DNA of 64,000 bases from an uncultured Candidatus Cloacimonadota bacterium (lineage in GTDB: Bacteria; Cloacimonadota; Cloacimonadia; Cloacimonadales; Cloacimonadaceae), in the NCBI GenBank assembly GCA_964583755.1, contig CAZOVZ010000004.1, positions 4,179 to 68,178 on the forward strand, in the 5' to 3' direction. Numbering within the stretch: position 1 is the stretch's first letter; each line of letters starts with the position of its first letter. Shown here in pieces: positions 1-64,000 of this stretch. Made by a program: the position numbers and the translations under genes. The notes beneath the pieces are model-generated. The model had not been told where the DNA came from and ran no database searches. It saw nothing but the letters and a program-made list of their open reading frames with translations.

Positions 1-487
<487 letters not shown>

Positions 488-497
488 TTATAATCCT

Positions 498-1973
498 TCA
501 ATTCATTACTGCAAGTTTGTAGTGGCGGGCGCTTCCGGGTTGGGCCACCCGCAAAAGATAGACACCGCCGGGCAGGCGCTGGCCATTGACCCTGCCGTCC
601 CAGGCCAGGCTGAGGTTTCCGCCCTGGACGGGGCGGTCGGCGATGGCGCCCAGGTTTTGGCCGCGCAGGTTAAACACGTCGATCCGCAGGGATTCCGACT
701 TCAGCCCGGAGAGTTTGAGCTCAAAGGGAGCGGCGCCGTAGCGGAGGGGATTGGGCAGTTGGCAGGCCAGGCGGGAAGTGGGGATCAGGCCATCCTGCGC
801 GTCTGTGCTGTCGTAGGGCCAATCCACGAAGTCGACGTTGTTGTCGGTCACGGTGATGGTTCCCGCGGCTGGAAACGAAGAAAGCGACGCGGTGTAGAGC
901 ACGGGCTGCGAGTAGTCCAGGCTGGTTGGCAGCGGTTCGATGGATTCGCCGCCGGGGACGTTGAAAACTATCGACAGCGGAAAATCGCCGTTGGGATCGA
1001 AGTAATTGAACGACAGTAGATTGGTTTCGGGGTCAAGGCTGATGTTCTGACACTGGGGCAGGGCGTTGGAAGCCACCTGGTAGCGGTGGTCGGCAAAAAA
1101 GACCAGGCCAAAACCGCCGTAATCTCCAAAGCCAAAAGAGGGGTCGCCGCTGCTGAGGTCGATCGTGGCGCGGATGGTGGCGCTGCCGAAGACCAGCGAG
1201 TTGCTGAGGCTGGGCCAGGGGCCAAAATCCGGATCTCCGGTCAGGTCGGCCAGATTGCAGGCGGTGAAGAGTTTTCCGCCGCTGACCTGGGACTGGATGG
1301 AGCCGATATTGTCAAAGGTGGGCAGGCCGGAGGCAGCGTCGTAGCCGATCTTGTAGAGCCCGGAGGGCAGCACGATGGGGATGTTGCTGTAGACCATCGC
1401 GTAGGTGAGGCTGTCGGTGATCACGTCCGGGTTGGCGATCAGGGTCAGGTAGATGTTGTAGGAGGTCAGGGAATTCATGGTGGGAAACGACCCGGAATGG
1501 TTGGCCAGGGCGGTGTGGATCCTGGCGTCGGACACGCCCACCCAGGCCTCCGTCAGGTCCAGCATCGGCGCGTAGAGGGTGACGGAATCGCCCACGGCGT
1601 CCGTGGCGATCTGGCCCAACTGGTTCAGGGCGGGGGGAAAGGCGTCGGAATCCAGCCTGGGAACGTGCATGAAGGCATAGCTCTCTCCCTGCAGTTCACC
1701 GCTGCCGTGCAGCCGGTATTTGAGGGTCTGGCCAAACTGGTAGGGGATCAACGCCTGTTGGGTGGAGATGTTTAGCTGTTCGGATTCCGCCATCTGCCAG
1801 GCCGCTCCGTTGATGGAATAATGGCACTGCACCAGTTCCGTGCCTTCCCAGCGCAGGCGGAGGCTGCCATCCGGACAGACCGACGAATGCCGCAGCATGA
1901 AGGGGTCGCCGAACTGGGCACCGAGCGTGCCCGCCAGCAACAGAATGAATACCGGTAAAATCAAGTGTTTCAT
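498..1973 (-). CDS. secreted protein of unknown function with T9SS-type C-terminal sorting domain
   Basis: ORF 498..2096 trimmed to the internal ATG at 1973. This gives signal peptide MKHLILPVFILLLAGTLGAQ with a GGGAG RBS upstream. The C-terminus ...LRIDVFNLRGQNLGAI...GGVYLLRVAQPGSARHYKLAVMN resembles the Por-secretion-tail/FlgD-Ig type CTD shared by four other proteins here. Confidence 0.75.
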   Translation of the reverse strand: MKHLILPVFILLLAGTLGAQFGDPFMLRHSSVCPDGSLRLRWEGTELVQCHYSINGAAWQMAESEQLNISTQQALIPYQFGQTLKYRLHGSGELQGESYAFMHVPRLDSDAFPPALNQLGQIATDAVGDSVTLYAPMLDLTEAWVGVSDARIHTALANHSGSFPTMNSLTSYNIYLTLIANPDVITDSLTYAMVYSNIPIVLPSGLYKIGYDAASGLPTFDNIGSIQSQVSGGKLFTACNLADLTGDPDFGPWPSLSNSLVFGSATIRATIDLSSGDPSFGFGDYGGFGLVFFADHRYQVASNALPQCQNISLDPETNLLSFNYFDPNGDFPLSIVFNVPGGESIEPLPTSLDYSQPVLYTASLSSFPAAGTITVTDNNVDFVDWPYDSTDAQDGLIPTSRLACQLPNPLRYGAAPFELKLSGLKSESLRIDVFNLRGQNLGAIADRPVQGGNLSLAWDGRVNGQRLPGGVYLLRVAQPGSARHYKLAVMN

Positions 1974-1992
1974 ATAGGCTCCCTGTGGGTGT

Positions 1993-3342
1993 TTATGGTT
2001 CGATCGATTCCGGCTGGGGCTGGGTTGACAGCTGTTTGCGGAATTCGGTCCAGATCGTGGCGTTGGGCCCGCTGAATTCATCCGGCGCCCAGGCAAATTC
2101 GGGGCGGCGGTCCAGCACGTATTGGCGCAACTTTTCCGGAAGGGCGGAAATCCCTCGCGGCAGCTTGGCTCCGCGGGCCACGATGACGATGTTGCCGGGG
2201 CGGTCGCCCATCTTCATGAAGGGCAGCCAGGGGCAGATCTCCGTCCAGGTGAAAACGGCCGGAACGCTGCTGTTTTCGGGATTGCTGAGGTCAGACTTTT
2301 GCACGATGTACTGGATGAACTCCCCGGCCTGGAAGTTGTCGCTCTGCGAATGGAGCGGAAACTCTTTGCGGGGCAGGGGGTTGGGGTGGAAGGGAAAGAT
2401 GTCCGAATAGTAGACGATCACATTGCCAGTCTCCACCGAAGGCAGGATCATCGGCAGCAGGTCGATGTCCGCGGCGTCGAAGCCCAGGTCCTGGTTGACC
2501 GGGTCGAGGAAGATGGGGAAGACTTCGTCGTCCTTGCCGGTGTAGGGATTGCGCCAGGTTTCCAGGATCTCGCCGGTGCGGTGGTCTTTGAACACGGCGG
2601 CCTCGCGGGACAGCAGGTCAAACCCGTTGCCCTTGCGCACGGCGCGGACCACGCTGAAACCCTCCAGCGCGAAGAGTTCTTTGCGCTTTTCGCCGGGCAC
2701 CAGGCCATAGACCTTGCCGGTCCAATGGAAGACGGTATCGGAACCGCCGAGGTCGGCGCGGACGCGGACGTATCTGTCCAGAAAGCTGTTTGAGCTGTAG
2801 CGGAAGCCAAAGCTGCCGACCATGGTGTCAAATTCCTTGTCCGCGATGACAAACCTGTTGCCCTCCTCGCCCTCGCAGACAAACGAATAGAGGCGCCCGG
2901 CGTGGCGGAGGCCGGTGATCTTCAGCTTGCGCGGGGCCTGGCCAGCCTTGCTGGCAATCAGGATGAAGCGGAAGCCGGGATTGTCTTCCAGATAGTCCTC
3001 GATGGTTTCATTGACCTGGACGCGCGTGTAACCCCTCGCCGCGAGGTCGCTTTTGATCTTTTCCAGGTTGATGTTCATGAACGCCTGGTTGCCGGCCTTG
3101 CGTTCTTCCGCGCTGAGGGGCTCCACCAGCAGGCTGAAACTGGCGGGATCCGGCAGCCTGTCGGCGTCTGAAATGGCGGTGAAAGCTCCGGTTTCCGGGT
3201 TGGAAGTCACTTCCCAACTGGAGGGGTATTGGATCATGTAGTTGAACTTTTCGCTGAAATGGGTGTTCCATAACACCGCCTGCAGGGGAATGGCCAGGCA
3301 GCAAAGCGCCGCCGCGATCGCCAGTATGACGTGTTTGGGCAT
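1993..3342 (-). CDS. secreted protein with C-terminal DUF1838-like domain
   Basis: ORF 1993..3381 trimmed to the ATG at 3342. This gives signal peptide MPKHVILAIAAALCCLAIPLQA with a GAGGAG RBS. The C-terminal half (WTGKVYGLVPGEKRKELFALEGF...FKDHRTGEILETWRNPYTGKDDEVFPIFLDPVNQ) matches my memory of DUF1838 proteins. The family call is from memory only. Confidence 0.6.
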   Translation of the reverse strand: MPKHVILAIAAALCCLAIPLQAVLWNTHFSEKFNYMIQYPSSWEVTSNPETGAFTAISDADRLPDPASFSLLVEPLSAEERKAGNQAFMNINLEKIKSDLAARGYTRVQVNETIEDYLEDNPGFRFILIASKAGQAPRKLKITGLRHAGRLYSFVCEGEEGNRFVIADKEFDTMVGSFGFRYSSNSFLDRYVRVRADLGGSDTVFHWTGKVYGLVPGEKRKELFALEGFSVVRAVRKGNGFDLLSREAAVFKDHRTGEILETWRNPYTGKDDEVFPIFLDPVNQDLGFDAADIDLLPMILPSVETGNVIVYYSDIFPFHPNPLPRKEFPLHSQSDNFQAGEFIQYIVQKSDLSNPENSSVPAVFTWTEICPWLPFMKMGDRPGNIVIVARGAKLPRGISALPEKLRQYVLDRRPEFAWAPDEFSGPNATIWTEFRKQLSTQPQPESIEP

Positions 3343-3379
3343 ATAAAGTCTCCTCGACTCCAACGGAGTCCGTCTGCGC

Positions 3380-3407
3380 ATTTTACAGGATATCCCAATT
3401 GTGTCAA
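3380..3407 (-). promoter_or_regulatory. sigma70-like promoter for 1993..3342
   Basis: On the minus strand: TTGACA (3407-3402), 16-nt spacer, TAAAAT (3385-3380), about 40 nt upstream of the ATG. Confidence 0.6.
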
Positions 3408-3544
3408 GCGCGAAATGCCAACCGTCGCCGCCGCGGCGAATCCCTTGACAGAATGGGCTACCGGCAAAGATCGGCTTCGGCAGTTAACAGCGAAGGGAGG
3501 AAAGGATTCATGCGCCGCCAAAACCAGAACCCCGTGAGAGCCAG

Positions 3545-4360
3545 ATGGGATACCTGATCCTCAGCGTGCTGTGCTCGGTCGGAATCGCCAATCTGCTGAT
3601 GGCGTTCAACCGGGAAGGCAAGCTGGGCATGCTGCCGGTTTTCCTGGGCAACTATCTGGTGGCCGGGATCTTCAGCTATGCCAGCATCCCCTCGCCCAGA
3701 GCCTTGCCGCCGGCCTTTGACCTGGCGCTGGGAGTGGTGACCGGAGCCCTGTTTTTGGGCAACTTCTGGGTCTACCAGCGCTCCATCGTGATCAACGGAC
3801 TGTCGCTCTCCGTGGGCGTGATGCGCGTCGCCATGATCGTCCCGGTGCTGTTGGCCGTGCTGGCCTTTGGCGACCGCCTCAGCGGCTGGAACCTGGCGGG
3901 GATAATCGCCGGAGTGGCCGCCTTCGGGCTCAAGGCGGATCCCCGCGAGCTGCGCAACCTGATGTGGATCGGGGGTTTGTTTCTGATCTCCGGGCTCACC
4001 GACGCCAGCCTGAAAGTTTTCAAGGAACTGGGCAGCGGAAGCGAGCCTGCCTTCATCTTTGTGATCTTCAGCTCCGCCTTTGTCTTCACCCTGGGAGCCA
4101 TCCTCCTGGGAAGGCTTCCCGTTACATTGAAAAGCTTGCTGTTGGGCTGCGGACTGGGCCTTCCCAACCGCTATTCCACGGTCTTTTTTCTGAAGGGGCT
4201 GGACTCCGTTCCGGCCGCGGTAGCCTATCCGCTGGTGGCCGTGGCGATCGTGGCGCTGAGCATCGCGAGCGACCTCGTGTTTTGGAAAAAGCGGGCCACC
4301 CGGCGGGACGCCCTGCTCTGGGCGCTGCTGCTGATCAGCCTGCTGCTGTTGAATCTTTAG
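3545..4360 (+). CDS. polytopic membrane protein, DMT/EamA-like transporter
   Basis: 271-aa ORF with about 9-10 hydrophobic segments, for example LSLSVGVMRVAMIVPVLLAVLAFGDRLS. No specific motif recognised. Confidence 0.55.
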   Translation: MGYLILSVLCSVGIANLLMAFNREGKLGMLPVFLGNYLVAGIFSYASIPSPRALPPAFDLALGVVTGALFLGNFWVYQRSIVINGLSLSVGVMRVAMIVPVLLAVLAFGDRLSGWNLAGIIAGVAAFGLKADPRELRNLMWIGGLFLISGLTDASLKVFKELGSGSEPAFIFVIFSSAFVFTLGAILLGRLPVTLKSLLLGCGLGLPNRYSTVFFLKGLDSVPAAVAYPLVAVAIVALSIASDLVFWKKRATRRDALLWALLLISLLLLNL

Positions 4361-4439
4361 CCCGGCCCCGTTTAAGGGCCAATCTCTGCTTGACAGAATA
4401 GCGCGGCGGGAACGGAATCGCCGGCAAGCGGGAGGAACC

Positions 4440-5444
4440 ATGAACATCGGTTTTCATTACTATGTGACCAGGACCCTGGCCGAACAGGCGGGCTTCCCGC
4501 CCGGCGAAGCGCAGGTGATTGCCTATGCCTGCCAGTATATCGACAACTGCCACGATCACGACAAGATCCCCATCAACGGCCTGCCGCCGGCCCTCTACGA
4601 AAGGATGGGAAGCGACTGGCTGGACCCCACCTGCACCTCCCACAGCGGGATCCAAAACATCCTCTACAACTTCGATTCCGTGCGCACCAAGGTCCTGCTG
4701 CCCTTTCATTTCATCCCCGGGGGTTGGAACTCCTCCCGCCGCCGGTTTGACTACCTGACCCCGGCGGAAGCACCGCTGGCTTTGCAACTGGTGAGGGTGG
4801 CGCTGGAAAAGCTGAGATCGGTGGAAAGCGGTCAGTTTCGCCTGCTCGGCCTGATCCGGCTGGGAATAGCCCTGCACACCTACGAAGACAGCTTTGCCCA
4901 CCAAAACTTCTCCGCCCGCAACTACAGCCGCGACAACGGCGTTTCCCAGGCCCACATCGTTTACAACAACGAGGTCCGCTCGCAACCCATGCTCTCGCGC
5001 CTGACCGGATTTTTGGGCTACAAGATCGGCCACGGCCTGCTGCTGACCTATCCGGACGACTTCGGCGCCCGCATCACCTACAGCGACGGACGCAACCGCA
5101 AGGTCAGGGTGGACAACTTCGATCGGTTTCGACACGCTGCCCTGCAGACCTACCATCTGCTGCGCCAATACACCGCGGCGCCGGACCAAAGCGCGGATTG
5201 GCTGCCCCGCCTGGAAAAGCTCCTGAAAAAGAACTGGCGCCAGCCGGGAAACTGGTTGAAAGCCTTTTCCGCGCAGTTTCCGGAATACAGCTACGGCTAC
5301 AGCGAAAGCGGCTGGAAGAATGAGGCCCTGGAGCCTGGCAGCTCAAGTGTTTACGAGTTTCGGGGCGACCTGAAGTGGCTGTTTTTTCACCTGGCCGCCT
5401 ACGAACAGCGCCAGGCCGTGATGGGCATCCTGCCGCAGGCCTGA
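4440..5444 (+). CDS. hypothetical protein, possibly zinc-dependent phospholipase C / P1-nuclease-like fold
   Basis: 334-aa ORF with a GGAGGA RBS. The His/Asp pattern (GFHYY..., DNCHDHD, LPFHFIPG, GIALHTYEDSFAHQNF, GHG..PDD) is reminiscent of the PLC/P1 superfamily. The functional call is weak. Confidence 0.45.
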   Translation: MNIGFHYYVTRTLAEQAGFPPGEAQVIAYACQYIDNCHDHDKIPINGLPPALYERMGSDWLDPTCTSHSGIQNILYNFDSVRTKVLLPFHFIPGGWNSSRRRFDYLTPAEAPLALQLVRVALEKLRSVESGQFRLLGLIRLGIALHTYEDSFAHQNFSARNYSRDNGVSQAHIVYNNEVRSQPMLSRLTGFLGYKIGHGLLLTYPDDFGARITYSDGRNRKVRVDNFDRFRHAALQTYHLLRQYTAAPDQSADWLPRLEKLLKKNWRQPGNWLKAFSAQFPEYSYGYSESGWKNEALEPGSSSVYEFRGDLKWLFFHLAAYEQRQAVMGILPQA

Positions 5445-5452
5445 GAATATCT

Positions 5453-6841
5453 TCAGTAGAGCGTTCGCAGCAACCGCGCCACTTCGCTTTGGCTGAGGCC
5501 TGGCCTGAGCGACCGGGCCAGCCAGGCCTGCCGGCCTCCGTCCACTATTCCGCCTCTGGATAGCAGCAACGCCGTTACGCGGTAGAACATCTTCGGCGCC
5601 GCGATGCCGATCAGGGGCTGGAGGTAATCCGGATCCACGGCCAAGCCGTGCAGCAAAAACTCCTCGGAGGGATCGTCCGCCACCCAGACCAGATAGTAAT
5701 CCGGCACGACCGGCAACCCCGCCAGATCCTGCGTGACGGCGTCCCAGCTCAACTGCGCGCTTCCGGCCGACATCGCCAGAACCAGATTGCGCGGAGTTTC
5801 GGGCGGGGCCCAAAGCACTGTCCCGGAGAGGGAAAACTTCAGCAGAGGCAGATTTTCCGAATCGTTGTGGATATACAGGGTGTCGCTGTAGGCCCCTGCT
5901 GCCGGGGGATTGAAGCTGATCTCCAGCGTGGCCTGCTCTCCCGGTAAAATGTGGCCTGGCAGGCTCCCCGCGACCACGCTGAAGGCTGGATCCGCCTGGA
6001 AAAACTCTGCTCCGGAGATGAACAGGGTGTCGTTTCCGGTGGACTGCAGCACCAACTGCCCGGTCGCGGATGCCCCGGCATAGATCTCTCCAAAGGCCAG
6101 AGCGCTTTCCGGGCTGGCGATCTGGGGATGGTAAAACAAGTCCGTGAAACTGTATTTTATCCCTTGCAGGATCTCCTTGGAAGTCATGTTTTGCAAAAAG
6201 AAGATCAATTCGCAATTGGCCGTGACCCAACTCGGATTGGGCGTAAAACTTAGATTGACGGTGGTTTCCTGGCCCGTGTTCAGGGTTATGGCGCTGCCGT
6301 TTTGGTCCGGAATCATCAGGCGATTGACGTTTTCCACCGTGGTGAAGATGCTCCAGACGTAAGGGATGTGGGATTCCGTCAGAACTGCGTGCAGCTTGAG
6401 GTTGCTGTTGGTGTCCGGCTCCGTCTTGGCCACAGTGACCTGAGCTGTGAACACCCCGCCCTCCGTGCCGCCGGTGGCGCTGACGGTGTAGCGCGAGGCG
6501 ACCTGCATCCGCTCGTTCACCTTGGTCAAGTAGGCATCATAGGTCGCGCCCCCGACGCTGCGATTGAGGCCGTCAAACCAGGCGGTGGGCGTGCCGGGGT
6601 AGGTGTAGAAAGCGTTTCGGGCCGAGGAATAGACGTTCGCGAATGGGTCCCCGGTATGGTTTTTGATGATCGCCACCGGATGCCCGTTGCTGAGCAGCGC
6701 GTTGCAGGCCACAGCGGCGGCGTAGCAGGCGGGACAGCTGGTCCGGGTCGCGACTTCGACCACCACCAGGTTGCGGGGAACCGCGGCCAGACAGAGGGCC
6801 ACTCCCGCCAATATCAAAATTGCCCAATACTTCTTGTTCAT
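5453..6841 (-). CDS. secreted multidomain protein (thioredoxin-like/Omp28-related N-domain with CPAC, Ig-like and Fn3-like domains)
   Basis: ORF 5453..6934 trimmed to the ATG at 6841. Signal peptide is MNKKYWAILILAGVALCLAAVP. Also seen: a TRTSCPACY motif, a beta-rich middle and an Fn3-like ...AQLSWDAV... segment. Confidence 0.6.
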   Translation of the reverse strand: MNKKYWAILILAGVALCLAAVPRNLVVVEVATRTSCPACYAAAVACNALLSNGHPVAIIKNHTGDPFANVYSSARNAFYTYPGTPTAWFDGLNRSVGGATYDAYLTKVNERMQVASRYTVSATGGTEGGVFTAQVTVAKTEPDTNSNLKLHAVLTESHIPYVWSIFTTVENVNRLMIPDQNGSAITLNTGQETTVNLSFTPNPSWVTANCELIFFLQNMTSKEILQGIKYSFTDLFYHPQIASPESALAFGEIYAGASATGQLVLQSTGNDTLFISGAEFFQADPAFSVVAGSLPGHILPGEQATLEISFNPPAAGAYSDTLYIHNDSENLPLLKFSLSGTVLWAPPETPRNLVLAMSAGSAQLSWDAVTQDLAGLPVVPDYYLVWVADDPSEEFLLHGLAVDPDYLQPLIGIAAPKMFYRVTALLLSRGGIVDGGRQAWLARSLRPGLSQSEVARLLRTLY

Positions 6842-6923
6842 CGTTACCTCTTTCCCCGCCCCAGGCAGGTGGTTACTTGCGCCCGCAAACCCCGCTCGAT
6901 GCCCTGCCTGGCAAGGTTTGCTT

Positions 6924-6951
6924 ACATTACGCAACAGGGCTCATCTGTCAA
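6924..6951 (-). promoter_or_regulatory. sigma70-like promoter for 5453..6841
   Basis: On the minus strand: TTGACA (6951-6946), 16-nt spacer, TAATGT (6929-6924). Confidence 0.55.
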
Positions 6952-7131
6952 GCAGAAAGATGATCCGGACAAGCAAATGCGGTCCGCCAAGCCCCTTTCG
7001 GCGTGGGTTGATTCAGATTGGGCTGGCCAGGCAAGGCCCGCCGCCTTCCCTGCCGTGCCGGATTTTCGGCTTGGCTGCTTCATATATTTGATTATTATAG
7101 TTGTAGTGTTGTTTATGCAGCGAGGTGTATC

Positions 7132-8103
7132 ATGCGTAATATCATTGTACTAATGCTGATGTTATTTTGCTTTGTCTGGCTCGCGGGGGAATCTGTCCTC
7201 AACCGCTCCAATTCACCCTGGTCAAAGAGTGCCAACCCCGAAGAACTCTACAATCAGGCCCTGTATTACGATGCCGGGGTGGGCGCGGAACCGAACAAGC
7301 GCGAAGCGATGCGCCTGCTGCGGCTCTCCGCGGAAAAGAACTTTTCCCGCGCGCAATACAAGCTTGGCCTCTGCTACTACCACGGCGACGGAGTGGAGCA
7401 GGATTACCTCACCGCCCTCAACTGGTTCAGCCAGGCCGCGCGCCAGGGCCTGCCGGAAGCGCAATACAGCCTGGGCCTGTGCTATGCCATGGGCAACGGC
7501 GTGGAGCGGGATTGCGAGTCCGCCGCACTCTGGTTTCGCCGGGCGGCGGAGCAAGGCTATTCCAAAGCCCAATACTGCCTCGGCTGCTGCTACGATTTTG
7601 GCGAGGGGGTTTCCGAGGACAAATCCGAATCCGTGAGATGGTACCACCGCGCGGCCCAGAGCGGCAACGCCAGCGCCCAGTATAGCCTGGCCTGCTGCTA
7701 CGACTTCGGCGAAGGGGTGGAAACTGACCGCGCCAAGGCCATCCAGTGGTATGAATCCGCCGCCAGCCAGGGCCATCCGGGCGCCCAGTTCAATCTGGCC
7801 ACGATCCACTTCAACGGCGAAGGCGTGCCGGTGGATTACGGCCAGGCGGTGAAATGGTACAGGCTGGCCGCGGAACAGGGGTTCGCCGACGCCCAGTTCG
7901 TGCTGGGAAACTGCTACTACGGCGGGCTCGGCCTCACCCGGGACGACGGCGAGGCGATCTTTTGGTGGAAACTGGCCGCCTCCAGCGGACACGAAACCGC
8001 CCGCTACACCTTCGAAAAAGTCAGCCGCGACCTGACCGAAGAACAGCTGCAGCAGCTTCAGGCCAGGGCGGAAAAGTGGAGTGCGTCGCGCCCGCTGAAC
8101 TGA
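7132..8103 (+). CDS. Sel1-repeat (SLR) protein, secreted
   Basis: ORF 7018..8103 trimmed to the ATG at 7132, with a GAGGTG RBS and signal-like MRNIIVLMLMLFCFVWLAGE. About 7 tandem repeats of the A.Y.LG.CY..G.GV..D...A..W...AA.QG type. Confidence 0.85.
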   Translation: MRNIIVLMLMLFCFVWLAGESVLNRSNSPWSKSANPEELYNQALYYDAGVGAEPNKREAMRLLRLSAEKNFSRAQYKLGLCYYHGDGVEQDYLTALNWFSQAARQGLPEAQYSLGLCYAMGNGVERDCESAALWFRRAAEQGYSKAQYCLGCCYDFGEGVSEDKSESVRWYHRAAQSGNASAQYSLACCYDFGEGVETDRAKAIQWYESAASQGHPGAQFNLATIHFNGEGVPVDYGQAVKWYRLAAEQGFADAQFVLGNCYYGGLGLTRDDGEAIFWWKLAASSGHETARYTFEKVSRDLTEEQLQQLQARAEKWSASRPLN

Positions 8104-8108
8104 CCCGC

Positions 8109-8453
8109 CTAACCTCCAAACCGATGCCGGGCCAGGTCCACCCGCCCGTTAGCCAAAAATCCGACCCCTTCGGCTTCCAGCAGTTGCCTTTGCTGCCCGC
8201 CTCCCGCGCCTTCCGGCAGGGCGATGGAACCATCGGAACGCAGGATCCGCCACCAGGGCAGATCCCGCTTTCCGGATGATGAATGCAAGATCCTGGCCAC
8301 CTGCCTCGCACCGTTGGGAATCCCCGCCAGGGCTGCGATCTGGCCGTAAGCGGCCACTTGACCCGGCGGCACGGAGCGGATCGCGGCGATGATCAGAGCG
8401 GTGGAAGAGCAGGCAGAGAGGGCTTTCCGCGGCTTGCTCAACACAACTTCCAA
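8109..8453 (-). CDS. alkyltransferase-like (ATL/YbaZ-type) MGMT-family DNA-binding protein
   Basis: The 114-aa ORF carries the MGMT DNA-binding-domain pattern (VPPGQVAAYGQIAALAG...ARQVARIL). It has PWWRIL where active MGMTs have PCHRV, which is the ATL hallmark. The start codon is non-ATG (TTG or GTG) and uncertain. Confidence 0.75.
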   Translation of the reverse strand: MEVVLSKPRKALSACSSTALIIAAIRSVPPGQVAAYGQIAALAGIPNGARQVARILHSSSGKRDLPWWRILRSDGSIALPEGAGGGQQRQLLEAEGVGFLANGRVDLARHRFGG

Positions 8454-8457
8454 ATCT

Positions 8458-9789
8458 CTATTTCAGCTTCAGGCACTTCCGCGTCGCTGCTCCAGCGCCG
8501 TCTCCGGCCCTGATCAGATAAACCCCGCTGGGCACGCTGGCGCCCGCGGCGTCGCGTCCGTCCCAAACGAAGGTGCGGTTGCCGGAAACGCTCCACTGGC
8601 GCAGGATTTGGCCTTTGAGGTTGTAGACTTTTACCGTGAGGGGAGTGGTGTCCGCGGCTTTCAGGTCGATGCTGACCTGATCTGTAAAGGGCGAGGGATA
8701 GAGGCTTAGCGACACTTCGGCGGCGGGAATGGTGGGATCATCCGCTGCCACGTTGATCCACATATAGTCGAAAGTGGTCTTTTCGTAGTTTGACCAATTG
8801 CCGCCGAGCCATTCTTGTTCGATCTGCACCCCGAGTTTGCCTCCCTGTTCCTGGGAGTACGCGTTCAGCCAGCGGCTGGAATTGACCCAGGTTCCCTCAT
8901 TTACTGTCAGCAGTTCTTCAGTGCATTGATACTGGGCGTTGTAGCTGTAGTCGTAGCGTTCCGTTTCCGCCCAGGCGTCACTGATCCATTCGTAGTAGGA
9001 TTCATGCTGGGTCGCGCCCATTGCTTCAGAGGGAAAATAGCCCAACATGGCGATCGGAAAATACCTGCTCAGGTAGTAGATCAGATCGAGGCCGGAGCTG
9101 GTGTCCCAGGAAGTGTAGCTGAGGACAGTGCGGGAATCGTTGATCCAGTTGGTGGAGTCCGCCGAGGTTTGGGCCAGGTCTTCGGTTATCCTGCCCTGCG
9201 CGTCGCTGGTGAGGGCGCTATGGGTGTATTCCGTTTCCCCGGAAAACCAGTCCACCATCCAAGACGTCATGGAATTGAGCGTGCCGGCGCCGTAGCTGTA
9301 ATGGTAGCGCACGTAGGGTTCCCAGGCACGGGACTTCATGTCAAAATTGATGTCATAATAGCCGTGGATGAGCCGGTTCTGATTGTCGTAGACGTAGTTC
9401 ATCCGGATGAAGGGAGTTCGGATTCCTTCCCAGTAATTGTACATCATGGCGGAAGCGACGTAACCCTGGTTGTTGTAGGTCAGTTCGATGCAGGATTCCT
9501 TCACCCATTCCCGCTCCCCAGTGTCCATGGCCCAGACCGAAATGGAGTCGGGCATGAAGGGATTCGCTCCCATCGTGTAGTGCATTTCCGACCGGGTATA
9601 GGGCTCCCAGTCGTTCAGGCTGTAATCATAACCGACCATTTCGGTGGGAACCCATTCCCCCCGCAGATTTCCGCCAGCCCCAGCCTGGCGCAGAAAACGG
9701 AATAAATCCTGATGGTCCAACGGTTGGGGCGGCCCCGCCAGGCAGAGCAGCGGCAGCAGCAGTAAAGCAAAAGTCAATGATTTCTTCAT
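8458..9789 (-). CDS. secreted protein of unknown function with T9SS-type C-terminal sorting domain
   Basis: ORF trimmed to the ATG at 9789. Signal peptide is MKKSLTFALLLLPLLCLAGP with a GGGAGGA RBS. W/Y-rich body. The CTD is LYPSPFTDQVSIDLKAADTTPLTVKVYNLKGQILRQW...SGVYLIRAG...RKCLKLK. Confidence 0.75.
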   Translation of the reverse strand: MKKSLTFALLLLPLLCLAGPPQPLDHQDLFRFLRQAGAGGNLRGEWVPTEMVGYDYSLNDWEPYTRSEMHYTMGANPFMPDSISVWAMDTGEREWVKESCIELTYNNQGYVASAMMYNYWEGIRTPFIRMNYVYDNQNRLIHGYYDINFDMKSRAWEPYVRYHYSYGAGTLNSMTSWMVDWFSGETEYTHSALTSDAQGRITEDLAQTSADSTNWINDSRTVLSYTSWDTSSGLDLIYYLSRYFPIAMLGYFPSEAMGATQHESYYEWISDAWAETERYDYSYNAQYQCTEELLTVNEGTWVNSSRWLNAYSQEQGGKLGVQIEQEWLGGNWSNYEKTTFDYMWINVAADDPTIPAAEVSLSLYPSPFTDQVSIDLKAADTTPLTVKVYNLKGQILRQWSVSGNRTFVWDGRDAAGASVPSGVYLIRAGDGAGAATRKCLKLK

Positions 9790-9877
9790 TTTATCCTCCC
9801 TTGAAGCGATACAAATGTTTAGTAGCACCGGCATTGTGTCAAGCTTTATTTTCCTGGGCCATTTTTAAAATGATTTA

Positions 9878-9980
9878 CCCCCTTGGCTCCTATGACCATT
9901 ACGCTATCATTACGGGACCATTACGGGTGAAGCCCGTAATGGTCCCGTAATGGTCCCGCAATGGTAATGGGGGAGAGGTT
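9878..9980. repeat. palindromic intergenic repeat, copy 1 of 2 (ATTACGGG family)
   Basis: Contains a perfect 20-bp stem: CATTACGGGACCATTACGGG (9908-9927), loop tgaag, CCCGTAATGGTCCCGTAATG (9933-9952). The flanks are CCCCCTTGGCTCCTATGACC... and ...GTAATGGGGGAGAGGTT. A near-identical copy lies at 20194..20300. Confidence 0.85.
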
Positions 9981-9993
9981 GCGGTGACCCGTC

Positions 9994-11235
9994 TTAGTGC
10001 GGGCGTTTTCGCAGGAAGAGCTGGATCGCTATCAGCAGCAAAGTGCCGAGCGAGGAGAGGGTTCCCGCCAGGAGCAGCGCGGGCGTGTAGCTGCCGGTGA
10101 GGTCGTGCAGGCGGGCTCCCATCACCATCGCCAGGGCGCTGAAACCGTAGGCGGAAAAGAGGATGCCAAAGTTCTGGCCGAGGTGGCGGACTCCCCAAAA
10201 CTCGGAACTGAGCACCGGATATAGAGCCAGGGTCACGCCGATGCCGATCCCCAGAAACACCGCTGTCAGGTTCAAATGGGCCAGCAGGCTGACGTGGAAG
10301 GGCAGGATGAAAAACAAAGCTGTCTGGACCAGATAGACGCTGATCATCAGTTTGAGCGAGCCGACGCGGTCGCTGATCCAGCCCGCCAGAGGCCGGCTGA
10401 GCCCGTTGGAGAGGGCAAACAGGGAAACCGGTATCGCGGCCTGGGCGGGATTCAGTTTCAGCACTGCGACGCCGAAGGAAGGCAGGATCCCGATGATCAA
10501 CAGCGAGCCGTAGACCACGCAGAGAAAGGACAGCCAGGTGAGCCAGAACAGCCCCTCGCGCAGCATCCGGCGGGGCTCGACGTCCTCCAACACGCTGCTG
10601 GTGTGGCCGGAAAGGTGCATCGCGCCAAAGAGGTGGATATACCATTCGTCGTCGGGGGATTTCACCAGATAGGAGGCCAGCCAGGTCACGCCGCCGGTGA
10701 TCAGGCCGATCAGGATGAAGGTGCCGTGGATGTCTGCATGGGGCAGCAGGATCCGCGCCTTGAGCGGCGCGAAAAAGAACGAAGCCAGGCCAAAGCCCAT
10801 CACACCCAACGAAACGGCCAGGCCGGGATGATCCGGAAACCAGCGGCGGATGGGAGGCGCGATGCAGGCATAGGATATCCCGCAGGCCGTGCCGCCGATC
10901 ACCCCATAGCTGAAGACCAACCACCACTTGTTCGGCAGCAGGACCACCAGCGAGCTGAGCAGCCCGGCCAGCAGAAACAGCACCGCGCCAAGCCTGATCT
11001 GGCGCTTGAAGCCAAGGGATTCCTGCAGCCTGCCCCCGGGGATCATCATGAGGGCAAACACCGCCATGAACACGGACAGGGGGAGGGTCGCGTCGCTCTT
11101 GCTCCAATCGAAGCTGCGCTGCATCGGTTCCACAAACACGCCCCAGGAATAGGACAGCCCACCCATCAAGGCGATCAAAAAACCGCCGAATACCACTGCC
11201 CAACGGGACTTCAACCACGTTCTGGCGCTTATCAT
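9994..11235 (-). CDS. MFS transporter, oxalate/formate antiporter (OFA)-like
   Basis: 413-aa ORF with about 12 TM segments. The N-terminus WAVVFGGFLIALMGGLSYSWGVF...W is typical of OFA-type MFS proteins. GGGAGGA RBS. Confidence 0.75.
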   Translation of the reverse strand: MISARTWLKSRWAVVFGGFLIALMGGLSYSWGVFVEPMQRSFDWSKSDATLPLSVFMAVFALMMIPGGRLQESLGFKRQIRLGAVLFLLAGLLSSLVVLLPNKWWLVFSYGVIGGTACGISYACIAPPIRRWFPDHPGLAVSLGVMGFGLASFFFAPLKARILLPHADIHGTFILIGLITGGVTWLASYLVKSPDDEWYIHLFGAMHLSGHTSSVLEDVEPRRMLREGLFWLTWLSFLCVVYGSLLIIGILPSFGVAVLKLNPAQAAIPVSLFALSNGLSRPLAGWISDRVGSLKLMISVYLVQTALFFILPFHVSLLAHLNLTAVFLGIGIGVTLALYPVLSSEFWGVRHLGQNFGILFSAYGFSALAMVMGARLHDLTGSYTPALLLAGTLSSLGTLLLIAIQLFLRKRPH

Positions 11236-11440
11236 ATTCCTCCCTGCTCGTTAATGGACTGATGTCGTCACAGTTTTGGGGTCCGGCACGAATTTCTTAA
11301 GCGTCTGAAATCCGGCGATCCTGTCAAGCTTTTATCTGGCCCAGCCAGCTCCAAGGCTGGCTCCGCCTGGCCTGGATGCTCCAATTCAACTCTTGGCCCA
11401 GTCCCGACTCCCGCAACGGTTTTGCCTCCCAGCGCGGAAA

Positions 11441-12922
11441 TTACTGTTCCGGATGGGTGATCACGACCCGCCAATCCCTGCCCTGAAGCTGGACGGTGTC
11501 CCAGGCGGCGGTTTTGACCCCCTTTTGCCTGTGCCCGGCCAGCAAGTAGACGTACTGGCCCTGGCCGCGCCTGTCCCGGCTGATCTTTTGGGCCAGTTCC
11601 AGCAAGGTCCCGTATTCCCTGTAGATGGGGTCGGTCAGGACGTTTTTGCCCAGTTCCTGCGCATCCTGGTCATAGACCACGTAGCCGTCGGCCTGCATGA
11701 TCCAGAGCTCGTAGTTTTCCAGCACGCGGATGTCCTTGATCAGGCTGGCCACCAACAGCTCCGGACGCACCAGCAAGTTCACCGAGCCCATGAACCCGCC
11801 ATACTGGCTGAAGACAGGATGGCTGAGGTTCACCGCCAGATAGCCTTCCACGGTCAGGAATCCCCCGCTGAACACCGGCGCCCGCCGTTCCAGCATCTCG
11901 CGCACGTGGCTCTGTCCGCTGATGTCCGTTCCCTCGAAGTTTTTGTAATCCGGCGGTTCAACAAACCGCAGGATGCCGCGCGAATCCACAAAAGCCGACT
12001 CGAAGACAAGCGGCTGGTCCGCCAGATACCGTTTCAGCTCCGCCCGAATCTCGGATTCAAGGTTCCAATCGATCCGCCAGAGTTTGAGGTTGGAGGCCAC
12101 GTAACCGTCGATGCCCTCAAGGGCCTTTTGCAAGCGGGGAACGAAGTGGTTGAGGGACAGGTCCATTTTGTCCGGCACCCTCAGCTCCGGGATGTTCCTT
12201 TGCGCCGCGACCATCCACCAATCAAGGTTGGCGAGCTTTTGGAACCCTGCTTTCCGGCTAATGCCCCCGATCTCGTAACTGACCTCGCCCCGCTGGCCAG
12301 CAACGACTTTCCGGATAGCCGCGGCGAGGGATTCCCCTCCTTCGGCCAACGCGTTCATGAAGATGTATTCCGGCTCGCGGTCCAGGATCGTTTTGCCTTC
12401 GCGGTCCACCACAAACCAGGTGAAATCTTCCGGTATCCCCGGCAAACGGGTCAGGCTGGCGCTCAGATCGTCCAGAAACACCGATGCGCCGAGGGCTCCG
12501 GTCGTTTTGGCGCCGTCGGTGACCGGAACCGCGAAGAGGGCGGATTTTTTGCCGGAAGAGCGACTGTGGAGCGGCCAGCCGTGGACTTCCTGCCCCGCGA
12601 TCAGGCCTGGGAAGTAATCCCTGTCGCCGATATTCAGGTTGGTGTAGTCCAGGGCGATGCTGTAATAGTTGCCGTCCGGCAGCGCGTAGAAGTAGGCTCC
12701 GGGCAGTTTGGCGTTCAACTCCATCAACTGAGGCTTGAGCTTTTCCCAGTCGCCTCTCTGCGCCTCGTTCTCAGCCGCGATCGCCCGCAATCCGACCAGG
12801 GCCTCCCCGCATCGCCTTTCCAACTCCGCGCAGGCCGTATCCAGCCAGGCCGATGCCTCCGCAGTGCCCCAAATCGCCCCTGCCACACCAAGCGACAAGA
12901 TAAGCATGATCAGCTTTTTCAT
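11441..12922 (-). CDS. secreted double Cache-like ligand-binding protein (no transmembrane or output domain)
   Basis: ATG at 12922 with RBS GGAGGA; the ORF-track GTG start is 12 nt upstream. Signal peptide is MKKLIMLILSLGVAGAIWGTAEA. Two Cache-like modules: ...DRDYFPGLIAGQEVHGWPLHSRSSGKKSALFAVPV... and ...GTDISGQSHVREMLERRAPVFSGGFLTVEGYLAVNLSHPV... Confidence 0.65.
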   Translation of the reverse strand: MKKLIMLILSLGVAGAIWGTAEASAWLDTACAELERRCGEALVGLRAIAAENEAQRGDWEKLKPQLMELNAKLPGAYFYALPDGNYYSIALDYTNLNIGDRDYFPGLIAGQEVHGWPLHSRSSGKKSALFAVPVTDGAKTTGALGASVFLDDLSASLTRLPGIPEDFTWFVVDREGKTILDREPEYIFMNALAEGGESLAAAIRKVVAGQRGEVSYEIGGISRKAGFQKLANLDWWMVAAQRNIPELRVPDKMDLSLNHFVPRLQKALEGIDGYVASNLKLWRIDWNLESEIRAELKRYLADQPLVFESAFVDSRGILRFVEPPDYKNFEGTDISGQSHVREMLERRAPVFSGGFLTVEGYLAVNLSHPVFSQYGGFMGSVNLLVRPELLVASLIKDIRVLENYELWIMQADGYVVYDQDAQELGKNVLTDPIYREYGTLLELAQKISRDRRGQGQYVYLLAGHRQKGVKTAAWDTVQLQGRDWRVVITHPEQ

Positions 12923-13060
12923 GGCTTCCTCCACCGCGGCGAGCTTTTTCTATAGGATCACCACGATGGGACGATTTGGCACTAATCACTCCGAGCTGTC
13001 AAGCAAAATTATTCCCGCTCTGCCGCCGGGAAGTCAAAACCGACCTGGCCGCAGCTCCAG

Positions 13061-13714
13061 TTACTTTTGCAGGATCAGTTTGACGTCGGGTGCGGTGCTG
13101 TCTTCAGTGCCGGTTTTGTAGGGCACCACGGTGGTCTTGTTGGTCATCGAGCCCAGGCCAAATTTCGGCAGTTCCGGATCGTACCAGGCGGCGAATCTGG
13201 AATCTTTGAGCAGGCTGGAGATGTCGCAACTCATGGTCAGCAGATGGTTGGTTTTATCGATCCGGTAGCTGATGTCGCCGATGCGGACGAGGTCGCTGGC
13301 CTTGCGTCCTGTCACGCGGTAGAGCCCGGGCTTGAACCTGGCCAGGGGGACGTCGATATAGATCATCGCCCAGACACTGCTGTTATCCGCCGGATTGGCG
13401 ATCACGGACATGTAGGAATACCAGTTGTTGCCCATCTTTCCAGAGGCGGGAAAGCCGCCGTCGCGGGTCTGGATGGCGGCGTAGAATTTGGTGTCCGACC
13501 AGCAAAAATAATCCGCCACGATGTCCAGATGCCCGGCGCTCTGGTCCCGGGCGGGGTCGGAAGAGACTTTGGTCATCTGACCAAGGCTGGGCAGGCCTTT
13601 GCCGCCATAATGGGCGGGATGCACCGTCCGGAACTGGCCGGCGGCGGACAAACCGCCCAGCAAAAACGCGGCGCCTGCCAACAGGAGTAGATGTTTCATC
13701 AAGGTTCTATGCAT
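13061..13714 (-). CDS. secreted hypothetical protein
   Basis: 217-aa ORF with an AAGGGTG RBS before the ATG at 13714. Signal peptide is ...MKHLLLLAGAAFLLGGLSAAGQ. No family recognised. Confidence 0.6.
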   Translation of the reverse strand: MHRTLMKHLLLLAGAAFLLGGLSAAGQFRTVHPAHYGGKGLPSLGQMTKVSSDPARDQSAGHLDIVADYFCWSDTKFYAAIQTRDGGFPASGKMGNNWYSYMSVIANPADNSSVWAMIYIDVPLARFKPGLYRVTGRKASDLVRIGDISYRIDKTNHLLTMSCDISSLLKDSRFAAWYDPELPKFGLGSMTNKTTVVPYKTGTEDSTAPDVKLILQK

Positions 13715-13890
13715 TCAGGGTCACCCTTTGATCCAGATTTATGATTTTCACGGGTAGCGGAGCCTCCTCCGGCTGTCAAGGCAAAAATTCCCGCCTGCCA
13801 GAAAGTTTCCCGGGGGCAGCGAACGATCCCGCTCCCCTCGGCTGGTCAAGGCTTGCGGCTAAGCGCCAGATCTCCGCTGAAGATGACCGC

Positions 13891-13919
13891 TTGCCTGCCG
13901 CACCTAAAAGCAGTATACT
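13891..13919 (+). promoter_or_regulatory. sigma70-like promoter for the GNAT / radical-SAM genes
   Basis: TTGCCT (13891-13896), 17-nt spacer, TATACT (13914-13919), 36 nt upstream of the ATG at 13955. Confidence 0.5.
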
Positions 13920-13954
13920 GTCTACAAGACAAGAAAATTGCCCCGGGAGGAAAT

Positions 13955-14713
13955 ATGCCCCTGCCCTTTAACGTGAACCGTATGCTGGATACGGAGCTGC
14001 ACTTTCCCCAACGTTTTACCCAAATGACGCCGAAAAACTACGGACTTCTCTTTTGGAACGAAGGAAACAAAAACTCCCACGACTCCAACCACGCGGTCAT
14101 CACGGACCATCTGGGGCCCGAGGCGTCGGTGCGGGACATCGAGTTTTTTTACAAAACCAAGGGGATCACTCCCCGCATCTATCAATCCTACAAAGCCAAC
14201 GAGCTGGAAAAGCTGACCCCCGCCCTGGAAAACCACGGCTTCAAGATCCAGGTCCACGAAGACCGGTTTTATTTGCTGGACCACGCAGGCAGCCTCAGCC
14301 CGGTGCCGGAGCTGCGCATAGAACGGATCCGCAGCCTGAGCGTGGACATCATGGAGATGATCGCTCTGGAGTTTGGCGGAGATTGGACGATCAAGGTGGT
14401 GGAGCGCCACCTGCTGCATCCTTCCTTTCATCTGTTGGGCGGCTTTGTCGGCGACGAGATCGCCTCTTTTGCCTCAGTGAGCGTCTTTGCCGGCTACAGC
14501 AGGGTGGACGATGTCTTCACCCGCGACAAGTTTCGCGGACGCGGCTTCGCGGGAGCCATGATCGATTACCTGATCAAATACCACAAAGCCCAGAGCGAAA
14601 ACCACCTCTACCTCTACAGCGAAAACCCTTCCGCCAACCGCATCTATGAAAAGGCCGGATTCACCCCCCTGGACCAGAATTTCCAGTGCTGGACGGCCTT
14701 CAAGGAAGTCTGA
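13955..14713 (+). CDS. GNAT family N-acetyltransferase
   Basis: ORF 13853..14713 trimmed to the ATG at 13955, which has a GGGAGG RBS. The C-terminal acetyl-CoA motif is DKFRGRGFAGAMIDYL...NPSANRIYEKAGF. Confidence 0.8.
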   Translation: MPLPFNVNRMLDTELHFPQRFTQMTPKNYGLLFWNEGNKNSHDSNHAVITDHLGPEASVRDIEFFYKTKGITPRIYQSYKANELEKLTPALENHGFKIQVHEDRFYLLDHAGSLSPVPELRIERIRSLSVDIMEMIALEFGGDWTIKVVERHLLHPSFHLLGGFVGDEIASFASVSVFAGYSRVDDVFTRDKFRGRGFAGAMIDYLIKYHKAQSENHLYLYSENPSANRIYEKAGFTPLDQNFQCWTAFKEV

Positions 14714-16128
14714 CAGAGCGGTCCCCCGCGGCAGTGAAAGCAGCAACAACGACGGACCAACGCCCCAGGGTCTGCCTGGCCGCCCTCAACAGCGCCTGGT
14801 ATCAATCCAATCCAGCCCTCTACCATCTGCGCGAAACTCTGAGAGGCATTCCCTGCCGGGTTTTCCTGCGGGAATTCACCACCGCGGAGCCGTTGGGCGA
14901 CGTGTTGAAGGGGATCTGCCAGACCGCGCCAAGCCTCGTCTGCCTCTCCGCCTACATCTGGAACCGGAGCTATCTGGAAACATTGATCCCGGAGCTGAAA
15001 AAGCTGTTGCCCCAGGCCCGGATCGCCATCGGCGGTCCGGAAGCCGCTACTGGCGGCTATGGCCTGGAGGAAAGTGACCTGGTGTTTGCGGGCCCCGGGG
15101 AAGGCGCCTTCCGCCGCCTGGCGGAAAGAGGATTTTCCCTCGGGGGCGGGATTCACAGCAGCCCCGCTCCCCCGCTGCGCGAACTTCCCTTCCCCTACCA
15201 CGCCTCCGACCGTCCCAACCTGCAAGGCAAACTGGTCTACTACGAAAGCTACCGCGGCTGCCCCTACCGCTGCGTTTATTGCCTTTCAGCCACGGATTCC
15301 CGCCGGGAACCCCGCTTCGACGTCTCCAATCCCAAAGACCGTCGCCGCCTGCGTTCCGAGCTCGACCGCCTGATCGCGCTGAAGCCCCGCACGGTCAAAT
15401 TCATCGACCGCAGTTTCAACTCCGACCCCGCCCTGGCACGCCAGATCTGGAGGGAAGTGATCAAGCGCCCCGCTGCCTGCGAGTTTCACTTTGAAATCTA
15501 CCCCGACCTGTTGGGTGAAGAGGATTTCCGCTTGCTGGAAACCGCCCCGCCTGGCCGCATCCGTTTCGAGCTGGGGATCCAGACCGTGAACGAAACCATC
15601 TCCCGCAACTGCCGCCGCGCCTCGAGCTGGCAGCGTTCCCGGGCAGCGCTGATCGCCCTCCGCCAACGCACCCCGATCTGCCTCCATGCCGACTTGCTGG
15701 CAGGCCTGCCGGGGGAAGGCCGCGCTTCCATCCTGCGTTCGCTGGATGAGCTGGCCCGTTGCTTTCCCCACGAGATTCAGCTCGGCCTGCTGAAAATACT
15801 GCCCGGGACCCCGATGCTGGATATCGCCCGGGAACGCGGCTACGCCTGGATGGATGGCCCTCCCTACCAGATCCTCAGCACGGACAAACTCACCTTCGCG
15901 CAGGTGGCGGAGTTTCAGGATCTCGCCCGCGCTGTCAACCTATACTGGAACAAGCAGGAATTCAGCCCCCAGTGGGAGCGGATCATCGCCGCCGGCATCC
16001 GCCCCTCCGCCTTTTTCCAAAGCCTGCAAAGAGCCCACCGGCGGCGCTCCCAGCCCCTGCACAGCGTATCCCGCCAGGACCGGGCGGCGATCTTCCAGAC
16101 CTGTCTGGAACGCCATTTCCCCAACTGA
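14686..16128 (+). CDS. B12-binding-domain radical SAM protein (DUF4080-type)
   Basis: CxxxCxxC cluster motif YRGCPYRCVYCLS. The N-terminal RVCLAALNSAWYQSNPALYHL segment is typical of the B12-binding/rSAM class. The start is uncertain: GTG at 14686 overlaps the GNAT gene, and an in-frame GTG at 14734 is the alternative. Confidence 0.75.
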   Translation: MLDGLQGSLTERSPAAVKAATTTDQRPRVCLAALNSAWYQSNPALYHLRETLRGIPCRVFLREFTTAEPLGDVLKGICQTAPSLVCLSAYIWNRSYLETLIPELKKLLPQARIAIGGPEAATGGYGLEESDLVFAGPGEGAFRRLAERGFSLGGGIHSSPAPPLRELPFPYHASDRPNLQGKLVYYESYRGCPYRCVYCLSATDSRREPRFDVSNPKDRRRLRSELDRLIALKPRTVKFIDRSFNSDPALARQIWREVIKRPAACEFHFEIYPDLLGEEDFRLLETAPPGRIRFELGIQTVNETISRNCRRASSWQRSRAALIALRQRTPICLHADLLAGLPGEGRASILRSLDELARCFPHEIQLGLLKILPGTPMLDIARERGYAWMDGPPYQILSTDKLTFAQVAEFQDLARAVNLYWNKQEFSPQWERIIAAGIRPSAFFQSLQRAHRRRSQPLHSVSRQDRAAIFQTCLERHFPN

Positions 16129-16191
16129 ACCTGATTCAATCAAAACTGCTATCAAGTTTGGTCATAAGCACCTGGGCATGAGAAATAATTC

Positions 16192-16219
16192 TTGACATCT
16201 GAGGTGAAGTAAATATAAT
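16192..16219 (+). promoter_or_regulatory. consensus sigma70 promoter
   Basis: TTGACA (16192-16197), 16-nt spacer, TATAAT (16214-16219). Both hexamers are perfect consensus. It lies about 120 nt upstream of the small ORF and about 300 nt upstream of the TerD-OmpA gene. Confidence 0.75.
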
Positions 16220-16338
16220 GTATTTATCTCTTGGCATGCAAGTTTCTCTGCCGCGGCCAGCAATGTTTGTAGCGCCCCAACCCCGGCGAACGGCTTGCCT
16301 GTCAGGCAGTGCCAGGCAAACCTGGCAAGGAGTCGCCC

Positions 16339-16524
16339 ATGAAGGATTACAGCCGCGCGTTTTGCGTAATCCTGTTTTGTGACCTCAAACGGGTGTGTTC
16401 CTGCGGACACGCCACCAGCTATTTTCCATCCGGCCTGCCCCACCCCTCGAGAAACTGCCAGGCCGCCCTGAACCCGCTCCCCCCCGCGGGGAACGCGCAT
16501 TCGCAAGCGATACCAAGGAGGTAA
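16339..16524 (+). CDS. small Cys-rich upstream ORF (61 aa), hypothetical
   Basis: AAGGAG RBS 6 nt before the ATG at 16339. The product is MKDYSRAFCVILFCDLKRVCSCGHATSYFPSGLPHPSRNCQAALNPLPPAGNAHSQAIPRR. Third codon positions are mostly G/C, like the host genes. Its stop (16522-16524) lies inside the RBS region, 2 nt before the next ATG. Confidence 0.4.
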   Translation: MKDYSRAFCVILFCDLKRVCSCGHATSYFPSGLPHPSRNCQAALNPLPPAGNAHSQAIPRR

Positions 16525-16526
16525 CC

Positions 16527-17789
16527 ATGTCGCTCAGTGTTATCAAAGGACAGAAAGTTTCCAACGACACCCTTAAACAGGAAAACGACAACAAGATCCT
16601 CGGCAAGGTCAGCCTTGTCCTGGAATGGATGATGAAAACCGGCCTGGGAGGCGACGTCGACCTCTCCGCCCCGATGTTGGGGCTGGATGGCATGATGTGG
16701 GCCAAAGACGCCATTGTCTACTACAGCCGACTCGTCTCCGAGGACGGCGCCCTGAAGCATCAAGGCGATGTTTCGAACGGGGTTACCGGCGAGCAGATCC
16801 AGATCTCACTGCCGGATGTCGACCCCAAAACCAAGACGATCATCGCCGCCATCTCCGCCAAGCCCCTGGATCCCGTGGCGACCGGCCCCTTCCACCTGGG
16901 CAGCCTGGCCAGCGCCACGCTCAAACTGTTCGCGCATGACGGAGCCAGGACAAAACTGCTCTGCAGCTACGATCTGAAAGAAGAATTGAACAAAAATTCC
17001 GCCGCCGTGATGGCCCGCCTTTCCCGCGACGGCGACGGCTGGAGCTTTGAACCGGTCGGCCAGCCTTTGGGCGAAGGCAAAAACGCCAACGGCATCGTGG
17101 ACATCCTGCGCAAATACAGCATTTGGTACCGCCGCGGGGACATCTCCGACATCGTGGTGGACAAGGTCAATGAAGCGACGCCGATCATCACCGCGGCCCC
17201 CGCCGCACCCATGGAAACCCCCAAGCCGCAAAAGACCTCTCTGCCCATCCCGCCTCCGCCGCCCCCGCCGGTTACCTCTTACAAGTGGCTGTGGTGGCTG
17301 TTGCTGTTGCCCCTGTTGGGACTGCTCTGGTGGGGCATTTCCGCCAAATCCTGCTCCCGCGCAGAAGTCATCGCCAAACCCGACTCGGTCGAAGTCGTCG
17401 TTGCGGCCGACACCGTGAGGGTCCTCACCCCCGCCGAGCAGGAACTGGACAAGGATCTGATGCTGAACGCCGTGCATTTCACCACCAGCCTGTCCCGCCT
17501 CGCGCCGGAAGAAAAACAGTTTCTGGACCGCGTGGTGGCAGCCCTCAAGGCCAATCCGGACATCAAGCTAATCGTGCAGGGCCACACAGACAATGTGGAC
17601 ACCGACGAGGTGAACATCCCGCTCTCCGCCAGCCGCGCCCAAAAGGTGGCAGATTATCTGATTCAGGCCGGGATCGACACCGCCCGCCTGGAAGCCAAAG
17701 GCTTTGGCTCAACCAAGCCCGTGGCTGGCAACGACACCCCGGAAGGCCGCGCCAAAAACCGCCGCGTGGACTTCGCGATTGTCAGGTAG
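16527..17789 (+). CDS. TerD-domain / transmembrane / OmpA-like peptidoglycan-binding fusion protein
   Basis: ORF 16395..17789 trimmed to the ATG at 16527, which has an AAGGAGG RBS. The N-terminal TerD-like domain reads IKGQKV...GGDVDLSAPMLG...IVYY...HQGDVSNGVTGEQIQISL. It is followed by a PPPPPPP linker and TM segment WLWWLLLLPLLGLLWWGI. The C-terminal OmpA_C domain reads LIVQGHTDNVDTDEVNIPLSASRAQKVADYL...GRAKNRRVDFAIV. Confidence 0.8.
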   Translation: MSLSVIKGQKVSNDTLKQENDNKILGKVSLVLEWMMKTGLGGDVDLSAPMLGLDGMMWAKDAIVYYSRLVSEDGALKHQGDVSNGVTGEQIQISLPDVDPKTKTIIAAISAKPLDPVATGPFHLGSLASATLKLFAHDGARTKLLCSYDLKEELNKNSAAVMARLSRDGDGWSFEPVGQPLGEGKNANGIVDILRKYSIWYRRGDISDIVVDKVNEATPIITAAPAAPMETPKPQKTSLPIPPPPPPPVTSYKWLWWLLLLPLLGLLWWGISAKSCSRAEVIAKPDSVEVVVAADTVRVLTPAEQELDKDLMLNAVHFTTSLSRLAPEEKQFLDRVVAALKANPDIKLIVQGHTDNVDTDEVNIPLSASRAQKVADYLIQAGIDTARLEAKGFGSTKPVAGNDTPEGRAKNRRVDFAIVR

Positions 17790-17812
17790 CCCCAGAAATA
17801 CTGATAAACAAA

Positions 17813-17842
17813 GGGGTCCGGAATACCGGACCCCTGTTTTTT
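17813..17842 (+). terminator. rho-independent terminator after the TerD-OmpA gene
   Basis: GGGGTCCGG aata CCGGACCCC followed by TGTTTTTT. Confidence 0.8.
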
Positions 17843-17951
17843 GGGAGAAATACCATCCACCGACTGCAGCTTGCGGTTACCCGCCCTGTCTCGGTTTTAT
17901 CACTCCGGCTTTAGCCGCCAGGTGGATGACGGAGGCGGAGCGCATCCTGGT

Positions 17952-18365
17952 CTACAATCCTTTGTCAGTCAGTTTTTGCAGCAGTTTCTCGATCAGCGCG
18001 GGGTCGAAATCGAAGGTTCCTTCTTTCTTGACGCCCAGTTGGGTCACGATCACGTGGTTGAATTCCGTGATGCCCTTAGCCTCGAACATCTTTTTCAGGC
18101 AGGCGACCTTGCAGCCGTCGATCAGCAGGTCTTTGACGCCGTCTTCCGTCATCGTGCCTCCGCAGGCGCAATCGCCAGCTCCGATGCAGGTGGAACAGCC
18201 CATTTCGTAGCGATTGGCCAGATGCAGCGCCTGAGTGAGTTCAAAGCTGATCACGCCGACGTTGCTGGCGCCACCGCAGGCATAAACTTTGGTGGGCGCT
18301 GTGTTGCTGACGCAGCCGCTGCTGCAGTCGTCGCCGCAGCTACAGCCGCAGTTTTGTTCTGTCAT
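17952..18365 (-). CDS. DGC-domain (putative zinc-binding) protein
   Basis: 137-aa Cys-rich ORF with an AAGGAG RBS. It has the characteristic ...LLIDGCKVACLKK... DGC motif and an N-terminal CGCSCGDDCSSGC. Confidence 0.7.
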   Translation of the reverse strand: MTEQNCGCSCGDDCSSGCVSNTAPTKVYACGGASNVGVISFELTQALHLANRYEMGCSTCIGAGDCACGGTMTEDGVKDLLIDGCKVACLKKMFEAKGITEFNHVIVTQLGVKKEGTFDFDPALIEKLLQKLTDKGL

Positions 18366-18484
18366 ATCATTCTCCTTTACCTTTTAGCGAGCTGATCTCA
18401 GCAGGAGTCAACACTTTCCGCTGGCGACCCATAAACTTTTTTCGACAGAGCCTGGCGAAGCTGGCTGAAGGCCTGCATCGGTAC

Positions 18485-19792
18485 CTAAAAGAACACTCCG
18501 AATAGATAGCCGGTGAAGGTGGAGAAGATCACCACCAGGCCAACGAACGCGACGGTCTTTTGGGGGCCCAACACGGTGTTGATCACCAGCATGCTGGGCA
18601 GGGACAAAGCCGGCCCGGCCAGCAGCAGCGAAAGCGCGGGGCCTTTGCCCATGCCGGAACCAAGCAATCCCTGCAAGATCGGCACTTCGGTGAGGGTGGC
18701 GAAGTACATGAAGGCGCCGGATAACGCGGCAAAGAAATTGGCCAAAAGTGAGTTTCCGCCCACGGCAACCTCGATCCAGCGCGACGGCACCCAGGCTTCC
18801 TGTCCCGGACGGCCCAACAGCGCTCCGGCGATCATGACGCCCATGAACAGCAGCGGGATGATCAGTTTGGCGAAACCCCAGGTGGAATCCAGCCAATCCT
18901 TGAGCTCGCCTTTTGACAGCGCCAGCCAGAGGCTGAACAGAAACACCGCCGCCACGAAAGCGATCATCGGCTGAGCCGGAAAGGCGAATCCGAGTATGGC
19001 CACGACAGCCGCGGTCAGGATCACTCTCCACAGCCTGAATCCGTAAAACGCGGTGAGGAAAAGCCCAAACAACAGGGCCAGCACGGCGGTCACCAGCCAT
19101 TTATAGCCGTACATCCAGTTCATGAAGGGCGCCGCGGTGGCGGAGTTGGGCTTGGCCCAGTTGAGCACTATCAAAATCAGGACCATCAGGCCAAAATGGA
19201 TCAGGGTCTGCCAGAGGGGACGTCCCCTGGCCGGTTCCGGCAGGTTCAAAAACCCAGCCTGGCGGTCGCGCTCTTCCTTGCGAAACAGCAGGTGCATCAC
19301 ATAGCCGATCGCCACGCTGAAGGCCACTGCGCCGACCGTGCGAGCGATGCCCATTTCCAGGCCCAGGATGCGGGCCGTCATCACGATCGCCAAGACGTTT
19401 ATCGCCGGTCCGGAATAGAGGAAAGCTATGGCGGGGCCGAGCCCGGCGCCCCGTTTATAGATCCCGCTGAACAGGGGCAATATCGTGCAGGAACAGACTG
19501 CCAGGATGGCGCCCGAAACCGCCGCCACGCTGTAGGCCAGCCAATGTTTCGCCTTGCCGCCCAGAAAGCGCATCACCGCTTCCTTGCTGATGAACACGCT
19601 CACAGCCCCGGCGATGAACAGCGCGGGAACCAGGCAGAGGAGTACGTGCAGGCGTGCATATTCCTGCAGCATGAAAAAGGCTTCGTGCAGCCCATTCAGA
19701 AACCTGGGCGCGGTGAAGGGAATGAAATACGCGGCGCTGAAAACCGCCAGCATGATCACGAGCAGCTTGAGTTCTTTCAGTTTTTCACTCAC
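18485..19792 (-). CDS. COG0701/ArsP-like permease
   Basis: 435-aa polytopic ORF. The AVCSCTILPLF vicinal-Cys motif and overall pattern match the predicted permease/ArsP family. GTG start overlaps the upstream ArsR stop by 8 nt. Confidence 0.65.
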   Translation of the reverse strand: MSEKLKELKLLVIMLAVFSAAYFIPFTAPRFLNGLHEAFFMLQEYARLHVLLCLVPALFIAGAVSVFISKEAVMRFLGGKAKHWLAYSVAAVSGAILAVCSCTILPLFSGIYKRGAGLGPAIAFLYSGPAINVLAIVMTARILGLEMGIARTVGAVAFSVAIGYVMHLLFRKEERDRQAGFLNLPEPARGRPLWQTLIHFGLMVLILIVLNWAKPNSATAAPFMNWMYGYKWLVTAVLALLFGLFLTAFYGFRLWRVILTAAVVAILGFAFPAQPMIAFVAAVFLFSLWLALSKGELKDWLDSTWGFAKLIIPLLFMGVMIAGALLGRPGQEAWVPSRWIEVAVGGNSLLANFFAALSGAFMYFATLTEVPILQGLLGSGMGKGPALSLLLAGPALSLPSMLVINTVLGPQKTVAFVGLVVIFSTFTGYLFGVFF

Positions 19793-20093
19793 CGCCTGAC
19801 CCCCGGATCCAGTTCTTTTTCACTTCCGTTACGCAGCCGTACATGTTCAGCACGCAGGGGCAGAGCAAGTTGTAGAAAACCTGATTGTTGTGTTTGCGGT
19901 TAGCGATGATGCCGGCATTCCTCAACACCGAGAGGTGCTTCGAAACGGTGGACATGTCTGCCCCGATCAGGTCTTTCAGCTCGCAGACGCAGTGCTCGCG
20001 TTCGTTCAGCCGGTCCAAAATGAAGAGCCGGGTCGGATGCGCCATGGCCTTCATGATCACGGCCATCTGCTCGTATTTGCCATCAGTTGTCAT
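19785..20093 (-). CDS. ArsR/SmtB family metalloregulator
   Basis: wHTH with AHPTRLFILDRL...HCVCELKDLIGADMSTVSKHLSVLRNAGII. ATG at 20093 preceded by AAGGAAG; an alternative ATG lies at 20114. Confidence 0.85.
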   Translation of the reverse strand: MTTDGKYEQMAVIMKAMAHPTRLFILDRLNEREHCVCELKDLIGADMSTVSKHLSVLRNAGIIANRKHNNQVFYNLLCPCVLNMYGCVTEVKKNWIRGSGGE

Positions 20094-20120
20094 TGGTCTT
20101 CCTTGCCTTTTCATAGTGTT

Positions 20121-20137
20121 ATTGCCTATTTGGCAAT
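20121..20137. promoter_or_regulatory. candidate ArsR operator (6-5-6 inverted repeat)
   Basis: ATTGCC tattt GGCAAT lies directly upstream of the ArsR-family gene and just downstream of a TTGACG -35-like hexamer (20154-20149, minus strand). Confidence 0.45.
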
Positions 20138-20193
20138 CCTGCCAAGTACGTCAAGATTTTTCTGCTGAAGCCCACTCCAAAATCCATTTTTTG

Positions 20194-20300
20194 CCCCCTT
20201 TGGCTCCTATGACCATTACGCTACTATTACGGGACCATTGCGGGTTTCACCCGTAATGGTCCCGTAATGGTCCCGTAATGGTAATGGGAGAGAAGAGGTT
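20194..20300. repeat. palindromic intergenic repeat, copy 2 of 2 (ATTACGGG family)
   Basis: CCCCCTTTGGCTCCTATGACCATTACGCTACTATTACGGGACCATTGCGGG tttca CCCGTAATGGTCCCGTAATGGTCCCGTAATGGTAATGGGAGAGAAGAGGTT. It aligns with 9878..9980, with a different loop and one G:T position in the stem. Confidence 0.85.
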
Positions 20301-20391
20301 AGGATATCTGGCAAAACCACGAAAACCGTAGTAACAGTTTTCCGGTGTCTCCGGTCTTTGTGCCCGACCCGGTGACTCCCCGCCAAACCCG

Positions 20392-21951
20392 CTATTTCGC
20401 CAGCAGCAGTTTGCGGCAGAGGGAGACGCCTCCAAAGCGCAGCCGGCAAAAATAGATCCCGCTGGGCTGGCCGGCTGCATCCCACTCCAGGGTGTGGCTG
20501 CCTGCCTGGAAGGGGCGGTCTGCCAGGACCGCAACTTTCCTGCCCCGAAGGTCGAATATTTCCAGCCGGGCCTGGCCTGTTTGAGGAAGGCTAAAACTTA
20601 TGCTGGTGCTGGGATTGAAGGGGTTGGGCCAGTTTTGGCTCAGTTCCGGCAGGGAGGCCGGGGAAGCCTGATCCGAAGAGGCGGAACCGCTACCGGCATT
20701 GAAGGTGAAGGCGGTGAACACCGCTTCCTGGCCCACGTCCGGCGGATCGCCGAAATACCAGAGGTTGAGATGCGCCCGGGGCTGTTCAGGCCGGGGGATG
20801 TGGGGGCCAAAGTAGTCCCATTGAAAGATCAGGTTGGTGGGGGATTCGGCGTCGGGCCCGCCATACCAGGCGCGGAATTCCACCCGGTCCGGCTGCCAGT
20901 TGAAGGCATGGCTGGCGATCTGTTCCGCCCCGATGGCGGCGTCGAAACGGGCGATGTTTCCGGTCCAATCCCAGGGTTGGACCACAAACTGGCCGATCTG
21001 GTTGCCGGGTGAGCCCCAACGGCTGTATTCGACATCGATCTCGTTGTAGGGATTCCACCAGGAATAGCCGGGATCCCAGGCGTTGAGATACTGCCAGAGG
21101 AAGATGCCCAGCACGGCGCGTGGATGCAACTGGCCGAGGGGGCCCTGGGTGGTGAAGATGTAATCGCCATAGCCGAGGGCGTCCGCCAGGGTCACCTCCG
21201 TGCTGTACCAGGCTCCGCCGGTCTGGCTGATGGTGAGGTGGAGGCGGTCCTGGGAGTCCACCCAGACGCTTTGGGGCAGATTGCTGAAGTTGTTGGGGCC
21301 GGGGCCGTAGAAGCCCGGGCCCTTGACCCGCCAGGTCCGGTTGGCGAACTGCAGGGTGCGCCCGCCGGGAAAGTCGTCCCACTGGGCCTCGTCGATGGTG
21401 GGAGAAGCGGTGCTGTAGCAGGTGATCTGGTCGAAACAGGCGGAAGCAGCCGGCGCGGACTGGCCCTGAAGGAGGGCGAGGACCAGCCGGAGGGAAGCAG
21501 TTCCAGCCGGGGCGGGAGCGCTGATCTGGTTGAAGGCGAGGTATTGATCCAGAGGGGAGGCGGAACTGGCTACCGGATAGGTTTCCAGGCCCAGGAAGCC
21601 GCCATCCGGGCCAAACCATTCCAGCTTGACGCGGGCGGTGGTTTCGCCGCTTAGAGGCGCGGCGGAGGGGATCAGCACAAAACCGCCGATCCGCCACTGT
21701 TCGCCGGGCGCGCAGCCCAGCTCTTGCCAAAAGCCGGATTCATTGACGGCGCCGGTGGCCTGGCCGTTGGCCAGTGCGGCCAGGGAACCGTGCCAGGCCT
21801 GCGCCGAAGACCCGGTGGAGCCATATTGTTGCCAACCGCCAAAGGCGGATCCGTCGAAAACCTCGAAACTGGGATTGGCCAGGACCTCCTGTCCGGCCAG
21901 GGCGAAACAACAGGACAGCGACAGAAACAGGCAACAAACGCGCAAGATCAT
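20392..21951 (-). CDS. secreted CBM-like + GH16-like (ExDxE) concanavalin-fold protein with T9SS-type CTD
   Basis: ATG at 21951; the ORF-track TTG at 21969 overlaps the upstream stop. The N-terminal CBM4/9-like segment reads NPSFEVFDGSAFGGWQQYGS. A motif ...WWNPYNEIDVEYSRWG is present. The CTD is NWPNPFNPSTSISFSLPQTGQARLEIFDLRGRKVAVL...SGIYFCRL...LLLAK. Confidence 0.6.
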   Translation of the reverse strand: MILRVCCLFLSLSCCFALAGQEVLANPSFEVFDGSAFGGWQQYGSTGSSAQAWHGSLAALANGQATGAVNESGFWQELGCAPGEQWRIGGFVLIPSAAPLSGETTARVKLEWFGPDGGFLGLETYPVASSASPLDQYLAFNQISAPAPAGTASLRLVLALLQGQSAPAASACFDQITCYSTASPTIDEAQWDDFPGGRTLQFANRTWRVKGPGFYGPGPNNFSNLPQSVWVDSQDRLHLTISQTGGAWYSTEVTLADALGYGDYIFTTQGPLGQLHPRAVLGIFLWQYLNAWDPGYSWWNPYNEIDVEYSRWGSPGNQIGQFVVQPWDWTGNIARFDAAIGAEQIASHAFNWQPDRVEFRAWYGGPDAESPTNLIFQWDYFGPHIPRPEQPRAHLNLWYFGDPPDVGQEAVFTAFTFNAGSGSASSDQASPASLPELSQNWPNPFNPSTSISFSLPQTGQARLEIFDLRGRKVAVLADRPFQAGSHTLEWDAAGQPSGIYFCRLRFGGVSLCRKLLLAK

Positions 21952-21961
21952 GGCGGGCAGC

Positions 21962-23749
21962 TCATTCAAAGCGGATGTCGTCCAGATAGAGGATTACGCC
22001 GCGGCCCCGGCCCACCAGGGTCCACCAGAAGGGCGTCCGCACCCGCGAGAGGTCTTTGCCCTTCAGGTCGATCCGGTAGAGTTTCCACTCATTGCCCAGC
22101 TTCACGCCAGGCAATTTGGCGATCGCAGTGTCCGGATATTTGGCTTCGGGGGACTCCAGGCCCACACCGAAATCCACCGTCTCGCCGCCGTATTCGCTGC
22201 GCGCCCAAAAGCTCAGCTGCTTGGCGCCTCTGAGGTCATAACCGCCGGGCAATTCGCCCCAGTTTTGCGGCGGATCCTGCCAGGCCACGCCCACCCAGGT
22301 CTGCGCCGCCTGATAGTGAAAACGCAGGCAGGTGGCGCCGCTATGGGGGGATTCCGTGGACCGGGCGTCCAGGGCGAGGGATTCCACATTGCCCATCCAG
22401 CCGGAGATGGCCCAGGGCTGAGGTTCGGAATCCGCATAGACCGCGAGGGGAAGCCGGAGGCGTGGCGTGCGAATTTCGCCCTCCACATGGATGGGCAGAT
22501 TGGCTGTGGCGGCTCCGCCGGAACCGTCGCGGACGGTGGCGTAGAGGCGGTAGTTGCCGCCGCCGGCAAAGGCCAGTTCGGCCTCCGTGCCAGACGAGCG
22601 TTGGATGATGCCGCCCAGTTCCAAAGGCTGCCACCAGGTATCGCCAAAGGTCAGGTATTCCGGGGCTTCGGGGGTGACGCGCCACTCAACGGAAAGTTCC
22701 GCGCCTTCGGGATCGGCTGCTTCCAACACGGCTTTCAGGGTGTCGCCCGCCTTCACGGAGCTGGGGCCGGCAAATTTTGAGATTTGGGGGCAGAGGTTGG
22801 CGGGCTGCCGGCCACTCCAGATTTCGGTGAGGGCGTCCACTCCACCGAGCTTGTCGCCGTCGGGCAGAAACAGGCCAAACCAGGTGGCGGTGGCTTCCGG
22901 CTTGGCGCCCCAAATGAAGGCGCAGCCGCCCAGACAGAGGTCCGGAGCCTCCAAACAGCCCTGGCGGAAAAAATCACTGTAGAGAAAGGCTTTTTGGGTG
23001 CTGCTGAGTTCCGGCGGGACGCCAAACTCGTTGAGGGAAGTTTCCCAGACTCCGGGAGGGCCGAATTCGGTCACCAAATAGGGTTTGATGCCGCCCAGAG
23101 CCCTGTAGCGGGCTGGCAGCGAGGGCAAACCGCCGTAGCTGTTGATCCCCATGATGTCGATGGAGGGGCAATAGCGGTGGACGGAGGGGACCCGCTGGCC
23201 GCCGATATCGGCTGTGACGACCATTGTGGGATGCCGGGGATCGAGCTGTTTGACCATCGCCGCGAGGGCCTCGATGTGTTTCCAGATGGCAGGGTCGTCG
23301 CCTTCGCCGATGCCTTCCATCTCGTTGCCGATGCCCCAGATCAGCACGGCGGGATGGTCCCGGAAGGCGATCACGTCTTCGCGGATCCGGGCGGTCTGCT
23401 CCGCCAGCATCAGGGAATCCCGATAGTCAAAGCCATGACGGGGATGCCCCAGCCAGTGGCCCACGATCACCGCCAGGCCGAGCGAATCCGCCTGGTCGAG
23501 CTGACTCCGCAGGTCCGGTCCCACGCCCCAGGTGCGGAATGTATTCGCCCGCGAAGCCGCCAGCAGTTCTTTGGAGCCATCGCCGCCGGCTCCCATCACA
23601 TAAAAGGGTTCTCCCCCGCGCAAGAGCTGCCAGTGGCCCTGAGGAGTCTGGATCAGTTCCACCGGGACCGCCAGGGCAGACAACCCCGGCGCCAGCAACA
23701 GCAGCAGACACCAAGCCAGGCCAACCCGGCGGAGGATGACAGGGATCAT
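21962..23749 (-). CDS. secreted clan GH-A (TIM-barrel) glycoside hydrolase with C-terminal beta-sandwich/CBM-like domains
   Basis: ORF 21962..24097 trimmed to the ATG at 23749, which forms an ATGA overlap with the upstream stop. Signal peptide is MIPVILRRVGLAWCLLLLLAPGLSALA. Motifs AVLIWGIGNEMEG (acid/base-like) and YLVTEFGPPG (nucleophile-like). The family (GH2-, GH5- or GH158-like) is not resolved by eye. Confidence 0.6.
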   Translation of the reverse strand: MIPVILRRVGLAWCLLLLLAPGLSALAVPVELIQTPQGHWQLLRGGEPFYVMGAGGDGSKELLAASRANTFRTWGVGPDLRSQLDQADSLGLAVIVGHWLGHPRHGFDYRDSLMLAEQTARIREDVIAFRDHPAVLIWGIGNEMEGIGEGDDPAIWKHIEALAAMVKQLDPRHPTMVVTADIGGQRVPSVHRYCPSIDIMGINSYGGLPSLPARYRALGGIKPYLVTEFGPPGVWETSLNEFGVPPELSSTQKAFLYSDFFRQGCLEAPDLCLGGCAFIWGAKPEATATWFGLFLPDGDKLGGVDALTEIWSGRQPANLCPQISKFAGPSSVKAGDTLKAVLEAADPEGAELSVEWRVTPEAPEYLTFGDTWWQPLELGGIIQRSSGTEAELAFAGGGNYRLYATVRDGSGGAATANLPIHVEGEIRTPRLRLPLAVYADSEPQPWAISGWMGNVESLALDARSTESPHSGATCLRFHYQAAQTWVGVAWQDPPQNWGELPGGYDLRGAKQLSFWARSEYGGETVDFGVGLESPEAKYPDTAIAKLPGVKLGNEWKLYRIDLKGKDLSRVRTPFWWTLVGRGRGVILYLDDIRFE

Positions 23750-25557
23750 TTCAACAGCACGCACTTGCGGATTTCGGCGCCCTGCCCGGCGCTGAGGCGG
23801 TAAAAGTAAACACCCGCTGCCACTGGCCGGCCATCCAAACCGGTGCCGTCCCAGGGCAGACTGTGCTCTCCGGCGGCCAGGCGCGCGTCCGCCAGGGTTT
23901 TCACCTTTTGGCCCAGAATGTTGAAGATTTCCAGGCGGACAGCGGCGGCTTCCTTGAGCGTGAAAGCGATGTTGGTGGCGGGGCGGAAGGGGTTCGGCCA
24001 ATTTGGCTTCAGCACGAAATCCGCCGCCGGGGCGAGGTTTTCGCCGGAGTTCACGCCCCCGCCTTCCCAATAGATGTCGTCCAGGGCAAACGAGCACTGC
24101 GCGCCCTGCTCTTCCAGGATCACAAATTCATAGCTGAGCATCCTCAGGTCGATGTAAAGGCCGCGCAGTTCGGAGACGGGGATGGCGGCCTGAGCCCAGT
24201 CGCCGTTGCGGATCAGGCCAAAGGCGGTCTGATTGGCGGGAAAGGTGACGTAGTTCTGGTTGCCCCAGGAGTCGATGATGCCGATCTTGAAGGTGACGTT
24301 GGCGGGAATCTTGATCCGGAACTTGAGGCTGCCTTCGCCGAAATTGAACAGGTTGACCGGCTGGACGGACATGATCCCGGCGCCAAACCAACCCAGGCCG
24401 GTTGTGGTCCAGGAAATCCCGTTGTCGCCTTCGTAGGGCGGAATCGTGCCCGCTGTGAGGGTGCCTTCCCAGACATAAATCTCCGCGTCCACGCCGATCT
24501 CCAGGGCATCGTCCGTGGGAGTGAGGTCCGTATAAATGCCGTAGGTTCCGCTCTGGAAGGCGGGCGGGCCCAGATGCACCTCGCCCTGGCCGTTCCATTG
24601 ACGCACTTTGATGTAATCTATATACAGGTCCGCCGGAAAGGGCATGGTGACGGGCAGCCCACTGCCCGGATTGCCCAGGCTGTAGGCGTCCGTGAAGGCG
24701 CCGCCGATGGCCAGGTCCGCGATCAGGTAAAAGGGCTGCTGAAACTCCGCGGACTCCGCGTCGATGGCGAAGGGCTCGGTGTAGAGGTCGTATTCGGTGC
24801 CGCCGTCGATCACGGTGAAGCGGAGGCTGGCCTGATCCCAATAGGTGCGGTAGATCAGGTATCTGCCGGTGAGAGGGGGATCGTAGCCGTAGTAGGGGCG
24901 GCAAAAGACGTCTTCCGGATCCCAGGCGAGACTGGCGGCGCCGGAAGGGTTTTCCGGGGTGACGGCGGCCTCGGTATAGAAAAGGGCGTTGGCGCCCACC
25001 ATCTGGTTGACGGTGGAGTTGTTTTGGCCATTGCCGCCGTTGTGGGTATCGTGGAGGTCACGAAACGCCTCCTTGAAACCCATTTCCATGATGTCGATCT
25101 CGCCGTTGCGGGGCCAGGCGTAGTTGGCCGTGCCCAGCATCCAGAGCGCGGGCCAGCCACCCAGATTGATGTTCGGCACCAGGACCCGGGCCTCGATCAT
25201 CCCATACTTGAGCGACACTTTGGATTTGGTGTTCAGCCTGCCGGAGGTGTAATTGAGGGGATTGCCCCACTGATCCACGATCCCCGGGCCGGATTCCTGC
25301 CTGGCGGTGACGCGCAGGGCGCTGTTGCCCGGTTCGCCGGGAATCTCCGCCACCGTGACGTTGGCCGGGGAATAGTATTCCAGTTCGCCGTTGCCCCAGC
25401 CCCAGGAACCGTTGCCGGTCTCGATGATCCAGCCCTCGAGGTTGTTGAAGTTTTCTTCCCAGAGCAGTTCGCCGATCTGGGCGGACAGGGGTACGGCGGC
25501 CAGGAGCAGCGCCGCGAGGAGAGTTTTCACAAGGTGCGGAAAAAGGGACGTTTTCAT
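23746..25557 (-). CDS. GH16 endo-beta-1,3-glucanase (laminarinase-like) + CBM-like domain + T9SS-type CTD
   Basis: ATG at 25557 gives signal peptide MKTSLFPHLVKTLLAALLLAAVPLSAQ. The GH16 catalytic motif is WPRNGEIDIMEM, with WPALWMLG upstream. The CTD is NWPNPFRPATNIAFTLKEAAAVRLEIFNILGQKV...GVYFYRL...VLLK. Confidence 0.85.
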   Translation of the reverse strand: MKTSLFPHLVKTLLAALLLAAVPLSAQIGELLWEENFNNLEGWIIETGNGSWGWGNGELEYYSPANVTVAEIPGEPGNSALRVTARQESGPGIVDQWGNPLNYTSGRLNTKSKVSLKYGMIEARVLVPNINLGGWPALWMLGTANYAWPRNGEIDIMEMGFKEAFRDLHDTHNGGNGQNNSTVNQMVGANALFYTEAAVTPENPSGAASLAWDPEDVFCRPYYGYDPPLTGRYLIYRTYWDQASLRFTVIDGGTEYDLYTEPFAIDAESAEFQQPFYLIADLAIGGAFTDAYSLGNPGSGLPVTMPFPADLYIDYIKVRQWNGQGEVHLGPPAFQSGTYGIYTDLTPTDDALEIGVDAEIYVWEGTLTAGTIPPYEGDNGISWTTTGLGWFGAGIMSVQPVNLFNFGEGSLKFRIKIPANVTFKIGIIDSWGNQNYVTFPANQTAFGLIRNGDWAQAAIPVSELRGLYIDLRMLSYEFVILEEQGAQCSFALDDIYWEGGGVNSGENLAPAADFVLKPNWPNPFRPATNIAFTLKEAAAVRLEIFNILGQKVKTLADARLAAGEHSLPWDGTGLDGRPVAAGVYFYRLSAGQGAEIRKCVLLK

Positions 25558-25667
25558 CGGAGATCCTTTGGCAAACACCGCGCCGGCGTTTGCCTCGATA
25601 TGATCAAAGCCCGTTTGACGGCAGGCGCCAACCGGGCTTTGATACTCATTTTAATGTGTGCCCGGCC

Positions 25668-26288
25668 TCAATCCCGGCGGGACAACGTGCCCGTCTCGGT
25701 ATCGTAGACATAACCCCATTCGCTCAGATCCGCCAACGCGAGCACGGGATCGCTGTAGAGCGGCAACAGGTTTTCCCCGGCGGGATCGTAGAGCAATCCC
25801 CCGACCAGGTTGCGCAGCAGGACTGCATAGTAGGTCTCTTCCTCGATCCAGTCCGCCTTCCACCAGGTCACTCCGTCGAAAAAGTGGTCCAGGGTGGCGC
25901 GGTAGGCGCGGATGGCCTGCTGCCGGGCGTTTTCGCTGCCGCCCGCGGTGTAGAGTTCATGCAGGGATCTGGCGGTGAAATACTGATACTCGCCGATGGG
26001 GATGTTGGCGAGGATCGACGACCAGAGGTAGAATTTCGCCTTGGGCGAGGGGGAGGCATCGTTGAGGTCCCAGATGTTTTCCATGTTGAGGTTGGCGTCC
26101 GCGAAGGGATTGGCGGGGTCGTCCAACACGCTGGTGTCCGGATGGATGCCTTCATTGGGGCCGTAGAGGTCCAAAACGTAATCCGTGGGGAGTTCGGCCA
26201 CGGAGACGGGGTCGCCGGTCTGGCGGTCGCAGCCCGCGATGAAGATCAGCGCCAGGGCCAGGGTGATCAGGATCAGTGTTTGTTTCAC
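25668..26288 (-). CDS. lipoprotein of unknown function (operon partner of the GH/beta-barrel fusion)
   Basis: GTG at 26288 with AAGGAG 6 nt upstream, 10 nt after the upstream stop. Lipobox LALALIFIAGC. Helical-looking C-terminal half. Confidence 0.65.
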   Translation of the reverse strand: MKQTLILITLALALIFIAGCDRQTGDPVSVAELPTDYVLDLYGPNEGIHPDTSVLDDPANPFADANLNMENIWDLNDASPSPKAKFYLWSSILANIPIGEYQYFTARSLHELYTAGGSENARQQAIRAYRATLDHFFDGVTWWKADWIEEETYYAVLLRNLVGGLLYDPAGENLLPLYSDPVLALADLSEWGYVYDTETGTLSRRD

Positions 26289-26298
26289 GCTGTGCTCC

Positions 26299-29200
26299 TT
26301 AAAACTCGTAGCTAAAGTAGAATCCGGATTGGAATTCATAGTCGTTCAGGACTTCCAGGCCTTCGTTGGTGGGAGAGCCGGCGTCCAGGGTCCGCAGCAG
26401 CGACCTGACGCCAAGGCGGCTGGAGTTGGTCTTGGAGAGGAAGTTGTCGATCAGCACGGAATAATCCAGCATGAACTGCCAGGGGAAGGTGATGTTGAAC
26501 TGGCGGTACCAGTCCAGGGGACCCCAGGCGTCCTTTTTGGCGTAGGCGGCGATGTAGTGGCGGTTGTTGAGGATGAATTCCGTGGCCAGGGAAACGTATT
26601 CCGGGGCGGCGCCTTCGGGATTGCCGGAAGACTGCTGCTTGCCGCCTTCCAGGTTGGCGATGATCTTCAATCCGCGGTTGGGATTGAGCACAAAGCGGCC
26701 CTTGGCCAGCCAGACGTCCTCCGCCGGCAGGCCGCTGCCAAACGGGGCGTTGGTGTTGCCTTCCTGGTAGAAAAAGAGGTTGGCGTCCGTCACGGTCTCG
26801 TAGCGGGTCACGTTGCCGCCCACGCTGAAGGCGAACGCGGCGTCCTCCTTGCGGTCGCTGTCCCAGGCGTAGAAATAGCTGGCCGGAGTGGGATCGTAGG
26901 TGAGGAAAAACTCGCCAGCCAGCGCCTGCCGGTTGTCCAGCACGGCAAAGGGATCTTTGTCGCGGTTGCGGGGGCTGAGGCCGGGAAAGAGGTCTGTGCC
27001 GTCGATCGAGGGTTCCAGGCTGGGGTTGGATTCCAGCAGGTTGGTCCGATACAGCGCCCGGGGCAACAGCCAGATATTGCCCAGCGGGATCAGGAGCCCG
27101 CCCTCAAATTCCAGTTTGTTGCCCAGCGCCGAATAGGGCAGGGTGGTGTCGAATTCGCGCAGGGGGCTGCCGCCGTCCGCAACCAATCCGGCCAGGGTGA
27201 CCGAGGCGTCGATCTTGCTGCCGGCGGGGCCGTCCACCGTAGCTTTGGCCTTGAGGCCCTGGGTGTCCAGCAGTTTGATCTGGTCCCGATAGACCTCGCC
27301 GTCCTCGTAGTAGTAAAAGGTTTCATCCAGCTTTTCGCTGCCGGCGAAGAGCCAGCCCAGCTCCAGCTTGGTGCGGGGGATGAGTTTGGTCTCCAGGCTC
27401 AGCGAGGTCTGCCGCGTGGCGCGGGAGGTGGCTTCGGTGGCGGTGGTGGAGGCCTGCGCGCGGGCAAAATCCTCCGCGTGGATCAGGGTGAATTTGGCCA
27501 GCCGGGTGGCCCAGTCGTATTTGACCAGGGCTTTGGGGTTGGCGCCCCAATAGACCTCGGGGCCAGCCACGACGCGGAGTCCGGGCAGAAACTTGTTGCC
27601 CACGAATTCCAGGCCGTAAGGCGCTTTGGCGTTCCAGATGTCCATCCCTTCCATGTCCGTGGCTTCGTAGAGCAGGCCATAGAGGTCGCCCTGGTATTTC
27701 CAATGGTAGCGCGGGACGTGGTAGAAGGCGTTGAGGTCGAAAGCGGGGGTGTGGTAGGTGGCGTCGAAGCTGTAGATCTCCAGGCGTTCGGAATCCTTGA
27801 CCTCGCGGGTAGTGTTCACCGCCAGGCCGGCGGCGTTGGTTTCGGAGATCACGTTCACATAGGTGGCGCCGCGTTTTCCGTAGTATTCGTCGAGCTGTTT
27901 GTCGACCACGTTGCCCAGGATGTTGAGGGTGAAATTGCCCTTGATCCGGCTGATGGGGTTGAAGGCGAAATCCAGAAACAGCATCTCGCCATTGGAAAAA
28001 TCCAGCCCGTTCTTGCCGTTGGTTTCCACCTCGGCGGATTTTCCGTTGAAGACCAGGTCTCCCTCCAGGCTGCCACCAGTGAGCCGGAGCGCGTCGCTCT
28101 GCTGTTTTTCGGCCTGCAGTTGGCGCAGGTTGGCAGCCACGGCGAGAAAATCCATGTCGATCGCCGCCAGTTGAGAGTTCAAGGCGTCACGATCCAGCCC
28201 GGGGAGGTCCATTTTGAACATTTTGGCGATCACGTCGTAGGCCATTCTGGGCCGGGCGGCGTAGACCCCGTCGTCGTTGGGGTCGCCCAGGGCGCAGATG
28301 CCGAACCACTCTTCGTTCATGTTGTTGCGGCCCTCGATGAAGTCAAAGGAATAACCGCCGTTGCTCCAGGAAGCGTTGTTGTCCTGCACGAACAGGTTTT
28401 CTTCCTGCTTGTATTTCCACCATTCGTCGCGCCATTCGAAGAGGCAGCCGCCCAGGGCATTGCCTTCCTCGCCCTTGCCGCGGCTCTTGCGGTAGATCTC
28501 GGACCAGTTGCCCTTCACGATGTGGGCCTGGCCGGACTGGTCCTCCCGGTTTTCCAGGGCGTTGAAGGCGTCGCTGCCAAACTCCATCAGCACGATGGGC
28601 AGGCCCAGTTCCTTATCCACCCGTTTCCAGAGGTCTGTAAAGCTGATCCCCCGGTAGGCGTTGACGCCCAGGAGGTCGAGGCTTTTGCAGGTTCCGGCGA
28701 TCAGGTCCAGATACTGGATATCGCCGTTGACGATGGTGAACGGATGCTTTCGGTCAAGCTGTTTGCCGGCGGCAATGATCTCTTCATAGAGGCTGTAGAG
28801 GTATTTCGCCCGTTCCCGGTGCCGTTCGCCCACGGGCAGGTTTTCGATCTCGAAGCTTGCCCATTCCAGGCCATAGTTGTTTTCGTTGCCCAAAGCGAAC
28901 ATCAGGACGCCCGGAGTGTCGCGGTAGAGCTCCACCACACCGAGGATGTCCCGTTTGATGGCTTCCCGGGTGGCGGGATCGGCATAGTTCGTCTGGGGAA
29001 TCCAGGCTCCGTTCACGTTGAAGCCGTATCTGCCCATCAGATGGTTCACGATGGTCATGATCCCGTGCTCCCGGTGGATGTAGGCCACCCATTTGGGGGG
29101 GATGAGCCCGAAACAGCGGATGGTGTTGATCCCGGCGGCTTTCATCAGTCCGCACTCGTAATCCAGAACGTTCATGATGAATTCATCAGAGTGGCCCCAG

Positions 29201-29364
29201 AGGTTGTAGGAATAATTTTCGCCGACCGGCGTGTAGCCCCAGACGACGCCTTTCACGAAGTAATCTTTGCCGTCCACTTTCAGGCTCCACCCGCCGGCTT
29301 CCTTTTGGGGGTAGACCTGGTTGGTTTCCGCGGCCAGGCGGGGCGCCGCCGCGGTGGAAAACAT
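26299..29364 (-). CDS. clan GH-A glycosidase domain fused to a large C-terminal outer-membrane beta-barrel (signal peptide apparently in another frame, 29423..29362)
   Basis: 1021-aa ORF. The N-terminal ~390 aa carry FALGNENNYGLEW and PIVLMEFGSDAF (GH-A acid/base- and nucleophile-like). The remaining ~620 aa are alternating beta-strand-like sequence ending ...SGFYFSYEF, an aromatic C-terminal OMP signature. A strong RBS (AAGGGAGGA) and the ATG at 29423 encode MTDHGFALKTKLTFIIALMI in the -1 frame relative to the body. Confidence 0.7.
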   Translation of the reverse strand: MFSTAAAPRLAAETNQVYPQKEAGGWSLKVDGKDYFVKGVVWGYTPVGENYSYNLWGHSDEFIMNVLDYECGLMKAAGINTIRCFGLIPPKWVAYIHREHGIMTIVNHLMGRYGFNVNGAWIPQTNYADPATREAIKRDILGVVELYRDTPGVLMFALGNENNYGLEWASFEIENLPVGERHRERAKYLYSLYEEIIAAGKQLDRKHPFTIVNGDIQYLDLIAGTCKSLDLLGVNAYRGISFTDLWKRVDKELGLPIVLMEFGSDAFNALENREDQSGQAHIVKGNWSEIYRKSRGKGEEGNALGGCLFEWRDEWWKYKQEENLFVQDNNASWSNGGYSFDFIEGRNNMNEEWFGICALGDPNDDGVYAARPRMAYDVIAKMFKMDLPGLDRDALNSQLAAIDMDFLAVAANLRQLQAEKQQSDALRLTGGSLEGDLVFNGKSAEVETNGKNGLDFSNGEMLFLDFAFNPISRIKGNFTLNILGNVVDKQLDEYYGKRGATYVNVISETNAAGLAVNTTREVKDSERLEIYSFDATYHTPAFDLNAFYHVPRYHWKYQGDLYGLLYEATDMEGMDIWNAKAPYGLEFVGNKFLPGLRVVAGPEVYWGANPKALVKYDWATRLAKFTLIHAEDFARAQASTTATEATSRATRQTSLSLETKLIPRTKLELGWLFAGSEKLDETFYYYEDGEVYRDQIKLLDTQGLKAKATVDGPAGSKIDASVTLAGLVADGGSPLREFDTTLPYSALGNKLEFEGGLLIPLGNIWLLPRALYRTNLLESNPSLEPSIDGTDLFPGLSPRNRDKDPFAVLDNRQALAGEFFLTYDPTPASYFYAWDSDRKEDAAFAFSVGGNVTRYETVTDANLFFYQEGNTNAPFGSGLPAEDVWLAKGRFVLNPNRGLKIIANLEGGKQQSSGNPEGAAPEYVSLATEFILNNRHYIAAYAKKDAWGPLDWYRQFNITFPWQFMLDYSVLIDNFLSKTNSSRLGVRSLLRTLDAGSPTNEGLEVLNDYEFQSGFYFSYEF

Positions 29365-29472
29365 ATCATCAGCGCGATGATGAACGTTAGTTTTGTTTTC
29401 AAAGCAAAACCGTGATCGGTCATATCATCCTCCCTTAAATTGTCAAAGGAATCTGCAAGATATTGAGCAATT

Positions 29473-29514
29473 ACTGCTATATAGCACTCTCCGCCCGGAG
29501 CGTTTTCGTGTCAA
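29473..29514 (-). promoter_or_regulatory. -35 hexamer plus 16-bp palindromic box upstream of the GH/beta-barrel operon
   Basis: On the minus strand: TTGACA (29514-29509), 20 nt, then AGTGCTATATAGCAGT (29488-29473). The identical 16-mer at identical spacing is found at 31855..31896 on the plus strand. Confidence 0.6.
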
Positions 29515-29807
29515 GCATTTTTTTGCCGCTGATGCAATTATTTGCCGGACAGCGTTCCCAGCGCCACTTGTCACCCGCCCTCTGGCGTCAGGTTCAAGGC
29601 AATGAGAACACCGATTGATGACAGACTGTAGATTAGGATAGCCGCCGGGACTTGCCATCTGGCGGCACTTGGGCTTTGTGGTTATCAGGTGGACACTCGC
29701 CAGTTGTCGCCAAAGAAAACCATCCCACTCCCGCTACTACAGGAGGACAGCTTCCAGGGGAAGGATGCGCACTGACTGGGCAGGGCACTATCGATGTCAC
29801 AGCCCCG

Positions 29808-30252
29808 AAGCATTAAGCGTTAAACAAACGATAAGCAAACCCTTGCGTAATGGTTTATTCATTGCCTGTCAAGGGTTTAGGCCAAGCTTTAAGCAATATC
29901 CGGGCCTTTGACGCCCCGCTGGGATGGAGGCGAAACCTCAACATGCTGGAGTTAGTTAAAGTGTTGATATATATAGTATATATACTATATATTATATAAT
30001 TGTTTTTATTATTTATATTACTTATATTACTTATATGATTACTCCCCTTTACCTCTCAGATTTGCGGCATCAATTCCCCTCTCTTTCCTGCCGGGGGGAT
30101 GGAGAAAGCAGAAATTGCTAAAAGCTTGGGTTAACTTACTGTGGTATATGCAGTTATATGTTAAGCAAGGGTCTGCTTAACGCTTGCTTAATGCTTAGAG
30201 CTTATCAGCCATATTGCTGGTATTCTATGCGGTCGGTGCTTTCGCCTCCATC
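29808..30252. repeat. non-coding hub: inverted sequence modules around an extremely AT-rich palindromic/iterated core
   Basis: Modules and their inverted copies: P 29808-29846 / 30165-30196; Q 29882-29897 / 30114-30129; R 29923-29935 / 30240-30252. The core holds a perfect 24-bp palindrome ATATATAGTATATATACTATATAT (29969-29992) and three tandem 9-mers TTATATTAC (30013-30039, the third imperfect). Confidence 0.8.
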
Positions 30253-30390
30253 ACCCAACCACTTCATCACGTCATCCTGTGATCCCGATGATCATGTCGA
30301 TCCTGTCATCAGAGTTCTATTCTTTTTCACGCGATTTTCCGTGGCCTATTCCAAAAAAAGCGTAACCCACTATCCATAGACGGGGTTGTT

Positions 30391-30506
30391 CCTTATTGCA
30401 ATCCTTAATGAATCGTGTAATCCACCCGAAGAGTTCCCGTCCCGGGCTCGCCAACTCTCACGGTGGATAAGGACATTCAAAAGGGATTGTAATAGGAGCC
30501 AAAGGG
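30391..30506. repeat. long imperfect palindromic element, copy A (CCACCCGAAGAGTT family)
   Basis: The outer stem pairs CCTTATTGCAATCC (30391-30404) with GGGATTGTAATAGG (30483-30496). The inner stem pairs ATCCACC-CGA-AGAGTT (30420-30435) with AACTCT-CAC-GGTGGAT (30453-30468). The tail GAGCCAAAGGG is the reverse complement of the CCCTTTGGCTC terminus of the ATTACGGG family. A homologous copy lies at 49859..49976. Confidence 0.75.
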
Positions 30507-30592
30507 TAAGTGAGTTAATTGGTTAGGGGTTAACGGGGCCGAGGGCAGAGCCGCCTCCGTTCAACCGTTCGTCCGGTCAACCGTTCAACGGA

Positions 30593-31648
30593 TTAACTAG
30601 GCGGTGGGGCGCAGGTGCCGCGCTTGACCAGGGTCGCTTCCAGGACCAGGTGGCTAAAGTCTGTATTGGCTCCGCCGATCGCGTCCAGGAGCATCTCCAC
30701 GGCTTTGGCGGCCATGGCTTCGATGGGGGCGGCGTTGGTGGTGAGGGGCGGAAAGACCACCGAAGCCATCAGGACGTCGTCGAAGCCCAGGACGCTGATC
30801 TCCTCCGGGATGCGGAATCCGCTCTCCTGGATCACCTTCATGGCGCCTATGGCCATGGAATCGTTGGCGCAGACGATCGCCGTGGGCGGCTGGGTCAGGG
30901 AAGCGAAATACTGGCCGGCCCGTTCGCCGGATTCGAAGGAATAATCGCCCCGGAAGACCAGCTTCGGATCGGCTTTGAGGCCAAAGCGGGCCAGGGCGTT
31001 GCGGTAGCCCAGCAGGCGGTGCTTGCAGACGTCGGAATCCATCAGGCCGGAGACAAAGCCGACGCGGCGATGGCCCAGGGAGAGCAGGTATTCGGTGGAG
31101 TGGCTGCAGCTGTTGAAGTTGTCGATGGTGACGGAGGGGAGGGATTTATCCGCGGCGATGTTGTCCAACAGGACCAGGGGGAGGAAATGCTTGATCTCCT
31201 GGATCCGGTCTTCGATGCGGGGAAAGCAGCAGATGATGGCGCCGTCCACCTTTTTGGTGTTTTTGAGGGGGTTGAGGTCGTCAAAATCTGAAAAGAAAAG
31301 GATGTTGTAGCCGTTTTTGGTGGCCTCGGCCTCCAGCGATTTGAAGACGAGGGAGTAGTAGGGGCTGGAAATGCCATCCTGGATGTTGTCGTCCAAAAAG
31401 AAACCGATGTTGTTGGTGATCCGGGAACCGTTTTTTTTGTGGCCGACATAGGTGCCTTTGGTGCTGTCCTTATAGAGGACACCCTCATCGACCAGCTCCG
31501 CCACGGCCTTGCGCGCCGTCATGTAGGACACGCCCAGCCGCTCCGCCAGGACGCGCTCTCCGGGCAGCTTGTCCACCAGGAGGCCCTGGCCGATCAGGTC
31601 TTTGATCCGGTCTTTGATCCGGATGTACTTGTGGATGGCTTTGGTCAT
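30593..31648 (-). CDS. transcriptional regulator, GntR-type HTH fused to a LacI/PBP1-type sugar-binding domain (AraR-like architecture)
   Basis: N-terminus YIRIKDRIKDLIGQGLLVDKLPGERVLAERLGVSYMTARKAVAELVDEGVLY (GntR wHTH). It is followed by the LacI-family effector domain ...IGFFL...VDGAII...LGHRRVGFVSG...AIVCANDSMAIGAM...IPEEISVLGFDD. ATG at 31648; the ORF-track GTG start is at 31657. Confidence 0.85.
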   Translation of the reverse strand: MTKAIHKYIRIKDRIKDLIGQGLLVDKLPGERVLAERLGVSYMTARKAVAELVDEGVLYKDSTKGTYVGHKKNGSRITNNIGFFLDDNIQDGISSPYYSLVFKSLEAEATKNGYNILFFSDFDDLNPLKNTKKVDGAIICCFPRIEDRIQEIKHFLPLVLLDNIAADKSLPSVTIDNFNSCSHSTEYLLSLGHRRVGFVSGLMDSDVCKHRLLGYRNALARFGLKADPKLVFRGDYSFESGERAGQYFASLTQPPTAIVCANDSMAIGAMKVIQESGFRIPEEISVLGFDDVLMASVVFPPLTTNAAPIEAMAAKAVEMLLDAIGGANTDFSHLVLEATLVKRGTCAPPPS

Positions 31649-31854
31649 CAAACTCACTTCACTTTAGGGCGGCCATGGGGGCCGTATAGCAATCGATCGG
31701 TGCCTGACAGCCGCGAGTTCCGCGTAGGCTCTGTTGCTATCAAGCAATGAAAACAATGATTGCGCAAGCTCCAAATAAGTCAAGTAATCTTTTAAACGGA
31801 GCCCAGGCCTGTTCCGGACGCCGGAGGTATTTTTGGATGAGCACGAAAAAAAGC

Positions 31855-31896
31855 TTGACACGATTGGCGGCGGCGCAAATAGTGCTATATAGCAGT
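31855..31896 (+). promoter_or_regulatory. -35 hexamer plus 16-bp palindromic box upstream of the plus-strand glucan operon
   Basis: TTGACA (31855-31860), 20 nt, AGTGCTATATAGCAGT (31881-31896), 60 nt before the ATG at 31956. Same sequence and spacing as 29473..29514. Confidence 0.6.
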
Positions 31897-31955
31897 CAAT
31901 GTCGTTTCACACTTTGAATAGATGAATAAATAGCTTCTCTAAAAGGAAGGTTCAA

Positions 31956-34136
31956 ATGGCAATCAAGACGCTGAGTTTGATCTTTGCGGCGGTGGTTTTT
32001 TTGCTGGCCTTTGGCTGCGACAAGATCACGCCTCCGGATCAGGTTCCGGACTCCACGGAACCGGTTAATTACACCCTGGTCTGGGCGGACGAATTTGAAG
32101 CCGCCACCCTCAACGGCAACAATTGGGGCTTCGACCTGGGTTATGGCGACAACGGCTGGGGCAACGACGAGTGGCAGCAATACACCAACGCCCCGGAAAA
32201 TGTGCGGTTGGAAGACGGCAACCTGGTGCTTTCGGCGGTCTGGGATTCGATCAACTATCCCGTGCCCGGCAAGCGCGACGGCTCGGTGACTTCCGCCCGG
32301 ATCAACACCAAGAACAAGTTTTCCTTCAAATTCGGCAAGGCCGAGGCCCGGATCAAAGCGCCCACAGGCAACGGAATGTGGCCGGCGTTCTGGATGCTGG
32401 GCAAGAACCACGACAGCGCCGGCTGGCCCCAGTGCGGCGAGATCGACATCATGGAGCTCAGCCCGCTGCTGCACGGCGACCAGACCACCCTCTGCACCCT
32501 GCACTGGTGGGACGAAGACAGCTCCAGCCATCGCTCCTACGGCACCCGCAAACGCCTGTCCGCCCCGCTCTCCAACGATTACCACGTCTACGGCGTGGAA
32601 TGGGACGAGCAGCGGATAGTCGGCAAGATCGACGGCATGCCCTACTTTGTTAAAGTGATCGATCCGGGCAGCATGGACGAATTTCTGAAAGAGTTTTTCC
32701 TGATCCTCAACGTGGCCGTGGGCGGCAACCTTGGCGGAGCGCCGAATTCCGGCACCGTCTGGCCGCAGAGCATGCTGGTGGATTGGGTGCGGGTGTATCA
32801 AAGCGAAGAATCCCTGATCCCGCTTGAGACCTTTGGCGTCTTTACCGATGAAACGCCGGTGGACGCGGGCCTCACGATCGAAGTGGACGCCCAGATCTAC
32901 GTCTGGGAAAACACCCTCAACCCCGCCACGATCCCACCCTATGAAGGCGCGAACGTGCTTGCCTGGACCAGCGCGGGGGTAGGCTGGTTCGGAGCCGGGA
33001 TCAGTTCCACCACCCCGCTCGACCTCTCCGGGTTCGCCGAGGGCAACATCAAATTCATGATCAAAATGCCCGCCAATGTGACCTTCAAGATCGGCATCAG
33101 CGACAGCGAGGACCATCAAAGCTACGTGAGCTTCCCCGCCAACCAGACCGCCTACGGATTGGTCCGCAACGGGGACTGGGGACAGGCGGTGATCCCGCTT
33201 TCCGCGATCCGGGGCAATGTGGACCTGGAATCGCTGGATTACACCTTCATCATCCTGGAAGAGCAGGGCGCGCAGTGCAGCTTTGCCATCGACGACATCT
33301 ACTGGGACGGCGGGGGATCCACGCCGGGCAGCGTGAGTTTTGACCAGGACAGCTACGCCGATGACGCGGCCAGCGCCACCGTCAGCGTACAAGACCAGGC
33401 GGCGGCGGGGCAGACGGTGAACGTCTCAGTTTCCAACGGCAGGGCGTCAATCGGCCTGGCGATAGAGCTGGACGCCCTCGGCGGTGGCAGCGGAACCCTG
33501 CACTTTGGCCCCACAAACGACGCCACGGATACGATCGCCATCACCGCCGGCGGCTCCATCACCGCGTCCTATACGGACAGCAATGGCACCCTGAGGACGG
33601 ATACCGCCAATATCAGCGGCACCGGACCCTCCACCACGATGGGCATCTATTCGGAATCCCACACCGACCCGATGCTGGCCTACAGCCAGATCGTCAACAG
33701 CGCGGACTGGAGCGGCAATCCCGCCGAACCAAACGAACAGAGTACGGCAGTGACCCCGGTCGACGGCAGCTATGTGCTGTCGGTCAATTTTGCAGACATC
33801 GGAGCCGGTTGGGGCGGGATCGCCTTCAACTTTGGCTCGCAGGACGTCACCGGCTATTCCGCCCTGGTGATCAACATCAACAAGACCGCCATGCCCAACC
33901 TGGCACACTTCGGCATCAAATGGGAAGACAACTCGGGCGGCAACACCCAGGTCGACATCTCCAGCTATACGCCGACGATTTCCGGAAACTGGGCGCGCTA
34001 CGAGATACCCTTGAGCCAGTTTCCGGCGGTTAACTTTTCCCAGGTCAAATTCCTGGGCCTGTGGAACCCCACGACCAGCGCCAACGTCTATATCGTGGGC
34101 AACCTCTATTTCGACGACATCCACTTGATACAATAA
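31956..34136 (+). CDS. GH16 endo-beta-1,3-glucanase lipoprotein with C-terminal CBM-like/Ig-like domains
   Basis: AGGAAGG RBS. Lipobox VVFLLAFGC. GH16 motifs MWPAFWMLG and WPQCGEIDIMEL. The middle CBM-like domain is paralogous to that of 23746..25557 (...IKMPANVTFKIGI.DS...QSYVSFPANQTAYGLVRNGDWGQA.IP...). Confidence 0.85.
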   Translation: MAIKTLSLIFAAVVFLLAFGCDKITPPDQVPDSTEPVNYTLVWADEFEAATLNGNNWGFDLGYGDNGWGNDEWQQYTNAPENVRLEDGNLVLSAVWDSINYPVPGKRDGSVTSARINTKNKFSFKFGKAEARIKAPTGNGMWPAFWMLGKNHDSAGWPQCGEIDIMELSPLLHGDQTTLCTLHWWDEDSSSHRSYGTRKRLSAPLSNDYHVYGVEWDEQRIVGKIDGMPYFVKVIDPGSMDEFLKEFFLILNVAVGGNLGGAPNSGTVWPQSMLVDWVRVYQSEESLIPLETFGVFTDETPVDAGLTIEVDAQIYVWENTLNPATIPPYEGANVLAWTSAGVGWFGAGISSTTPLDLSGFAEGNIKFMIKMPANVTFKIGISDSEDHQSYVSFPANQTAYGLVRNGDWGQAVIPLSAIRGNVDLESLDYTFIILEEQGAQCSFAIDDIYWDGGGSTPGSVSFDQDSYADDAASATVSVQDQAAAGQTVNVSVSNGRASIGLAIELDALGGGSGTLHFGPTNDATDTIAITAGGSITASYTDSNGTLRTDTANISGTGPSTTMGIYSESHTDPMLAYSQIVNSADWSGNPAEPNEQSTAVTPVDGSYVLSVNFADIGAGWGGIAFNFGSQDVTGYSALVININKTAMPNLAHFGIKWEDNSGGNTQVDISSYTPTISGNWARYEIPLSQFPAVNFSQVKFLGLWNPTTSANVYIVGNLYFDDIHLIQ

Positions 34137-34148
34137 AGGGAGCAGAGC

Positions 34149-36086
34149 ATGGGAGCAAGCGTACGTCACTCCACGAGACCGGAAGACAGGATCTCGTTTC
34201 AGCAAAAGCTGGCCTATTCGATAGGCATGTTTGTGAACAACCTGCAGGCAGCAGCCCTGCCGGCAATGGTCGTCATCCTCAACCTGGGGCTGGGGATGGA
34301 CGTGGTTTTGGTGGGCCTGATCGGCTCGATTCCTCGGATCTTCGACGCTGTCTCGGACCCCATCATGGGATTCATTTCGGACAACCACCGCGGCAGGTGG
34401 GGACGCCGCCGGCCCTTCATCTTTGCCGGCGCCCTGCTGGCCGGATTGATCTTCGCCGTGATGTGGCAGTTGCCCTCCGGCTATGTGGATTTCCTGGGCA
34501 AAGACCCTGTGGCCAAGCACCAGGCGATCACAACGGAAACCAGCGAAGCGACGGTGAACGAACAGGGCGGCCTGGGCATCAAGTATGACCCCGAACATCC
34601 CGACGTGTCGTTTGTACTCTACGGGCCCAAACTGCTGTCCACGCAGGCCGGATCAACTTTCGCATCCAACCTGGGCGGATTTCCGCAGGTCGAAATGAAC
34701 GTGGACATCCCCGCCCATAAGACCCTTAAAGTGGCCATGATTGAGGCCGGCATCCCCAATCCGGAGACCTATGCCGTGGATCTTGCCCCGGAGAAATCCC
34801 AGGACGGAAAAGGCAACCTCTACAAATTCAAGGTAGCCGACCTGAAGCTGGTTGAAACGGCCGGAGGAAACCAGACCCTGGACATTCAATCGGTGGGCAG
34901 CGTGGTGGTCAGCATCACCGGGTTGGAAGGCACCGGCACGGCCACCCTCAGTTCCATCAAGCTCCGCAAGCACGAAGGATTCTTCACCAAGTACTTCATC
35001 TATTTCCTGATCATGTCCATCCTCTTCTTCCTGGCCTATACGGTCTACGCCACGCCCTTTGTGGCTTTTGGCTATGAGATGACTCCGGATTACCACGAAC
35101 GGACCAGGCTGCACGCCTTTGCCAATACCGTCGGCCAACTGGCCTGGCTGGGGGTGCCCTGGTTTTACGCCATCATGTCCAGCGCCCTGTTCCGGGATTC
35201 CGTGCACGGGGCGCGCACCCTGGCTATCTTTGTGGGTATCGCAGTGGCGGCATTGGGTGTTATTCCGGCAATTTTCCTGCGGGAAACCCAAGTCCTCGAG
35301 CCGGTGCAAAAAGTGGCCAAAGGCGTGTGGAAAAACCTGGCGGAGTTCTTCAGCGGGATCAAGACCACCTTCAAATGCAAGCCCTTTGTCCAGATCTGCG
35401 GGGCGACCTTCCTGGTGTTCAACGGATTCCAGCTGGGAGCTTCATTCTCGCTCTACGTGATGATCTATTACCTCTTCAACGGCAACAACTCCAGCGCGGG
35501 CAAGCTGATGGGCTGGTATGGTATGCTGACCTCCATCGCCACCCTGGGAGTGATCCAACTCACCGGCTGGATCGCCACCCGGATCGGCAAACAGAAGACC
35601 TTCCTGCTCACGATCAGCCTCTCGCTGATAGGATTCGCGCTCAAATGGTTTGGATACAATCCCGCCCATCCCTATTGGTTGCTGTTCGCCGCGCCCTTTG
35701 TGGCGTTCGGCACGGGATCCCTGTTCACCCTGATGGGGGCGATGATCTCCGACGTCTGCGATTACGACGAAGTCACGACCCATCAGCGCCGGGAAGGCGT
35801 GTTCGGCGCCATCTACTGGTGGATGGTGAAGATCGGGATGTCCCTGGCCGGGCTGCTGACCGGCGTGCTGCTGAAAATATCGAAGTTTGATCTCGCCCTG
35901 GGCTCCGGACAGGAAGAACGCACCCTGTTCCTGCTGAGGGTGTTCGATGTCACCATACCCCTGATCACCTCGGCGATAGCGATCCTGATCATTGCCAGAT
36001 ACACTCTGACAGAAGACAAGGCCTACGAGATTCGCGGCATCCTGGAAGCCCGCCGCAAAAAGACGCCCGAACCCGCGGAGAATTAG
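34149..36086 (+). CDS. GPH-family (MelB-like) glycoside:cation symporter with a ~170-aa inserted extracytoplasmic domain
   Basis: AAGGGAG RBS. GPH signature FDAVSDPIMGFISDNHRGRWGRRRPF. There are 12 TM-like segments, but residues ~111-279 between TM3 and TM4 are hydrophilic and beta-rich. Confidence 0.8.
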   Translation: MGASVRHSTRPEDRISFQQKLAYSIGMFVNNLQAAALPAMVVILNLGLGMDVVLVGLIGSIPRIFDAVSDPIMGFISDNHRGRWGRRRPFIFAGALLAGLIFAVMWQLPSGYVDFLGKDPVAKHQAITTETSEATVNEQGGLGIKYDPEHPDVSFVLYGPKLLSTQAGSTFASNLGGFPQVEMNVDIPAHKTLKVAMIEAGIPNPETYAVDLAPEKSQDGKGNLYKFKVADLKLVETAGGNQTLDIQSVGSVVVSITGLEGTGTATLSSIKLRKHEGFFTKYFIYFLIMSILFFLAYTVYATPFVAFGYEMTPDYHERTRLHAFANTVGQLAWLGVPWFYAIMSSALFRDSVHGARTLAIFVGIAVAALGVIPAIFLRETQVLEPVQKVAKGVWKNLAEFFSGIKTTFKCKPFVQICGATFLVFNGFQLGASFSLYVMIYYLFNGNNSSAGKLMGWYGMLTSIATLGVIQLTGWIATRIGKQKTFLLTISLSLIGFALKWFGYNPAHPYWLLFAAPFVAFGTGSLFTLMGAMISDVCDYDEVTTHQRREGVFGAIYWWMVKIGMSLAGLLTGVLLKISKFDLALGSGQEERTLFLLRVFDVTIPLITSAIAILIIARYTLTEDKAYEIRGILEARRKKTPEPAEN

Positions 36087-36095
36087 GATACGGCC

Positions 36096-37763
36096 ATGAA
36101 CGCGCTGCCGGTAAAGCGGAATTTGCTCTCGTTGCTGCTGTTGGGGCTGCTTTGCGGCCTGGCGGGACAAAACTCAACTTCCGAGATCTTGCTGACCTCC
36201 GCCGCCGGCGACAGGCTGGCCCGGCAGGAAAACGTGACTTTCGTGGCCGGCGAAGCGGAAGGGGTGGTCCTGCGCGTATTTCCGGAGCAGTTGAGGCAGA
36301 CCCTGGCCGGGATCGGCACCTCCTTCACCGAATCCTCCGCGTACGTGCTGGCCCAGCTCGACCCCGCCCGGCGCGCGGAAGTGATGCAAAACGTCTACGG
36401 GAGCGAAGGCGCCAATTTCAGCCTGACCCGCACCCATATCGGCGCCTGCGACTTCACCCTGAAAGGCCGATATTCCTATGCCGATGCCGGACTGGAGAAC
36501 TTTTCCATTTCTCCGGACCGGGAAGGCTTTGACCCGGCGGAACATCCCCGGATCAAAGACCCCGCCTACGACCTGCTGCCCATGATCAAAGAAGCTTTGG
36601 CGGTCAAAGCCAGGCAGGCGGACGGGGAACTGAGGATAGTAGCCTCGGCCTGGACGGCCCCGGCCTGGATGAAAGACATCGAAACCTGGTATGTCCCCGG
36701 CGGCCCCGCCAACAACTGGCAGGGCACCGGGGGCACTTTGAAGCCCGAATACGAAAGAAGTTACGCGGAGTATCTGATCGCCTACCTCGACGCCTATCGG
36801 GCGGAAGGGGTCAAGCTCTGGGGCCTGACCCCGGTCAACGAGCCCTACGGGGTCAACGGCCAGTGGGAAAGCATGAATTTCACCCCGGAAACCCAGCGGG
36901 ATTTCATCAAACACCATCTGGGCCCGCTGCTGCGCGAGGGCGGCTATGGCAACCTCAAGCTGCTGGTCTACGACCAAAACCGGGACGGTCTGGAGCACTG
37001 GACAGACGTCGTCTACGCCGATCCGGAAACCACGCCCTATTTGTCCGGAGCGGCGATCCACTGGTATGAAAGCACCGTCAAAGTTTATGAGGACGTCCTG
37101 GACCGGGTCCACGCCAAACATCCCCAGTTTGACATCATCCACACCGAAGGCTGCATCGACGACCTGGGCAAAGACGCCCCCGGCGGGGTAACCGACCCGG
37201 CGGGCTTCAAGGAATCCGGCTGGTTTGGCAATGACGCCTTCTGGTGGAGCAAAACCGCCACCGACTGGGCCTACTCGGTGACCTGGGAAGGCACCAAGGC
37301 GGAAGACCATCCCATGTACACGCCGGTCCATCGCTATGCCCGCAACGTCATCGTGAGCCTGGATCACTGGCTCAGCGGCTGGATCGACTGGAACATCGTG
37401 CTGGACAGCCAGGGCGGTCCCAATCACGTGGGAAATTTCTGCGGAGCCCCGATCATGGTCGACACGGCCACCCAGCAGGTCTACTATACGCCGGTGTACT
37501 ATGTTTTGTCCCAGTTCAGCCGCACGATCCGCCCCGGCGACCGGGCCGTGCAGACCAAACTTGACCGGGCCGGGCTCGGCGCCGACGACCTGCATGCCTG
37601 CGCCACGCTCAACGCCGCCGGGCTGCTCAGCGTTCAACTTTTGAATACCACCGGCCGCCAGATCGCTTTAACGCTGCAGATCGGCGATTCCCACGCGGAG
37701 CTGAACATCCCCGCCAACGCGGTGCAGACCGTGCGCGTGCAGTTACCAATTGATCGCCAATGA
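36096..37763 (+). CDS. GH30 glycoside hydrolase (beta-1,6-glucanase/glucosylceramidase-like), secreted
   Basis: Signal peptide MNALPVKRNLLSLLLLGLLCGLAGQ. GH30-type motifs ASAWTAPAWMK, WGLTPVNEP and IIHTEGC. Confidence 0.8.
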   Translation: MNALPVKRNLLSLLLLGLLCGLAGQNSTSEILLTSAAGDRLARQENVTFVAGEAEGVVLRVFPEQLRQTLAGIGTSFTESSAYVLAQLDPARRAEVMQNVYGSEGANFSLTRTHIGACDFTLKGRYSYADAGLENFSISPDREGFDPAEHPRIKDPAYDLLPMIKEALAVKARQADGELRIVASAWTAPAWMKDIETWYVPGGPANNWQGTGGTLKPEYERSYAEYLIAYLDAYRAEGVKLWGLTPVNEPYGVNGQWESMNFTPETQRDFIKHHLGPLLREGGYGNLKLLVYDQNRDGLEHWTDVVYADPETTPYLSGAAIHWYESTVKVYEDVLDRVHAKHPQFDIIHTEGCIDDLGKDAPGGVTDPAGFKESGWFGNDAFWWSKTATDWAYSVTWEGTKAEDHPMYTPVHRYARNVIVSLDHWLSGWIDWNIVLDSQGGPNHVGNFCGAPIMVDTATQQVYYTPVYYVLSQFSRTIRPGDRAVQTKLDRAGLGADDLHACATLNAAGLLSVQLLNTTGRQIALTLQIGDSHAELNIPANAVQTVRVQLPIDRQ

Positions 37764-38848
37764 ACAGGCTTACCCCTCTACTGCTGGCATTGATCGCTGT
37801 TTTGTGCGCGTCCTGCGGCCAAAACAGGCTGATCCCCGCGGAAGCTCCGGCCGGGGTGAAACTGCTGCTGGAATCGGATCAGGCGATCGAAGCCGAAGAA
37901 CCTTTCATTGCCCGGGATTTCAACCTTCAACCTTACGGCCAGAAGCTGGGCCTGGCAGCCTCCTACGGCTGCTACCGCGAGGGCCAGGCTCCGGGGATCA
38001 AAGGCCCCAGCCGGGCCCAGATCCTCCAGGATCTGCGAATCATCGCGCGGTATTGGAACCTGATCCGGGTCTACAACGCTGACGACGACACCCAGCGCGT
38101 CCTGGAAGTGATCCGCGACTTCGAGCTGCCGTTGAAGGTGATGCTGGGCGTCTGGCTGGAAAACGAAGAAGGCCGGCCCGCGGCCAAAGCCTCCAACATC
38201 GCCAACGTCCTGCGGGGGATCGCGCTCGCCAACGAGTTTCCCGCTCAGGTCGCGGCTGTGAACGTGGGCAACGAGACCCAGGTCTACTGGTCCGGGCATC
38301 GGCTGCAAAGAGAGCTGCTGGTGAGTTACCTTCGGGCCGTCCGGGACTATACCTCAGTACCCGTCACCACTGCCGACGACTACAATTTTTGGAACCAGGC
38401 CGAAAGCCTGGAGCTGGCCCGGGAGCTGGATTTCATCGTGATCCACGCCTATCCGCTGTGGAACGGCAAAACGCTGGATACCGCGATACCCTGGCTGGAC
38501 GCCACCTTCCGCGCGGCGCAACAGGCTCATCCCGGCAAACTGCTGGTCCTGGGCGAGGTTGGCTGGGCCACCGCCTATGACCCCGGCAAGAAAGGCGACG
38601 GCGAACAGGGCACGCTGGTCAAAGGCGAAGTGAGCCTGGCGGCCCAGGAGAGGTTTCTTTCCGAACTCTCCGATTGGGCGCGGAACAACGCTGTGACCTG
38701 CTTTTGGTTTGAAGTTTTCGACGAACCCTGGAAGGGCGGGGGGAAAGCCACCGCCGCCTACGAAATAGAAAAAAACTGGGGCCTGTTCTACGCGAACCGC
38801 GACCCCAAGCCATCCTTCACCAGTTACCTGAACAACCAAGGAAATTAA
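37760..38848 (+). CDS. GH17-like beta-1,3-glucanase/transglycosylase lipoprotein
   Basis: ATGA overlap with the GH30 stop. Lipobox LIAVLCASC. Motifs AVNVGNETQVYW and LVLGEVGWATAY resemble the GH17 acid/base and nucleophile regions. Confidence 0.6.
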   Translation: MNRLTPLLLALIAVLCASCGQNRLIPAEAPAGVKLLLESDQAIEAEEPFIARDFNLQPYGQKLGLAASYGCYREGQAPGIKGPSRAQILQDLRIIARYWNLIRVYNADDDTQRVLEVIRDFELPLKVMLGVWLENEEGRPAAKASNIANVLRGIALANEFPAQVAAVNVGNETQVYWSGHRLQRELLVSYLRAVRDYTSVPVTTADDYNFWNQAESLELARELDFIVIHAYPLWNGKTLDTAIPWLDATFRAAQQAHPGKLLVLGEVGWATAYDPGKKGDGEQGTLVKGEVSLAAQERFLSELSDWARNNAVTCFWFEVFDEPWKGGGKATAAYEIEKNWGLFYANRDPKPSFTSYLNNQGN

Positions 38849-38873
38849 CATCCGATCTCATAAGGAGAAAACC

Positions 38874-40256
38874 ATGAAAAACTTGATCATCCTCAGCCTG
38901 GCGCTGTTCATCGTTTCGATGAGCTCTGTTTTGTTCGCGCAAAACGCGCCGATCAACTACGAACCGGGCGGCCAGGGAGCCAGTTGGACCTGGACCGTAT
39001 TCGAAAATGGCACCAATCCGCCGGTGCAGATCATTGCCAATCCCCACGCGACGGGGATCAACACCTCCGCCAACGTGGCCCAGTTTACGGCCCTGGTGGC
39101 AGGCCAACCCTGGGCGGGCTGCGAATCCCAACACGGCGCCGACATCGGCACTTTCACCTTCACCACCAGCAACTGCACCGTCAAGATGATGGTCTACAAG
39201 ACCGTGATCAGCGACGTGGGGATCAAATTCGCCTCCAGCAGCGGCGCTTCTACCGGCGAGATCAAGGTGCCGAACACCCTGATCAACCAATGGGAAGAAC
39301 TTACTTTCGATTTTTCCACCCGCATCGGCGAGACCAACGACCAGATCATCGTCTTCCCGGATTTCAACCTGGCCGGCAGAACCGCCGACAACGTGATCCT
39401 GTTCGACAACATCACCTTCTCGCCCCAGGTCGCCATCCCGGAGCCGGACCAGCCGGCGCCCACCCCCAACTTTGCCGCGGCCGACGTGATCTCGCTGTTC
39501 AGCAACGCCTACACCAACGTGCCGGTGGATACCTGGTCCGCCAGTTGGGACCAGGCGGACGTGGCCGACGTCATGATCGACGGCAACGCCACCAAGCTCT
39601 ACAGCAACCTGGTCTACGCCGGGATCGAATTCACCTCGCAGACCATCAACGCCACCGCCATGACCCACTTCCACATGGATATCTGGACTGCCGATCCCAC
39701 CGCCCTCCCAGCAGCTTTCAAGATCAAGCTGGTGGATTTTGGCGCCAACGGCGTCTGGAGCGGCGGCGATGACGTCGAACACGAACTGACCTTCGACGCC
39801 AACTCCACTCCGCCATTGGTGAGCAACGCCTGGATCGGATTCGACATCCCCCTGGCGAATTTCACCAATCTGACCACCGTGGGGCATCTGGCCCAACTGA
39901 TCATCTCCGGAACCCTCAGCACCGTCTATGTGGACAACATCTATTTCCATAGCGGCGGCTCCGCCAACGGCGACCATACCCAGGCCCCCGTGCCCGCCGT
40001 TTTGGGCGATTGCCGGCCCAATCCTTTCAAACCCGACACCACGATTGAGTATCAGATCGAAAAATCCGCCCAGGTCAGCCTCAAGGTCTACGACCTCAAA
40101 GGACGCCTGGTGGAAACCTTGGTGGATGGCTACCAGCCAGCCGACAGCTACAGCCGGATCTGGAATGCCGAAACCGCCCCCAGCGGGGTCTATTTTTACC
40201 GCCTGACGGTGAACGGCGTGCCCGTCGCCAGCAAGCGGATGACCCTGCTTAAATAA
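38874..40256 (+). CDS. secreted tandem CBM-like (putative glucan-binding) protein with T9SS-type CTD
   Basis: TAAGGAG RBS. Signal peptide MKNLIILSLALFIVSMSSVLFAQ. Two beta-sandwich-like modules are paralogous to modules of 40287..43058. The CTD is CRPNPFKPDTTIEYQIEKSAQVSLKVYDLKGRLVETL...SGVYFYRLTVNG...MTLLK. Confidence 0.7.
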   Translation: MKNLIILSLALFIVSMSSVLFAQNAPINYEPGGQGASWTWTVFENGTNPPVQIIANPHATGINTSANVAQFTALVAGQPWAGCESQHGADIGTFTFTTSNCTVKMMVYKTVISDVGIKFASSSGASTGEIKVPNTLINQWEELTFDFSTRIGETNDQIIVFPDFNLAGRTADNVILFDNITFSPQVAIPEPDQPAPTPNFAAADVISLFSNAYTNVPVDTWSASWDQADVADVMIDGNATKLYSNLVYAGIEFTSQTINATAMTHFHMDIWTADPTALPAAFKIKLVDFGANGVWSGGDDVEHELTFDANSTPPLVSNAWIGFDIPLANFTNLTTVGHLAQLIISGTLSTVYVDNIYFHSGGSANGDHTQAPVPAVLGDCRPNPFKPDTTIEYQIEKSAQVSLKVYDLKGRLVETLVDGYQPADSYSRIWNAETAPSGVYFYRLTVNGVPVASKRMTLLK

Positions 40257-40286
40257 AACCCCAATCAGCTTGCAAAGGAGCTATCA

Positions 40287-43058
40287 ATGAAAGCGAAAAA
40301 CCTGTTACTGGCGATGCTCATGCTGGCGTTCTCCGCCATCATGTTCGCCCAATACACCACCGTGGATTTTGAACCGGCGGGCCAGGGAGCTGACTGGACC
40401 TGGATCGTGGGAGAAAACGCCGATAATCCGATTATGCAGTTCCCCGCCAATCCTGTCAGCGGCGGGATCAACACCTCTGCCACCGTCGCCCAGTTCACCG
40501 CTCGTGCGGGAGGACAACCCTGGGCTCTTTGCTTTACCGATGGCATCGCGCCGTTCCAGTTCAACTCCACCAACGCCATCTTCAAGATCATGGTCTACAA
40601 AACCTTGATCAGCCCTGTGGCTGTGAAGTTTGAAACCGGCAGCACCCCCATCCAACTTGAGGTATCCAACACCCTGATCAACCAATGGGAAGAGCTGACC
40701 TTCGACTTCACCGGTTCCATCGGCAATTCTTACAGCCGAATGGTCATCATCCCCGATTTCGCGGCCAGGACCGAAGATCATACCATCTATCTCGACAACA
40801 TCCGTTTACCGCAAGGAAACGTGGCGCCTCCGGCGGTGCCGACCGTGGCCGCCCCCACCCCGACGGAAGCGGCCGCGGACGTGATCTCGCTGTTTAGCAA
40901 CGCCTACACCAACGTGACAGTCGATACCTGGTCCGCCAGTTGGGATGGGGCTGATGTGGCCGATGTCCAAATCGCCGGCAATGACACCAAACTCTATACC
41001 AACATGACCTTCGCCGGGATCGAATTCACTACCCAGACGATCGACGCCACCGCCATGAACCATTTCCACATGGATATCTGGACCCCAAACCCCACAGCGT
41101 TGCCCAATGTGTTCAAGATCAAGCTGGTGGATTTTGGGGCAAACGGAACCTACGGCGGAGGCGATGACTGTGAACACGAACTGACCTTCGACGCCAACTC
41201 TGCCCCCCCGCTGGTCACAGCCAGCTGGATCAGTTACGACATCCCCCTCACCGCCTTCACCAACCTGGTCACCAAAGGCCATCTGGCCCAGTTGATCATC
41301 TCTGGCAACCTCAGCACCGTGTATGTGGACAATGTCTATTTCTTCGTGGCTGCGCCTGCCGGCAATGATGCCACCCTCAGCGACCTCACGGTCAACGGCG
41401 CCACCATCGCCGGGTTCCTGCCCACCACGCTCATCTACAGCTATGAAGTGCCCTTCGGCGGCAGTACGCCCACTGTAGGCGCCACAGCCAACGATCCCAA
41501 CGCCGCTTATGTCATCACCCAGGCTTCGGCGGTCCCGGGATCCGCAACAGTGGCGGTAACCGCGGAAGACGGCTTCACCACCCTCACCTACACAGTGAAC
41601 TTCACCATGGACGCCGGTTTTCCGACAGTCGCTCCGCCCGAACCCACCGAAGATTCCGAAGACGTGATCTCCATCTACAGCGATTACTATGGCAACGTCC
41701 CCGGCACCAACTTCAACCCCGGGTGGGGCCAACAGACCATCGTGACCGTGGATTGCCCGGTCGCCGGCGTCAATACCCTGCGTTATGAGAACCTCAACTA
41801 CCAGGGCACCGAGTTCACAAGTCAGGATGTTTCCGCCTATGAATTCCTCCATGTGGATTTCTGGACCGGCAATTCCACCGCCCTCAGCTTCTTCCTGATC
41901 AGCCCCGGCGCTGAAACCCCCTACGTCCTGCCGATCACTCCAGGACAGTGGGTCAGCGCGGATATCCGCCTCGACAGCTATGTGCCGCCAGTCAACCTGG
42001 CCAACGTGTTCCAGTTCAAAGTGGTCGGCAACGGAGATGTCTGGCTGGCCAACCTCTACTTCTGGAAAGAGCCCACACCTCCCGGTTCGGATGCCACCCT
42101 GGCCGATCTGAAAGTCAACGGGACCACTATCAGCGGATTCGCGCCCCTCTCCGAAAGTTACACCTACGGATTGCTGGAAGGCACTGTCGCCGTTCCCCAA
42201 ATCACCCAAGTTGCGACCACGGATCCCGGCGCCACCTACATCATCACCCAGGCCACGGCCATCCCCGGCACAGCCACGGTTGCTGTCACCTCCCAGAACG
42301 GGCTGGTCCACAAGACCTACAGCGTGCACTACGCCATCGTCTGGCCAAACTCCGTGCCTCCGCTTCCCACCGAACCCCAGGCCAGCGTCATCTCCCTGTT
42401 CAGCGACCAGTATGCCAATGTGGTCGTGGATACCTGGCTTACCCCCTGGTCCCAGGGAACCTACGAAGAAGTGGTGGTCGCCGGTAATCCGGTGAAGAAA
42501 TACACGCTGCTGAACTACACCGGGATTGAGACCGCGGGAGCCAACCTGATCGATGTCGCCGGCATGACCCACGTGCATGTGGACATCTGGTCTCCCGACG
42601 CCAATGATTTCAAGATCAAGCTGGTCGACTGGGGTGCCGACGGCGCCTGGAGCGGCGGTGACGACTCCGAGTTCGAGCTCACCTATCCCGCTCCCGCCTC
42701 CGCGCAGTGGATCTCCTACGATATCCCCCTGACGGCCTTCACCGGGCTGAACATCACCGGCCACATGGCGCAGTATATCCTGTCCAAGGGCCCGCTGGGC
42801 ACCATGTACTTGGATAACCTCTACTTCTATGCCGGCCAACCCGCCGGACCGGGCAACGTCGGCATCGTCAGAACCGCCGAAACCGTTACGGTTAGTTGGG
42901 GTACCATCGCCGGAGCCACTTCCTACACCGTCTATGGCGCGGACGACCCCTACGGGACCTATACCCCCGCGTTGGGCGGCACCTACAATGGCACCAGCTG
43001 GACAGCCCCCATCACCGGTTCCGCCAGATTCTACCGCGTGACCGCAAACATCGATTGA
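40287..43058 (+). CDS. secreted multi-module CBM-like / cadherin-like / Fn3 surface protein (paralog of 38874..40256, no CTD)
   Basis: AAAGGAG RBS. Signal peptide MKAKNLLLAMLMLAFSAIMFAQ. The repeated module is VISLFSNAYTNV.VDTWSASWD.ADVADV.I.GN.TKLY.N...AGIEFT.QTI.ATAM.HFHMDIWT...FKIKLVDFGANG. Two DATL.DL.VNG..I.GF cadherin-like segments. C-terminal Fn3-like ...VSWGTIAGATSYTVYG.... Confidence 0.7.
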   Translation: MKAKNLLLAMLMLAFSAIMFAQYTTVDFEPAGQGADWTWIVGENADNPIMQFPANPVSGGINTSATVAQFTARAGGQPWALCFTDGIAPFQFNSTNAIFKIMVYKTLISPVAVKFETGSTPIQLEVSNTLINQWEELTFDFTGSIGNSYSRMVIIPDFAARTEDHTIYLDNIRLPQGNVAPPAVPTVAAPTPTEAAADVISLFSNAYTNVTVDTWSASWDGADVADVQIAGNDTKLYTNMTFAGIEFTTQTIDATAMNHFHMDIWTPNPTALPNVFKIKLVDFGANGTYGGGDDCEHELTFDANSAPPLVTASWISYDIPLTAFTNLVTKGHLAQLIISGNLSTVYVDNVYFFVAAPAGNDATLSDLTVNGATIAGFLPTTLIYSYEVPFGGSTPTVGATANDPNAAYVITQASAVPGSATVAVTAEDGFTTLTYTVNFTMDAGFPTVAPPEPTEDSEDVISIYSDYYGNVPGTNFNPGWGQQTIVTVDCPVAGVNTLRYENLNYQGTEFTSQDVSAYEFLHVDFWTGNSTALSFFLISPGAETPYVLPITPGQWVSADIRLDSYVPPVNLANVFQFKVVGNGDVWLANLYFWKEPTPPGSDATLADLKVNGTTISGFAPLSESYTYGLLEGTVAVPQITQVATTDPGATYIITQATAIPGTATVAVTSQNGLVHKTYSVHYAIVWPNSVPPLPTEPQASVISLFSDQYANVVVDTWLTPWSQGTYEEVVVAGNPVKKYTLLNYTGIETAGANLIDVAGMTHVHVDIWSPDANDFKIKLVDWGADGAWSGGDDSEFELTYPAPASAQWISYDIPLTAFTGLNITGHMAQYILSKGPLGTMYLDNLYFYAGQPAGPGNVGIVRTAETVTVSWGTIAGATSYTVYGADDPYGTYTPALGGTYNGTSWTAPITGSARFYRVTANID

Positions 43059-43160
43059 ACTAACCGGGGCCTGGCCAACCCAGGCCCCCGCTGATTTGGA
43101 ACCCAAAGCGTCCGCGCCGCCGCACCCGGCAGTGCGGGCCGCTTTGGGCTTCAGACGGCG

Positions 43161-46100
43161 ATGACTGGCAACCTGCAAGGCAAAGCGAGAATCGTGTCAA
43201 ACAACAGCACCGAACCCAGATATCAGTTGAGGGATGATGGCGTCTTTGCCATCGCGGATTACAATTCCGCCAAAACTTTTTCCAGTTTCTTTCCCGGCCT
43301 GGCCGGAAAACTGGGCACCCCCATGTGGACCTTCTATGTCAACCGCGGGCAGTGCGTCTGCAGCCTGGGGATCGAGGGCAAACACAAGCCCATCATGGAA
43401 TTCCTGCCGGCCAACTGGGCCTACAATCTGGTTTCCACCCAGGGCTTCAGGACCTTTGTAATATTCCCGGATCAGACCGGCATCAACTTTTACGAACCCT
43501 TCCAAAACCACCCCCAGGACGCCCGTCTGGGGCGGACCCAGAGGATGCTGATCGCCCCGGCCCAGTTGACCCTGGAAGAGGATAACCTCAGCCTGGGACT
43601 CAGCTTCAGGGTCGAATACTTCAACATCCCGCAGGCCAGCTACGCGGGCCTGGCCCGCCGCCTGACCATCCGCAACCTGAACCCGGAACCGGTGCGCCTG
43701 CAGGTCCTGGACGGCCTGCCTTTGATCGTGCCCTACGGCCTCGACGACTTTTGCCTCAAACACATGCGCCGCCTCTTCGAAGCCTTCGCGGAAGTCACCA
43801 ACATTGATCAGCAGGTCCCCTTCTATAAACTCAAAGTGGAACCCGCCGACCGCCCCGACGTGGTGAGGATCACCAAAGGCAATTTCTACTTTGGCTTTGG
43901 CCCGGACCGCCAATTGGTCAGCCCCGTCTACGATCCCGTGAAAATCTTTGGCGGCCGCGCGGATTACCTCCATCCGGAAAATTTCATCTCCTCTTCTTGG
44001 GAAGAGCTGACATCAGATCAACATTACGAAAACCGTCTGCCTTGCGCGATGGGATCCTTTGAGGCCACGATAGCCGCAAATCGCACTTACACTTATACCT
44101 CAGTTATTGGTCACGCCAGGTCAGCCACCGAGCTGAACGAGCTGGTCCCCAATATTATCCGCGACGGATACCTTGAGGAGAAGGCTGTCGAAAATCAAGC
44201 GATCGTTTCGGAATTGACCCAGCGGAACTTCATTTGCAGTTCACAGCGGGCGCTGGATCAGTACGCAAGGCAGAATTTTTTGGACAACGTGCTCCGGGGC
44301 GGCTTCCCGCACACCCTCCAGGGCAGGCGGGGAAAGGCGGTTTTGCATCTCTATTCCCGCAAACACGGCGACCTGGAGCGGGATTACAACGACTACCGCC
44401 TCACCCCCACACCCTATTCCCAGGGCAACGGCAACTTCCGGGACGTGAACCAAAACCGGCGCAGCGACGTCTGGTTCAACCCCGAGGTCGGCGACGGCAA
44501 TGTGCGCCAGTTTTACGACCTGATCCAGCTGGATGGCTTCAACCCGCTGGTGATCAAAGAGCTCCGCTTCGCGGTTGCCGACCCCTCGCGCCGGGTTGAG
44601 ATCCTGGCGGAATACCTCGGCCCCCAAAACGTCGCAACCGTTGGCGGGTATCTGGCCGCTCCTTTTACCCCCGGGGATTTGATGGTGTTTCTAAACGCCC
44701 AGGGCATCGCGGTCAAGAGCGATCCCGACGCCTTTATCGGAGACCTGCTGAGCGTCAGCGCCAAACTCTATGGCACCGAACACGCGGAAGGCTACTGGAC
44801 CGACCACTGGACCTACAACCTCGACCTTTTGGAAAACTACCTGGCCCTCTATCCAGAACGCCGGCGGCAACTGCTGTTCGACCAGCCGGAGTTCAGCTTT
44901 TACGACGACGCCCATCGCGTCCAACCCCGGGATGACCGATATGTGGTCTGGGAAGGCCGCTGCATGCAGCTCGAAGCCGTGGTCCTCGACCCCGAAAAGG
45001 AAGCCCTGATCCGCCAACGCGGCCTGGAACCAAACAAGGTTCGCACCGGACACGGCAACGGTGAAATCTACCATACCACCCTCTTCGCCAAGCTGCTGTC
45101 CCTGGTGGCGAACAAACTCTCCTCCCTGGATCCGGAAGGCGTCGGCGTGGAGATGGAAGCCGGCAAACCCGGCTGGTACGATGCCCTCAACGGCCTGCCC
45201 GGCCTGATCGGTTCCAGCCTCAACGAAACCCTGGAGCTCAAACGCCAGCTTCTCTTCCTGCTCGCGGCCCTGGCCGAGCCGGGCATCCGGGACCGCCAGT
45301 TCTCCGTCTTCACCGAACTGGGGGAATTCATCTCCACGCTGCAAAGTTTATTGGCGTCCTCCCTTTCCCCCTTTGAATTTTGGGACCGCTCCAACGCTGC
45401 CAGGGAAAGCTTCCGGGCCTCCACCAGGTTGGGGATCGACGGAACCGAGCGCTCTTTTTCCGCCGGCGAACTAAGCGCCTTCATCGAAGCCGCCCTGCGC
45501 CAGGTCGATTCCGGCATCGCCAAAGCTTGGGACAATGATTCCGGCGTGATCGGCACCTATTTCATCCACGAAGTGGTGGAATCCGTCCCGCTAACGGTTG
45601 CCGGAGCCGGCGGCAACCCCGTGCCCAAACTGAATCACAAGGGCCTGCCCTGCTTCCGCGCCCTGAAGTTTCGCCAGTTGCCTTTGCCGCTGTTTTTGGA
45701 GGGGCCGGTGCATTACCTGCGCTGCGCGCCCGCTGCCGAAGAGGCTGCCCGGCTCGCCCGGAGCGTCAGGGCCAGCGCGCTGTTCGACCCCGTGTTGAAG
45801 ATGTACAAGGTAAACGAATCCCTCGCCAGCCAACCGATGGAGATCGGCCGGGCCAGGACCTTTTCCCCCGGCTGGTTCGAAAACGAATCGGTCTGGCTGC
45901 ACATGGAATACAAATACATGCTGGAGCTGCTGCGCAACGGCCTCTACACAGAGTTTTACCGGGATTTCCAGACCGTCTTCGTCCCCTTTCTGGACCCCGC
46001 TGTATACGGCCGCAGCATCCTGGAAAACTCCTCCTTCATCGTCAGCAGCGCCAATCCCGATCCCTCCGTGCACGGAAACGGCTTTGTGGCTCGCCTCAGC

Positions 46101-46502
46101 GGCGCTACGGCGGAGTTTATCAGCATCCTGAACCTGATGGCCCTGGGACCCCGCCCCTTCGAGCTCGATCCCGCCGGCAAGCTGCAACTGAACCTCAAAC
46201 CCGCCCTCCCCGCCTGGCTGTTCACCACCGAACCCCAGACCTGCCGGCTGAATTTCGCCGGCAAGATTCAGGATCTGGAGTTTCCCCCCGACAGCTTCAG
46301 TTTCATGTTTCTGGGCGAAATTCTGGTCACCTACCGCAACCCCTCGCGCAAGGACACCTTCGGCCCGCAGGGGGCCGTTCCCACCCAATGGAAAGTGACC
46401 TGGCGCGACGGCTCCGTTCGCAGTTTCGAAACCCTCCGTGGCGATATCGCCGAACAGATCCGCGACCGCCGGATCGACCGGCTCGAGGCGGAACTGCGCT
46501 GA
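43161..46502 (+). CDS. cytoplasmic GH94/GH149/GH161-like glycan phosphorylase candidate (beta-1,3-glucan phosphorylase-like)
   Basis: 1113 aa with no signal peptide. Motifs SQGNGNFRDVNQNRR and EAGKPGWYDALNGLPG resemble, from memory, the RD..QD and DWND catalytic regions of clan GH-Q phosphorylases. It sits in the laminarin locus next to GH3. The start is uncertain: ATG 43161 or in-frame GTG 43194. Confidence 0.5.
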   Translation: MTGNLQGKARIVSNNSTEPRYQLRDDGVFAIADYNSAKTFSSFFPGLAGKLGTPMWTFYVNRGQCVCSLGIEGKHKPIMEFLPANWAYNLVSTQGFRTFVIFPDQTGINFYEPFQNHPQDARLGRTQRMLIAPAQLTLEEDNLSLGLSFRVEYFNIPQASYAGLARRLTIRNLNPEPVRLQVLDGLPLIVPYGLDDFCLKHMRRLFEAFAEVTNIDQQVPFYKLKVEPADRPDVVRITKGNFYFGFGPDRQLVSPVYDPVKIFGGRADYLHPENFISSSWEELTSDQHYENRLPCAMGSFEATIAANRTYTYTSVIGHARSATELNELVPNIIRDGYLEEKAVENQAIVSELTQRNFICSSQRALDQYARQNFLDNVLRGGFPHTLQGRRGKAVLHLYSRKHGDLERDYNDYRLTPTPYSQGNGNFRDVNQNRRSDVWFNPEVGDGNVRQFYDLIQLDGFNPLVIKELRFAVADPSRRVEILAEYLGPQNVATVGGYLAAPFTPGDLMVFLNAQGIAVKSDPDAFIGDLLSVSAKLYGTEHAEGYWTDHWTYNLDLLENYLALYPERRRQLLFDQPEFSFYDDAHRVQPRDDRYVVWEGRCMQLEAVVLDPEKEALIRQRGLEPNKVRTGHGNGEIYHTTLFAKLLSLVANKLSSLDPEGVGVEMEAGKPGWYDALNGLPGLIGSSLNETLELKRQLLFLLAALAEPGIRDRQFSVFTELGEFISTLQSLLASSLSPFEFWDRSNAARESFRASTRLGIDGTERSFSAGELSAFIEAALRQVDSGIAKAWDNDSGVIGTYFIHEVVESVPLTVAGAGGNPVPKLNHKGLPCFRALKFRQLPLPLFLEGPVHYLRCAPAAEEAARLARSVRASALFDPVLKMYKVNESLASQPMEIGRARTFSPGWFENESVWLHMEYKYMLELLRNGLYTEFYRDFQTVFVPFLDPAVYGRSILENSSFIVSSANPDPSVHGNGFVARLSGATAEFISILNLMALGPRPFELDPAGKLQLNLKPALPAWLFTTEPQTCRLNFAGKIQDLEFPPDSFSFMFLGEILVTYRNPSRKDTFGPQGAVPTQWKVTWRDGSVRSFETLRGDIAEQIRDRRIDRLEAELR

Positions 46503-46534
46503 CCCTACAATCTAACTTTATGGAGAATACATCG

Positions 46535-48463
46535 ATGAAAGACTACGAAGACCAAATTTCCGAGTTAATGGCAAGCCTGACCGTGGTTCAAAAGATCGGC
46601 CAGTTGCTGCAGCCGGAGCGCCAGTTTATCACTCCGGACGAAGTGAAACTCCACCACATCGGCTCCGTGCTCAGCGGCGGCGGCTCCGTCCCCGGTGAAA
46701 ACCGCCCGGAAGACTGGATCGCCATGAATGACGCCTACTGGGCTGCTTCGATGGCGGAGGAGGAAGGCCGCCGGCCCATCCCGCTGATCTACGGGGTGGA
46801 CGCCATCCACGGCAACACCAACGTTTTGGGTGCCGTCGTCTTTCCCCACAACATCGGCCTGGGCGCCGCGCGCGACCCCGACCTGCTGGAACGCGTAGCC
46901 GCCGTGACCGCCGAAGAGATCGCCGCCACTGGTGTGGACTGGACCTTTGCGCCCACCCTCGCCGTGGCCCGCAACGACCACTGGGGCCGCACCTACGAAA
47001 GCTATTCCGAAGACCCCGCGCTGGTGGCAACCTACGCCTCCAGATTCGTCAAAGGCCTCCAGGGCGATTTCACCCAGGATAAAGTGATCGCCTGCGCCAA
47101 GCACTGGATCGGCGACGGCGCCACCCTCCACGGCATCGACCAGGGCGACATGTGCATCTCGGAGGAAGAACTGCGCAGGATCCATCTGCCCCCCTATCAG
47201 GCGGCGATCAAAGCCGGCGTCCTCACGGTGATGGTCTCCCTCAGCAGTTGGTATGGCGAAAAGTGCCACGGCCACAAATTCCTGATCACCGACCTGCTCA
47301 AAAACGAGCTTGGCTTCGACGGCTTCGTGGTCTCAGACTGGGACGGGATCGACTATCTGGATGAAGACTACGGCGAATGCGTCGCCCTGTCGCTCAACGC
47401 GGGGATGGACATGTTCATGATCACCTCCAAGTGGAGGGAGTTCATCTCCCATGTACGCCAGCATATCGCTTCCGGCCGCGTCTCCATAGACCGGATCGAC
47501 GACGCTGTCCGCCGCATACTGCGGGTGAAACTCCGCTTTGGCATGTTCAGCAAACCCAGGCCCGCGCAGCGCAAACTGTCCCTCGATCACTCCAGCTTCG
47601 GTTCTGCCGCCCATCGCGAGGTGGCCCGCGAAGCCGTGCGCAAATCCCTGGTCCTGCTCAAAAACGAGGATGACATCCTCCCCCTCTCCAAACATGCCCG
47701 CATCCTGGTCACCGGCAAAAACGCCCACAACCGCGGCCACCAGTGCGGCGGATTTACCGTCGCCTGGCAGGGTGTCAACGATAAAAAACCGCCCGAAGAC
47801 ACATCCTACGACCAGCCCGATCACGAAAAACCCCGTGATCCCGCCGAGAATGCCGCCTTTTCCTGGGGCTCGCTGATCGTGGGCGGAACCTCTATCTGGG
47901 AAGGAATCCAGGCTGTGGCTCCCAACGCCGTTTTGAGCGAGGACGGCTCCGATGCCGATCCCGCACTGCATGATCTGGCGATCGTGGTCATCGGCGAAGT
48001 GCCCTACGCCGAAATGCTCGGCGACATCCGCGTCGAAGGCCTGGCCAAGGGCCTGAAGATCAGCGCCGGCTCCACCGCCGAAACCCCTGCCGTCGAAGAC
48101 GCCCCCGCTGTGCCGAAAGGGCCCTATGGAACCCATCTCTACCTCCACGAATTGCATCCCGAGGACATTGCCACCATCGAAAAGATTGCCGCCAAAGGCA
48201 TACCCGTCGTCGCTGTGATGATCTGCGGCCGGCCGCTGGTGATAGAGCGGGAGCTGGACGCCTCCAAAGCCTTTGTGGTGGCCTGGTTTCCCGGCTCGGA
48301 AGGGCGGGGCGTGGCGGATGTCCTCTTTGGCGACTTCCCCATCCAGGGCAAATTGAGCTTCTCCTGGCCCCGTTATGACGATGAAAACTGGAATCTGGGC
48401 GATCCCGGCTACAATCCGCGGTTTCCCTACGGCTTCGGATTGGAGTACCGTAAACCCATTTAA
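46535..48463 (+). CDS. GH3 beta-glucosidase (BglX-like), no signal peptide
   Basis: ORF 46388..48463 trimmed to the ATG at 46535, with GGAGAA 7 nt upstream; an alternative ATG is at 46520. Motifs KIGQLLQP, YGVDAIHGN, FPHNIGLGA and GFVVSDWDGI (nucleophile Asp). Confidence 0.85.
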   Translation: MKDYEDQISELMASLTVVQKIGQLLQPERQFITPDEVKLHHIGSVLSGGGSVPGENRPEDWIAMNDAYWAASMAEEEGRRPIPLIYGVDAIHGNTNVLGAVVFPHNIGLGAARDPDLLERVAAVTAEEIAATGVDWTFAPTLAVARNDHWGRTYESYSEDPALVATYASRFVKGLQGDFTQDKVIACAKHWIGDGATLHGIDQGDMCISEEELRRIHLPPYQAAIKAGVLTVMVSLSSWYGEKCHGHKFLITDLLKNELGFDGFVVSDWDGIDYLDEDYGECVALSLNAGMDMFMITSKWREFISHVRQHIASGRVSIDRIDDAVRRILRVKLRFGMFSKPRPAQRKLSLDHSSFGSAAHREVAREAVRKSLVLLKNEDDILPLSKHARILVTGKNAHNRGHQCGGFTVAWQGVNDKKPPEDTSYDQPDHEKPRDPAENAAFSWGSLIVGGTSIWEGIQAVAPNAVLSEDGSDADPALHDLAIVVIGEVPYAEMLGDIRVEGLAKGLKISAGSTAETPAVEDAPAVPKGPYGTHLYLHELHPEDIATIEKIAAKGIPVVAVMICGRPLVIERELDASKAFVVAWFPGSEGRGVADVLFGDFPIQGKLSFSWPRYDDENWNLGDPGYNPRFPYGFGLEYRKPI

Positions 48464-48578
48464 CTCGCGCAAACTGAACATGATGGAATGGGGAACCCGC
48501 GGCGGTTCCCCATCTTTTTCCTTGCCAACCGCGGCGGACCTGAAAACCGTGCCGAAACTACGCTCAAAGGTGACGCCG

Positions 48579-49052
48579 ATGGCACAGATAATCAACGTTC
48601 GAGACCACAAACCCGGCCTGGAGGCAGCCGCCAGCTACATCCACGGCAAGTGGGGCAGGCCACAGAACTTTGACTTTTACCTGGACTGCGTGGTCCATTC
48701 TTCCCTGTCAGAGCAAGCATTGCCCCGCTTTTACCTGATGGTGGAGGGGGACCTGGTCATCGGTTGCTACGCCCTGCTGACCAACGACCTGATCAGCCGC
48801 CAGGACCTGCTTCCCTGGCTGGCCTGCCTCTACGTGGAAAAACCCTGCCGGGGCAGGGCCCTGGGCGGCAGGTTGCTGGAGCATGGGGTCTCGGAAGCGC
48901 GGCGGCTGGGATTTGAGAAAGTCTACCTGACCACGGACCACGACGGTTACTACGAAAAGTATGGCTGGGTCAGGATGGAAGACGGTTTCAACCTCTTCGG
49001 CGAGCGAGGCAGGATCTACTTTTTCGACCTCCGTGGGGTGGGCATCGGATAA
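48579..49052 (+). CDS. GNAT family N-acetyltransferase
   Basis: ORF trimmed to the ATG at 48579, which has an AAGGTGA RBS. Acetyl-CoA motif YVEKPCRGRALGGRLLEHGVSEARRLGF. Confidence 0.75.
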   Translation: MAQIINVRDHKPGLEAAASYIHGKWGRPQNFDFYLDCVVHSSLSEQALPRFYLMVEGDLVIGCYALLTNDLISRQDLLPWLACLYVEKPCRGRALGGRLLEHGVSEARRLGFEKVYLTTDHDGYYEKYGWVRMEDGFNLFGERGRIYFFDLRGVGIG

Positions 49053-49078
49053 TTATCTGGACAACCTGGCATACTGTC

Positions 49079-49288
49079 TCAGATAATGAACACCTCTTCC
49101 ACGTTCTTGTGGAAAACCCGGGCGATCCTGACTGCTAACAGCAAGGACGGCAGATACTTGCCCGCCTCCAAGGCGATGATGGTCTGACGGGTGACGCCCA
49201 CTTTTCTGGCCAGCTCTTCCTGCGTCATCTCCCCCGCTTCAAAGCGGCATTTGCGGATCTGGTTGATGTTGATGCTGGTCTTAAACAT
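49079..49288 (-). CDS. XRE-family helix-turn-helix transcriptional regulator
   Basis: 69 aa. The HTH is [39 protein letters not shown]. Its ATG overlaps the upstream stop (ATGTTTAA). Confidence 0.85.
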
Positions 49289-49694
49289 TGAAACTCCCGG
49301 TGCGGTAGAGGATCAGGATGGCCCCGGTCCAAAACACGTAGAGCGAGATCCACGCGTAGTAAGCCAGATCAAGCACCTGTCCCAGAGGCACTTGCAACGT
49401 GTCCAGATGCTTCAGGTAAAGCGCCAGCGCATAGATCATCACCACCGCCAGCAGACCGTGGATGGCGATCAGCGCCGCCTGGTAGCGGATGGTCTTGTCG
49501 CGTTCGTCCAGCTTGCTGAATTTCGCCCCCAGCCCATGCCGGATCAGCCAGAGGGACACGATGAACAGCGTGAGCAGCAGCAAGGTCAGATCCAGATTGG
49601 GCAGTCCGGGCAGCCTCACGAAGAGGGCTTTGACCAGGATGAACAGCACCCCGCTGAACAGGGACCAGAGGGCTTCCTTTTGTTGCAGCAGCAT
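49281..49694 (-). CDS. small 4-TM membrane protein co-transcribed with the XRE regulator
   Basis: ATG at 49694 with GGGAG 6 nt upstream; the ORF-track TTG is at 49712. Four hydrophobic segments. Confidence 0.65.
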
Positions 49695-49858
49695 AAGCAA
49701 CTCCCAAATCAAAGTAATCCGGCTGAAAAGTGTCAGATCGACATGTCAGCCAGATCTGACTCCATGAATAAACTCATTTACATTATGTCAAGCATTTTTT
49801 ACATATACTCTGGTAAAAGATATGACAAAGCCCTCAAACCGACATCCATCTTATCCCG

Positions 49859-49976
49859 CCCTTATTATACTCCCATCTGATTCCCGAAATCCACCCGAAG
49901 AGTTAGCGAGCATGGGCCGGGAACTCTCACGGTACCTAAGACGTATCAGGTGAGACTGTAATAAGGGCCAGGGGGG
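49859..49976. repeat. long imperfect palindromic element, copy B (CCACCCGAAGAGTT family)
   Basis: CCCTTATTA (49859-49867) pairs with TAATAAGGG (49959-49967). The inner part is ATCCACCCGAAGAGTT ... AACTCTCACGGT. The tail is CCAGGGGGG. It aligns with 30391..30506, with changed arms and a different loop. Confidence 0.7.
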
Positions 49977-50251
49977 ACCGTTCCTGCCAGAGACCGGTTT
50001 GCCAAAGACCAATTTTTCATTATTCACCTCCACCTATAGTGGGTTACGGATTTTGTGAAAACCCTAAGGTAACATTTTTCACAGTAACATTGCCCGCCAC
50101 GGGTATATAGCATGAGGGTAAAATTCCGGTTTGCCAGAATCGGCCTCCGGATTATATTCTCAAAGTGTAGAAAATTGGAATCCGGCACCAGGGGAAAAGC
50201 TTGCCGGGCGTTCGTTAACCAACCTTTTTCAAGTCGCAGGGGGAAAGATCT

Positions 50252-50437
50252 GTGTGCGATACCAAGAAAAGTCCCAGAAAGATGAATCCGGAGGAGCTGT
50301 TCGAGTTTCACCTGGCGTTTATGGACAACCGCTGGTGGTTTGGCTCGATCTCGGTGGCTTTGGGCCAGCCCTGGTTCAGCGAAGAACGCCGGGTGGCCCT
50401 GATCCAGCTTGAAGAGGAAACCGGCGATCAACCCTGA
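50252..50437 (+). CDS. small hypothetical protein (51-61 aa)
   Basis: GTG at 50252 follows GGGGGA; an internal ATG is at 50282. Third codon positions are strongly G/C-biased, like the host genes. The product is ...MNPEELFEFHLAFMDNRWWFGSISVALGQPWFSEERRVALIQLEEETGDQP. Confidence 0.4.
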   Translation: MCDTKKSPRKMNPEELFEFHLAFMDNRWWFGSISVALGQPWFSEERRVALIQLEEETGDQP

Positions 50438-50590
50438 TCAGGAAGCCGGAAGTTGACAACAACCTTTTTTACTTGACTGTATTGCCGGCGGGGATAAGCT
50501 GAGTTTGTGGTGGCTAAGCTGCCGAAATCAGGCTTCTCCCCGCGTCCCGGCAGGTTTTGAAACCCAACCCCAAACCGACAGGAGGTGATG

Positions 50591-52528
50591 ATGCTCCAGT
50601 TTGTCAGGTCAGTTTCCGCCAGCGTGGCGCTGTTCGCTCTCGCGCTGCTGTTCTCCGCCGCTCCCCTTTCCGTGGAAGGCTATCCCATCCTCGCCAATTA
50701 CTATCTTTCGGCTTTCGAGCCCTACCAAAACAACACGCTGGTTCCAGCCCTGGCCCGCTATGACCTACTGATCCTTGATATGGAGATGGGCGAACGCAAC
50801 CCTCAGGCCATCAGCGGAATACGTCAATTGAACCCGGAGGTGAAGATCCTGGCCTACATGACCTGTCAGCAGATAACCGTAAGCCCGGACCCGCTGACAG
50901 AAGTACTTCGTGACGACCTTTTTGACGGAATCGACCCTTCCTGGTGGTTGCAGACAAACAACGGCGATCGGGTCACGGGTTGGCCTGGCACTGAAATGTT
51001 GAACTGCTCCGTGTATTGCCCCCAGATTGGCGGCCAGACCTGGAACGGCTACTTTGCCAGTTTCATCACCGGCTCAGTACTCTCCAACCCCTGCTGGGAC
51101 GGCTTCTTCGTTGATAACTGCTGGTCAACCGTACCAACTGAGATGCCTGATTTCGATGCCTGCAACCTGCATTTGATCGATTGTAATGCCGATAGTGTGA
51201 TCGATCCGCGCGCCTGGCTGGACCAGCAATGGAAAGCAGGAATGGACCAGATGCTCGCGCAATTGCGGCAAGCTAATCCGGGCAAGCTGATCGTGGGTAA
51301 TGCCGGCTATGACTTTGGCGCCCACTTGAACGGAGCGATGTTTGAGGAATGGGACGATTCCAATCCGGACAACGGTTTCGGCTTCGACTGGGGCAAGTTG
51401 CTCTGGATGCAGGCGGACCTGCCTTCCCAACAACAGGCTCCAACCTTGAATGTGGCAATCGCCAGGCAGCCAGGCAACCTTCCCACCGACTTCCGCCATC
51501 TGCGTTTAAGCCTCAGCGCCGCTCTGCTGAGCGACGTTTACTATGGGATCGACAAAGGGCCCGAAGCCCATGCCGACACCTGGTGGTACGATGAATTTGA
51601 CTACGACCTGGGGCAGCCGTTGGAAACACTGGAACTGCTTGGGCCAGAACAGATGATCAATGGTGGCTTTGCGAGCCTGGCCGGCTGGAGTGCCGAAGTG
51701 ATCAGTCCGCTGAGCTTGGAAAACCACCTAAGCTTGGGCAATGAAAACGGCAACACCTTTGCGCGCTGCAACATCGCCAATACCGACAGCCTGGACTGGC
51801 ATTTCGCCCTCAAACAAACCAACAACCCCGGCCTGACCTTCACCTATGGCCAGCAATACTTCATTACGTTTCGCGCCAAAGCTGACCATCCCCGCCCCAT
51901 CGAACTGGTTATAATGAAGGAAACTGAAAACTGGCAATGGCTGATGCCAGCGCCAGTGTTGCAATTGGACACGGTCTGGCAGACCTTTGAGTACCTGGTG
52001 ACTCCCAGCACTACAAACATCCCCGTCGCGACCGATATCCGCTTCGCCTTTTTTCTGGGCCAGGAAGACGGAAGCGTCTGCATCGACGACGTCAGCATGC
52101 GGCGGATCGATGCCGACCGCGCGCTGCAACGCCGCTTTGCCAACGGCCTGGCCATCTGCAACCCTACATCTTTTCCCGTGACGGTGGGTCTGGACGGCAC
52201 CTACCATCACATCCAGGGGCATCAGGACCCGGCAGTGAACAACGGCCAGCCCTGCACTTCGGTCACTGTGCCCGCCTTCGACGGCGTGATCCTGCTCAAC
52301 TATCCGCCCCCGGCGCTGCTCAGCCCGGAGCCCTGGATCCGCAAAACCGCGGCGGGGATCGAAATCAGTTGGCCCCCGGTCTCCGGGGCAGGCCAATACG
52401 TCTTGCAATGTTCCGCGAATCCGCAATCCGGCTTTGTGACCCTGGTCACCACGACCCTGACCCGATACACCGATATCAGCGGCCAGAAGCGGTTCTACCG
52501 GGTGATCGCGGTTACTTCGACCCAATAG
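50591..52528 (+). CDS. secreted putative glycoside hydrolase-like TIM barrel (GHL/GH114-like) + CBM4/9-like + Fn3-like
   Basis: GGAGG RBS followed by tandem ATGs; I use 50591. Signal peptide is LQFVRSVSASVALFALALLFSAAP. Motifs YDLLILDME, KILAYM and WDGFFVDNCW are typical of GHL/GH114-type barrels. The CBM-like segment reads MINGGFASLAGWSAE...VCIDDVSM. The family call is from memory. Confidence 0.5.
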   Translation: MLQFVRSVSASVALFALALLFSAAPLSVEGYPILANYYLSAFEPYQNNTLVPALARYDLLILDMEMGERNPQAISGIRQLNPEVKILAYMTCQQITVSPDPLTEVLRDDLFDGIDPSWWLQTNNGDRVTGWPGTEMLNCSVYCPQIGGQTWNGYFASFITGSVLSNPCWDGFFVDNCWSTVPTEMPDFDACNLHLIDCNADSVIDPRAWLDQQWKAGMDQMLAQLRQANPGKLIVGNAGYDFGAHLNGAMFEEWDDSNPDNGFGFDWGKLLWMQADLPSQQQAPTLNVAIARQPGNLPTDFRHLRLSLSAALLSDVYYGIDKGPEAHADTWWYDEFDYDLGQPLETLELLGPEQMINGGFASLAGWSAEVISPLSLENHLSLGNENGNTFARCNIANTDSLDWHFALKQTNNPGLTFTYGQQYFITFRAKADHPRPIELVIMKETENWQWLMPAPVLQLDTVWQTFEYLVTPSTTNIPVATDIRFAFFLGQEDGSVCIDDVSMRRIDADRALQRRFANGLAICNPTSFPVTVGLDGTYHHIQGHQDPAVNNGQPCTSVTVPAFDGVILLNYPPPALLSPEPWIRKTAAGIEISWPPVSGAGQYVLQCSANPQSGFVTLVTTTLTRYTDISGQKRFYRVIAVTSTQ

Positions 52529-52562
52529 AGATTTCAAACATATACCCACATCAGGAGGTGAA

Positions 52563-53072
52563 ATGATCAGATTCCTTACCTTGCTGGCGCTGACCGCGCT
52601 GCTGTTTTCCTGTTCCGAACCGACCCGGATCGTCCTCAGCGACGCCAACGACGACTCCGTGGCCCATCTGGCGCCGGACCCCGAGATCATGGGCAACACG
52701 GAAATCTTTTTCATCCCCGGCACCATCCAGGGCTCGGCGATCTGGGTGATCAACGGCCCTTCCGCCAACGTTGGGATCGACCTTCGCGACCGTGACAACA
52801 CGGCTTTCATCTACTACGCGGACAGCTATGTAGGGAAAAGCGCCAACGTGGCCCAGACCGGCACTCAGATCCCTTGGAACCGCTGGATGCGGGCGCGCCT
52901 GGTGGTCTATGAATCCGGGCTGTCCGGCTGGATCGTGAGCGCCCTGGAAGCCCTCGGAATGGACTTTTTCGACAGCCTGGAAGACTACATGATCGAGCAG
53001 GTCTACGAGACGGACATCTATCTGCAGGCGGACGGCAAACGGATGAGCACGCCGGTCCGGCAGGTTAGATAA
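52563..53072 (+). CDS. lipoprotein of unknown function
   Basis: AGGAGGTG RBS. Lipobox LTALLFSC. Confidence 0.65.
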   Translation: MIRFLTLLALTALLFSCSEPTRIVLSDANDDSVAHLAPDPEIMGNTEIFFIPGTIQGSAIWVINGPSANVGIDLRDRDNTAFIYYADSYVGKSANVAQTGTQIPWNRWMRARLVVYESGLSGWIVSALEALGMDFFDSLEDYMIEQVYETDIYLQADGKRMSTPVRQVR

Positions 53073-53119
53073 CGGGTCTTCGCTCTGACCCTCTGAACCA
53101 ATCCAGACCAACCTCCCAT

Positions 53120-53150
53120 GCCGGCTCCAGCCTTGGAGCCGGCTTTTTTT
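53120..53150 (+). terminator. rho-independent terminator
   Basis: GCCGGCTCC agcctt GGAGCCGGC followed by TTTTTTT. Confidence 0.85.
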
Positions 53151-53340
53151 CGCTCACCCCTGCCTTCAGTTGGTTACGGCAAGCCCTGTCCCGGCGAAAA
53201 ATCTTGACCAAAGCAAAGCCTGTCTTTTACTGGCAGCGATTTTGGGTGTTACTGCCCGCATCAATCTGCCAGACAAGAAGTTCCGCATGGGCCAGTCCCG
53301 GCGGATTTTGAGTTTATGACCCTGTTTCAAGAGGTAATAT

Positions 53341-54636
53341 ATGTTCCAAATGATCTTTGCCATCACGGTTTTCGTGATCACCTACGTCATGATCATGACC
53401 GAGTGGATAAACAAGATGACCGCCGCCCTATTGGGCGGATTTCTGGTCGTGGTGGCGCAGGCCCTGACCCAGGAAAACGCCTTCAGCAAGTATGTGGACT
53501 GGAATGTGGTCTTTTTGCTGATTGGGATGATGATGGTGATGGGCGTGCTCAAGGAAACCGGCATCTTCCAATGGCTGGCGATCAAGACGGCCAAATTTGC
53601 CAAAGCCCAGCCGATGCGCATCCTGCTCTTGATGTTTGCCGTCACGGCTGTGGTCTCCGCCTTTCTGGACAACGTGACCACCGTGATGATCCTGGTCCCG
53701 ATCGCCCTGTTGATCGCCAATGAGCTCAAGATTTCGCCGCTCCCCTTCATCATCACCATGGCCATCGCCTCCAACATCGGCGGCACGGCGACCATGATCG
53801 GCGACCCGCCCAACGTGATGATCGGCAGCGCCACCAGCTATTCCTTCATGGATTTCATCTATCATCTGACGCCCGTGATCGTGGTGGTGACCATCACCAG
53901 CCTCGGCCTCACCTGGCTGTTTTACCGCAAGGGAATGGAGGTGAGCAACGAAAGCCGCGCCCGCCTGATGAATTTCCGGGAAGACAATCTGATCGCGGAC
54001 AAAACCCTGCTGCGCCGCTCGCTGATCGTGGTGGCGTTGATGCTGGCAGCCTTTCTCTTGCAGGACAAACTGCACCTCCAGATCGCCACCATCGCGATGA
54101 TCTCCGGCCTCACCCTGCTCATCTTCAGCAACCGCAAGCACGTGGAAAACTTTCTGGCCAACGACATCGATTGGGCGACGATCTTCTTTTTCGTGGGGCT
54201 GTTCATCATCGTCGGCAGCCTGGTGGAGACAGGTTTCATCGGCCAGGTTTCAAACCGGATCATGGCCGCCTCGGGCAACGACCTCAAAAAGACGTCCGTG
54301 ATCATCCTCTGGTTTTCCGGCATCCTTTCCGCCTTCATCGACAACGTGCCCTTCGTGGCCACGATGATCCCGCTGATCAAGAGCATCGCCACCCATTTCA
54401 CTCCCAGCCAGATGGACCCGGTCTGGTGGTCACTTTCGTTGGGGGCCTGTCTGGGCGGGAACGGAACGCTGATCGGGGCTTCCGCCAACATCGTCTCCGT
54501 CGGCATCGCCCACAAGAACGGCGTCAAAATCAAGTTTCTGGATTTCACCAAGATCGGGGCGGTGTACATGCTCAATTCGCTGTTGATGTCCACCCTCTAC
54601 ATCCTGGCCCGGTACTTTTGGCTGGCGGGAAATTAA
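53341..54636 (+). CDS. ArsB/NhaD-superfamily (YbiR/CitMHS-like) permease, paralog 1
   Basis: 431 aa with a GAGGT RBS. Characteristic segments: ITEWINKMTAALLGG..., FLDNVTTVMILVPI and ASNIGGTATMIGDPPNVMIG. Confidence 0.75.
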   Translation: MFQMIFAITVFVITYVMIMTEWINKMTAALLGGFLVVVAQALTQENAFSKYVDWNVVFLLIGMMMVMGVLKETGIFQWLAIKTAKFAKAQPMRILLLMFAVTAVVSAFLDNVTTVMILVPIALLIANELKISPLPFIITMAIASNIGGTATMIGDPPNVMIGSATSYSFMDFIYHLTPVIVVVTITSLGLTWLFYRKGMEVSNESRARLMNFREDNLIADKTLLRRSLIVVALMLAAFLLQDKLHLQIATIAMISGLTLLIFSNRKHVENFLANDIDWATIFFFVGLFIIVGSLVETGFIGQVSNRIMAASGNDLKKTSVIILWFSGILSAFIDNVPFVATMIPLIKSIATHFTPSQMDPVWWSLSLGACLGGNGTLIGASANIVSVGIAHKNGVKIKFLDFTKIGAVYMLNSLLMSTLYILARYFWLAGN

Positions 54637-54699
54637 AATGGTTGACCGATTTAACCTTTGGCGCATTATTGCTTTTATCGCTTTTGAAGGAGATGACCG

Positions 54700-55599
54700 A
54701 TGCATTTAACAAACTTCCTGGATGCCCGCAACATCTGCATTGAGCGGCGTGTCCTGACCAAGGAACAGGTTTATGCCCAGATGGTGGAAAACATCTGCCA
54801 CCACCGCAAGTTGCCGGTCTGCGGCAAAGAACTGCTTGAACTGATCCTCAAACGCGACCGGGAAGCCACTACCGCCTATCCCACCGGCATCGCCATCCCC
54901 CACATCCGCATGGATGGATTCGACGACACAGTGATGGCCATGACCTTCCTGCAAAATCCGCTGGATTACGAGGGCACCAAGGTCTCCTGGGTGGTGTTGA
55001 TCATCACGGATAAAAGCAGTTCCAAGCTCTATCTGAACATGGTTGCGGCTCTGCTGGGGGTATCCAGGGACCAGGCTTTGAGCGCCTCACTGACCTCATT
55101 GCAGGACAGCCATGCTGTGATCCACCGGCTCAAACAACTGGACATCGAGGTCAAAAAAGACCTGACCATCGCGGACATCATGGTCCAAAACCCTGTCAGC
55201 GTGGGGCCGGACACCCTCCTGCGCGGCCTCAGCGATATCATGAGCGAACGCGACATCTCCTCCGTGCCGGTCACCGACGCCGACGGAAAATACCTCGGCG
55301 AAGTCAACATCATCAACTTCCTCAAAGTGGGCGTGCCCAACTATCTGATGATGATCGACAACCTGAATTTCCTGCTTTCCTTCGAACCGCTGGAACATTT
55401 GTTTGAAAAGCTGGACGAGGTGAGCGTGAAGGAGATCATGATCCGCGACGAAAAGACCCTCGGCCCCCATGCCTCCATCATCGAAGCCGTCAGCGAAATG
55501 ATCAAGCACAACAAGCGTTCCCTGGCGGTGCTGGACAATGGCCGGCTGGTCGGCGTCGTCACGGCCATGGACATCTTCCGGAAAGTGATCCAGGCCTGA
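54700..55599 (+). CDS. PTS EIIA(Ntr/fructose-type)-like domain fused to a CBS pair
   Basis: AAGGAG RBS. The N-terminal EIIA_2 pattern has the conserved His (AYPTGIAIPHIRM). The C-terminus has two CBS motifs: IMVQNPVSVGPDTLL...ISSVPVTDADGKYLGEVNI and IMIRDEKTLGPHASI...RSLAVLDNGRLVGVVT. Confidence 0.75.
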   Translation: MHLTNFLDARNICIERRVLTKEQVYAQMVENICHHRKLPVCGKELLELILKRDREATTAYPTGIAIPHIRMDGFDDTVMAMTFLQNPLDYEGTKVSWVVLIITDKSSSKLYLNMVAALLGVSRDQALSASLTSLQDSHAVIHRLKQLDIEVKKDLTIADIMVQNPVSVGPDTLLRGLSDIMSERDISSVPVTDADGKYLGEVNIINFLKVGVPNYLMMIDNLNFLLSFEPLEHLFEKLDEVSVKEIMIRDEKTLGPHASIIEAVSEMIKHNKRSLAVLDNGRLVGVVTAMDIFRKVIQA

Positions 55600-55600
55600 C

Positions 55601-56881
55601 ATGCATCTGATGCTCGCCGCTCTGGTGATTTTCATAGTCACCTATATCCTGATCATCACAGAGTGGATAAACAAGATGCTCGCCGCCCTGATCGGCGGCT
55701 TTTTGCTGATCCTGACGGGCATTCTGAAGCAAGAGATCGCCTTCGCGGCGATCGACTGGAACGTGATCTTTTTCCTGATCGGGATGATGCTGGTGATCTC
55801 CGTACTGCGGGACACCGGCGTCTTCATGTGGCTGGCGATCAAATCCGCCAAACTGGCCCGCGGCCGGCCGTTGCCGATCATGCTGCTGATGTTTCTGATC
55901 ACCGCTTTCCTCTCCGCCCTGCTGGGCAGCGTGACCACCATCATGATCCTGGTGCCGATCATCCTGCTGATCTGCCACGAGCTCAAGATCACGCCCATCC
56001 CCTTCATCATCACGATGGTGGTGGCCTCAAACATGGGCGGGGCGGCCACGATGATCGGCGACCCGCCCAACATCATCATCGGCAGCGCCACGGAATTCAC
56101 CTTTCTGGATTTCATCACAAACCTCACCCCGCCGGTGCTGCTGATCACCGGCGCCAGCCTACTGTTGATCGTGGCCATGTACCGCAAACAGCTGAAGGTC
56201 AGCGACCGCGATCGCGCCATGCTCATGAACTATCAGGAAGCCAACCTGATCCGGCGTCCGCGCATCCTGGCCATCGCGCTGGCAGTGACAGCCCTGATGC
56301 TCACCGGCCTGGCCCTGGAAAGCGTTCTCCAAATCGGCACCGCCACCGTCGCCATGTCTGCCGGGCTCTTTCTGCTGGCGGTGAGCGGACGCAAGCGGGT
56401 CGAACAGATCCTGGTCAACGACGTGGATTGGGTGACCCTGTTCTTTTTCATCGGCCTGTTCATCATCGTGGAAAGCCTGGTCGAGACGGGATTCATCAGC
56501 CTGATGGCGGATAAGGTGATGTCCATCACCCAAAATCAGGCAAAACCGACCTCCATGGCCATCCTCTGGTTGTCCGGAGTGCTGTCCGCCTTTATCGACA
56601 ACGTGCCTTTCGTGACCACCATGATCCCCGTGATCGAAAACATCGGCCAGACCATCACCCAGGCCCATGAACTCGACCCCATCTGGTGGGCGATGGCGCT
56701 GGGAACCTGCCTGGGCGGCAACGGCACCCTGATCGGCGCTTCCTCAAACATCGTCGCCGCCGGCATCGCCAAGCAAAACGGTTTCCGGATCTCGTTCTGG
56801 GAATTCACCAAGGTCAGCGCCCTATACACCCTGCTTTCGCTGCTGATCAGCGCCGCCTACATCCTGCTGCGCTATTTCTAA
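55601..56881 (+). CDS. ArsB/NhaD-superfamily (YbiR/CitMHS-like) permease, paralog 2
   Basis: 426 aa. It starts 1 nt after the EIIA-CBS stop and is alignable end to end with 53341..54636 (ITEWINKMLAALIGG..., ASNMGGAATMIGDPPNIIIG). Confidence 0.75.
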   Translation: MHLMLAALVIFIVTYILIITEWINKMLAALIGGFLLILTGILKQEIAFAAIDWNVIFFLIGMMLVISVLRDTGVFMWLAIKSAKLARGRPLPIMLLMFLITAFLSALLGSVTTIMILVPIILLICHELKITPIPFIITMVVASNMGGAATMIGDPPNIIIGSATEFTFLDFITNLTPPVLLITGASLLLIVAMYRKQLKVSDRDRAMLMNYQEANLIRRPRILAIALAVTALMLTGLALESVLQIGTATVAMSAGLFLLAVSGRKRVEQILVNDVDWVTLFFFIGLFIIVESLVETGFISLMADKVMSITQNQAKPTSMAILWLSGVLSAFIDNVPFVTTMIPVIENIGQTITQAHELDPIWWAMALGTCLGGNGTLIGASSNIVAAGIAKQNGFRISFWEFTKVSALYTLLSLLISAAYILLRYF

Positions 56882-56890
56882 GGCTGCTTT

Positions 56891-57095
56891 AACACAGAGG
56901 CACTGAGAGAAGAGGATTAAGGGCAGCATGAAAGCTGAGGTTTGAACAGGCAGAACTGTTTGAGAAATCAGAGTTTGATTTTTTCACCACAAAGAAACAG
57001 AGTTTACAGAGTAGAGTGAGCAGAGGTTAATGTATCTCCATCTCTTTCCCACTCACCATTTCTCTTTTCTCTGTCCCTCCGTCCCTCTGTTTTAA
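56891..57095 (+). mobile_element. MITE-like repeat, left copy (inverted relative to 58643..58828)
   Basis: Its reverse complement aligns by hand with 58643..58828 along the whole length, with one 13-bp indel and scattered substitutions. The unit's own ends are mutually complementary (ACAGAGG..C.GAG..AGAG / CTCTTTTCTCTGTCCCTCCGTCCCTCTGT). Confidence 0.7.
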
Positions 57096-57226
57096 TATAA
57101 TCTTTCAAAGCCTCTCCCCGCCTCTGTTTTCGGGGACTGGGCTTCCTCAGATATATCACCGACCACCAGCCAAAAACGGCTGTTGCTCCACTACTGGCAA
57201 GGTTTTTCTCTTGGCTTGGCAGCTGG

Positions 57227-57913
57227 TTAGAACAGCTCCTCCGCGGTGTCCAGCGGCCGCAGGCATTCCTCGGAGTTATTGCCCACCTTGTTTACGAATT
57301 TGGACACCGGGTATAGCGCCAGATCCCCGTCTGGGCAGGGTTTTAGCAGGGGTACGAAATCCAGCGCGTCCAGCCTGGTGTGTTCCAGCCAGTCCAGGCG
57401 CTCCTCCCCGCTCAGGATCACCGGCATCCGCTGGTGGATGGGCTTCATGACGCCGTTGGCCTCGGTGGTGATGATGCCCAGGGAGGGCACATAGCTGCCG
57501 TCCGGCGCTGACCAGGCGTCGTAGATGCCCGCCAGCCAGAGCAGATCGCCAGCGGCGGCGTGGATGAAAAAGGGTTGCTTGTCGCTCTGGCGCCATTCAT
57601 AGAACCCGGTGGCCGGGATCAGGCAGCGGCGGCGCTGCAATCCGCCACGGAAGGTCGGTTTCTCCGTGATGGTCTCAGAGCGCACGTTGATCATGGCGTA
57701 AGCGGGGATGCCCTGGCTCCAGGAGGGGATCAACCCCCAGCGGAAAGCCCCGACATACCTGCCGGCAGCCTGGCTCACGACTGCCCTCACCGTCTGGGTG
57801 GGCGCCACGTTGAAATTCACTTCGATCTGGTCCGCGGCGTTGGTGAGCCGCAATTCGCTGGCCAGTTTCTGCAACTGGTCGTATTTGATCACCTGGGCAA
57901 ATCTTCCGCACAT
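57227..57913 (-). CDS. SOS-response-associated peptidase (SRAP/YedK-like abasic-site sensor)
   Basis: ORF trimmed to the ATG at 57913, with AAGGAG 6 nt upstream. This gives the invariant N-terminus MCGRF. Also WGLIPSW and GFYEW motifs. Confidence 0.85.
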   Translation of the reverse strand: MCGRFAQVIKYDQLQKLASELRLTNAADQIEVNFNVAPTQTVRAVVSQAAGRYVGAFRWGLIPSWSQGIPAYAMINVRSETITEKPTFRGGLQRRRCLIPATGFYEWRQSDKQPFFIHAAAGDLLWLAGIYDAWSAPDGSYVPSLGIITTEANGVMKPIHQRMPVILSGEERLDWLEHTRLDALDFVPLLKPCPDGDLALYPVSKFVNKVGNNSEECLRPLDTAEELF

Positions 57914-57990
57914 GGTAAACTCCTTGGGGTTGACAATATCCGCGCCCCGCAAAAACCTGCAATACATTTTTAGACCCGCGGGAAGGAAAC

Positions 57991-58698
57991 ATGGCAGCAT
58001 TTGACATCGATAGAGTCATGATCGAGCTCGGAAAGCACTTTAACGCTGTGAAGACGCCGATCGTGGATTTCATCCAGACCACGACCAAAGACCCCTTCAA
58101 AGTGCTGGTGGCAACCATCCTCAGCGCCCGGACCAAGGACGAAACCACGTCCAGGGCGGTCACGAAGCTGTTCAAGGTCGTCAATGAACCAAATGACCTG
58201 AACAAACTCAGCGACCAGGAACTGGACGCGATCATCCGCCAGGTGGGCTTTCACAACGCCAAGACCAAGCACCTCAAGCAATTGCCCCAGGCGCTGAACG
58301 AGCTCTACGGCGGCCAGGTGCCGGCGGAAATCGACGACCTGCTCAGGCTTCCCGGCGTGGGGCGCAAGACCGCCAACCTGGTGCGGGCGGTAGCCTTTTC
58401 CCTGCCGGCGATCTGCGTCGACGTCCATGTCCACCGCATCTGCAACCGCTGGGGCTATATCCAGACTCGCAATCCCTTCGAAAGCGAGATGGCCCTGCGG
58501 GCTAAACTGCCGGAAAAGCACTGGCTGAACATCAATTCCTACGTGGTGGCCTTTGGCCAAAACCTCTGCTATCCGCGTAAACCCCGCTGCGCTGACTGCC
58601 CGATCAGCCAATGGTGCCAGCGAGTGGGGGTGTTAAAAGATTTTAAAACAGAGGGACGGAGGGACAGAGAAAAGAGAAATGGTGAGGATATACATTAA
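57991..58698 (+). CDS. endonuclease III (HhH-GPD DNA glycosylase/AP lyase)
   Basis: Motifs: FKVLVATILSARTKD; HhH LLRLPGVGRKTANLV; catalytic VDVHVHRI; 4Fe-4S motif CYPRKPRCADCPISQWC. The last ~18 codons (..KTEGRRDREKRNGEDIH) lie inside the right MITE-like repeat. Confidence 0.85.
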   Translation: MAAFDIDRVMIELGKHFNAVKTPIVDFIQTTTKDPFKVLVATILSARTKDETTSRAVTKLFKVVNEPNDLNKLSDQELDAIIRQVGFHNAKTKHLKQLPQALNELYGGQVPAEIDDLLRLPGVGRKTANLVRAVAFSLPAICVDVHVHRICNRWGYIQTRNPFESEMALRAKLPEKHWLNINSYVVAFGQNLCYPRKPRCADCPISQWCQRVGVLKDFKTEGRRDREKRNGEDIH

Positions 58699-58828
58699 CC
58701 TCTGCTCTCTACTCCGTTAACTCTGTTTCTCTGTGGTGAAATAATCAAACTCTGATTTCTCAACAAGATCTGCCTTTACTCAGTTTAACTCTATGTAAAA
58801 TCCCCTCTTTTCTCCGTGTCTCTGTGTA
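58643..58828 (-). mobile_element. MITE-like repeat, right copy
   Basis: TTAAAACAGAGGGACGGAGGGACAGAGAAAAGAG ... CTCTTTTCTCCGTGTCTCTGTGT. Inverted copy of 56891..57095. It overlaps the 3' end of nth. Confidence 0.7.
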
Positions 58829-58837
58829 AAAAACAAC

Positions 58838-59452
58838 TCAGTCCGAATCGAGGCTGTTCCAGGCCGCCTGGATGTCTTCGAGGTCGAAACCCTTCCGGTA
58901 TAAAAAGGTGAAGGCTTTTTCCCTCAGTTTTGGACGGGGCAGGTCGCGATGGGTCGCGCAGTATTTAGCGAGTAACTCCGCCAGGTTGTCTTTGGCCTCG
59001 GCGGGGCTGTAGAGCTCTGCCAGCAAGGGTTCCCAGACCGAAGTGGGAATGCGTTGGGCGCGCAGTTTGGCCACGATCTCCCTCTTGCTGGCCCTGCGGC
59101 AGCTGTAGGAGCGGATCAGCATGGCGGCGAAGCGGGCGTCGTCCAGATAGTTGTTTTCCCGAAAATCGTCCAGGATGGCGTCGATGGTGGCTTGGTCAAA
59201 GAGCTTCTTTTTCAGGAAATTGCGGGCCTGAAAGCTGCTCCGCTCCGCCTGGGCAACCCAATCCAGCAACAGGTTCCAGGCCCGCTGCCGCAGGATCGCC
59301 AGCAGTTCGCCCACCTCGTCCGGGCTGGCTTCGCCGGCAAAACCAACCGGCCAGGCCGCCGGAAGCATCCTCTGGGGGAGACTGCCCCGGCTAACGCTGT
59401 CCAGTTCTATGGTTACGGTATGTTTAGTCTTCTGTGCTATCCTCAGAATCAT
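58838..59452 (-). CDS. recX: recombination regulator RecX
   Basis: 204 aa located immediately downstream of recA, overlapping it by 29 nt. Three-repeat helical pattern (...[16 protein letters not shown]..., ...KGFDLEDI...). Confidence 0.75.
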
Positions 59453-60479
59453 CGCCGCGCGCGGGGTCCAATAGCAGATCGGGGGTCATCTTTTCCTTTA
59501 CCTGGGCTTCGATCTTGGCCAGCAGTTGGGGGGTATCTTTCAGGTACTGCTTGGTTTTTTCGGCTCCCTGGCCCAGTTTGTTGTCTTCGTAGGAAAACCA
59601 GGAACCGCTCTTTTTGACGATGTTCATATCCACCGCCATATCCAGGACGATGTCCAGATGCGAGATCCCTTCGCCGAAGATGATCGGAAACACCACGGTG
59701 CGGAAAGGCGGAGCCAGCTTGTTTTTGACGATCTTGACCCGGGTCTTGGCTCCGATCACGTCGGTATCGGTGCCGCCGGGGCGGATCGCGCCGGCAAAGC
59801 GGACTTCCATGCGGATCGTGGAGTAAAACTTCAGCGCCACGCCGCCGGTGGTGGTTTCCGGGTTCATGTAGGCGGTCACGCCGATCTTCATGCGGGTCTG
59901 GTTGATGAAGACCACGGCGGTGTTGGATTTGGAGACGATCGCCGTCAGCTTGCGCAAAGCCTGGCTCATCAGCCTGGCCTGGAGGCCGACGTGGCTGTCG
60001 CCCATGTCGCCTTCGATCTCAGCCTTGGGGACCAGCGCGGCCACCGAGTCCACTATCACCAGGTCCACGGCGGAGCTGCGCACCAAAGTCTCGCAGACTT
60101 CCAGGGCCTGTTCGCCGCCGTCTGGCTGGGAGAGCAGCAGATCCTCGGTCTGGACGCCCAGATGCTTGGCATAGGCGGTATCCAGAGCGTGTTCGGCGTC
60201 GATGAACGCCACCAGCCCTTTCAGCTTCTGGGTTTCAGCGGCGATGTGCAAGGCCAGGGTGGTCTTGCCGCTGGCTTCCGGGCCATAGATCTCCGTGATG
60301 CGGCCGCGGGGGATGCCCCCGATGCCCAACGCCAGGTCCAGATTGAACGCGCCGGTGGGGATCACGTCCACCACTTGTTGGGGCTTGTCGCCCAGGCGCA
60401 TCAGGGTGCCCACTCCGTACTTCTTTTCCAGTTGGGAGATAGCGGTTTTGAGGGCGGTCTCTTTGTTTTTGTCCTGCAT
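59424..60479 (-). CDS. recA: recombinase RecA
   Basis: [31 protein letters not shown].... Walker [29 protein letters not shown]2-region [12 protein letters not shown]. Confidence 0.97.
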
Positions 60480-60489
60480 GGTTCCTTCC

Positions 60490-61041
60490 TTATTGCAGAT
60501 TATACTGATTCAAAACTGTGTAGCTGGGGCCTTCGGGCTTCAGCACGCTGCGGTAGAGCGTCACCTGCCCAAAGGCGTGAAATTCCCGGTTGACCTCGCT
60601 TTGCAGGATCTCCCGCTCCAGCGTGGCCGGGATCTGGGCTTTGATCCGCCCCAGGGTGATGTGGAGCTTCAGCGGTTTGGGATCCGGTTCGATTCCGGAC
60701 TGGCGGACCGCTCCCAACAGGCTTTTATGCAGATCGAACACCGCTCTGTCCTGGCTTTCCAGGCTGGCCCAGACCAGTCGCGGCTGCCGGGCGGGAAACA
60801 GCTCCAGGCCCCTCATCCGCAGGGGCCAGGCGGCCAAACCCCTCAGCTCTTTGGCCAGAACCTGTTCCAGTTCCGGGATCCGGGCGGAATCCACATCGCC
60901 CAGAAAGAGCAGGGTCAGATGCAGGTTGGCCTCCTTGACCCAGTTCACCCCCGGTTGGCGGCGAAAGGCAAAGAGCCTCGCCTCCAGGTCCCGGCGCACC
61001 TCGTCCGGCGCTTCCAGAGCGATGAAACAGCGGTAGTTCAT
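60490..61041 (-). CDS. thpR: RNA 2',3'-cyclic phosphodiesterase / 2'-5' RNA ligase family (ThpR/LigT)
   Basis: 183 aa with two HxT/S motifs ([10 protein letters not shown] and KLHITLGR). Confidence 0.8.
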
Positions 61042-61524
61042 TCAGCGCTTGTAGCCGATGTCCCGCAGGAATTTTTTGCGGTGGGTGATGTCGGTATCCA
61101 GCTCGATCCCTTTGGGTGAATTGCCGTCGATCACGCCCAGAATGCCCTTGCCCTGCTCCGTGGAAGCCAGGATCACCTGCACCGGGTTGGCCGTGGCGCA
61201 AAACAGGTTCACCACCTCGTTGCAGTGCTTGATTGCCGTGAGCACGTTGACCGGAAAGGCCCCGCGCATCACGATCAGAAAGCTGTGCCCCGCTCCCAGG
61301 CGGTACATGTTTTCCACCGCGCATTCGATCAGGTCGTTGTCCGTGCCGTCCTTGCGCACCAGACACGGCCCCGAGGCTTCGCAAAAAGCCAGGCCGAACT
61401 TCACCCCCGGAACGCCGTTGACCATGATTTCATAGAGGTCTTCGACCGTCTTGATAAAGTGGCTTTGGCCCAGGATGACATTGGCATCGGAGGGGAATTG
61501 GAGCGGCTCAAGCTTGAGTTCCAT
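61042..61524 (-). CDS. adenosine-specific kinase family (PF04008-like) protein
   Basis: 160 aa. [12 protein letters not shown]...[14 protein letters not shown]...[23 protein letters not shown]...[13 protein letters not shown] matches my memory of this family. Confidence 0.6.
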
Positions 61525-61724
61525 GCTGCAAACCTCGCATCAGATTATGTTGGCAAGCAAAAAAGACAATGCCTGCCTGTCAAGGAAAATCAGCCTTTTC
61601 CCCCGCCTGGGGTTGTTAGCCACTTCCAAAGAATGATTTGGGTAGATCGCTGAACCTGGGATTGCCGCAGAACTGATGTAGGCGATGGGACCGGTTGGGG
61701 TTAAAATCGCAGTCTGCCAGCTAG

Positions 61725-61749
61725 CAAAAAACCCGGCGCGAGGCCGGGT
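61725..61749 (-). terminator. rho-independent terminator after rpmA
   Basis: On the minus strand: CCCGGCC tcgc GCCGGG followed by TTTTTTG. Confidence 0.75.
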
Positions 61750-61775
61750 TTATAGATTTACGCTCGGGAGCGGGG

Positions 61776-62042
61776 TTATTCGCTCTTGGCCGCCGGGATC
61801 ACCGACACGTATTTGCGGTCGTCCTTGCGGGTTTCGAACTTGACGGTGCCGTCCACCAGGCTGAAGAGGGTGTAGTCCCTGCCCATGCCGACGTTGGCGC
61901 CGGGGTGGAATTTGGTGCCTTTCTGGCGGACGATGATGTTTCCGGCCACGACGATCTCGCTGCCGTATTTCTTCACGCCGCGATATTTGGGATTGCTTGT
62001 GCGGCCGTTGCGGCTGCTTCCAACACCTTTTTTATGTGCCAT
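61776..62042 (-). CDS. rpmA: 50S ribosomal protein L27
   Basis: [60 protein letters not shown]... Confidence 0.97.
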
Positions 62043-62056
62043 TCTTCACCTCGTCC

Positions 62057-62371
62057 TTAAGACCGGATTCCGGTAACTTTTATGCTGGTGTATTGCTCAC
62101 GGTAACCTTTTTTCACGCGGTAACCTTTCCGCTTGTGGGTGTGAAAAATCACCTTCTTCTTGCCTTTACCGTGCTCGATCACTTCGGCAAGTACTGCTGC
62201 GCCTTCTACGACAGGCTGGCCAACCTTGATCCCCGCTTCGTCGCGAAGCATGAGGACCCGGTCAAATTCCAATGACTGGCCAGGTTCCGCCGTATTCAGC
62301 AGGGGAACGCGAAGGATCGCGTTGGCTTCGGCCCTGAACTGAAATCCTTTGATATCCACGATGGCGTACAT
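62057..62371 (-). CDS. rplU: 50S ribosomal protein L21
   Basis: [23 protein letters not shown]...[32 protein letters not shown]. Immediately upstream of rpmA. Confidence 0.95.
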
Positions 62372-62563
62372 CTTGTCTCCTTAGATTTTTGGATAGATGA
62401 GCATGATTTTTACGGGGCAGATATCCGTCAAGCAAAATGTAGCTTGGGTGTCCAACCCAGAGACACGGTGGCAGGGAGAAAGTGAAAGAACAGAATGGAA
62501 CGTAAGGTTGTCCACTAATTCCGCGAAGTACCACGAAGGGCAATAGTAGTGCGGCGTAAAGCC

Positions 62564-62971
62564 ATGGCCGCATCACAAGGCTGGGAGGATGTGATTCTGC
62601 AGCCCTGATTCGCTGGTTCCAATCGCTTCAGCACCAATGTAGATAAGCAGATACGCCCTAACTGGTACTTTGATCCTAAGGCAGCCCTGGCACTTCTCAA
62701 TCTGATCGAAAGTCGCAGCTTCACCTCAATCAGAAGCATCGCAGAAGCCTTCGGGAGAAGCCGTCAGTGGGTCTTCGTCTATCTGGAAGCACTGGCTTCG
62801 GCAGGTGTGATAGGCGTTAACCAATATGGCTACTGCGTATTAACCAAGAAGGACGTCGGCAAGGTGGGCATCAAAATCAAGCATGGCATACTCAAAGGAC
62901 AAATCTCCCATTGTGCTGAATTGCGTAAGCAGCAGAGACTGCAAGATAAGTTGGACGCCTGGCATATATAA
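62564..62971 (+). pseudogene. winged-helix DNA-binding protein gene interrupted by an in-frame TGA (pseudogene or recoded)
   Basis: My translation: ATG at 62564 gives MAASQGWEDVILQP. The TGA at 62606-62608 is followed in frame by FAGSNRFSTNVDKQIRPNWYFDPKAALALLNLIESRSFTSIRSIAEAFGRSRQWVFVYLEALASAGVIGVNQYGYCVLTKK...DAWHI, ending at TAA (62969-62971). The 120-codon part has no ATG/GTG/TTG near its 5' end, so the ORF track missed it. Confidence 0.45.
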
Positions 62972-63164
62972 GTTGAAGACCCAGAGCCGCTTGAAAAGGA
63001 GATGGAAGCCTTTGACATTCAAAACCAAAAATCAATGTTGTGCTTAGTTCCTATCAGCAGTTAGCCACCAATACACGATGCTCATGATTGATTACCTGAA
63101 ATTAGAGTTGACAGAATTCTATAGTTCTGTTCTAATGTAATAGTGGGTTGTTGATGATTCTGAA

Positions 63165-63566
63165 ATGGACGCAAACCCTTTCCAGAAGAGACTTACGGTT
63201 CGCAAGGAATTTAGTAGGAATATTGTAAATGACTGGTTTTTTTTGGCTGAGAAGAACGACAATGTGATAAAATGGGATCAGGATCCAAAGTCCTCGAGGG
63301 TTCCTGTGGCTTATCCTCATGAACAGCATGTAATTACCCCCACTGACAGAACTTACAAAACAAACGAACTGAAACTTCAGCATTCGCAAGGCCTATATCG
63401 CTTAACAAATTATATCTCCAACGCGTCGAATAGATCTCCCCATATCTGTTCTCAAGGGCATGATATGTTTCGCTTTAGGCTGAAATTATGGAGCTCTTCA
63501 AGTAGAGGCTCTAAACTGTATGATGTCATCGAAAATGCTCACAAGCAAATTGGCACGGCACAATGA
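63165..63566 (+). CDS. hypothetical protein (low-GC island)
   Basis: 133-aa ORF. Upstream are TTGACA (63108-63113), a 17-nt spacer and TCTAAT (63131-63136). There is no clear RBS and no family was recognised. Confidence 0.35.
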   Translation: MDANPFQKRLTVRKEFSRNIVNDWFFLAEKNDNVIKWDQDPKSSRVPVAYPHEQHVITPTDRTYKTNELKLQHSQGLYRLTNYISNASNRSPHICSQGHDMFRFRLKLWSSSSRGSKLYDVIENAHKQIGTAQ

Positions 63567-63649
63567 CCCTTAGATTTATCTTCATGGAACTGAGGATAAA
63601 ATGGAAAATTTTATAGCAGAAAAGCGTATTAATCAAGGGAGGAATTAGC

Positions 63650-64000
63650 ATGGCTGATCACGACACAGATACAAACGCTCCGCAAAACAGGAAAATTGGA
63701 TTTCTCTTACTCATAGGCATTGTACTGATGCCGTATGTATTTGTATGGTTTCTTCTTAAGCCAGGTTACACAAAAACTGCAAAAATCCTGGGATTCAGTT
63801 GGCTAATAATCGTATTACTGATCATCATTATTCCGGATAAGGGAAGTAAAGAGCCCGTTATTGAGAGGGAACCAGCCGTTGAAGAATCCAGTATCGCGAG
63901 CGATTCCATTTTAGTTGATACTCCAGCGACCAAACCTGAAGAAGTTGCGAAAGCCACGTTTGAAGATCTGATGCCTCAAAAAGAGAAGAGTTTGATCGAG
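63650..64000 (+). CDS. membrane-anchored hypothetical protein, N-terminal part (runs off the right edge)
   Basis: Not in the ORF track because no stop lies in the window. AAGGGAGGA RBS and ATG at 63650. The product is MADHDTDTNAPQNRKIGFLLLIGIVLMPYVFVWFLLKPGYTKTAKILGFSWLIIVLLIIIIPDKGSKEPV..., with two TM segments followed by an acidic linker. Confidence 0.55.
   Translation, partial: MADHDTDTNAPQNRKIGFLLLIGIVLMPYVFVWFLLKPGYTKTAKILGFSWLIIVLLIIIIPDKGSKEPVIEREPAVEESSIASDSILVDTPATKPEEVAKATFEDLMPQKEKSLIE

Follow-up and report, generated by a model that had tools for sequence, protein, structure and literature searches.

A conserved fusion of a GH158-related glycosidase domain to a predicted outer-membrane beta-barrel as a candidate beta-1,3-glucan uptake module

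The machines known to bring large glycans through the outer membrane are TonB-dependent and of the SusCD type, and the beta-glucan locus analysed here poses the question of how such substrates might enter a cell when its catabolic genes include neither a SusC/SusD pair nor a TonB-dependent receptor, as the initial annotation had remarked. A Pfam scan of the window (the whole stretch of 64,000 nucleotides under analysis), which took in every plausible ORF of at least 600 aa and the locus genes of 362 to 595 aa, returned no TonB-dependent receptor or SusD matches among the scanned proteins. The locus contains a minus-strand gene pair (29423..25668) in which a glycosidase domain fused to a large barrel domain is followed by a lipoprotein. 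We consider it more likely than not that this pair constitutes a conserved outer-membrane module for beta-1,3-glucan (laminarin), comprising a TonB-independent channel, a tethered periplasmic glucanase and a lipoprotein partner.

The main ORF (26299..29364 (-)) encodes 1021 aa followed by a stop codon, with a GH158-like TIM barrel, a helical linker and a large C-terminal beta-barrel in succession, and its product is identical to an entry of a public protein collection (P0001). The plus strand carries an ORF of 1076 aa (26185..29415 (+)), which was discarded as most likely a high-GC artefact, all the homology and structure evidence found pertaining to the minus-strand frame. The AF2 model, Foldseek and profile searches assign residues 17-383 (28216..29316 (-)) to a (beta/alpha)8 glycosidase domain of clan GH-A. 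Its closest solved relatives in Foldseek searches are GH158 and GH157 beta-1,3-glucanases, with best matches to 9p26, 9oro and 6pal (GH158, E ~1e-13) and also to 9g5g (GH157). The family profile matched GH158(Pro) in the PDB with E 3.9e-6 over profile positions 154-285 only; the single-sequence match to GH158 had an E-value of 0.031, and identity to GH158 is ~15%.

The segments FALGNENNYG and VLMEFGSDAF, pointed out in the initial annotation, are both present. They hold E161 (28882..28884 (-)), the predicted acid/base in an NE motif at the end of beta-4, and E261 (28582..28584 (-)), the predicted nucleophile in an EFG motif at the end of beta-7. Both residues are invariant in 61 homologues, and N160-E161 marks the end of strand 153-158, and E261 that of strand 257-262, in the AF2 model. 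The profile alignment pairs E161 with the acid/base Glu143, and E261 with the nucleophile Glu229, of GH158(Pro), in the published numbering of that enzyme (PMC13195107). The modelled fold, together with the placement of acid/base and nucleophile, is that of a retaining glycosidase of clan GH-A. The (beta/alpha)8 barrel is common to the fused domain, to GH158 (BuGH158, 6PAL; GH158(Pro), 9ORO/9P25) and to the GH157 laminarinase 9G5G; the beta-4 NE acid/base and the beta-7 nucleophile align residue for residue, and beta-1,3-glucan loci host both those enzymes and the fused domain. Differences from GH158 encompass conserved insertions of its own after beta-4 (YGLEWSSFEIENLP.GE) and after beta-8 (~331-351), modelled with low confidence, as well as what follows the TIM barrel. 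GH158 enzymes in CAZy present an Ig-like domain at this point (PMC13195107), whereas in the AF2 model no such domain follows residue 383, where helices of the linker lead into the barrel.

The linker (residues 384-425; 28090..28215 (-)) contains a confidently predicted 20-residue helix (404-423); its sequence is weakly conserved, and stand-alone members of the family lack it. Residues 426-1021 (26302..28089 (-)) are predicted to form an outer-membrane beta-barrel of ~28 strands, with neither a plug domain nor cysteines, for which no sequence matches were obtained in Pfam, NCBIfam or the PDB. The full-length AF2 model (pLDDT 82.6, pTM 0.66) places ~28 long antiparallel strands across residues 426-1020, and a model of the C-domain reached a pTM of 0.68. 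In a Foldseek search of the C-domain against the PDB, the best 50 matches were all outer-membrane beta-barrels (E 4e-9 to 3.5e-7). They include AlgE, the top match, TonB-dependent transporters, LptD, chitoporin and OccK, but none is close, with TM-scores to known barrels as low as 0.25-0.40. The presumed barrel closure and placement of the GH domain are based only on these matches and on strand parity. Turns of 2-3 residues occur in the model solely at even-to-odd strand junctions, which is consistent with an even-stranded barrel having both termini in the periplasm; a test of hydrophobic alternation discriminated weakly, scoring barrel strands at 2.1 and TIM strands at 1.7. The long loops contain invariant aromatic-rich motifs (YHW.Y, DIWNAKAP, FYAWD and DAWGP.DWYRQF), and glycoporins are known for sugar-binding aromatic 'greasy slides'.

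The aromatic C-terminal signature noted earlier is indeed present, the protein ending in QSGFYFSYEF (26302..26331 (-)), a beta-signal of the BAM type (...GFYFSYEF) whose terminal Phe at least 90% of homologues share. The family also includes stand-alone barrels that start directly after signal peptides of their own (P0132, P0138, P0164 and P0300), as well as distant relatives in which the barrel precedes a C-terminal OmpA peptidoglycan-binding domain (P0265 and P0249; PF00691, E 1e-22). These arrangements show the barrel to be an outer-membrane module in its own right. Together with the AF2 strands and the best 50 fold matches, the OmpA-fused relatives argue against a soluble repeat domain in the C-terminal ~600 aa, one of two findings that could have overturned the outer-membrane reading put forward in the initial annotation; the other, an encoding of the two halves by separate genes, is addressed below, and neither came about.

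Immediately downstream, after the 10-nt gap already reported, lies the gene for a 206-aa lipoprotein (25668..26288 (-)), with a lipobox (IAGC) and Cys20 at 26229-26231. Its homologues conserve the motifs LPTD, FYLW, GE.QY..A..LHELY, AYR..LD and EWGY, with 38% identity across phyla, and searches of Pfam, NCBIfam and the PDB (by profile) returned nothing for it. The adjacency of the two genes is maintained among relatives, a lipoprotein homologue lying directly downstream of the fusion in all 75 assessable loci from GTDB species genomes. Some homologues bear long C-terminal extensions, as in the L005 neighbour (>412 aa) and in L068 (415 aa). Some stand-alone barrels (L006 and L087) have no adjacent lipoprotein, so that it may be the GH domain, and not the barrel, with which the lipoprotein works.

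Several known systems share part of this organization. Like SusC/SusD, the pair couples a barrel gene with a neighbouring lipoprotein gene in a glycan utilisation locus, and both kinds of locus combine surface endo-glycanases with periplasmic exo-enzymes. In contrast to SusC (22 strands; PF07715, PF00593), the fusion has no plug domain, TonB box or TonB_dep_Rec match, and its enzyme is covalently attached. Identity with TonB-dependent transporters was rejected on the lack of any Pfam or NCBIfam match and on a barrel that begins right after the linker or signal peptide. SusD proteins are TPR-like and span ~500-600 aa, whereas the partner lipoprotein comprises ~190 aa and has no SusD/RagB Pfam match; with Pfam, NCBIfam and PDB profile searches all negative, a SusD-like identity for the 206-aa protein was also set aside. 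LptD/LptE similarly combines an N-terminal extra-membrane domain, a very large barrel (26 strands in LptD) and a small lipoprotein, LptE (~170-190 aa), which plugs the LptD barrel. However, the N-terminal domain of LptD is a beta-jellyroll rather than an enzyme, no sequence or Pfam relation is apparent (TM-score 0.25-0.31), and the new module resides in a sugar catabolism context; given the lack of an LptD/OstA Pfam match and a generic fold resemblance only, identity with LptD was discarded. LamB/ScrY, chitoporin ChiP, CymA and OprB are, as proposed here, TonB-independent channels, each with its gene in the locus that serves utilisation of its oligosaccharide, and the appearance of chitoporin among the barrel fold matches and the aromatic-rich loop motifs add to the resemblance. 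Nevertheless, each comprises ~350-450 aa folded into 14-18 strands, trimers are common among them, and neither a fused enzyme nor a dedicated lipoprotein accompanies them. Assignment to the glycoporin families (LamB, OprB, ChiP/OprD; 16-18 strands) was rejected, with no Pfam match at E <= 0.1 and chitoporin a low-TM fold match.

The genomic context is catabolic. In the intergenic region of 1.17 kb upstream of the fusion, blastn against the other loci identified ~60 nt before the start codon (29465..29525 (-)) as the sole part kept in Cloacimonadota relatives, making it a candidate promoter or operator. Further upstream lies a co-oriented gene for a regulator combining a GntR-type HTH with a LacI-type sugar-binding domain (30593..31657 (-)), which is likewise found in L002. 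After the lipoprotein, the cluster continues with a GH16-type laminarinase bearing a T9SS C-terminal sorting domain and predicted to be extracellular (23746..25578 (-)), a GH158/GH2_C-like enzyme (21962..23749 (-)), soluble, provided with a signal peptide of its own and distantly paralogous to the fused GH domain (26% identity, E 1e-13), and, as its last minus-strand gene, a protein with a T9SS C-terminal sorting domain (20392..21969 (-)). A divergent beta-glucan catabolic cluster (31956..48463 (+)) encodes a GH16 enzyme, an MFS_2 transporter, a GH30 enzyme, a GH17-like product, a T9SS-CTD protein, a 923-aa secreted repeat protein, a GH149-like phosphorylase and a GH3 enzyme. Genes for GH16, GH17, GH3, GH30 or GH149 occur within 6 kb in 49/49 fusion loci with full 6-kb flanks. 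The annotated contexts of L002 and L004 comprise GH16, GH17, GH3, GH30, MFS and LacI genes, with no TonB-dependent receptor or other outer-membrane channel in either; a cyclic-glucan-synthase-like gene was observed ~6 kb away in L002. A Marinobacterium isolate and a TARA contig both show stand-alone barrels in the gene order SBP_bac_5, ABC importer, LacI, barrel and GH16.

A working model for the module would begin with Sec-dependent export of the large protein through its signal peptide and insertion by BAM through the C-terminal beta-signal. Substrate would be cut down outside the cell by GH16 enzymes secreted through the T9SS before the plug-free, TonB-independent barrel, acting as a channel, passed laminari-oligosaccharides or whole laminarin chains. 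The N-terminal domain would be an active retaining beta-1,3-glucanase of clan GH-A, related to GH158 and tied to strand 1 by the helical linker. Given the even strand count and the periplasmic C-terminus, the enzyme most likely resides at the periplasmic mouth of the barrel, where it would cut emerging chains and keep the inward gradient steep. The products would feed the GH17, GH30 and GH3 enzymes, an MFS or ABC importer and a cytoplasmic phosphorylase, and the ~190-aa lipoprotein, an obligate partner of the fusion, would probably plug, gate or cap the wide barrel in an LptE-like or SusD-like manner.

The order of N-terminal enzyme, alpha-helical linker and C-terminal barrel is also that of type V autotransporters (EstA, PlpD), in which the helix before strand 1 is used for outward passage of the passenger. 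By analogy, helix 404-423 could run through the pore and leave the GH domain outside, cutting laminarin polymer; its products may then enter the protein's own barrel, as the initial annotation pictured, and the lipoprotein may be a surface glycan-binding partner. Such surface display, which we regard as unlikely, would accommodate the confident 20-residue helix immediately before strand 1, and it would fit a variant of the family (P0181) in which an N-terminal CBM_4_9 domain, suited to polymer binding at the cell surface, precedes the GH domain and barrel. The lipoprotein extensions seen in L005 and L068 could be binding modules, and BuGH158 is reportedly a cell-surface enzyme in Bacteroides. 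Type V barrels, however, have 12 or 16 strands and serve display or secretion rather than uptake, against ~28 strands predicted here, and the absence of Pfam matches to autotransporters led us to reject membership (12-strand Va, 16-strand Vd, PF03797). Furthermore, the helix is weakly conserved and absent from the stand-alone barrels, a single helix would not suffice to seal so wide a pore, and the T9SS-secreted GH16 of the locus already provides surface cleavage. Nor do we know of any precedent for the passage of a 390-aa TIM barrel through a barrel of this kind.

Alternatively, the barrel might be an OmpA-like anchor with no part in transport, tethering a periplasmic glucanase and the lipoprotein while oligosaccharides use other porins. 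The barrels fused to OmpA peptidoglycan-binding domains do look structural, and the pore itself is something that we infer. Yet ~600 residues and ~28 strands go far beyond the needs of an anchor, and the stand-alone barrels adjoin genes for periplasmic binding proteins and ABC importers, the position expected of an uptake channel. The invariant loop motifs recall the aromatic slides of glycoporins, and the annotated L002 and L004 loci offer no other outer-membrane channel. A purely anchoring role thus appears improbable.

Exopolysaccharide export systems typically join a barrel, a lipoprotein and a periplasmic glycosidase, as in AlgE/AlgK, BcsC/BcsZ and PgaA/PgaB. The fusion could accordingly be read as a glucan exporter, with a barrel like AlgE, BcsC or PgaA, a helical lipoprotein like AlgK or PelC and a hydrolase like BcsZ, PgaB or AlgL. 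This reading can draw on AlgE as the best fold match and on the synthase-like gene of L002, but the TM-score to AlgE is only ~0.27-0.39. Those systems export with synthase genes, whereas no glycosyltransferase or synthase is consistently linked to the fusion; the strictly catabolic context, with its glycoside hydrolases at every locus counted, sugar importers and LacI- or GntR-type repressors, makes export very improbable.

The proposed uptake module is widespread. The family numbers >4000 database proteins and ~300 species-level genomes. The loci assessed come from at least four lineages, spanning Cloacimonadota, Gemmatimonadota, Gammaproteobacteria (Woeseiaceae and related sediment Gammaproteobacteria) and Zetaproteobacteria, each time with GH16, GH17, GH3 or GH30 genes nearby. 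Two cultured carriers are Thioalkalivibrio sp. XN8, with the fusion, and Marinobacterium sp. xm-a-152, with a stand-alone barrel. The GH domain lies upstream of, and contiguous with, the barrel in all 76 assessable loci from GTDB species genomes, and the best 120 homologues among the matches listed are nearly all full-length (~1040 aa), so that an encoding by two separate genes is not what relatives present. Judging from these sequence comparisons, the fusion is a genuine, conserved architecture and no artefact. Our literature search found no paper describing it, in keeping with the initial impression that it was not a described system. Current annotations read 'hypothetical', 'beta-galactosidase' or 'GH2 TIM-barrel protein', and PUL surveys may have included the fusion in their GH158 counts.

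The window copy itself departs from its relatives at the 5' end. The gene had been placed at 26299-29423 with a 1021-aa product; the ORF stands (26299..29364), but the ATG at 29423 lies in a different frame (29423-29364 = 59 nt). That interval and 1021 aa are therefore mutually incompatible, and a frameshift in the signal peptide had been overlooked. The out-of-frame 5' segment (29365..29423 (-)) encodes signal-peptide n- and h-regions, MTDHGFALKTKLTFIIALM, which resemble the signal peptides of homologues (MIDFGFxxKTKLLFII...), and a GGGAGG ribosome-binding site lies at ~29431-29436. A 1-nt deletion at ~29365 splits the signal peptide from the main ORF: relatives have one extra T (ATATTG or ATGTTG, against ATA-TG here), and putting it back yields a precursor of 1041 aa, as long as most homologues and with a normal signal peptide. 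As assembled, the window copy hence lacks the Sec signal peptide that homologues have. The deletion reflects either an error of sequencing or a mutation that inactivates the gene, and it is also present in the Logan assembly of run SRR8925738, which is independent. Although the missing base before the ORF in both contigs could point to a chimeric ORF or to a functionless pseudogene, this is very unlikely to explain the fusion, for apart from that base no interruption occurs in the 3-kb reading frame and all of the invariant residues are present, and with the fusion intact in relatives at most the window copy would be affected.

The implications concern a major substrate, laminarin being presented in PMC6246565 as one of the largest ocean carbon fluxes. 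Because Pfam and NCBIfam have no model for either the barrel or the lipoprotein and annotations are uninformative, the transport half of the module is invisible to metagenome-based inference of carbon cycling. The GH-barrel family is a concrete candidate route for glycan uptake without SusC/SusD. More tentatively, the module might operate as a hydrolysis-driven, TonB-independent translocon, in which a processive GH158-type domain at the periplasmic exit would grip and cleave the chain, the lipoprotein would gate the pore, and catalysis, not proton-motive force, would set the direction of transport. If true, this would constitute a mechanistically new form of 'selfish' uptake of large glycans in bacteria lacking SusCD, namely Cloacimonadota, Gemmatimonadota and sediment Gammaproteobacteria.

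An ORF search of the window identified an uninterrupted open reading frame of 1021 codons on the minus strand (26299..29364), whose translation contains the motifs quoted in the initial annotation, GNE (28882-28890, including E161) and LME (28582-28590, including E261), and the aromatic C-terminus (QSGFYFSYEF). The initial annotation had extended this 1021-aa gene to 29423; the reading frame stands, but the upper coordinate does not, since the ATG at 29423, preceded by GGGAGG, lies in a different frame. The frame opened by this ATG translates as MTDHGFALKTKLTFIIALM, in agreement with the N-termini of homologues (MIDFGF..KTKLLFII..), and a DNA alignment with four relatives revealed that one base is missing in the window at ~29365 (ATA-TG versus ATATTG or ATGTTG). 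Putting back one T generates a normal signal peptide (MTDHGFALKTKLTFIIALMILFSTAAAPRLAAETNQ...) and a product of 1041 aa, as long as most homologues. The deletion is also found in the Logan assembly of run SRR8925738, indicating either a real lesion in the population or a systematic read error. A 1076-aa ORF antisense to the target (26185-29415, plus strand) was discarded as a real gene, because all homology and structure evidence favours the minus-strand frame, and is most likely a by-product of high GC content. Further long antisense ORFs in the window are typical high-GC artefacts and could mislead gene callers. As originally described, the fusion gene is followed, 10 nt past its stop codon, by a gene encoding a 206-aa lipoprotein (25668..26288, minus strand; N-terminus VKQTLILITLALALIFIAGC).

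Searches with the N-terminal domain returned a single, sub-threshold match to a GH2 TIM barrel in Pfam, and weak matches to GH2 beta-galactosidase and GH158 in the PDB by sequence. A profile derived from 61 full-length homologues matched the GH158(Pro) crystal structure in the PDB (E 3.9e-6), aligning the G-N-E and E-F-G of the family to the acid/base and nucleophile of this enzyme (Glu143 and Glu229 in the numbering of PMC13195107). In the full-length AlphaFold2 model built on the same alignment (mean pLDDT 82.6, pTM 0.66), residues 17-383 form a (beta/alpha)8 barrel with E161 and E261, both invariant among the 61 homologues, at the ends of beta-4 and beta-7. The best PDB fold matches of this model were GH158 structures (9P26, 9ORO and BuGH158 6PAL; E ~1e-13; target-normalised TM 0.58-0.59), followed by the GH157 laminarinase 9G5G and then by GH2 glucuronidases. 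The fused domain also shares 26% identity (E 1e-13) with the product of 21962..23749, a soluble GH158-like enzyme whose gene is the third one downstream. In contrast to GH158, it lacks an Ig-like domain and bears two strongly conserved insertions, one after beta-4 (YGLEWSSFEIENLP.GE) and one after beta-8 (residues ~331-351), both modelled with pLDDT <50, which could form an interface with a partner or the substrate. The TIM-barrel model, the GH158 matches and the invariant E161 and E261 corroborate the clan GH-A glycosidase with both catalytic glutamates initially proposed, and the domain is predicted to be an active retaining enzyme of this clan. Its most likely activity is that of a beta-1,3-glucanase, and it is distantly related to GH158 but not demonstrated to belong to that family.

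Model scans of the C-terminal domain yielded no Pfam or NCBIfam match, and PDB sequence and profile searches with its alignment returned nothing meaningful. Given that the GH domain dominated the full-length Foldseek search, residues 395-1021 were modelled separately with AlphaFold2 (pTM 0.68). In both models, ~28 long beta-strands arranged in hairpins come after a 20-residue helix (404-423), and the best 50 PDB matches of the C-domain model in Foldseek were all outer-membrane beta-barrels. These matches, which include AlgE, BtuB, Cir, PirA, FrpB, PfeA, LptD, chitoporin and OccK (E 4e-9 to 3.5e-7, probability 1.00), argue for the outer-membrane barrel of the initial annotation as opposed to a soluble repeat domain, with barrel closure and the exact strand number being predictions of the models. 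Their TM values of just 0.25-0.40 indicate that none of them is closely related to the domain, and a TonB-dependent transporter with a degenerate plug was ruled out because no plug segment is present.

The barrel domain contains zero cysteines, and at least 90% of homologues retain the terminal Phe of its aromatic beta-signal. In the full-length model, turns of 2-3 residues occur solely at even-to-odd strand junctions, as would be expected if the short turns were periplasmic and the number of strands even. Hydrophobic alternation in the predicted strands was weakly discriminating (2.1 in barrel strands versus 1.7 in TIM strands) and was given no weight. Two distant members of the family, the public proteins P0265 and P0249, start with a signal peptide followed by this barrel, and then carry an Ig-like domain and, at the C-terminus, an OmpA peptidoglycan-binding domain (PF00691, E ~1e-22). 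The position of the OmpA domain places the C-terminus of the barrel in the periplasm, and the lack of a GH domain in these proteins suggests that the barrel has been reused as an OmpA-type envelope protein. These relatives provide independent support for the outer-membrane residence of the barrel family.

A word-indexed protein search with an E cutoff of 1e-3 returned 4010 proteins. Of these, the 120 best are nearly all full length (~1020-1060 aa, 52-82% identity) and belong to Cloacimonadota (Ca. Syntrophosphaera or Cloacimonas, evidently the lineage from which the window comes), Delongbacteria and Gammaproteobacteria, including one cultured strain, Thioalkalivibrio sp. XN8. With each GTDB species represented by one genome, a relative was detected in 298 genomes. 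In the best 80 loci, 76 of which are uninterrupted by contig ends on the GH side, tblastn located the GH domain immediately before the barrel in all 76, and a homologue of the small lipoprotein immediately after it in 75 of the 75 that could be assessed, showing that in these loci the fusion is conserved, rather than split into two genes, and always adjoins the lipoprotein gene. Fusion loci were identified in Cloacimonadota, one Gemmatimonadota, many Woeseiaceae, Ectothiorhodospiraceae, Steroidobacteraceae, Chromatiales, Hahella and one Mariprofundus, and this conservation across phyla excludes a chimeric assembly as the source of the fusion. When the barrel profile was used in an exhaustive HMM search, just 397 clusters at 50% identity were recovered, which marks the family as compact; GH-barrel is its dominant domain form. 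Besides the barrel-Ig-OmpA proteins described above, other forms are CBM_4_9-GH-barrel (public protein P0181) and two GH-like domains followed by the barrel (P0148). Marine Gammaproteobacteria, among them the isolate Marinobacterium sp. xm-a-152, also have a clade of barrels that stand alone, are 575-600 aa long and carry signal peptides of their own.

The lipoprotein homologues retain the lipobox Cys, after which those of Cloacimonadota have D-[RV]-K-x-G and those of Gammaproteobacteria a Gly/acidic linker; the window and Thioalkalivibrio lipoproteins share 38% identity. The lipoprotein yielded no Pfam or NCBIfam match and nothing meaningful in PDB sequence and profile searches. Among the stand-alone barrels, P0132 has a lipoprotein next to it downstream, with an N-terminal part homologous to the window lipoprotein and an extra C-terminal domain, and no adjacent lipoprotein was found in the Marinobacterium and TARA stand-alone-barrel loci. 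A barrel of this width has to be occluded, for which the ~190-aa obligate lipoprotein is the natural candidate; it might act as a plug, by analogy with LptE, or else as a lid, by analogy with SusD.

The minus-strand cluster comprises, in this order, a GntR/LacI regulator, the fusion, the lipoprotein, a GH16 enzyme with a T9SS sorting domain, the soluble GH158-like enzyme and a T9SS-CTD protein. Divergent from it, a cluster on the plus strand encodes a GH16 enzyme, an MFS_2 transporter, a GH30 enzyme, a GH17-like gene, a CTD protein, a 923-aa secreted repeat protein, a GH149-like phosphorylase and a GH3 enzyme. In line with the initial annotation, no SusC/SusD or TonB-dependent receptor was detected among the window proteins scanned, which included every plausible ORF of at least 600 aa. 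The same gene set is present in another Cloacimonadota contig (L002), and in Thioalkalivibrio the fusion-lipoprotein pair lies amid GH16, two GH17 genes, GH3, MFS and LacI. At least one of GH16, GH17, GH3, GH30 or GH149 occurs within 6 kb in all 49 loci with complete 6-kb flanks. The most telling context is that of the stand-alone barrels, encoded after SBP_bac_5, two permeases, two ATPases and LacI and before a secreted GH16 enzyme in Marinobacterium, and before SBP_bac_5, an ABC transporter, LacI and GH16 in a TARA contig, a position where an outer-membrane uptake channel would be expected.

Several additional features were observed in these loci. The 923-aa secreted protein (40287-43058, plus strand) contains repeated modules resembling carbohydrate-binding domains and an Fn3-like C-terminal segment, has no Pfam or NCBIfam match and probably serves the locus by binding glucan. 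A 1113-aa protein (43161-46502, plus strand) matches the GH149 beta-1,3-glucan phosphorylase model weakly (93 bits versus a cutoff of 1150), and is either a divergent GH149 relative or possibly has another activity. Two proteins of ~1150-1190 aa, one with CBM_4_9 repeats and the other without a Pfam match, flank the module in Gammaproteobacteria (6375-9941, plus strand, and 15863-19324, minus strand, in the Thioalkalivibrio sp. XN8 locus), recur in ~20 of 31 gammaproteobacterial loci and may be further parts of the system in this group. The 1.17-kb intergenic region upstream of the fusion harbours an extremely AT-rich core (~29960-30045; the genome is ~60% GC) surrounded by nested inverted repeats, with 24-nt arms at 29877-29900/30111-30134 and 15-nt arms at 29815-29829/30171-30185. 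This feature (29805-30195) is single copy in the window, has no conserved counterpart in relatives and may represent either an insertion of the MITE type or a structured element. A separate segment of the region, at 29465-29525, is conserved in Cloacimonadota relatives and is a candidate promoter or operator. Two tandem copies of a 16-nt direct repeat (TCCGTTCAACCGTTCG; 30556-30587) lie directly past the regulator stop codon. A promoter and terminator consensus scan of 25500-30700 gave chance-level results, and Rfam returned zero matches in the window at the gathering threshold. Elsewhere in the window, a 464-aa protein (16395-17789, plus strand) shows an unusual pairing of TerD and C-terminal OmpA peptidoglycan-binding domains, and a gene for a protein joining a PTS-EIIA-2 domain to CBS domains, unrelated to the glucan locus, lies between two paralogous CitMHS-family transporter genes (53341-56881, plus strand).

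The best-supported reading of these data is that fragments of beta-1,3-glucan cross the outer membrane through the barrel, a TonB-independent channel to which a glucanase is tethered and which has the lipoprotein as its partner. The proposed substrate draws on the genomic context and the GH158-type active site. The channel role is proposed from the size and autonomy of the barrel, its placement beside periplasmic-binding-protein importers, the loci without any other outer-membrane transporter and the invariant aromatic-rich motifs of its long loops (YHW.Y, DIWNAKAP, FYAWD and DAWGP.DWYRQF). Architecture and context thus support an uptake channel, with transport itself being a proposal.

The weakest point of this reading is the side of the membrane on which the enzyme sits. 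An even strand count and a periplasmic C-terminus imply that strand 1 would start in the periplasm, the simplest consequence being a GH domain on the periplasmic side, akin to the N-terminal domains of LptD and BamA. An autotransporter-like arrangement, in which helix 404-423 passes through the pore and the GH domain is displayed on the surface, would also fit, as it is compatible with the same topology and the CBM-bearing variant hints at polymer binding. However, this helix is poorly conserved and missing from stand-alone barrels, and the predicted barrel is much larger than any type V translocator. For an uptake channel with a periplasmic enzyme, a ratchet in which the enzyme would cleave the glucan chain as it emerges from the barrel is conceivable, if speculative, by analogy with GH158(Pro), which was recently reported to act processively through a tunnel-like active site (PMC13195107).

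The module would work like a glycoporin or a SusCD analogue, and membership tests placed it in none of the TonB-dependent transporter, SusD, autotransporter, LptD or glycoporin families. No curated model for the barrel or lipoprotein families was found in Pfam or NCBIfam, and source annotations of homologues read 'hypothetical protein', 'beta-galactosidase' or 'GH2 TIM barrel-domain containing protein'. Full-text literature searches returned no published description of the fusion architecture, upholding the initial view that it matches no described system; in surveys of Woeseiaceae and Cloacimonadota, GH158 is listed for glucan loci but a barrel is not mentioned, nor does one feature in the GH158 structure paper (PMC13195107). 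What is new here is a proposed outer-membrane glycan channel of a known general type built from undescribed families, and there is a realistic chance that the mechanism itself may be new.
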